Assembly: GCA_038845265.1 (NCBI GenBank)
Contig: JAWBQR010000017.1
Coordinates: 1 to 15,636, forward strand
Direction of reading: 5' to 3'
DNA length: 15,636 nucleotides
DNA from: Nitrososphaerota archaeon
GTDB taxonomy: Archaea; Thermoproteota; Nitrososphaeria_A; Caldarchaeales; Calditenuaceae
Position 1 is the first letter of the stretch. Each line of letters begins with the position of its first letter. Below, one piece after another: positions 1 through 15,636 of the stretch. The notes below the pieces were generated by a model. That model was not told the DNA's origin. It did not search any database and saw nothing but the letters and a program-made list of their open reading frames with translations. The position numbers were made by a program, and so were the translations under genes.

Positions 1-995
1 TAGGTCCGTCGGGTTGTGGAAAGACTACTACGCTTAAATGCATAGCTGGTCTTGAGAAGCCCACCTCTGGGAATATATACATTGACGATGAATTAGTAAA
101 CGAACTAGAACCATGGGAAAGAAATGTAGCTATGGTATTCCAGTTCTATGTAATGTATCCAAGACTGAAGGTATATGACCAGATAGCGTTTCCATTAAAG
201 GCGAGAAATGTATCTGATACAGAAATAAGAAGACGCGTATTAGAAGTGATAGAGAGAGTTAGGTTAAATAAAGACTTGTTGGATAAGCCAGTCTCTGCAT
301 TAAAGATCGATGAAAAGCAAAGGGTTGCAATTGCTAGGGCAATAATTCGAGAACCGAGAATATTTCTACTAGATGAGCCATTAACAAACTTAGATGCAAG
401 TCTCAGAATCCAAATAAGAGGTGAGATTAAAAAATTACTAGATGAACTGAAAGTTCCCACTGTCTACGTAACTCACGATCAATCTGAGGCAATGATTTTA
501 GCGAATAGGATTGCCGTAATGAATGAAGGGAAAATTCTACAATTTGATCTAAAAGACAAGCTATACAACAAACCTTCAGATCTTTTCGTCGCTACATTTA
601 TTGGGTCTCCACCTATGAATACTTTACAATGCTCAGTTAAGAGGGAGAATAATATGGTCTATGCAGATTCAGGAGAGATTAAGTTTAATTTGACCAATAT
701 TTTAGGAGATATAGCTAATCAGCTAGGTGAAGAAATAGTTATTGGATTTAGACCAGAACACATTGAATTTGGAAGTATTGAAGGCTTATCTAATAACTAT
801 TTGAAAATGTCATGTAAAGTATTGCTAGTTGAGAGAATAGGCGATAAGAATCTAATACATATGAGTCTAGGAGATAAATCTCTGATCGGACTTTCCAGAG
901 TTGCTACTTGTAGTGAGGGACAGAATATATATGTATTTGTAAATCATAAAAATTTACGTATATTCGATAAAAGAACAGGGAAGGCAATATTGTAA
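1..995 (+). CDS. Sugar/polyol ABC transporter ATP-binding subunit (MalK/GlpT-like), 5'-truncated by the window edge
   Basis: The frame of the 132..995 ORF is open back to base 3: GPSGCGKTTTLKCIAGLEKPTSGNIYIDDELVNELEPWERNVAMVFQF. Walker A GPSGCGKT (3-26), Q-loop VFQ, Walker B/D-loop FLLDEPLTNLD, H-loop YVTHDQ, FVATFIGSPPMN and a TOBE-type tail (GFRPEHI). The signature reads LKIDE instead of LSGGQ. Confidence 0.95.
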   Translation, partial: GPSGCGKTTTLKCIAGLEKPTSGNIYIDDELVNELEPWERNVAMVFQFYVMYPRLKVYDQIAFPLKARNVSDTEIRRRVLEVIERVRLNKDLLDKPVSALKIDEKQRVAIARAIIREPRIFLLDEPLTNLDASLRIQIRGEIKKLLDELKVPTVYVTHDQSEAMILANRIAVMNEGKILQFDLKDKLYNKPSDLFVATFIGSPPMNTLQCSVKRENNMVYADSGEIKFNLTNILGDIANQLGEEIVIGFRPEHIEFGSIEGLSNNYLKMSCKVLLVERIGDKNLIHMSLGDKSLIGLSRVATCSEGQNIYVFVNHKNLRIFDKRTGKAIL

Positions 996-1060
996 AACTA
1001 AATTGCGGAGAATTATATAGAAATTTAGTTAATAATTTGGAAATTGTTAATTTAGAAAAT

Positions 1061-1075
1061 TATCTTTATTAGATA
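1061..1075 (+). promoter_or_regulatory. Putative TATA box for a leaderless SBP transcript, embedded in a TATCT-N5-AGATA inverted repeat
   Basis: TTTATTAG at 1065-1072 lies about 25-32 nt upstream of ATG 1097. Purine run GAAAA lies just upstream and there is no SD before the ATG. Confidence 0.4.
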
Positions 1076-1096
1076 CTGTATTTATCACGTATTGCA

Positions 1097-2737
1097 ATGA
1101 AAAATACATCTAGAAGAAATTTTATAAAATATATTGGCACTGGAGTTGTCGGTCTTGGCATAGGATATGTCGGCGGTCTTTTGACACCAATGAGACCTGA
1201 AACACAATATGTAACTTATACAAAGACAGAATATACGACCATCACGAAGCCTATAACAGTAACAACGGAAGCGCCGATTACCACAATCACGACAAAAGAA
1301 GTTGATTTAAGGGAGCCATTCTTAAATTGGTCTTTAAAAGAAGCAGCAAAACCTTATAGAGGAGCTTCCATAAGGATGGTTGGAGAATTTCTGCCACCAT
1401 TAGAAGCAGTAGCTAAATTAAAAGACATCTTTGAAGACGAGACAGGAATCTCGGTCGATGTCGAAATGTACGAAGAGACAGAAGTAGTAGAGAAAGTTGC
1501 TTTTGATCTGGCATCGGGTGCTGGAATATATGACGTAGTTGCTCAACCATTTGGTAAACTTGGAAAACTTGTTGAAAACGGTTGGCTAGTCCCTCTTGAA
1601 ACCTTTCTCAAAGATCCTAAATTAACACCGCCGGGTTTTGACCCAGATAGAATTTATTTCAAAGGGCGTTTAGGAAAAGCGCCGTGGGGCAAAGATTTAA
1701 CGCAAGGAATTTATAGAGCACTGGCTGAGTACAAAGGAGTACTTTATGGATTAATTGACAAATGTCATTCAAGGAGACTTTGGTATAGAAAAGATTTGTG
1801 GTTTGATCCAAAACATAGAGAGAAGATTAGAGAGAGATACGGATTTGAATTGAAGGGCCCTGAGGATGTTTGGGATTTGACTACAGAACAATATAAGATG
1901 CTATCAGAATATTTCACGATGGGAGCTGATTTTCCATTGACAAAATATGGAACATGTATTGAAGGAAAAAGACATCCAGCTTTATATTATTCCTTCTGTG
2001 AGTGGCTTTTCCAGTTTGGTGGTGGATTTATTGACCACTCCTATCCATACGAATATGGTAAAGTAATAATTAATCAACCCGAAGCTGTTAAAGCTCTAGA
2101 ATATATGAAGAGTCTTGTACCATATTGTCCGCCTGGAACCCTCGAATACTTCTGGGATGATGCAATGGCAGCATTTCAAGGAGGATTAGTCGCTCATACC
2201 ATAATGTGGGAAGACGCTTCCTACGCTATTGTTGACCCCTCAGTCTCAAAAGTTGCAGCTGAATTAGGAGCACGCAAGGCATGTGGATTTGGACCGCTTC
2301 CTTATGTTCCCGAAAAAGGAATAAGAAGCTTTAAAACTCATGGATGGACTGATTCAATTCCATATTCGAGTAAAAATAAAGAAGCAGCCTGGCTATTTAT
2401 GTTATGGCTCTCATCATTTCCTGTAGATTTAGAGAAGCATTTCATTGGAGGAGTCTCGGGAAGACCTGATGTATGTAAATACATCGTGGAAAATATAGAT
2501 AGATTAGTGCAGGAGGGACGTACACTTCCTGGCGTCGAAGAATACACTGCGTCATACATGAAAATGTATGAAGAACATCAATATGTCCCATGTCCTACAT
2601 TTCCTGAGGCAGACATAATAATGGAAGTAATGATCGAGAATCTATCATTAGCACTTACTGGACAACTAACCGCAAAAGATGCTCTTGACCAAGCAGCAGA
2701 AACAATTGTAAGAAGGATACCAAAACTCACCCTATAA
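1097..2737 (+). CDS. ABC transporter substrate-binding protein (carbohydrate family 1, GlpV-like) with twin-arginine signal/anchor and Thr-rich linker
   Basis: N-terminal SRRNFIK followed by a hydrophobic Gly-rich helix, then the linker TQYVTYTKTEYTTITKPITVTTEAPITTITT. SBP motifs include EAAKPYRG, FEDETGISV, WYRKDLWFD..RYGFEL, SKNKEAAWLFMLWL and TAKDALDQAA. Confidence 0.92.
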   Translation: MKNTSRRNFIKYIGTGVVGLGIGYVGGLLTPMRPETQYVTYTKTEYTTITKPITVTTEAPITTITTKEVDLREPFLNWSLKEAAKPYRGASIRMVGEFLPPLEAVAKLKDIFEDETGISVDVEMYEETEVVEKVAFDLASGAGIYDVVAQPFGKLGKLVENGWLVPLETFLKDPKLTPPGFDPDRIYFKGRLGKAPWGKDLTQGIYRALAEYKGVLYGLIDKCHSRRLWYRKDLWFDPKHREKIRERYGFELKGPEDVWDLTTEQYKMLSEYFTMGADFPLTKYGTCIEGKRHPALYYSFCEWLFQFGGGFIDHSYPYEYGKVIINQPEAVKALEYMKSLVPYCPPGTLEYFWDDAMAAFQGGLVAHTIMWEDASYAIVDPSVSKVAAELGARKACGFGPLPYVPEKGIRSFKTHGWTDSIPYSSKNKEAAWLFMLWLSSFPVDLEKHFIGGVSGRPDVCKYIVENIDRLVQEGRTLPGVEEYTASYMKMYEEHQYVPCPTFPEADIIMEVMIENLSLALTGQLTAKDALDQAAETIVRRIPKLTL

Positions 2738-2740
2738 TAC

Positions 2741-2750
2741 TTATTTTTTC
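2741..2750 (+). terminator. Putative archaeal oligo-T terminator after the SBP gene
   Basis: TTATTTTTTC starts 4 nt after the TAA stop at 2737. Confidence 0.4.
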
Positions 2751-2786
2751 CATACAACTATATTTTGATAAGGGTGAGCATTTCAA

Positions 2787-3815
2787 ATGGAGAAAATAGT
2801 AACAATAATTGGAGACCCACAACTACCGTCAAAATACATATATGAAGTGATGAAAAGTCTTGAAGTTTATGGACTAAGGTTTGTATGTCATGATTGGATT
2901 ATCGACACAAGCTTAGAAGATTTTACAAATATCGTACTGGAGATAGAAAGAGGATCGATAGAGAAATTTGTTTTGCCCACCGAGGTCATAGATGACATCA
3001 TAAAATCGGAAATTTTAGTAGTGCATTATGCACCAATATCTAAAGAAGTTATTAAAAATAGTAAAAAATTAAAAATAATATGTTGCGCTAGAGGAGGAAT
3101 CGAGAATATAGATTTAGAATATGCCAAGTCTAAGCAGATCCTGATACTTAGAGCTCAGGGGAGAAATGCAAACGCTGTTGCTGATCTAACGATGGGGTTA
3201 ATAATAGCCATTAACAGACGAATCTTGGATCATCACCTATCTGTAATGAGGGGATATTGGCCAGTTCTGCCGCCTAATGAATTGCCCCATGACTTGAGTG
3301 AGTTAACATTGGGACTCATTGGGTTTGGACAAGTGGCTAGAGAAGTAGCGAAGAGAGCGAAGGCATTCGGAATGAAAATATTAGCTTACGACCCATACGT
3401 CCAGCAAAATGAATTTGACAATGCCGGTGTACTCAACGTTAATCTTGAAGATTTGCTGAAAAATTCAGATGTTGTGTCTCTACATGTAAGATTGACTAAA
3501 GAAACTCGCCATTTAATAGGTGAAAAAGAATTAAGGTTGATGAAAAATACAGCATATTTAATAAATACTGCTCGAGGAGAACTAATAGATGAAAATGCTT
3601 TAGTTAAAGCATTAAAAGAAGGATGGATAGCTGGCGCTGGACTTGATGTATTTACTGAAGAACCACTGCCGCCTAATCATCCCCTGCTTAAGCTAAACAA
3701 TGTAATACTAACACCTCATATAGCGGGATTTACGTGGGAAGGACAAGTCATAAATGGACCAAGAATCATCACTAAGCAACTCGAAGAACTCTTACAAAAG
3801 GGACATATAAAATAA
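2787..3815 (+). CDS. NAD-dependent D-isomer-specific 2-hydroxyacid dehydrogenase (RGGxEN subgroup, B. subtilis YoaD-like)
   Basis: Rossmann GLIGFGQVA and YDPY; DVVSLHVRL; catalytic Arg (NTARG), Glu (GLDVFTEEP) and His (TPHIAG); ARGGIENID and RNANAVAD. SD GGTGA at 2773-2777. Confidence 0.92.
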   Translation: MEKIVTIIGDPQLPSKYIYEVMKSLEVYGLRFVCHDWIIDTSLEDFTNIVLEIERGSIEKFVLPTEVIDDIIKSEILVVHYAPISKEVIKNSKKLKIICCARGGIENIDLEYAKSKQILILRAQGRNANAVADLTMGLIIAINRRILDHHLSVMRGYWPVLPPNELPHDLSELTLGLIGFGQVAREVAKRAKAFGMKILAYDPYVQQNEFDNAGVLNVNLEDLLKNSDVVSLHVRLTKETRHLIGEKELRLMKNTAYLINTARGELIDENALVKALKEGWIAGAGLDVFTEEPLPPNHPLLKLNNVILTPHIAGFTWEGQVINGPRIITKQLEELLQKGHIK

Positions 3816-3828
3816 CATAATAATACCA

Positions 3829-4947
3829 TCATAAGATGCCAGTATTTTTTAATAGAGATACAGCTTCTTCTTTATTGATTGGTCTCTTATGCAATATCGT
3901 ATACCTGTTAGGCCTTAGTTTGTACCCCTCAACAAGAGCATCAATTAACACGTCTAACTCTACACCGAGCCTCTCAACAGTTACAGGTGCATTAATTTTC
4001 TTAAGCATGCTTTTAATATAATACCATTGATATTTTTCATCCAACCACCAATTCTTATTATATTCCGAATGATACATACTCATTAGGATTGTTGCCAATC
4101 CGACCTGCTCACCATGCATGGCCGGGTTTCGACTACTAATATCGATATAATGGGATATCAGATGTTCTGAGCCAGAATTTGGTCTAGAAGACCCAATCAT
4201 GGCCATCGCCAAGCCAGACTTAAAGATACTCATTGAAAAAGCAGCAATATCTATACCGCCCTCATTAATGAACTTCGTCACCTCGTCATATGTCATAAGC
4301 GATAGCCTCGCTGCCGTCGGACAATAATACTCATTTTTTTCGTCCCTCGCTAATTCCCAATCCTTTAGAGACGTTGCTTTAGCAAGCATGTCTCCACAAC
4401 CCGCAGCAATCATCCGCTTAGGCTGCGACCTTAAAATTTTTAGATCGAATATTGTTGCTAACGGTGACCTACATGGATAGGTCTCTTTTTGGCCCGCTTC
4501 ATTTATTATTGAAGCCGTAGCAGACACTATTCCGTCGTGAGATAGTGTAGTCGGGACAGATATAAAGGGAATATTTCTTTTGTACGATGCCAGTTTGCAT
4601 GTATCTATCACACTACCACCCCCTACCGCTATGGAGATATCAATATTGCTCATCGACCGCGCAACTCTATTTACTTCCTCAATAGTAGGTTTAAGTATAG
4701 TGTATTCCGTGACTGGTATGTTATTTTGCCTGAGTATTTCTATTAAATGAATACCGGCAATCTTCCTTGTTATCTCATCGTCTACCACAATTGCAGATCC
4801 TGATAAGTTTAACTCTTCTATAACATCCAAGATATAGTTAACAGCATTCTCACTTAAGAGAACCTTCTTTATGTATATTTCATGTGTTTTACCACATTCA
4901 CATTGAAATCTTTCCCCTAGTCTTATTCCGAATGATTCGAGATTCAT
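3829..4947 (-). CDS. egsA: sn-glycerol-1-phosphate dehydrogenase family protein (EgsA/AraM-like)
   Basis: GGGSVIDTCK, PFISVPTTLSHDGIVS, AGCGD..KDWELA, SSRPNSGSEHLISH, HGEQVG and RPNRYTIL all match EgsA-type motifs. Start moved from TTG 4974 to ATG 4947 because SD GAGGT (4955-4959) lies 7 nt upstream of it. It may be a paralog rather than the lipid-synthesis ortholog. Confidence 0.85.
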   Translation of the reverse strand: MNLESFGIRLGERFQCECGKTHEIYIKKVLLSENAVNYILDVIEELNLSGSAIVVDDEITRKIAGIHLIEILRQNNIPVTEYTILKPTIEEVNRVARSMSNIDISIAVGGGSVIDTCKLASYKRNIPFISVPTTLSHDGIVSATASIINEAGQKETYPCRSPLATIFDLKILRSQPKRMIAAGCGDMLAKATSLKDWELARDEKNEYYCPTAARLSLMTYDEVTKFINEGGIDIAAFSMSIFKSGLAMAMIGSSRPNSGSEHLISHYIDISSRNPAMHGEQVGLATILMSMYHSEYNKNWWLDEKYQWYYIKSMLKKINAPVTVERLGVELDVLIDALVEGYKLRPNRYTILHKRPINKEEAVSLLKNTGIL

Positions 4948-4984
4948 ATTTTTTACCTCTAAAATATTTTTCAAATTCCTTCAA

Positions 4985-6568
4985 TTAAGGTTTTCCATTA
5001 GATGCGTCTTCTTTAAGTAAATTAGTATTAGTCTTTAATCTTGAGAAAATGTTTTTTAGCGAATAATAAGAATCAAGGTATATTTTGTAAATTTTGGAAT
5101 AAAGATTGTACAAATCTTCTTCAGGACTTATAACTTCTCTATATCTGACTATATCGAAGACAAGCTTATCAAGATTCTTCTCTAACCCTACCCCAACAAT
5201 CGCAAGTAGACACGCCCCATAAGGAGTTACATCCTCTATTGAGGGGGATTTAACAGTTATTCCAGTAACGTTGGCTCTTGTCTCTAACCATATTTTTCCT
5301 CTGCTACCTCCACCTGCTACAACCAAATACTTTGTCTTTAATCCAAGTTCATTTATCTTTTCAATAACGTCTCTGACAACAAAAGCCGTACCCTCTATTA
5401 TTGCTCTGATAAAGTGGCCTCGAACATGATAGGGCGTAATTCCGAGAAATGTTCCTCTGGCATCTGGATTCCATTCTGGAGTAATAGAACCTGAATAAAA
5501 TGGCAGAAACAATAAACCTCCACAGCCTGGCTCCACGAGTTCCGCCTCTCTATTCATTAACTCATAAGGATTTATTCCTATCCTATTAGATTCACTACGT
5601 AAATCTTGTCCAAAATTCTTCAAAAAATGCGAATAAATTCCGCCTGAAAGAATTCCAGTATTTTCTAGTAGCCACTTATCAGGATGGGCATGCGCATGTA
5701 ACTCTAACGTCATAGATGGATCAAATATAGGTCTATCTACAGGCGAAACTATCGGCTCTGCCGTACCAATTATGTCCAGAACACTTCCCTCTTCTAAGAC
5801 GCCTGCACCTATCGCGCCTACTTCTTCATCGCCTCCACCAGCTATTACTGGTATTCTAGGTTTCAATCCAGCCTTGACAGCCACCTCTCTACGAAGATCA
5901 CCTACAATATCGATAGATGACTTAATTTCAGGTAGTCTCGATATATCAACTCCGAATAACTCGCAGATTTCTTCAGCCCATTTTCTCTTTCTAATATTGA
6001 AAAGCATAGTAGTTGATGCATTTGTATAGTCAGTGACGACGTTGCCTGTTAAAAAATATAGGATATAATCATTTGGTGATAGAAATTTCCATGTATTATC
6101 GTAAATCTCTTTCCTATTATCCCTTAACCATAAGATCTTCGCCGCCGGATGGGAAGGATCAATAACTAGTCCAGTAATGCTATAGAAATCCTGAGCATCT
6201 ATGAGACTCTTAATTTCTTCGACTTGTTTCACTGCCCTGCGGTCTATCCATATCAATGCTTTATGCAGCGGTCTTCCCTCTTTATCAATAGGTATTAGAC
6301 CATCGATTTGGCTACTTATGCATATGCCTTCAATATTTTTTGCGATAGATTCTCCAAGATTAGAAATTAAGGATGAAGTTGATTTAAGGAAGGCATCTTC
6401 CCAGATCAGTGGATTTTGCTCTGCCCACCCCGGCATGGGATGCTCGGCTTCATAATTTGTCGAGTGCGAACCTACTATTTGGCCCTCAACATCACATATC
6501 ATGACCTTTAGCCCGCTTGTTCCTACATCAACGCCCATAACCAATGTGTTAGACGCCCTCAATAACAT
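4985..6568 (-). CDS. FGGY-family carbohydrate kinase (xylulokinase-like fold, substrate unknown)
   Basis: GVDVGTSGLK, PGWAEQNP, IWIDRRA, KILWLRDN, DYILYFLTG..TDYTNASTTMLF, VIAGGGD, LLFLPFY.G..TPEWNPDARGTFLG, RAIIEG, GGGSRG. GGTGA abuts ATG 6568, so the TTG at 6562 may be the real start. Confidence 0.93.
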   Translation of the reverse strand: MLLRASNTLVMGVDVGTSGLKVMICDVEGQIVGSHSTNYEAEHPMPGWAEQNPLIWEDAFLKSTSSLISNLGESIAKNIEGICISSQIDGLIPIDKEGRPLHKALIWIDRRAVKQVEEIKSLIDAQDFYSITGLVIDPSHPAAKILWLRDNRKEIYDNTWKFLSPNDYILYFLTGNVVTDYTNASTTMLFNIRKRKWAEEICELFGVDISRLPEIKSSIDIVGDLRREVAVKAGLKPRIPVIAGGGDEEVGAIGAGVLEEGSVLDIIGTAEPIVSPVDRPIFDPSMTLELHAHAHPDKWLLENTGILSGGIYSHFLKNFGQDLRSESNRIGINPYELMNREAELVEPGCGGLLFLPFYSGSITPEWNPDARGTFLGITPYHVRGHFIRAIIEGTAFVVRDVIEKINELGLKTKYLVVAGGGSRGKIWLETRANVTGITVKSPSIEDVTPYGACLLAIVGVGLEKNLDKLVFDIVRYREVISPEEDLYNLYSKIYKIYLDSYYSLKNIFSRLKTNTNLLKEDASNGKP

Positions 6569-6582
6569 TCACCAAATCGATG

Positions 6583-6765
6583 TTAAAACATTAATCCAAT
6601 TATAATATAATATGCCCAAAAAGTCCAGATCAATATTGCTATCGTCCAAAATGCAGTCTCACCTTTAGTGAACATCTTTCTTTTCTTGTTCCAGTTTATG
6701 AAGACGAAATCAAAAATTAATGCTATGCAAAGAACAACGACGTTGTAGAGGTGTACTAGCTCCAT
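6583..6765 (-). CDS. Small two-TM membrane protein, GlpU/DUF2160-like ABC accessory subunit candidate
   Basis: Two hydrophobic segments separated by NWNKKRKMFTKGET. Strong SD GGGGTGA (overlapping the upstream stop) 9 nt before the ATG. It lies directly after the second permease, the position of glpU in glpSTPQUV. Confidence 0.7.
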   Translation of the reverse strand: MELVHLYNVVVLCIALIFDFVFINWNKKRKMFTKGETAFWTIAILIWTFWAYYIIIGLMF

Positions 6766-6774
6766 TTTTATTTT

Positions 6775-7599
6775 TCACCCCTTCACAGCACCAAACGTTA
6801 ACCCTCTTACTATATATCTCTGTAGTAGATACGCCGTCAATAATACTGGTAATGATGTTAGGACGGCGACTGCGGCGATTTGTCCCCATAGGGTCCCATG
6901 TGGTGTTACTAGGCCTGCTATAGCAACCGGAAGCGTCTTTGCCTTATTGCCAGTCAACAATAATGCATATAGAAACTCGTTCCAAGACATCACGAACACG
7001 AACAGTGCTGTAATTGCTATTCCTGGACCACAGAGTGGGAGTATTATCTTGAATGCTGTCTCTAATGGATTGAGCTTGTCCAACCATGCAGCCTCGTCTA
7101 AATCCCTTGGTATATCGTCAATGAAGCCCTTGATTAACCACATCGCGAATGCTAAATTGAAAGCAGTATGTACTAAAATAACTACTAAATGTGTGTCCCA
7201 TAACCCAGCACTTGAGAACATCAAGAATATAGGCACAGCCACTAGTACACCGGGCCCCATTCTAGTAGTTAGAATTACGAAGAACATATGATTATCACCT
7301 CTAAGCCGCATGCGCGAAAATACGTAAGCAGCTGGAAATGCTAGGAGTACTACAAGCGCTGTTGTTCCCAAAGCTATTAGTAGGCTATTTAAAAGATAGA
7401 TGGTAAAGCCGCGTTCAGAGAATGCATAAATATAGTTATTTAGGGTCGGTTCAAAGAATATCTTTGGTACAGTGGTTAAAGCGTCTGCCCTAGTCTTAAA
7501 CGAAGTTATCATGAGCCAAAGATATGGAAATATATTAATTAGCACGAACATCACTAAAAAGACCGCAACAACATAAATCATTTTTCTTGCCATATGCAT
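6775..7599 (-). CDS. Carbohydrate ABC transporter permease (MalG/GlpQ-type)
   Basis: PYLWLMITSFKT, PTLNNY, YLLNSL, EAA loop IPRDLDEAAWLD, SWNEFLYALLLT, TLPV, QRYIVRGLTFGAVKG. The second ATG (7593) is better spaced from GAGGT. Confidence 0.95.
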   Translation of the reverse strand: MHMARKMIYVVAVFLVMFVLINIFPYLWLMITSFKTRADALTTVPKIFFEPTLNNYIYAFSERGFTIYLLNSLLIALGTTALVVLLAFPAAYVFSRMRLRGDNHMFFVILTTRMGPGVLVAVPIFLMFSSAGLWDTHLVVILVHTAFNLAFAMWLIKGFIDDIPRDLDEAAWLDKLNPLETAFKIILPLCGPGIAITALFVFVMSWNEFLYALLLTGNKAKTLPVAIAGLVTPHGTLWGQIAAVAVLTSLPVLLTAYLLQRYIVRGLTFGAVKG

Positions 7600-8481
7600 C
7601 TACCTCGCATATACATATCTAGATATGAAAAACTTCACGTATAACGCGCAAGCAATCTCAATTACAAAGAATATGAATAGACCTATCGTAGACGCATATC
7701 CTATATTCCATAGCCTGAAAGCCTCTCTGTAATTAAAGAAATGCAGGGTTTCGGAGGCATCACCCGGTCCTCCATACGTGATAATTATTATTGGGTCTAT
7801 GATCTTAAATGCATCTATCCCTCGTAACAACATTACGACCGCGAATAGGGGAAGTATTGATGGAAATATAACTTTTCTAAAATAGAAAAATCCTCTAGCA
7901 CCATCTACACTTGATGATTCTACTAGGTCTCTCGGTATTGCGTTCATTCCAGCCCAAAACAGTAGCGTTACAAATGGAAGCCATTGCCAAGTATCTACTA
8001 AAATATAGCCTAAAATGACTAAATTTGGATTAGACCATACAGATCCTTGTTGAAGTAAACCAATACTGCGAAGAATATATGTTAATACACCATACTCGCT
8101 ATGTAGTATAAAGTACCAGGTTAGCGCTATGACAGAGCTTGACATAACTATCGGGAGTATGAAGATAGTTGTAAGAACTCTAACTTTAGTAGAAGTGCCC
8201 AATAAGTATAACCCCCATGCAACGAATAAACCGATAACAATTTGAAGAGCTAATGCAGGTATCATTATTGTGGCGGTCTTTCCAATTGCAGCATATAACT
8301 TCGGATCATTAAACATGTTTCTAAAATTGTTATCCCAAACAAAACTTACCGCGCCTGGAGAAGTGTAGGATAAATTTGTAAAGCTAAGATAAATGGAGTA
8401 AATCCACGGAACTACAATAACACCAATTAAGTACAAAAAAGATGGGAGAATTAAAGCCCATCCATACGATTCTTTCCTCAA
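7600..8481 (-). CDS. Carbohydrate ABC transporter permease (MalF/GlpP-type)
   Basis: YSIYLSFT, LVDTWQWLPFVTLL, EAA-like IPRDLVESSSVDGA, DAFKIID, GGPGDASETL, IGYAS. The TTG start directly follows the upstream TAG, and its own stop abuts the next ATG (translational coupling). Confidence 0.94.
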   Translation of the reverse strand: MRKESYGWALILPSFLYLIGVIVVPWIYSIYLSFTNLSYTSPGAVSFVWDNNFRNMFNDPKLYAAIGKTATIMIPALALQIVIGLFVAWGLYLLGTSTKVRVLTTIFILPIVMSSSVIALTWYFILHSEYGVLTYILRSIGLLQQGSVWSNPNLVILGYILVDTWQWLPFVTLLFWAGMNAIPRDLVESSSVDGARGFFYFRKVIFPSILPLFAVVMLLRGIDAFKIIDPIIIITYGGPGDASETLHFFNYREAFRLWNIGYASTIGLFIFFVIEIACALYVKFFISRYVYAR

Positions 8482-9165
8482 CTACTTAGCACCCTTAATA
8501 AAGTCTAGAACTGCTATAATTTCTTCTCTGACTGTTTTTTTAGACGCCATTTTTCTCTCTAGTATTGCACCGCCTATTGTGAATGCCCAGATGTTTCTCT
8601 TTACTAGTTCTTGTATTTTTTGGAAATTGTCAATAGATCCTGCTACTATTATTGGGAGCCTTAGTTCCTTGACTACTTTTTCAAGAAGAGCCTTTTGGTC
8701 GCCAGTATATCTATAGAGTAGGAGATTTATCCCCTCTATTCCCAGTTCTTCAAATTCCTTTCCATTTTTTATAATAGCGTCTATTTCTCCTTTCAATATA
8801 CATGGATGCCCCTCAATCTCTCCTATGTATGGAAAGTATTTGATGTCTACCTTATTGTCCTTCAGATAAGCAAGAGTTTTTTTAGCGAACCAAGGCATGC
8901 CTCCTATTAAATAATCAGCGCCCACAGCGATTGCGGTCTTGACCCCAGAGAAATGTTCCTCCTCACTATAAGTTACAACCTCGAGAAAAGTAGTCATGCC
9001 ACTATTTTTCATTTTTTTAAACAGTATTTTCATTTTTTCTAATGGTAATCCGACGTCTTTACAGCCAATAAATTTTAGTCCAGTATCTTTGACTTCTTCA
9101 AAAACTTCTATTGCGTCTGGAATAGTCACATCGTGATGGGTCAACATGAATATGAATTCAGTCAT
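8482..9165 (-). CDS. Uncharacterised (beta/alpha)8-barrel protein, ribulose-phosphate-binding-barrel-like
   Basis: Alternating strand/helix pattern: FIFMLTHHD, IGCKDVG, TFLEVV, AVGADYLIGG, GINLLLYRY, PIIVAGSI, AFTIGGAI. The last two resemble the VAGGI...VGxAI phosphate-binding end of HPS/KGPDC/OMPDC barrels. SD GGTGAGG at 9173-9179. Confidence 0.7.
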   Translation of the reverse strand: MTEFIFMLTHHDVTIPDAIEVFEEVKDTGLKFIGCKDVGLPLEKMKILFKKMKNSGMTTFLEVVTYSEEEHFSGVKTAIAVGADYLIGGMPWFAKKTLAYLKDNKVDIKYFPYIGEIEGHPCILKGEIDAIIKNGKEFEELGIEGINLLLYRYTGDQKALLEKVVKELRLPIIVAGSIDNFQKIQELVKRNIWAFTIGGAILERKMASKKTVREEIIAVLDFIKGAK

Positions 9166-9172
9166 TTATTTT

Positions 9173-9223
9173 CCTCACCGAGTACGGGTACATGATTTAG
9201 TTTTCTTCTATAAATACCTTGAG
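9173..9223 (-). promoter_or_regulatory. Archaeal promoter (BRE/TATA) and SD of the six-gene minus-strand operon
   Basis: The minus strand reads CAAGGTATTTATAGA (TATA at about 9207-9216), then GGTGAGG (9173-9179) 7 nt before ATG 9165. Confidence 0.6.
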
Positions 9224-9358
9224 TTTTAATATTTTTAAAAATAAAAGCATTCATCATGTGTATCATAAGCAAGAATCACATTACTATGCTGTTGAACTGC
9301 TGAATCTACAAGAAGCAAAATTGAGTCAAATCAGTAATTTTTAAATGCTTTTTCTTTT

Positions 9359-9910
9359 TTAGTTTTTAATATTTGTGAGGTGGTTGTTGATTATCATTTT
9401 TATTTTAGTGTCTTTTATCTCGTTGAGTGTTGGGGTGATTAGTTCGGCTGCGTCTCTTTTTCTGAGGGTTCCTTCGTAGGTGTATCGGGCTGCTTGGAGT
9501 ATCATCTCTGCTTTGTCTATTTGTTTTACGAGTTGGGCTTCAGGTGTGGTTTGTTGGTAGTATTCTTCGATGAGTCTTGTTAGCCATTTTTTCTCCTTTT
9601 CTGGTAGTTCTCCTATTATTTGTTTGAGTGTTGTTTCTTCGGTTCTTTCTGTTTCTTCTCTGCCTTTCATGCTCTTCATCTCTGGTGTCAGGTCTCCTGT
9701 TATTGCTTCTGCCAGGTCGTGTAGTAATGCGGTTGCGACCGCGTTGAGTGTGTCTAGTCCTTTTTCATGTGCTATGAGTAGTGTTAGTACTGCTACTCCG
9801 TATGAGTGACTTGCTACTGATTCTGGGTCTTTTACTCCTCTCTCGAGCCATCCAGTCCTCTTTGTCTCCTTTAGTCTATGGATCGCCTCAATTATTCTTT
9901 CTAGCTTCAA
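9359..9910 (-). CDS. HD-domain phosphohydrolase (YfbR/HDDC2-like 5'-deoxynucleotidase family)
   Basis: LKETKRTGW, ESVASHS, ALLHDLAEAITGD, TPEAQLVKQIDKAEMILQA. The TTG start overlaps the end of nop10 by 23 nt. Confidence 0.9.
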   Translation of the reverse strand: MKLERIIEAIHRLKETKRTGWLERGVKDPESVASHSYGVAVLTLLIAHEKGLDTLNAVATALLHDLAEAITGDLTPEMKSMKGREETERTEETTLKQIIGELPEKEKKWLTRLIEEYYQQTTPEAQLVKQIDKAEMILQAARYTYEGTLRKRDAAELITPTLNEIKDTKIKMIINNHLTNIKN

Positions 9911-10070
9911 GTTCTCTCCTCGTCTTTCTCTCCCTTATTATTAGCTCGAGCATTCTCTCGCTTTCTGGGAATCTTGGCGGATGGGCCGAGGTGACCAGAC
10001 CTCCGCATACCGGGCATGTATTAGTCATGAGGGTATATCTACCGCAGTCTTTGCACTTCATTATCCTCAT
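9888..10070 (-). CDS. nop10: H/ACA RNP protein Nop10
   Basis: Zinc ribbon KCKDCGRYTL...CPVCGG followed by AHPPRF. ATGA overlap with aIF2alpha, the usual archaeal gene pair. Confidence 0.93.
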   Translation of the reverse strand: MRIMKCKDCGRYTLMTNTCPVCGGLVTSAHPPRFPESERMLELIIRERKTRRELEARKNN

Positions 10071-10858
10071 TTCTTCTCGCCCTCTGATAGGGCCTCGACG
10101 GTTCCTCCATGCGTGGTGATTATTTTCGTGATTGTCTGGACTGCTTCTTGGAGTAGTTGTTCCGCCCTCTCAGCGGTCTCTGCCTCCGCCCTGATTAGGT
10201 ATCTCGGCGCGCCTATTGTCGTGATGATTACTCTCTCACCCCTCATTCCGAGCTTCATGGCCTCTTCTGCCGCAGTCCTTATCATGTCGACGCCTCCTCT
10301 TAACGACCTAATCTTGACGAACTTCTTTACCGTTGAGACGATTCTCTTGATTTCCCTCCTACACATATCTGCTAGGATTGTCTTTGCCTCGTCTGGGAGT
10401 TTTACCCAGTCTGGTACATCGTCTCCTGATGAGATTTCCTCGAAGAGTCTGTATAGCTCGATGTGTCTGTCGGCTGCCGGCTTTACGAGCCCCTCCTCTA
10501 TCATCGCAATGTCTATGCCTGTCTTCTCTGAGAGGAGCATGAGCATTCGTCTAACCTTTAGGTACTGGTTCCATGCCATCATCTTCTCGGTCCTCTCCCG
10601 CTGTGAGACTCTCCTGAGAGAGGCGTCTACCTCGAGCGTTGTGGGTGAGGACCTGATGACCTTGAATACTGCTCTTTGTCCTTCTCTTAGGTAGTCTCTA
10701 ATGTTTCTGACCCATTTCAGCGAGATCTCTGAGATTGGTACAAAGGCTTCGAGTCCGTCGTACTCCTCGAGCTTGACTCTCACTCCATGCCTCTCGACCT
10801 TTGTCACTGTGCCTATTACTAGTTCGCCGACCTCTGGGAACTTCTCTATGCCTGACAT
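10067..10858 (-). CDS. eif2a: Translation initiation factor 2 subunit alpha (aIF2-alpha)
   Basis: FPEVGELVIGTV, S1 domain with SEISLKWVRNIRDYLREGQ..VFKVIR...VDASLRRV, and C-terminal IGAPRYLI. Confidence 0.96.
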   Translation of the reverse strand: MSGIEKFPEVGELVIGTVTKVERHGVRVKLEEYDGLEAFVPISEISLKWVRNIRDYLREGQRAVFKVIRSSPTTLEVDASLRRVSQRERTEKMMAWNQYLKVRRMLMLLSEKTGIDIAMIEEGLVKPAADRHIELYRLFEEISSGDDVPDWVKLPDEAKTILADMCRREIKRIVSTVKKFVKIRSLRGGVDMIRTAAEEAMKLGMRGERVIITTIGAPRYLIRAEAETAERAEQLLQEAVQTITKIITTHGGTVEALSEGEKK

Positions 10859-10909
10859 TGCTACCGATGATTGATTGTCAGTCCTACTTATTAGTCATTG
10901 TAGGGGTAT

Positions 10910-12013
10910 TTACCACTCGTATCCATATGCCGTCATGCTTCTTCTTCTGAATCTCCCGACGATGATGGAGGCGAATGTGAGTATGATTATTACTGCTGAG
11001 GCCCCTATGACGATTGTTCTCGCCTGCGACTCCGGGAAGAGGGGTGGCTCCTGCTCGGTTATCGTGGGCTTCTGAGGAGCCCTCGTCAGCTCGACCTCCA
11101 GCGTGTAGCCCAACTCAGGAGAATTGGCCCTGAGAAGCGAGACCTTGACGTATATCTCTTGGTCTCCCTGCCTAGTAAAGTTGACCTGGGCGGTGGCGGG
11201 CACAAATCCCTCCCTCGAGGTGGAGGCATCGAGGGTGAATCCGTCAGCAGTCATTAGGCTTAGAGATAGTACTGCTGAGCCATGGTTGGGCGTTAGCTTT
11301 ACTCTCAGGCTGCTTCCCGCCTCTGGCTTGACTCTTACTGCGTAGACATCGTCTATGTCTTTTCCTCCGTAGAGCTTTACTATCTGTCCCTTCTCAGCGT
11401 AGCTAGGCGAGAGTCGTCCCTCTAGGCTTAGGCCTTCTCCAGGAGCCAGTGTAGCGATAGGGCCGGCCGCTGCTGCCTCTGCGACTGTTGGCGGCGCGTC
11501 AACGAGGCTCGTCATGTAGGTGCTCTGCTTTCCATCGCTCTTAACGGTGACTATTGGTGCGTCCCTCTCAGGTCTCAGGATTATCTTCACGGTGTAGTTT
11601 AGGACTGAGGGGGCGTATCTGTCCGCGATGCTTGTCAGGGTTATCCTGAACGTCTCATTACTAGTTGTGTACCAGCTGAATAGGTACGTCTTCGAGCTCC
11701 CCGGAGTTACTATGTCGTCCTGGGACAGGAAGTACCCACCGGTAGATAATCCTATTCCGAGAATTATCCTCGCGCTCAGATACTCTACATGACTCATCGT
11801 TATCGTCGTTTCTACTCTTACGCCTCCCGGAACCTCGAACTCGTATATCTTCGTCTCGCCGCTGTTCTCAGGTCCCGCCAGGCTTCCCCTAACTACTTTC
11901 TCCTGCTCTATTTGTAGCTCGATCCTCTCGACGCCCGCCTGCTCCGCCCTAACCACCGTTATTGATGCGGCGAATAACAGTACTATTAACGCTATTAGTG
12001 GCGCTTTTCGCAT
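10910..12013 (-). CDS. Secreted, C-terminally membrane-anchored surface protein with PPC-like beta-sandwich domain(s)
   Basis: Signal peptide MRKAPLIALIVLLFAASITVVRA from ATG 12013 (preferred over 12052). PPC-like pattern DIDDVYAV...LRVKL...LSLSL...IYVKV...YTLEV, a Pro-rich linker, TM IVIGASAVIIILTFASIIVG and the stop-transfer RFRRR. Confidence 0.75.
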   Translation of the reverse strand: MRKAPLIALIVLLFAASITVVRAEQAGVERIELQIEQEKVVRGSLAGPENSGETKIYEFEVPGGVRVETTITMSHVEYLSARIILGIGLSTGGYFLSQDDIVTPGSSKTYLFSWYTTSNETFRITLTSIADRYAPSVLNYTVKIILRPERDAPIVTVKSDGKQSTYMTSLVDAPPTVAEAAAAGPIATLAPGEGLSLEGRLSPSYAEKGQIVKLYGGKDIDDVYAVRVKPEAGSSLRVKLTPNHGSAVLSLSLMTADGFTLDASTSREGFVPATAQVNFTRQGDQEIYVKVSLLRANSPELGYTLEVELTRAPQKPTITEQEPPLFPESQARTIVIGASAVIIILTFASIIVGRFRRRSMTAYGYEW

Positions 12014-12096
12014 GGTTATAGCTAGGTATGGATAGTCAAAAATCTTTCCCATGATGGGATAATTACTAGTATTTTCGGTAGGACTTGGAGAATCTG

Positions 12097-12116
12097 AAAA
12101 AATAAGGGAAATAAAA
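12097..12116 (-). terminator. Putative oligo-T terminator of the large surface protein gene
   Basis: The minus strand reads TTTTATTTCCCTTATTTTTT about 20-40 nt after the TAA at 12136. Confidence 0.55.
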
Positions 12117-12135
12117 TTGGGTGTGGATTATGGGT

Positions 12136-15100
12136 TTACTTTGCTGCCTTCGGCGGTGCTGGCGGGTAGACGCCTAGTCGGCGTCCTCTCCACCATCTGT
12201 ACTCGCTGATGATTATCGCGATTACGAGGACTAGCAGTATTAGTCCGATTATCAGTGCTAGTAGTGTTGAGAAGGTTATGGGTACTCCGAATATCTCTGT
12301 GTATGGCGGTAGCTGTATCTCGACTACCTTGCCCTTGAGTAGGTCGTCTCTAGTCGCGGTCTTTGTGTCTGGGTATCCCTTGTATGTAGCCCTGACCGTG
12401 TAGTCTGCTAGTACTAGTCTGTCGAACTCTGCGAATCCTCCCTCGTCAGTCGATGCCGATGCCACCACGATGTCTGGAGCCTTTACTATCTCGACCGTCG
12501 CTCCTGCGAGTCCCTGTCCAGCTGCGCCTATGACTCTTACCCTAAGTGCGAATAGCTGTCCGATGACTGTTATCGATGTCCTAGCCGTCGAGAGTGTCTG
12601 TGACCTGTCTGCCTCAGGCGTCACTTCTACTCCATCCCTAGTTACTGAGAGTGTGTACGTTATTCCTGCGCCGTCCTTCTCTAGTGGTACTTTCTCGAAG
12701 ATTGCCTTTCCGTCTCCGCCGGTCGTCTTGGCCGGTGCCGCTCCTAGCTTGACTGCTGCTCCGCCTATCGGTGCTCCCTTAGCGTCGACGACTGTTACTG
12801 AGACGTCATCCACTGGTAGCTGCAGTGTCCTGCCTCCTAGTAGCCTCGTCTTCAGTCCTTCAGCTGAGTCTGTTATTGCGGCGTTGGCTGAAGTTCCGTA
12901 CACGGCGCTCTTGTACTCGACTGTTATTGTTACTGGTGCAACCTTGAGTAGTGCTGAGATGACGACGACGTTTCCTGCTACTCTTATGTCTCCTGAGTAG
13001 AACTCCTTCGGGTCAACCTTTACGTCTCCTGGAGCGACGCTGAGTGGTCTTCCCCTGAGGTCTGTTACTTCGAATGTTAGGTCTGTGAATGGCAGTGCTG
13101 CCTCTGCCTGTACCGTTCCTACGTTGACTATGCTTATGTCGAATGTCTTCTTGAATATGACTGCGCCTGTGGGCTTGAATATTACCTCAACTTCGTATAC
13201 TCCTCTTGGCAGCCTGTTGATCGTCACGGTGTCGATTGCTGGTCCGCCGACGAACTTTAGTGCTAGTTCTGTTGTTCCTCCGAGCTTCCTGTAGACCTTC
13301 ACGTCTAGCCTGCTCTTGATGTCTGCTGGCAGTGTCTTGCCCTCGTAGTTGAGCAGTAGCTTGAAGTCGAAGACCGATGTTATCGCGTCTCTGTGCTTAC
13401 CGTCATACTTGAAGATCCATTCGCTTGGCTTCCTTACCGATGTGTAGCTGTCGATTGGGACTACGAGTGTCTTTGCGGCCTCGTCTGTCTCATCTATGTC
13501 GCTGTCGTAGACCTTTACGTGGTACTTGACTACTGATACGCCAGCCTCGGTCGTTGTGAATTTCTTCTGGGGGTCGATGAATGGCCAGATTGCCAAGAGG
13601 TCTCCGTTGGCGTCGTCAGGAGTCTTGTCGGTTGCGGCCCAGTATACCCTGACTATGTACTGTAGTGCCGTTCCCTCAGCATACGTTGTCCTCGGGTCAT
13701 CTCCTCTGTATCCTGATGCGTCTACCTTGTCGTCGTTGTTTGCGTCGTAGTTCCATGCTCCGACTGCTACCGGCATGAATTCTGTGTATCCGTCGCCTCC
13801 GACTGTCCTGGCTGGTAGTAGCTTGACTCTGTGGTAGTCGTATAGCTGCTGTAGGTCGATTGGCTGCCTAGTCCATGTTGAGCCGAATGTGTAGCTCCAG
13901 CCCGCGGTTCTGCCGCTTGCTCTCTCGACTATCTCGACGAATGCTCCGCGGAGTGGCCTGCCGTTGAAGTCTAGTGCCCTGACCGTTACTATTGTGTAGT
14001 CGACGTTGATTATGTATGGCTTGCTCCTAGTCCTGCCCTCCTCTGGGAAGTATGCGACACAGAGGCCGTAGCAGTAGCTACCTTCATCGAACCATGTTGC
14101 TATCTCGCTGATCGCGTAGTGTGTCGGTACTTCGTCTGGGAAGTATGCGCCTACGCTTACTCTCTGGTCAGGCGAGTAGCCTGCATATTCTACGTAGCTG
14201 ACTCCTCTGGCGTCTAGTAGGCTCTTCCATTTGGCGTCGTTGACGTTTAGTAGCCATGATGGTGGCTCTACTCTGTATCTGACGGTCATTCCTGCCCATA
14301 GGACTTTGGTTGGGTCTGCTGGGTTGCTTGCTACTGTTACTAGTCCGTCTGCGCCTGAGACTGCTGAGCCTGAGGCTGCTGTTATTCCTGCTGCCTTGTT
14401 GCGTATCTCGTATTTGACGGTGAAGCCCTCGAGTGGGTAGGCAGTCGGTATGCCCTGCTCATCTCTCCACCCAAGGACTAGGAACTGTAGCTGGTGGGCT
14501 GCGTTGAGCATTATTGGTACGTCTATCTTGCTTCTAGTTACTGTCTTGAGTGCTCCGTCTCCGAATGTCTCGTTGTTCAGTACGAATTGTGTTGCTACTA
14601 GGTCGTCCATCCAGTCGATTGCGGTGTGGTTTGCGCTGAAGACGTATTTCCATGTGGTGTTCATGAATCTTGGTCCAGGTATCTTGCTTAGGCTTACGAG
14701 TCCGTCAGCGTCTGCGCTGCTGATTAGGGTGACTCTATACTTGCATTCGAAGGCGCTTTCATCGCATGCCTCGTAGTCCTGCGGCGGGTATGGCGTATCA
14801 TACCATAGCCCGTCCTCCCACCATGTTGTTACGTTGGGGTAGTATATCCATAGGTTGAGGTTCTTGACTGCGTCTGCTGGGCTTGTTGAGTTGCTGAGTG
14901 TGAACATGAAGGTTACGTCGTAGACCTCTGAGGCTCCGAACTCTACGTATTTCTTGTCAAGTACTAGGTTGTCGCTGTAGACTACTGCGCTCTTCCATAC
15001 GACGTTGAAGAGGTAGTGGAACTCCTCCTCTAGGTCCTCCTCGCCTGTCGCTCCCTCTACGCTGAATGTCTCGTTTAGCCATCCGCTGGTCGGGACTAGT

Positions 15101-15636
15101 AGTAGTCCCTCGTAGCCTGGTACTGTGAAGCTGTCTATCAGTCCCTTAGCATTGGTCTTCCACTGAGCATACTTTAGCTGACCCTCTACATACGTCATCG
15201 GCGTGTCCTCGCCGACATTATTATCGATCTCGCACTCCCTGTTATCGACTATCGAGTAGATCTCCTTAGCAGTCACAACCAGTCCGTATTCTCTTAGGTA
15301 GAGCTTGGCCGGGTATGGCGGTACCTGCAAGAATAACCATTCTCCATCTATCTCTAGCCATAGTCTGTCCCACTGCTCCTCCACGAAGTGCTGTGGCGTG
15401 TCTTTGTCTGCTACTCTCTTAGTCTCCCACTCCCACGATATATCAAATGTTAACAAATCTAAGTAACATCCTTCTTCTCCATCCTCAGTGTAAGTATACC
15501 ATACAGTGATGGTGTCGTCTCCGTATGGGTCTGTTATGTCTATCTTTGATGCTTTGTCTATGTCTAGTATCCATGCTTCGATTAGTGCGCCTTCTAGTGG
15601 TGCTCCTCCCTTATCGATTGCCCGTGGCCTTATGAA
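12136..15636 (-). CDS. Large (>1166 aa) membrane-anchored S-layer-like glycoprotein with carboxypeptidase-regulatory-like repeats; 5' end outside the window
   Basis: The frame stays open from 15456 to the window end (FIRPRAIDKGGAPLEGALIEAW...GCYLDLLTF). Repeated VxDxxGxPLxGAxV...TDxxG motifs; six clustered N-x-S/T sequons (NET, NST, NVT, NTT, NHT, NET); C-terminal TM followed by SEYRWWRGRR. Very strong codon bias suggests high expression. Confidence 0.85.
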   Translation of the reverse strand, partial: FIRPRAIDKGGAPLEGALIEAWILDIDKASKIDITDPYGDDTITVWYTYTEDGEEGCYLDLLTFDISWEWETKRVADKDTPQHFVEEQWDRLWLEIDGEWLFLQVPPYPAKLYLREYGLVVTAKEIYSIVDNRECEIDNNVGEDTPMTYVEGQLKYAQWKTNAKGLIDSFTVPGYEGLLLVPTSGWLNETFSVEGATGEEDLEEEFHYLFNVVWKSAVVYSDNLVLDKKYVEFGASEVYDVTFMFTLSNSTSPADAVKNLNLWIYYPNVTTWWEDGLWYDTPYPPQDYEACDESAFECKYRVTLISSADADGLVSLSKIPGPRFMNTTWKYVFSANHTAIDWMDDLVATQFVLNNETFGDGALKTVTRSKIDVPIMLNAAHQLQFLVLGWRDEQGIPTAYPLEGFTVKYEIRNKAAGITAASGSAVSGADGLVTVASNPADPTKVLWAGMTVRYRVEPPSWLLNVNDAKWKSLLDARGVSYVEYAGYSPDQRVSVGAYFPDEVPTHYAISEIATWFDEGSYCYGLCVAYFPEEGRTRSKPYIINVDYTIVTVRALDFNGRPLRGAFVEIVERASGRTAGWSYTFGSTWTRQPIDLQQLYDYHRVKLLPARTVGGDGYTEFMPVAVGAWNYDANNDDKVDASGYRGDDPRTTYAEGTALQYIVRVYWAATDKTPDDANGDLLAIWPFIDPQKKFTTTEAGVSVVKYHVKVYDSDIDETDEAAKTLVVPIDSYTSVRKPSEWIFKYDGKHRDAITSVFDFKLLLNYEGKTLPADIKSRLDVKVYRKLGGTTELALKFVGGPAIDTVTINRLPRGVYEVEVIFKPTGAVIFKKTFDISIVNVGTVQAEAALPFTDLTFEVTDLRGRPLSVAPGDVKVDPKEFYSGDIRVAGNVVVISALLKVAPVTITVEYKSAVYGTSANAAITDSAEGLKTRLLGGRTLQLPVDDVSVTVVDAKGAPIGGAAVKLGAAPAKTTGGDGKAIFEKVPLEKDGAGITYTLSVTRDGVEVTPEADRSQTLSTARTSITVIGQLFALRVRVIGAAGQGLAGATVEIVKAPDIVVASASTDEGGFAEFDRLVLADYTVRATYKGYPDTKTATRDDLLKGKVVEIQLPPYTEIFGVPITFSTLLALIIGLILLVLVIAIIISEYRWWRGRRLGVYPPAPPKAAK
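14042..14149 (+). repeat. 15-bp direct repeat TCTGGGAAGTATGCG (14042-14056 and 14135-14149)
   Basis: Exact copies 93 bp (31 codons) apart and in frame, encoding AYFPD and AYFPE. Confidence 0.75.

Follow-up and report, generated by a model that had tools for sequence, protein, structure and literature searches.

Which pathway is served by the importer, kinase, dehydrogenase, and barrel genes that lie together on a 15,636-nt stretch of a Nitrososphaerota archaeon contig (JAWBQR010000017.1; this whole stretch of DNA is called the window below)? Our tentative answer is an acquired locus for uptake plus catabolism, in which a kinase, a dehydrogenase, and a TIM barrel may form a route from a small acid sugar or polyol to triose phosphate.

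Gene content and layout of the window

ORF and profile checks across the whole window confirm the nine-gene set of the first-pass annotation: all nine ORFs are present at the positions given there, with the domains named there. The ORFs are long and the family matches strong, hence chance ORFs are excluded. The minus strand carries, starting from the barrel, a 227-aa TIM-barrel enzyme of an uncharacterised family (8482..9165), assigned by fold model, context, and fusions; a GlcT/UgpA-like ABC permease (7600..8481; BPD_transp_1 35.3 bits; GlcT 69.5 and UgpA 65.2 bits, both below cut-off), which abuts both neighbors with 0-nt gaps; a MalG/GlcU-like ABC permease (6775..7599; BPD_transp_1 56.6 bits; GlcU 117.6 and MalG 110.5 bits, both again below cut-off); a putative coding ORF of 60 aa, possibly a small hydrophobic protein (6583..6765); an FGGY-family kinase (4985..6568; FGGY_N 238.7 and FGGY_C 108 bits); and, as the last gene, an sn-glycerol-1-phosphate (G1P) dehydrogenase of the EgsA type (3829..4974; NF002022 306 bits with a cut-off of 413, Fe-ADH_2 107.9 bits). 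The successive gaps from the barrel to the G1P dehydrogenase are 0, 0, 9, 14, and 10 nt; these six genes form a packed, operon-like unit. The 60-aa ORF splits the 206-nt gap between permease and kinase into 9 and 14 nt, and no homologue of it is found in the barrel loci compared or elsewhere in the same genome. Upstream of the barrel, and also on the minus strand, a gene for a YfbR-like HD-domain phosphohydrolase (9359..9910; HD_3 121.6 bits) follows after 193 nt, within a low-G+C block of the window; its homologues in relatives are 40–45% identical, none is found in the two same-genus genomes at E ≤ 1e-15, and its membership in the unit is uncertain.

The plus strand encodes an ABC ATPase of the MalK/UgpC/GlcV (CUT1) type, its 5' end truncated by the contig start (3..995; ABC_tran 92.7 and OB_MalK 38.9 bits), a 546-aa solute-binding protein of the CUT1 sugar/polyol type (1097..2737; SBP_bac_1 and SBP_bac_8), and a D-isomer-specific 2-hydroxyacid dehydrogenase (2787..3815; 2-Hacid_dh_C 223.6 bits). 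The importer is split by strand: the plus strand encodes its ATPase and binding protein, the minus strand its two permeases. Its earlier label "Glp-type" has to be dropped: the ATPase scores below the NCBIfam cut-offs for UgpC (324 vs. 432), MalK (267 vs. 568), and GlcV (257 vs. 450) alike, and no NCBIfam model, Ugp/Glp models included, matches the binding protein. Solved relatives of the latter are weak and partial (a sugar ABC transporter, 5iai, is the best at 70.9 bits; others are MalE3, a trehalose/maltose-binding protein, and a sorbitol-binding protein). Judging by these profiles, the importer is of a generic CUT1 type. Paralogues of both proteins occur on contig C6 of the same genome: the ATPase paralogue is 50% identical, with the same start position, and that of the binding protein 61% identical (G000:C6:1085-2665), the relatives reaching at most 32%. 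The 2-hydroxyacid dehydrogenase is below all NCBIfam cut-offs (glyoxylate reductase 251, PGDH 248, PdxB 140), and its top match among 30 related genomes is 50% identical.

Metagenome contig L154 and one contig of run X6 span the kinase/G1P dehydrogenase/2-hydroxyacid dehydrogenase junctions at 99–100% identity, X6 being possibly the window's own source and L154 perhaps not independent. Contigs of run X11 span the permease/barrel junction, the barrel/HD junction, and the jump in G+C at about 10 kb; in the same run, a contig over the 3' end of the kinase diverges from the window at position 4960, and a piece of the G1P dehydrogenase is 7% divergent vs. about 1% for the flanks.

The kinase and the barrel enzyme

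The best NCBIfam model for the kinase is XylB (TIGR01312), missed narrowly at 370.6 bits (cut-off 380.25); GntK (264), GlpK (237, cut-off 590), and LsrK (218) follow. Solved xylulo-, glycerol, gluconate, and AI-2 kinases are almost equally distant (206–177 bits), the closest being a xylulose kinase (206 bits), and the best match in a relative genome is only 37% identical. The XylB scores are what would be expected of an ordinary locus for xylose/xylulose, or for another pentose with a described pathway, its XylB kinase feeding the pentose-phosphate pathway. However, the E. coli-type xylulokinase model yields 215 bits with a cut-off of 912; xylose isomerase is not seen in the window; and neither ribulose-phosphate 3-epimerase (Ribul_P_3_epim) nor the transketolase N-terminal domain (Transketolase_N) is found in the 93%-complete genome, which makes an ordinary pentose route unlikely. 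Triose-phosphate isomerase is present. In the FGGY tree, the window kinase falls in a clade of 20 rows (SH-aLRT 96), where it is sister to the Bathyarchaeia loci L005 and L006 (support 98); among the rows entered in the tree, each of the other 19 members of this clade stems from a locus that has both the barrel and a G1P dehydrogenase-like gene. The tree divides by partner, into this clade and a cupin-type one (22 rows, support 99). With a kinase clade defined by such neighbors, the pentose explanation is very improbable, and the earlier view that this is not an ordinary xylulose pathway stands.

The barrel has no Pfam family at E ≤ 0.001, only a faint likeness to NanE/His_biosynth at its C-terminus. 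It is no orphan, as it had been called: 687 homologues at E ≤ 1e-3 are found among 1010 candidates scored in a 90%-identity collection, and the family comprises 1236 representatives of 50%-identity clusters. Its AlphaFold model, built with a 50-sequence alignment, is an eight-fold beta/alpha barrel (pLDDT 96.8). Among its nearest solved folds are the enolate-forming group of hexulose-6-phosphate synthase (HPS; Z 20.3), OMP decarboxylase (OMPDC; 18.6), and 3-keto-L-gulonate-6-phosphate decarboxylase (KGPDC; 18.0), and also PdxJ (19.1), along with the pyruvate kinase barrel (19.4) and KDPG aldolase (18.4); Z-scores are flat, from 20.3 to 15.6, across 50 TIM-barrel families. The OMPDC suprafamily is characterized by an Asp-x-Lys signature; this signature is absent here, strand 3 ending in E62-V-V, and PF00215, the model of that suprafamily, gives no match at E ≤ 1. 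All 50 sequences keep residues D12, T14, K36, E62, and R152, as well as the glycine motifs in strands 7 and 8. NanE, HisA, and IGPS have the same phosphate-binding motif at strands 7/8, and the barrel is predicted to bind a phosphorylated substrate.

Some of these features fit a HisA/TrpF-like (Amadori-type) isomerase acting on an amino-ketone phosphate, rather than a decarboxylase. The substrate could be, for example, 3-amino-2-oxopropyl phosphate, made from 4-hydroxythreonine by the kinase and the dehydrogenase, and the products ammonia and glyceraldehyde-3-phosphate. The top PDB matches of the barrel profile are NanE and HisA/PriA, through the C-terminal motif only (E 6e-4 to 0.07); PriA/HisA head the Foldseek rows; the automatic ESM Atlas name is "HisA/HisF-related TIM barrel"; and the Asp after strand 1 is invariant, as in HisA/PriA, where this residue has a role. 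A conserved second catalytic Asp is missing from strand 5, and the window combines a sugar-type CUT1 importer with the lack of any amino-acid enzyme.

Partners of the barrel across genomes

The neighborhood comparison is based on 78 barrel loci from named genomes; the flanks reach 5 kb on each side in only 42 of them, hence the partner counts are lower bounds. An FGGY kinase lies within 5 kb of the barrel in 46 loci and a G1P dehydrogenase-like gene in 38, every time on the barrel's strand. Within 10 kb, 66 loci have at least one of the two and 21 have both; 12 loci have neither within the available sequence. A G1P dehydrogenase-like partner (40 loci) and a cupin partner (21 loci, from seven cupin queries) never overlap; 20 of the cupin loci have FGGY. 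Cupin-type loci include the closest relatives of the window barrel, in Desulfurococcaceae and Bathyarchaeia. In the barrel tree, the window belongs to a clade of 8 archaeal rows (support 97) where cupin-type and G1P dehydrogenase-type loci are mixed, which suggests that the barrel is the constant step of the module. A flavin-reductase partner also occurs at barrel loci.

Among Pseudomonadota, the barrel is present in 8 of 401 genomes. Here, PdxA is directly upstream of the barrel or fused to it in three of seven further loci (two lineages), and in one lineage a DUF1537-type kinase (SBD_N + NBD_C) is directly upstream of PdxA. A trio of kinase (FGGY or DUF1537), dehydrogenase (G1P dehydrogenase-like or PdxA), and barrel thus recurs in Bacillota, Actinomycetota, Pseudomonadota, and Bathyarchaeia. 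The first-pass annotation had proposed this check for its whole gene set, and the outcome is divided: the kinase, the G1P dehydrogenase family, and the barrel do co-occur across domains, whereas window-like CUT1 permeases and the 2-hydroxyacid dehydrogenase, near the barrel in 1/78 and 2/78 loci, respectively, are not conserved partners. Fusions link the barrel to PdxA (P0314; TIGR00557 377 bits, above cut-off), methylglyoxal synthase (P0290; 145 bits, above cut-off), a cupin (P0296), and a Ser/Thr dehydratase (P0273); the methylglyoxal synthase fusion points to a triose phosphate beside the barrel.

Transporters vary (TRAP, APC permease, Liv-type ABC, MFS, CUT1 ABC), so substrates may differ between variants of the module. 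The TRAP component DctP is linked in 17 of the 78 loci, an APC amino-acid permease within 5 kb in 18, and a Liv-type binding protein in 10; the Bathyarchaeia locus L005 has APC permeases, too. For the Amadori-type isomerase, the APC and Liv-type transporters, L005 included, are favorable, as are the Ser/Thr dehydratase fusion and the content of Pseudomonadota loci with PdxA and DUF1537 (a D-Ser-dehydratase-like protein, a beta-eliminating lyase, and a DAO-type oxidase); the DctP loci, however, suggest carboxylates, for which an amine is unnecessary. Overall, we consider this isomerase distinctly unlikely.

Record titles place many barrel carriers among rumen or gut bacteria. These habitats also hold methanogens, which lends something to the other route of the first-pass annotation, a mirror-image one: the kinase would make G1P from glycerol or from a glycerol compound that derives from lipids, and oxidation of this G1P by the dehydrogenase would yield dihydroxyacetone phosphate (DHAP), salvaging archaeal lipid backbones or head groups. 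A parallel is AraM of B. subtilis, whose gene shares a sugar operon with those of an FGGY kinase and a CUT1 importer. AraM is described as a G1P dehydrogenase (PMC10221552). That the window enzyme is a genuine member of this family, with the conserved stretches of the solved enzymes, holds, and the bacterial barrel-linked proteins are also nearer to solved G1P than to glycerol dehydrogenases. The rest of the proposal fares worse: it gives no role to the barrel, to its cupin alternative, or to the flavin-reductase partner; the kinase is far below the GlpK cut-off; TRAP, APC, and Liv-type importers are unexpected for glycerol; and in Pseudomonadota the pair is replaced by PdxA and a DUF1537 kinase, whose known substrates are C4 acids. 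We therefore regard glycerol salvage as quite improbable.

The G1P dehydrogenase and the proposed route

The nearest solved structures to the window dehydrogenase are G1P dehydrogenases 4rfl and 4rgq (E 1e-50), the alignment running through the GGG..ID..K, PTT.S.DG, AG.GD, SGSEHL.SH, and HGEQ.G stretches. It is the only gene of the family above 45 bits in the genome (G000); 29 of 30 relatives have a match, mostly single-copy, and the window gene groups with this single-copy gene. A dedicated catabolic paralogue was considered and rejected on these grounds. The window gene is, as its sequence relationships indicate, the lineage's own native EgsA. The same-genus orthologue (66% identical) sits in a housekeeping setting, among TruD, PurB, PurA, and IMPDH, with no kinase alongside within the 300 nt available. 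Bacterial barrel-linked proteins are 25–33% identical to the window enzyme and score 124–146 bits with NF002022, vs. 306 for the window; barrel-linked Bathyarchaeia paralogues join the window's clade (support 86–92).

The barrel is found in none of the 30 relatives, so that the module looks acquired. With a native single-copy dehydrogenase and an orthologue in a housekeeping setting, its adjacency to the kinase could be an accident of insertion: the acquired importer, FGGY kinase, barrel, and 2-hydroxyacid dehydrogenase would have landed around housekeeping egsA, and the kinase and the barrel, the latter as a sugar-phosphate aldolase or epimerase, would act on a ketose or polyol. Loci that combine barrel, FGGY, and cupin do function without a G1P dehydrogenase-like gene, and the fold list contains KDPG aldolase and ribulose-phosphate epimerases (Z about 17), next to the NanE-like motifs. 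On the other hand, all other members of the kinase's clade come from loci with a G1P dehydrogenase-like gene; the dehydrogenase starts only 10 nt past the kinase stop, on the same strand; chance adjacency to the single G1P dehydrogenase is about 1 in 700, assuming some 1400 genes (a rough estimate from 1.37 Mb); and the Bathyarchaeia barrel-linked paralogues group with the window's clade. A bystander dehydrogenase is rather unlikely.

In the preferred kinase/dehydrogenase/barrel route, the substrate of the importer would be small and carry a terminal diol. The best candidates are acid sugars of four carbons, such as D-erythronate or D-threonate; a tetritol related to these, or 4-hydroxythreonine as their 2-amino analogue, would also fit. 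Phosphorylation of the terminal hydroxyl would fall to the kinase, and the G1P dehydrogenase would oxidize the adjacent CHOH to a ketone, the same chemistry as that of G1P dehydrogenase on glycerol-1-phosphate and of PdxA/PdxA2 on 4-phospho-C4 acids. The barrel would convert the keto-phosphate to triose phosphate, most likely by decarboxylation of a 3-oxo-4-phospho acid to DHAP, and the 2-hydroxyacid dehydrogenase may be an accessory entry or side step. We infer the order of reactions and the barrel chemistry from context alone. The scheme offered earlier (kinase, NAD-linked oxidation, barrel step, triose) comes close to what the comparative evidence favors.

sn-Glycerol-1-phosphate is D-glycerol-3-phosphate, and its configuration matches that at the penultimate carbon in omega-phosphates of D-sugars; this would fit an enzyme of the G1P dehydrogenase type on D-tetronate 4-phosphates. 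A point against the preferred route is that PdxA2 alone is reported to carry out both oxidation and decarboxylation of 4-phospho-D-threonate, so a separate decarboxylase is not obviously needed. The flat Z-scores and the missing OMPDC signature also speak against it, as do the distance of the bacterial G1P dehydrogenase-like proteins from the window enzyme, the variety of transporters, the 12 loci with neither partner, and the divergence at position 4960 in run X11. The primary paper on the route from C4 acid sugars to DHAP via DUF1537 kinases with PdxA2 or Otn enzymes is reportedly that of Zhang et al. of 2016. Two other reports describe the conversion of C4 acid sugars to DHAP by these enzymes (PMC9997740; PMC12994016). 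We infer that the module may run the four-carbon acid-sugar or the 4-hydroxythreonine route with non-orthologous enzymes. In this hot-spring archaeon, the cell's only EgsA would then double as the module dehydrogenase and the lipid-backbone enzyme; if it does join catabolism, this role would be additional to lipid-backbone synthesis.

Layout, assembly and importer of the sugar locus

ORF listing and family scans recover every gene named in the first-pass annotation. The plus strand carries an ABC ATPase of the MalK/UgpC/GlcV type (3–995, with the 5′ end lost at the contig edge), a 546-aa solute-binding protein of the SBP_bac_1/8 type (1097–2737), and a D-2-hydroxyacid dehydrogenase (2-HADH, 2787–3815). 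The minus strand carries, in the order of reading, a 227-aa TIM barrel without a Pfam family (9165–8482), two permeases (8481–7600 and 7599–6775), a 60-aa hydrophobic ORF absent from that annotation (6765–6583), an FGGY kinase (6568–4985), and a gene of the sn-glycerol-1-phosphate (G1P) dehydrogenase family (G1PDH, 4974–3829). The gene set and its packing are directly established: the minus-strand spacers are 0, 0, 9, 14, and 10 nt, and these genes look like a single transcription unit with the G1P dehydrogenase last, convergent with the plus-strand unit. The 60-aa ORF, located between the second permease and the kinase, is strongly hydrophobic, with two membrane spans predicted by eye, and has no homologue in the other loci or elsewhere in the genome. 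Upstream of the barrel, at a distance of 193 nt, is an HD-domain gene.

The window makes up the first 15,636 bases of contig C17 of the host genome. This genome (1.37 Mb, 34 contigs) has an estimated completeness of 93% and contamination of 1.9%; sequencing runs matching the stretch are labelled hot springs metagenome. The G+C content is 0.35–0.40 up to approximately 10 kb and 0.50–0.55 thereafter. We considered a chimeric assembly at this point and rejected it, since contigs from two runs, X11 and X6, cross the jump, which is thus not an assembly join. The junctions between the kinase, G1PDH, and 2-HADH are spanned at 99–100% identity by the metagenome contig L154 and by one contig of X6, although X6 is a possible source run of this DNA, and L154 may likewise stem from the source sample. 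In run X11, which represents a related population, the piece covering G1PDH (window positions 3895–4960) differs from the window at 71 of 989 positions, the kinase–permease piece at 22 of 2238, and the contig over the 3′ end of the kinase turns into unlike sequence at 4960; this may reflect replacement of an egsA allele, or another gene next to the kinase in that strain.

No tRNA genes or Rfam families are found in the window, and a scan for bacterial-type promoters and terminators, unsuited to archaea, yields no excess over shuffled sequences (33 vs. 32.9; 6 vs. 6.2). RNA contigs of run X18 contain parts of the G1PDH and HD genes, strongly cover the genes past 11 kb, and do not cover the kinase; such contigs can show neither a transcript nor its absence. 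Word depth in X18 is 37–216 on the high-G+C part vs. 0–12 on the sugar locus, contig depth being no measure of expression. In the high-G+C part (10910–15636) are genes for a 380-aa protein with no family match and for a surface protein, longer than 1166 aa, that has CarboxypepD_reg/Big_1 domains.

The importer has its full domain set: the binding protein is of the SBP_bac_1 family, both permeases have BPD_transp_1, and the MalK-type ATPase ends in an OB domain. We take this combination to be the CUT1 class; judging from these domains, the transporter is a generic CUT1-type sugar importer. Its earlier designation as Glp-type is not supported, as the scores relative to cut-offs are 324/432 bits for UgpC, 61/297 for UgpE, and 65/335 for UgpA, and the binding protein matches no NCBIfam model. 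The ATPase also falls under the cut-offs of the MalK and GlcV models; the permeases resemble GlcU/MalG and GlcT/UgpA; and the solved structures nearest to the binding protein are sugar- and polyol-binding proteins, with weak partial matches. Another contig of the same genome opens (G000:C6:3–2665) with a paralogous ATPase (50% identity) and binding protein (61%), at the same ATPase codon as the window contig, hence, a repeat within the ATPase gene is probably where both contigs break. Downstream of this paralogous pair are housekeeping genes (MntP, primase, SerRS, SHMT). The 2-HADH belongs to the 2-Hacid_dh family (59.5 bits for the catalytic and 223.6 bits for the NAD-binding domain); no specific equivalog model reaches its cut-off, and no close orthologue is seen in 30 related genomes, the best match being 50% identical.

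The barrel family and its genomic partners

Homologues of the barrel are numerous: 687 at E ≤ 1e-3 among 1010 candidates scored from a 90%-identity collection, named either hypothetical protein or by various wrong guesses. A profile search retrieves 1236 representatives of 50%-identity clusters, 763 of them at E ≤ 1e-10 and 212 at E ≤ 1e-30. In the 2025–2026 libraries, the barrel is covered by neither a Pfam nor an NCBIfam model. Residues D12, T14, K36, E62, and R152, and the glycine-rich ends of strands 7 and 8, are invariant across 50 archaeal and bacterial barrels.

The alignment-based model (pLDDT 96.8, pTM 0.92), used instead of the single-sequence fold (pLDDT 55.5), is most similar to hexulose-6-phosphate synthase (HPS; Z 20.3, 20% identity), followed by pyruvate kinase (19.4), PdxJ (19.1), OMP decarboxylase (OMPDC; 18.6), KDPG aldolase (18.4), and 3-keto-L-gulonate-6-phosphate decarboxylase (KGPDC; 18.0), with the remaining phosphate-binding barrels lower in the list; Foldseek against the PDB yields generic TIM-barrel matches (TM 0.61–0.69). 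This flat list of Z-scores fixes the fold class, which is directly established, and a phosphate-bearing substrate, but not the reaction. The likeness to the OMPDC suprafamily (HPS, OMPDC, KGPDC) is equalled by unrelated barrels. The signature of that suprafamily, Asp-x-Lys-x-x-Asp at the end of strand 3, is missing from the barrel, whose strand 3 reads TTFLE62VV. PF00215 (OMPdecase) is absent among the barrel matches at E ≤ 1, and hhalign of the barrel profile with the genome's own OMPdecase-family protein gives a probability of 0.5%. NanE (17.6/27 bits) and His_biosynth (17.5/23.6 bits) stay under their gathering thresholds and match the C-terminal third only; the best PDB match of the barrel profile (E 5.6e-4) covers positions 139–203. 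By sequence, the barrel belongs to none of the families OMPdecase, NanE, and His_biosynth. The single OMPdecase-family gene of the genome, a 443-aa ORF, is possibly an HPS–PHI-type fusion.

A pattern scan with one genome per species yields 78 barrel loci. Seven are archaeal (Bathyarchaeia, Desulfurococcaceae; 53–65% identity); the other 71 are bacterial, at approximately 36–44% identity, and come mainly from Oscillospiraceae, Lachnospiraceae, and other Bacillota, further carriers being Selenomonadaceae, Acidaminococcaceae, Bacteroidales, Flexilinea, Planctomycetota, Actinomycetota, and a Paracoccus. We counted neighbours by tblastn, taking as queries the window proteins and sequences chosen to represent the recurrent neighbour clusters; flanks of 5 kb on both sides are available in 42 of the 78 loci. 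Within 5 kb of the barrel, an FGGY kinase is found in 46/78 loci, a G1PDH-like gene in 38/78 (always on the strand of the barrel), a flavin-reductase-domain protein in 37/78, a DeoR regulator in 20/78, a cupin in 19/78, an APC amino-acid permease in 18/78, TRAP DctP in 17/78, and a Liv-type binding protein in 10/78. A 2-hydroxyacid dehydrogenase is rare (1/78 within 5 kb, 2/78 within 10 kb), as are window-like CUT1 permeases (0/78 and 1/78, respectively), and transporter types differ greatly among the loci. Within 10 kb, an FGGY kinase or a G1PDH-like gene occurs in 66/78 loci, both in 21, and neither in 12. The cupin (21 loci, seven cupin queries) and the G1PDH-like gene (40 loci) never overlap. 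The linkage across domains and the exchangeability of partners are directly established.

The kinase tree (FGGY, 55 rows; two partial rows and two window duplicates removed) agrees with two types of partner. In it, the barrel-linked kinases form one clade of the cupin type (22 rows, SH-aLRT 99) and one of the G1PDH type (20 rows, 96); besides the window kinase, the latter comprises the 19 kinases in the tree that come from loci with a G1PDH-like gene. The window kinase is sister to two Bathyarchaeia loci (98), and the kinases of the window's relatives fall outside the barrel-linked clades. The window kinase matches FGGY_N (238.7 bits) and FGGY_C (108 bits) over its whole length; it falls short of the XylB model TIGR01312 (370.6 bits vs. 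a cut-off of 380.25) and is under the cut-off for GlpK (237/590 bits). The barrel tree has 95 rows, of which 85 differ. Here, the window falls within an archaeal clade (eight rows, 97) in which cupin-type and G1PDH-type loci are mixed, and the partner label requires at least 6–8 changes; thus, the barrel is the constant step, with the partner swapped repeatedly.

Several loci show further conserved content. Many bacterial ones (L019, L035, and many more) often have two distant G1PDH-like paralogues, of 415 and 480–500 aa, together with a flavin-reductase-domain protein. TRAP-type loci contain two extra conserved proteins of 377 and 158 aa without a Pfam family; neither has a match in NCBIfam, and the 377-aa protein has none in the PDB. 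In L008, L011, and L018 (Lachnospiraceae and relatives), the barrel, the FGGY kinase, and a cupin are accompanied by further genes. These encode the catalytic domain of an E2 acyltransferase on its own, a flavoprotein resembling E3, a B12-binding-domain protein of 589 aa, an MFS carrier, and a sulfoquinovose-isomerase-like protein (106 bits, far under the cut-off). In L009, L013–L017, and L022 (Acidaminococcaceae, Bacteroidales), the barrel adjoins a HAD hydrolase and a VanW-like protein, and neither a kinase nor a G1PDH-like gene is found in the available sequence.

Pseudomonadota rarely have the barrel (8 of 401 genomes). PdxA is directly upstream of the barrel or fused to it in three of seven further Pseudomonadota loci, representing two lineages, as L142 and L143 are 86–94% alike. 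In these two loci, a DUF1537-type kinase (SBD_N plus NBD_C) precedes PdxA, and the barrel is followed by a D-serine-dehydratase-like protein, a beta-eliminating lyase, and a DAO-type oxidase. Of the other loci, one combines the barrel with a cupin and one with methylglyoxal synthase. The barrel adjoins the DUF1537 kinase and PdxA in Pseudomonadota loci only, and tblastn with the L142 proteins finds neither of the two in the window or in the host genome. Fusions are directly observed in four cluster representatives: PdxA with the barrel (P0314; TIGR00557, 377 bits, over the cut-off), the barrel with methylglyoxal synthase (P0290; 145 bits, over the cut-off), with a cupin (P0296; Cupin_2, E 1.1e-09, 38.3 bits), and with a serine/threonine dehydratase (P0273; 426 bits, over the cut-off). 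The fused PdxA, PALP, MGS, and cupin domains have no tblastn match in the first 78 loci. DHAP is the substrate of methylglyoxal synthase. PdxA/PdxA2 oxidize the carbon beside the phosphorylated end of 4-phospho-C4 acids, made by DUF1537 kinases (PMC9997740, PMC12994016). The barrel–methylglyoxal synthase and PdxA–barrel fusions hint at a C4 acid-sugar substrate and DHAP as a product.

The module looks acquired, since the barrel was found in none of the 30 relatives (including two of the same genus and 16 of the same family; 20 of the 30 are at least 90% complete), and their best matches to the kinase and the binding protein are only 37% and 32% identical. The closest relatives of the barrel and the kinase are found in Desulfurococcaceae and Bathyarchaeia. 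The left border of the acquired module is lost at the contig end; the right one lies between the barrel and approximately 10 kb.

The G1P dehydrogenase gene

The likeness of the window G1PDH (4974–3829, minus strand) to archaeal EgsA is seen in three respects. It is the only candidate in the genome (the sole gene of its family above 45 bits); it aligns end to end with solved G1P dehydrogenases (4rfl/4rgq; E 1e-50, residues 39–381); and it has a single-copy orthologue in relatives, a family match being present in 29 of the 30 (30/31 with the host genome), mostly as one copy. The stretches GGG..ID..K, PTT.S.DG, AG.GD, SGSEHL.SH, and HGEQ.G are conserved in it and presumably include the metal-site residues. 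The closest named homologues come from MAGs labelled Nitrososphaerota (87% and 45%), Aigarchaeota, and Caldarchaeales; the same-genus orthologue (66% identical) adjoins TruD, adenylosuccinate lyase, PurA, and IMPDH.

It differs from archaeal EgsA in that it closes a transporter–kinase operon, belongs to a second archaeal clade shared with barrel-linked paralogues of Bathyarchaeia, and does not reach the equivalog cut-off of NF002022 (306 vs. 413 bits). The last difference is common in the lineage: 29 of the 30 G1PDH-bearing genomes of the order, including the host, are under this cut-off (245–408 bits; 245–313 in the window's family, with one at 362), and one of 31 passes it; hence, the cut-off is too strict for the lineage. 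In the G1PDH-family tree (85 rows, after two were dropped), the canonical archaeal clade (99) stands apart from the second clade (81), which comprises the window gene, the majority of its family, and the Bathyarchaeia genes linked to the barrel; the window gene is sister to the same-genus gene (99). One barrel-carrying Bathyarchaeia genome has a canonical EgsA (484 bits) at another site, so its barrel-linked copy is a paralogue. The bacterial barrel-linked G1PDH-like proteins form two distant clades, whose nearest solved structures are G1P dehydrogenases. Within the order, the single G1PDH is either of the canonical or of the second clade, the second scoring 245–345 bits on the EgsA model.

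The window gene is the native EgsA of the lineage, with a predicted G1P oxidoreductase activity. It also lies 10 nt downstream of the kinase, at the very position that a G1PDH-like partner invariably takes in the kinase's subfamily. Insertion beside a resident egsA could have produced this adjacency by chance; we consider it fairly probable that the dehydrogenase takes part in the module rather than adjoining the kinase by accident, and in that case the enzyme has a double role. A second, partial G1PDH is seen at a contig edge of a same-genus genome (G002:C28:3–467; 58% identical to window residues 1–160), with no kinase in the 2 kb beside it.

Relation to known systems and the proposed route

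D-Threonate/D-erythronate catabolism by a DUF1537 kinase (DtnK/DenK) and PdxA2, giving DHAP, was reportedly described by Zhang et al. in PNAS in 2016. That route is cited in PMC9997740 and in the reference list of PMC12994016. The logic proposed here is the same, that is, phosphorylation of a terminal hydroxyl, NAD(P)+-dependent oxidation of the neighbouring carbon, loss of CO2, and formation of a triose phosphate. However, neither protein family is present in the window, where the kinase is of the FGGY and the dehydrogenase of the G1PDH type, and the DUF1537–PdxA2 route needs no barrel, while this extra barrel enzyme is the most conserved element. At most, the window genes function in the manner of this pathway; they do not belong to it.

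A four-step L-threonate/D-erythronate route (LtnD/DenD, OtnK, OtnI, OtnC; bypass by Ltn3D; PMC12994016) uses a 2-dehydrogenase, a 2-oxo/3-oxo isomerase, and a decarboxylase of the 3-oxo-acid phosphate to yield DHAP. By analogy, LtnD, OtnI, and OtnC could have their counterparts in the window 2-HADH, the cupin of cupin-type loci, and the barrel, respectively, although all protein families are different. OtnC has a class II aldolase fold, OtnI is a xylose-isomerase-like barrel, and OtnK is a DUF1537 kinase.

In the yiaK-S/ula systems of E. coli, LyxK, an FGGY kinase of L-xylulose/3-keto-L-gulonate, acts with the 3-keto-L-gulonate-6-phosphate decarboxylase SgbH/UlaD. The likeness is in an FGGY kinase followed by a phosphate-binding barrel of about 220 aa that decarboxylates a 3-keto acid phosphate, and KGPDC (1kv8) is among the structural matches of the window barrel. 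The window differs in that its barrel has no PF00215, the epimerases SgbU and SgbE are missing, and the substrate is probably shorter.

The araM gene of Bacillus subtilis belongs to the arabinose operon, together with the genes for the FGGY kinase AraB and the CUT1 importer AraNPQ; as in the window, a G1PDH-family gene is thus found inside a sugar-uptake and kinase operon. To our knowledge, the logic of this placement has never been explained, and we know of no barrel of this family there. AraM (EgsA) is a G1P dehydrogenase (PMC10221552). A difference is that it is reported to supply G1P for ether lipids.

In the proposed route, the kinase would phosphorylate a terminal hydroxyl, an enzyme of the G1PDH or PdxA type would oxidize the adjacent CHOH, and the barrel would convert the resulting keto-phosphate to a triose phosphate, whether by decarboxylation, by isomerisation of an amino-ketone, or by cleavage; for D-tetronate, the intermediate would be a 3-oxo-4-phospho acid, decarboxylated to DHAP. 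The configuration of sn-glycerol-1-phosphate is that of the penultimate carbon of D-sugar omega-phosphates, hence, a G1PDH-type enzyme would suit D-tetronate phosphates. In cupin-type loci, a cupin isomerase could turn a 2-oxo compound into this 3-oxo intermediate, in some cases together with a 2-HADH, which would parallel LtnD and OtnI of the four-step route. Neither Ribul_P_3_epim nor Transketolase_N has a match in the 93%-complete host genome, while triose-phosphate isomerase and PdxS are present, which speaks against both an exit through pentose phosphates and a part in making PLP. The PLP-biosynthetic reading of the genes, as a PdxB-, PdxA-, and PdxJ-like set, was dropped given PdxS in the genome and the transporters and regulators in the loci.

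We rate the module as a catabolic route of the kinase–dehydrogenase–decarboxylase type, assembled from different families around an uncharacterised enzyme. No published description of the kinase–dehydrogenase–barrel module was found (supplementary neighbourhood tables of C4 acid-sugar papers lay outside the search). A more specific proposal is offered tentatively, with more doubt than confidence: the barrel may found a new enzyme family that completes a third, non-orthologous way of turning C4 acid sugars, tetritols, or 4-hydroxythreonine into triose phosphate, its final step being that of a 3-oxo-4-phospho-acid decarboxylase or an amino-ketone-phosphate isomerase; this route would occur widely among Bathyarchaeia and the Clostridia of gut and rumen, and would have been acquired sideways here, recruiting the only G1PDH of the genome as its dehydrogenase.

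The barrel family comprises no fewer than 1236 clusters (50% identity), ranges from rumen and gut Bacillota to hot-spring archaea, and is without an assigned function. Its context signature is very clean, with a fixed barrel and an exchangeable kinase (FGGY/DUF1537) and partner (G1PDH-like/PdxA/cupin), so that the specific chemistry is directly testable with a few purified proteins and purchasable C4 compounds. For annotation, the G1PDH of the host's whole archaeal family is missed by the NCBI model and named iron-containing alcohol dehydrogenase, and automatic annotation would list these archaea as lacking EgsA. If true, the proposed route would assign a catabolic role to many bacterial glycerol-1-phosphate dehydrogenase-like genes and may help to explain the G1PDH in the B. 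subtilis arabinose operon; in the archaeon itself, an archaeal lipid enzyme would be doing double duty, one enzyme serving both membrane synthesis and catabolism.
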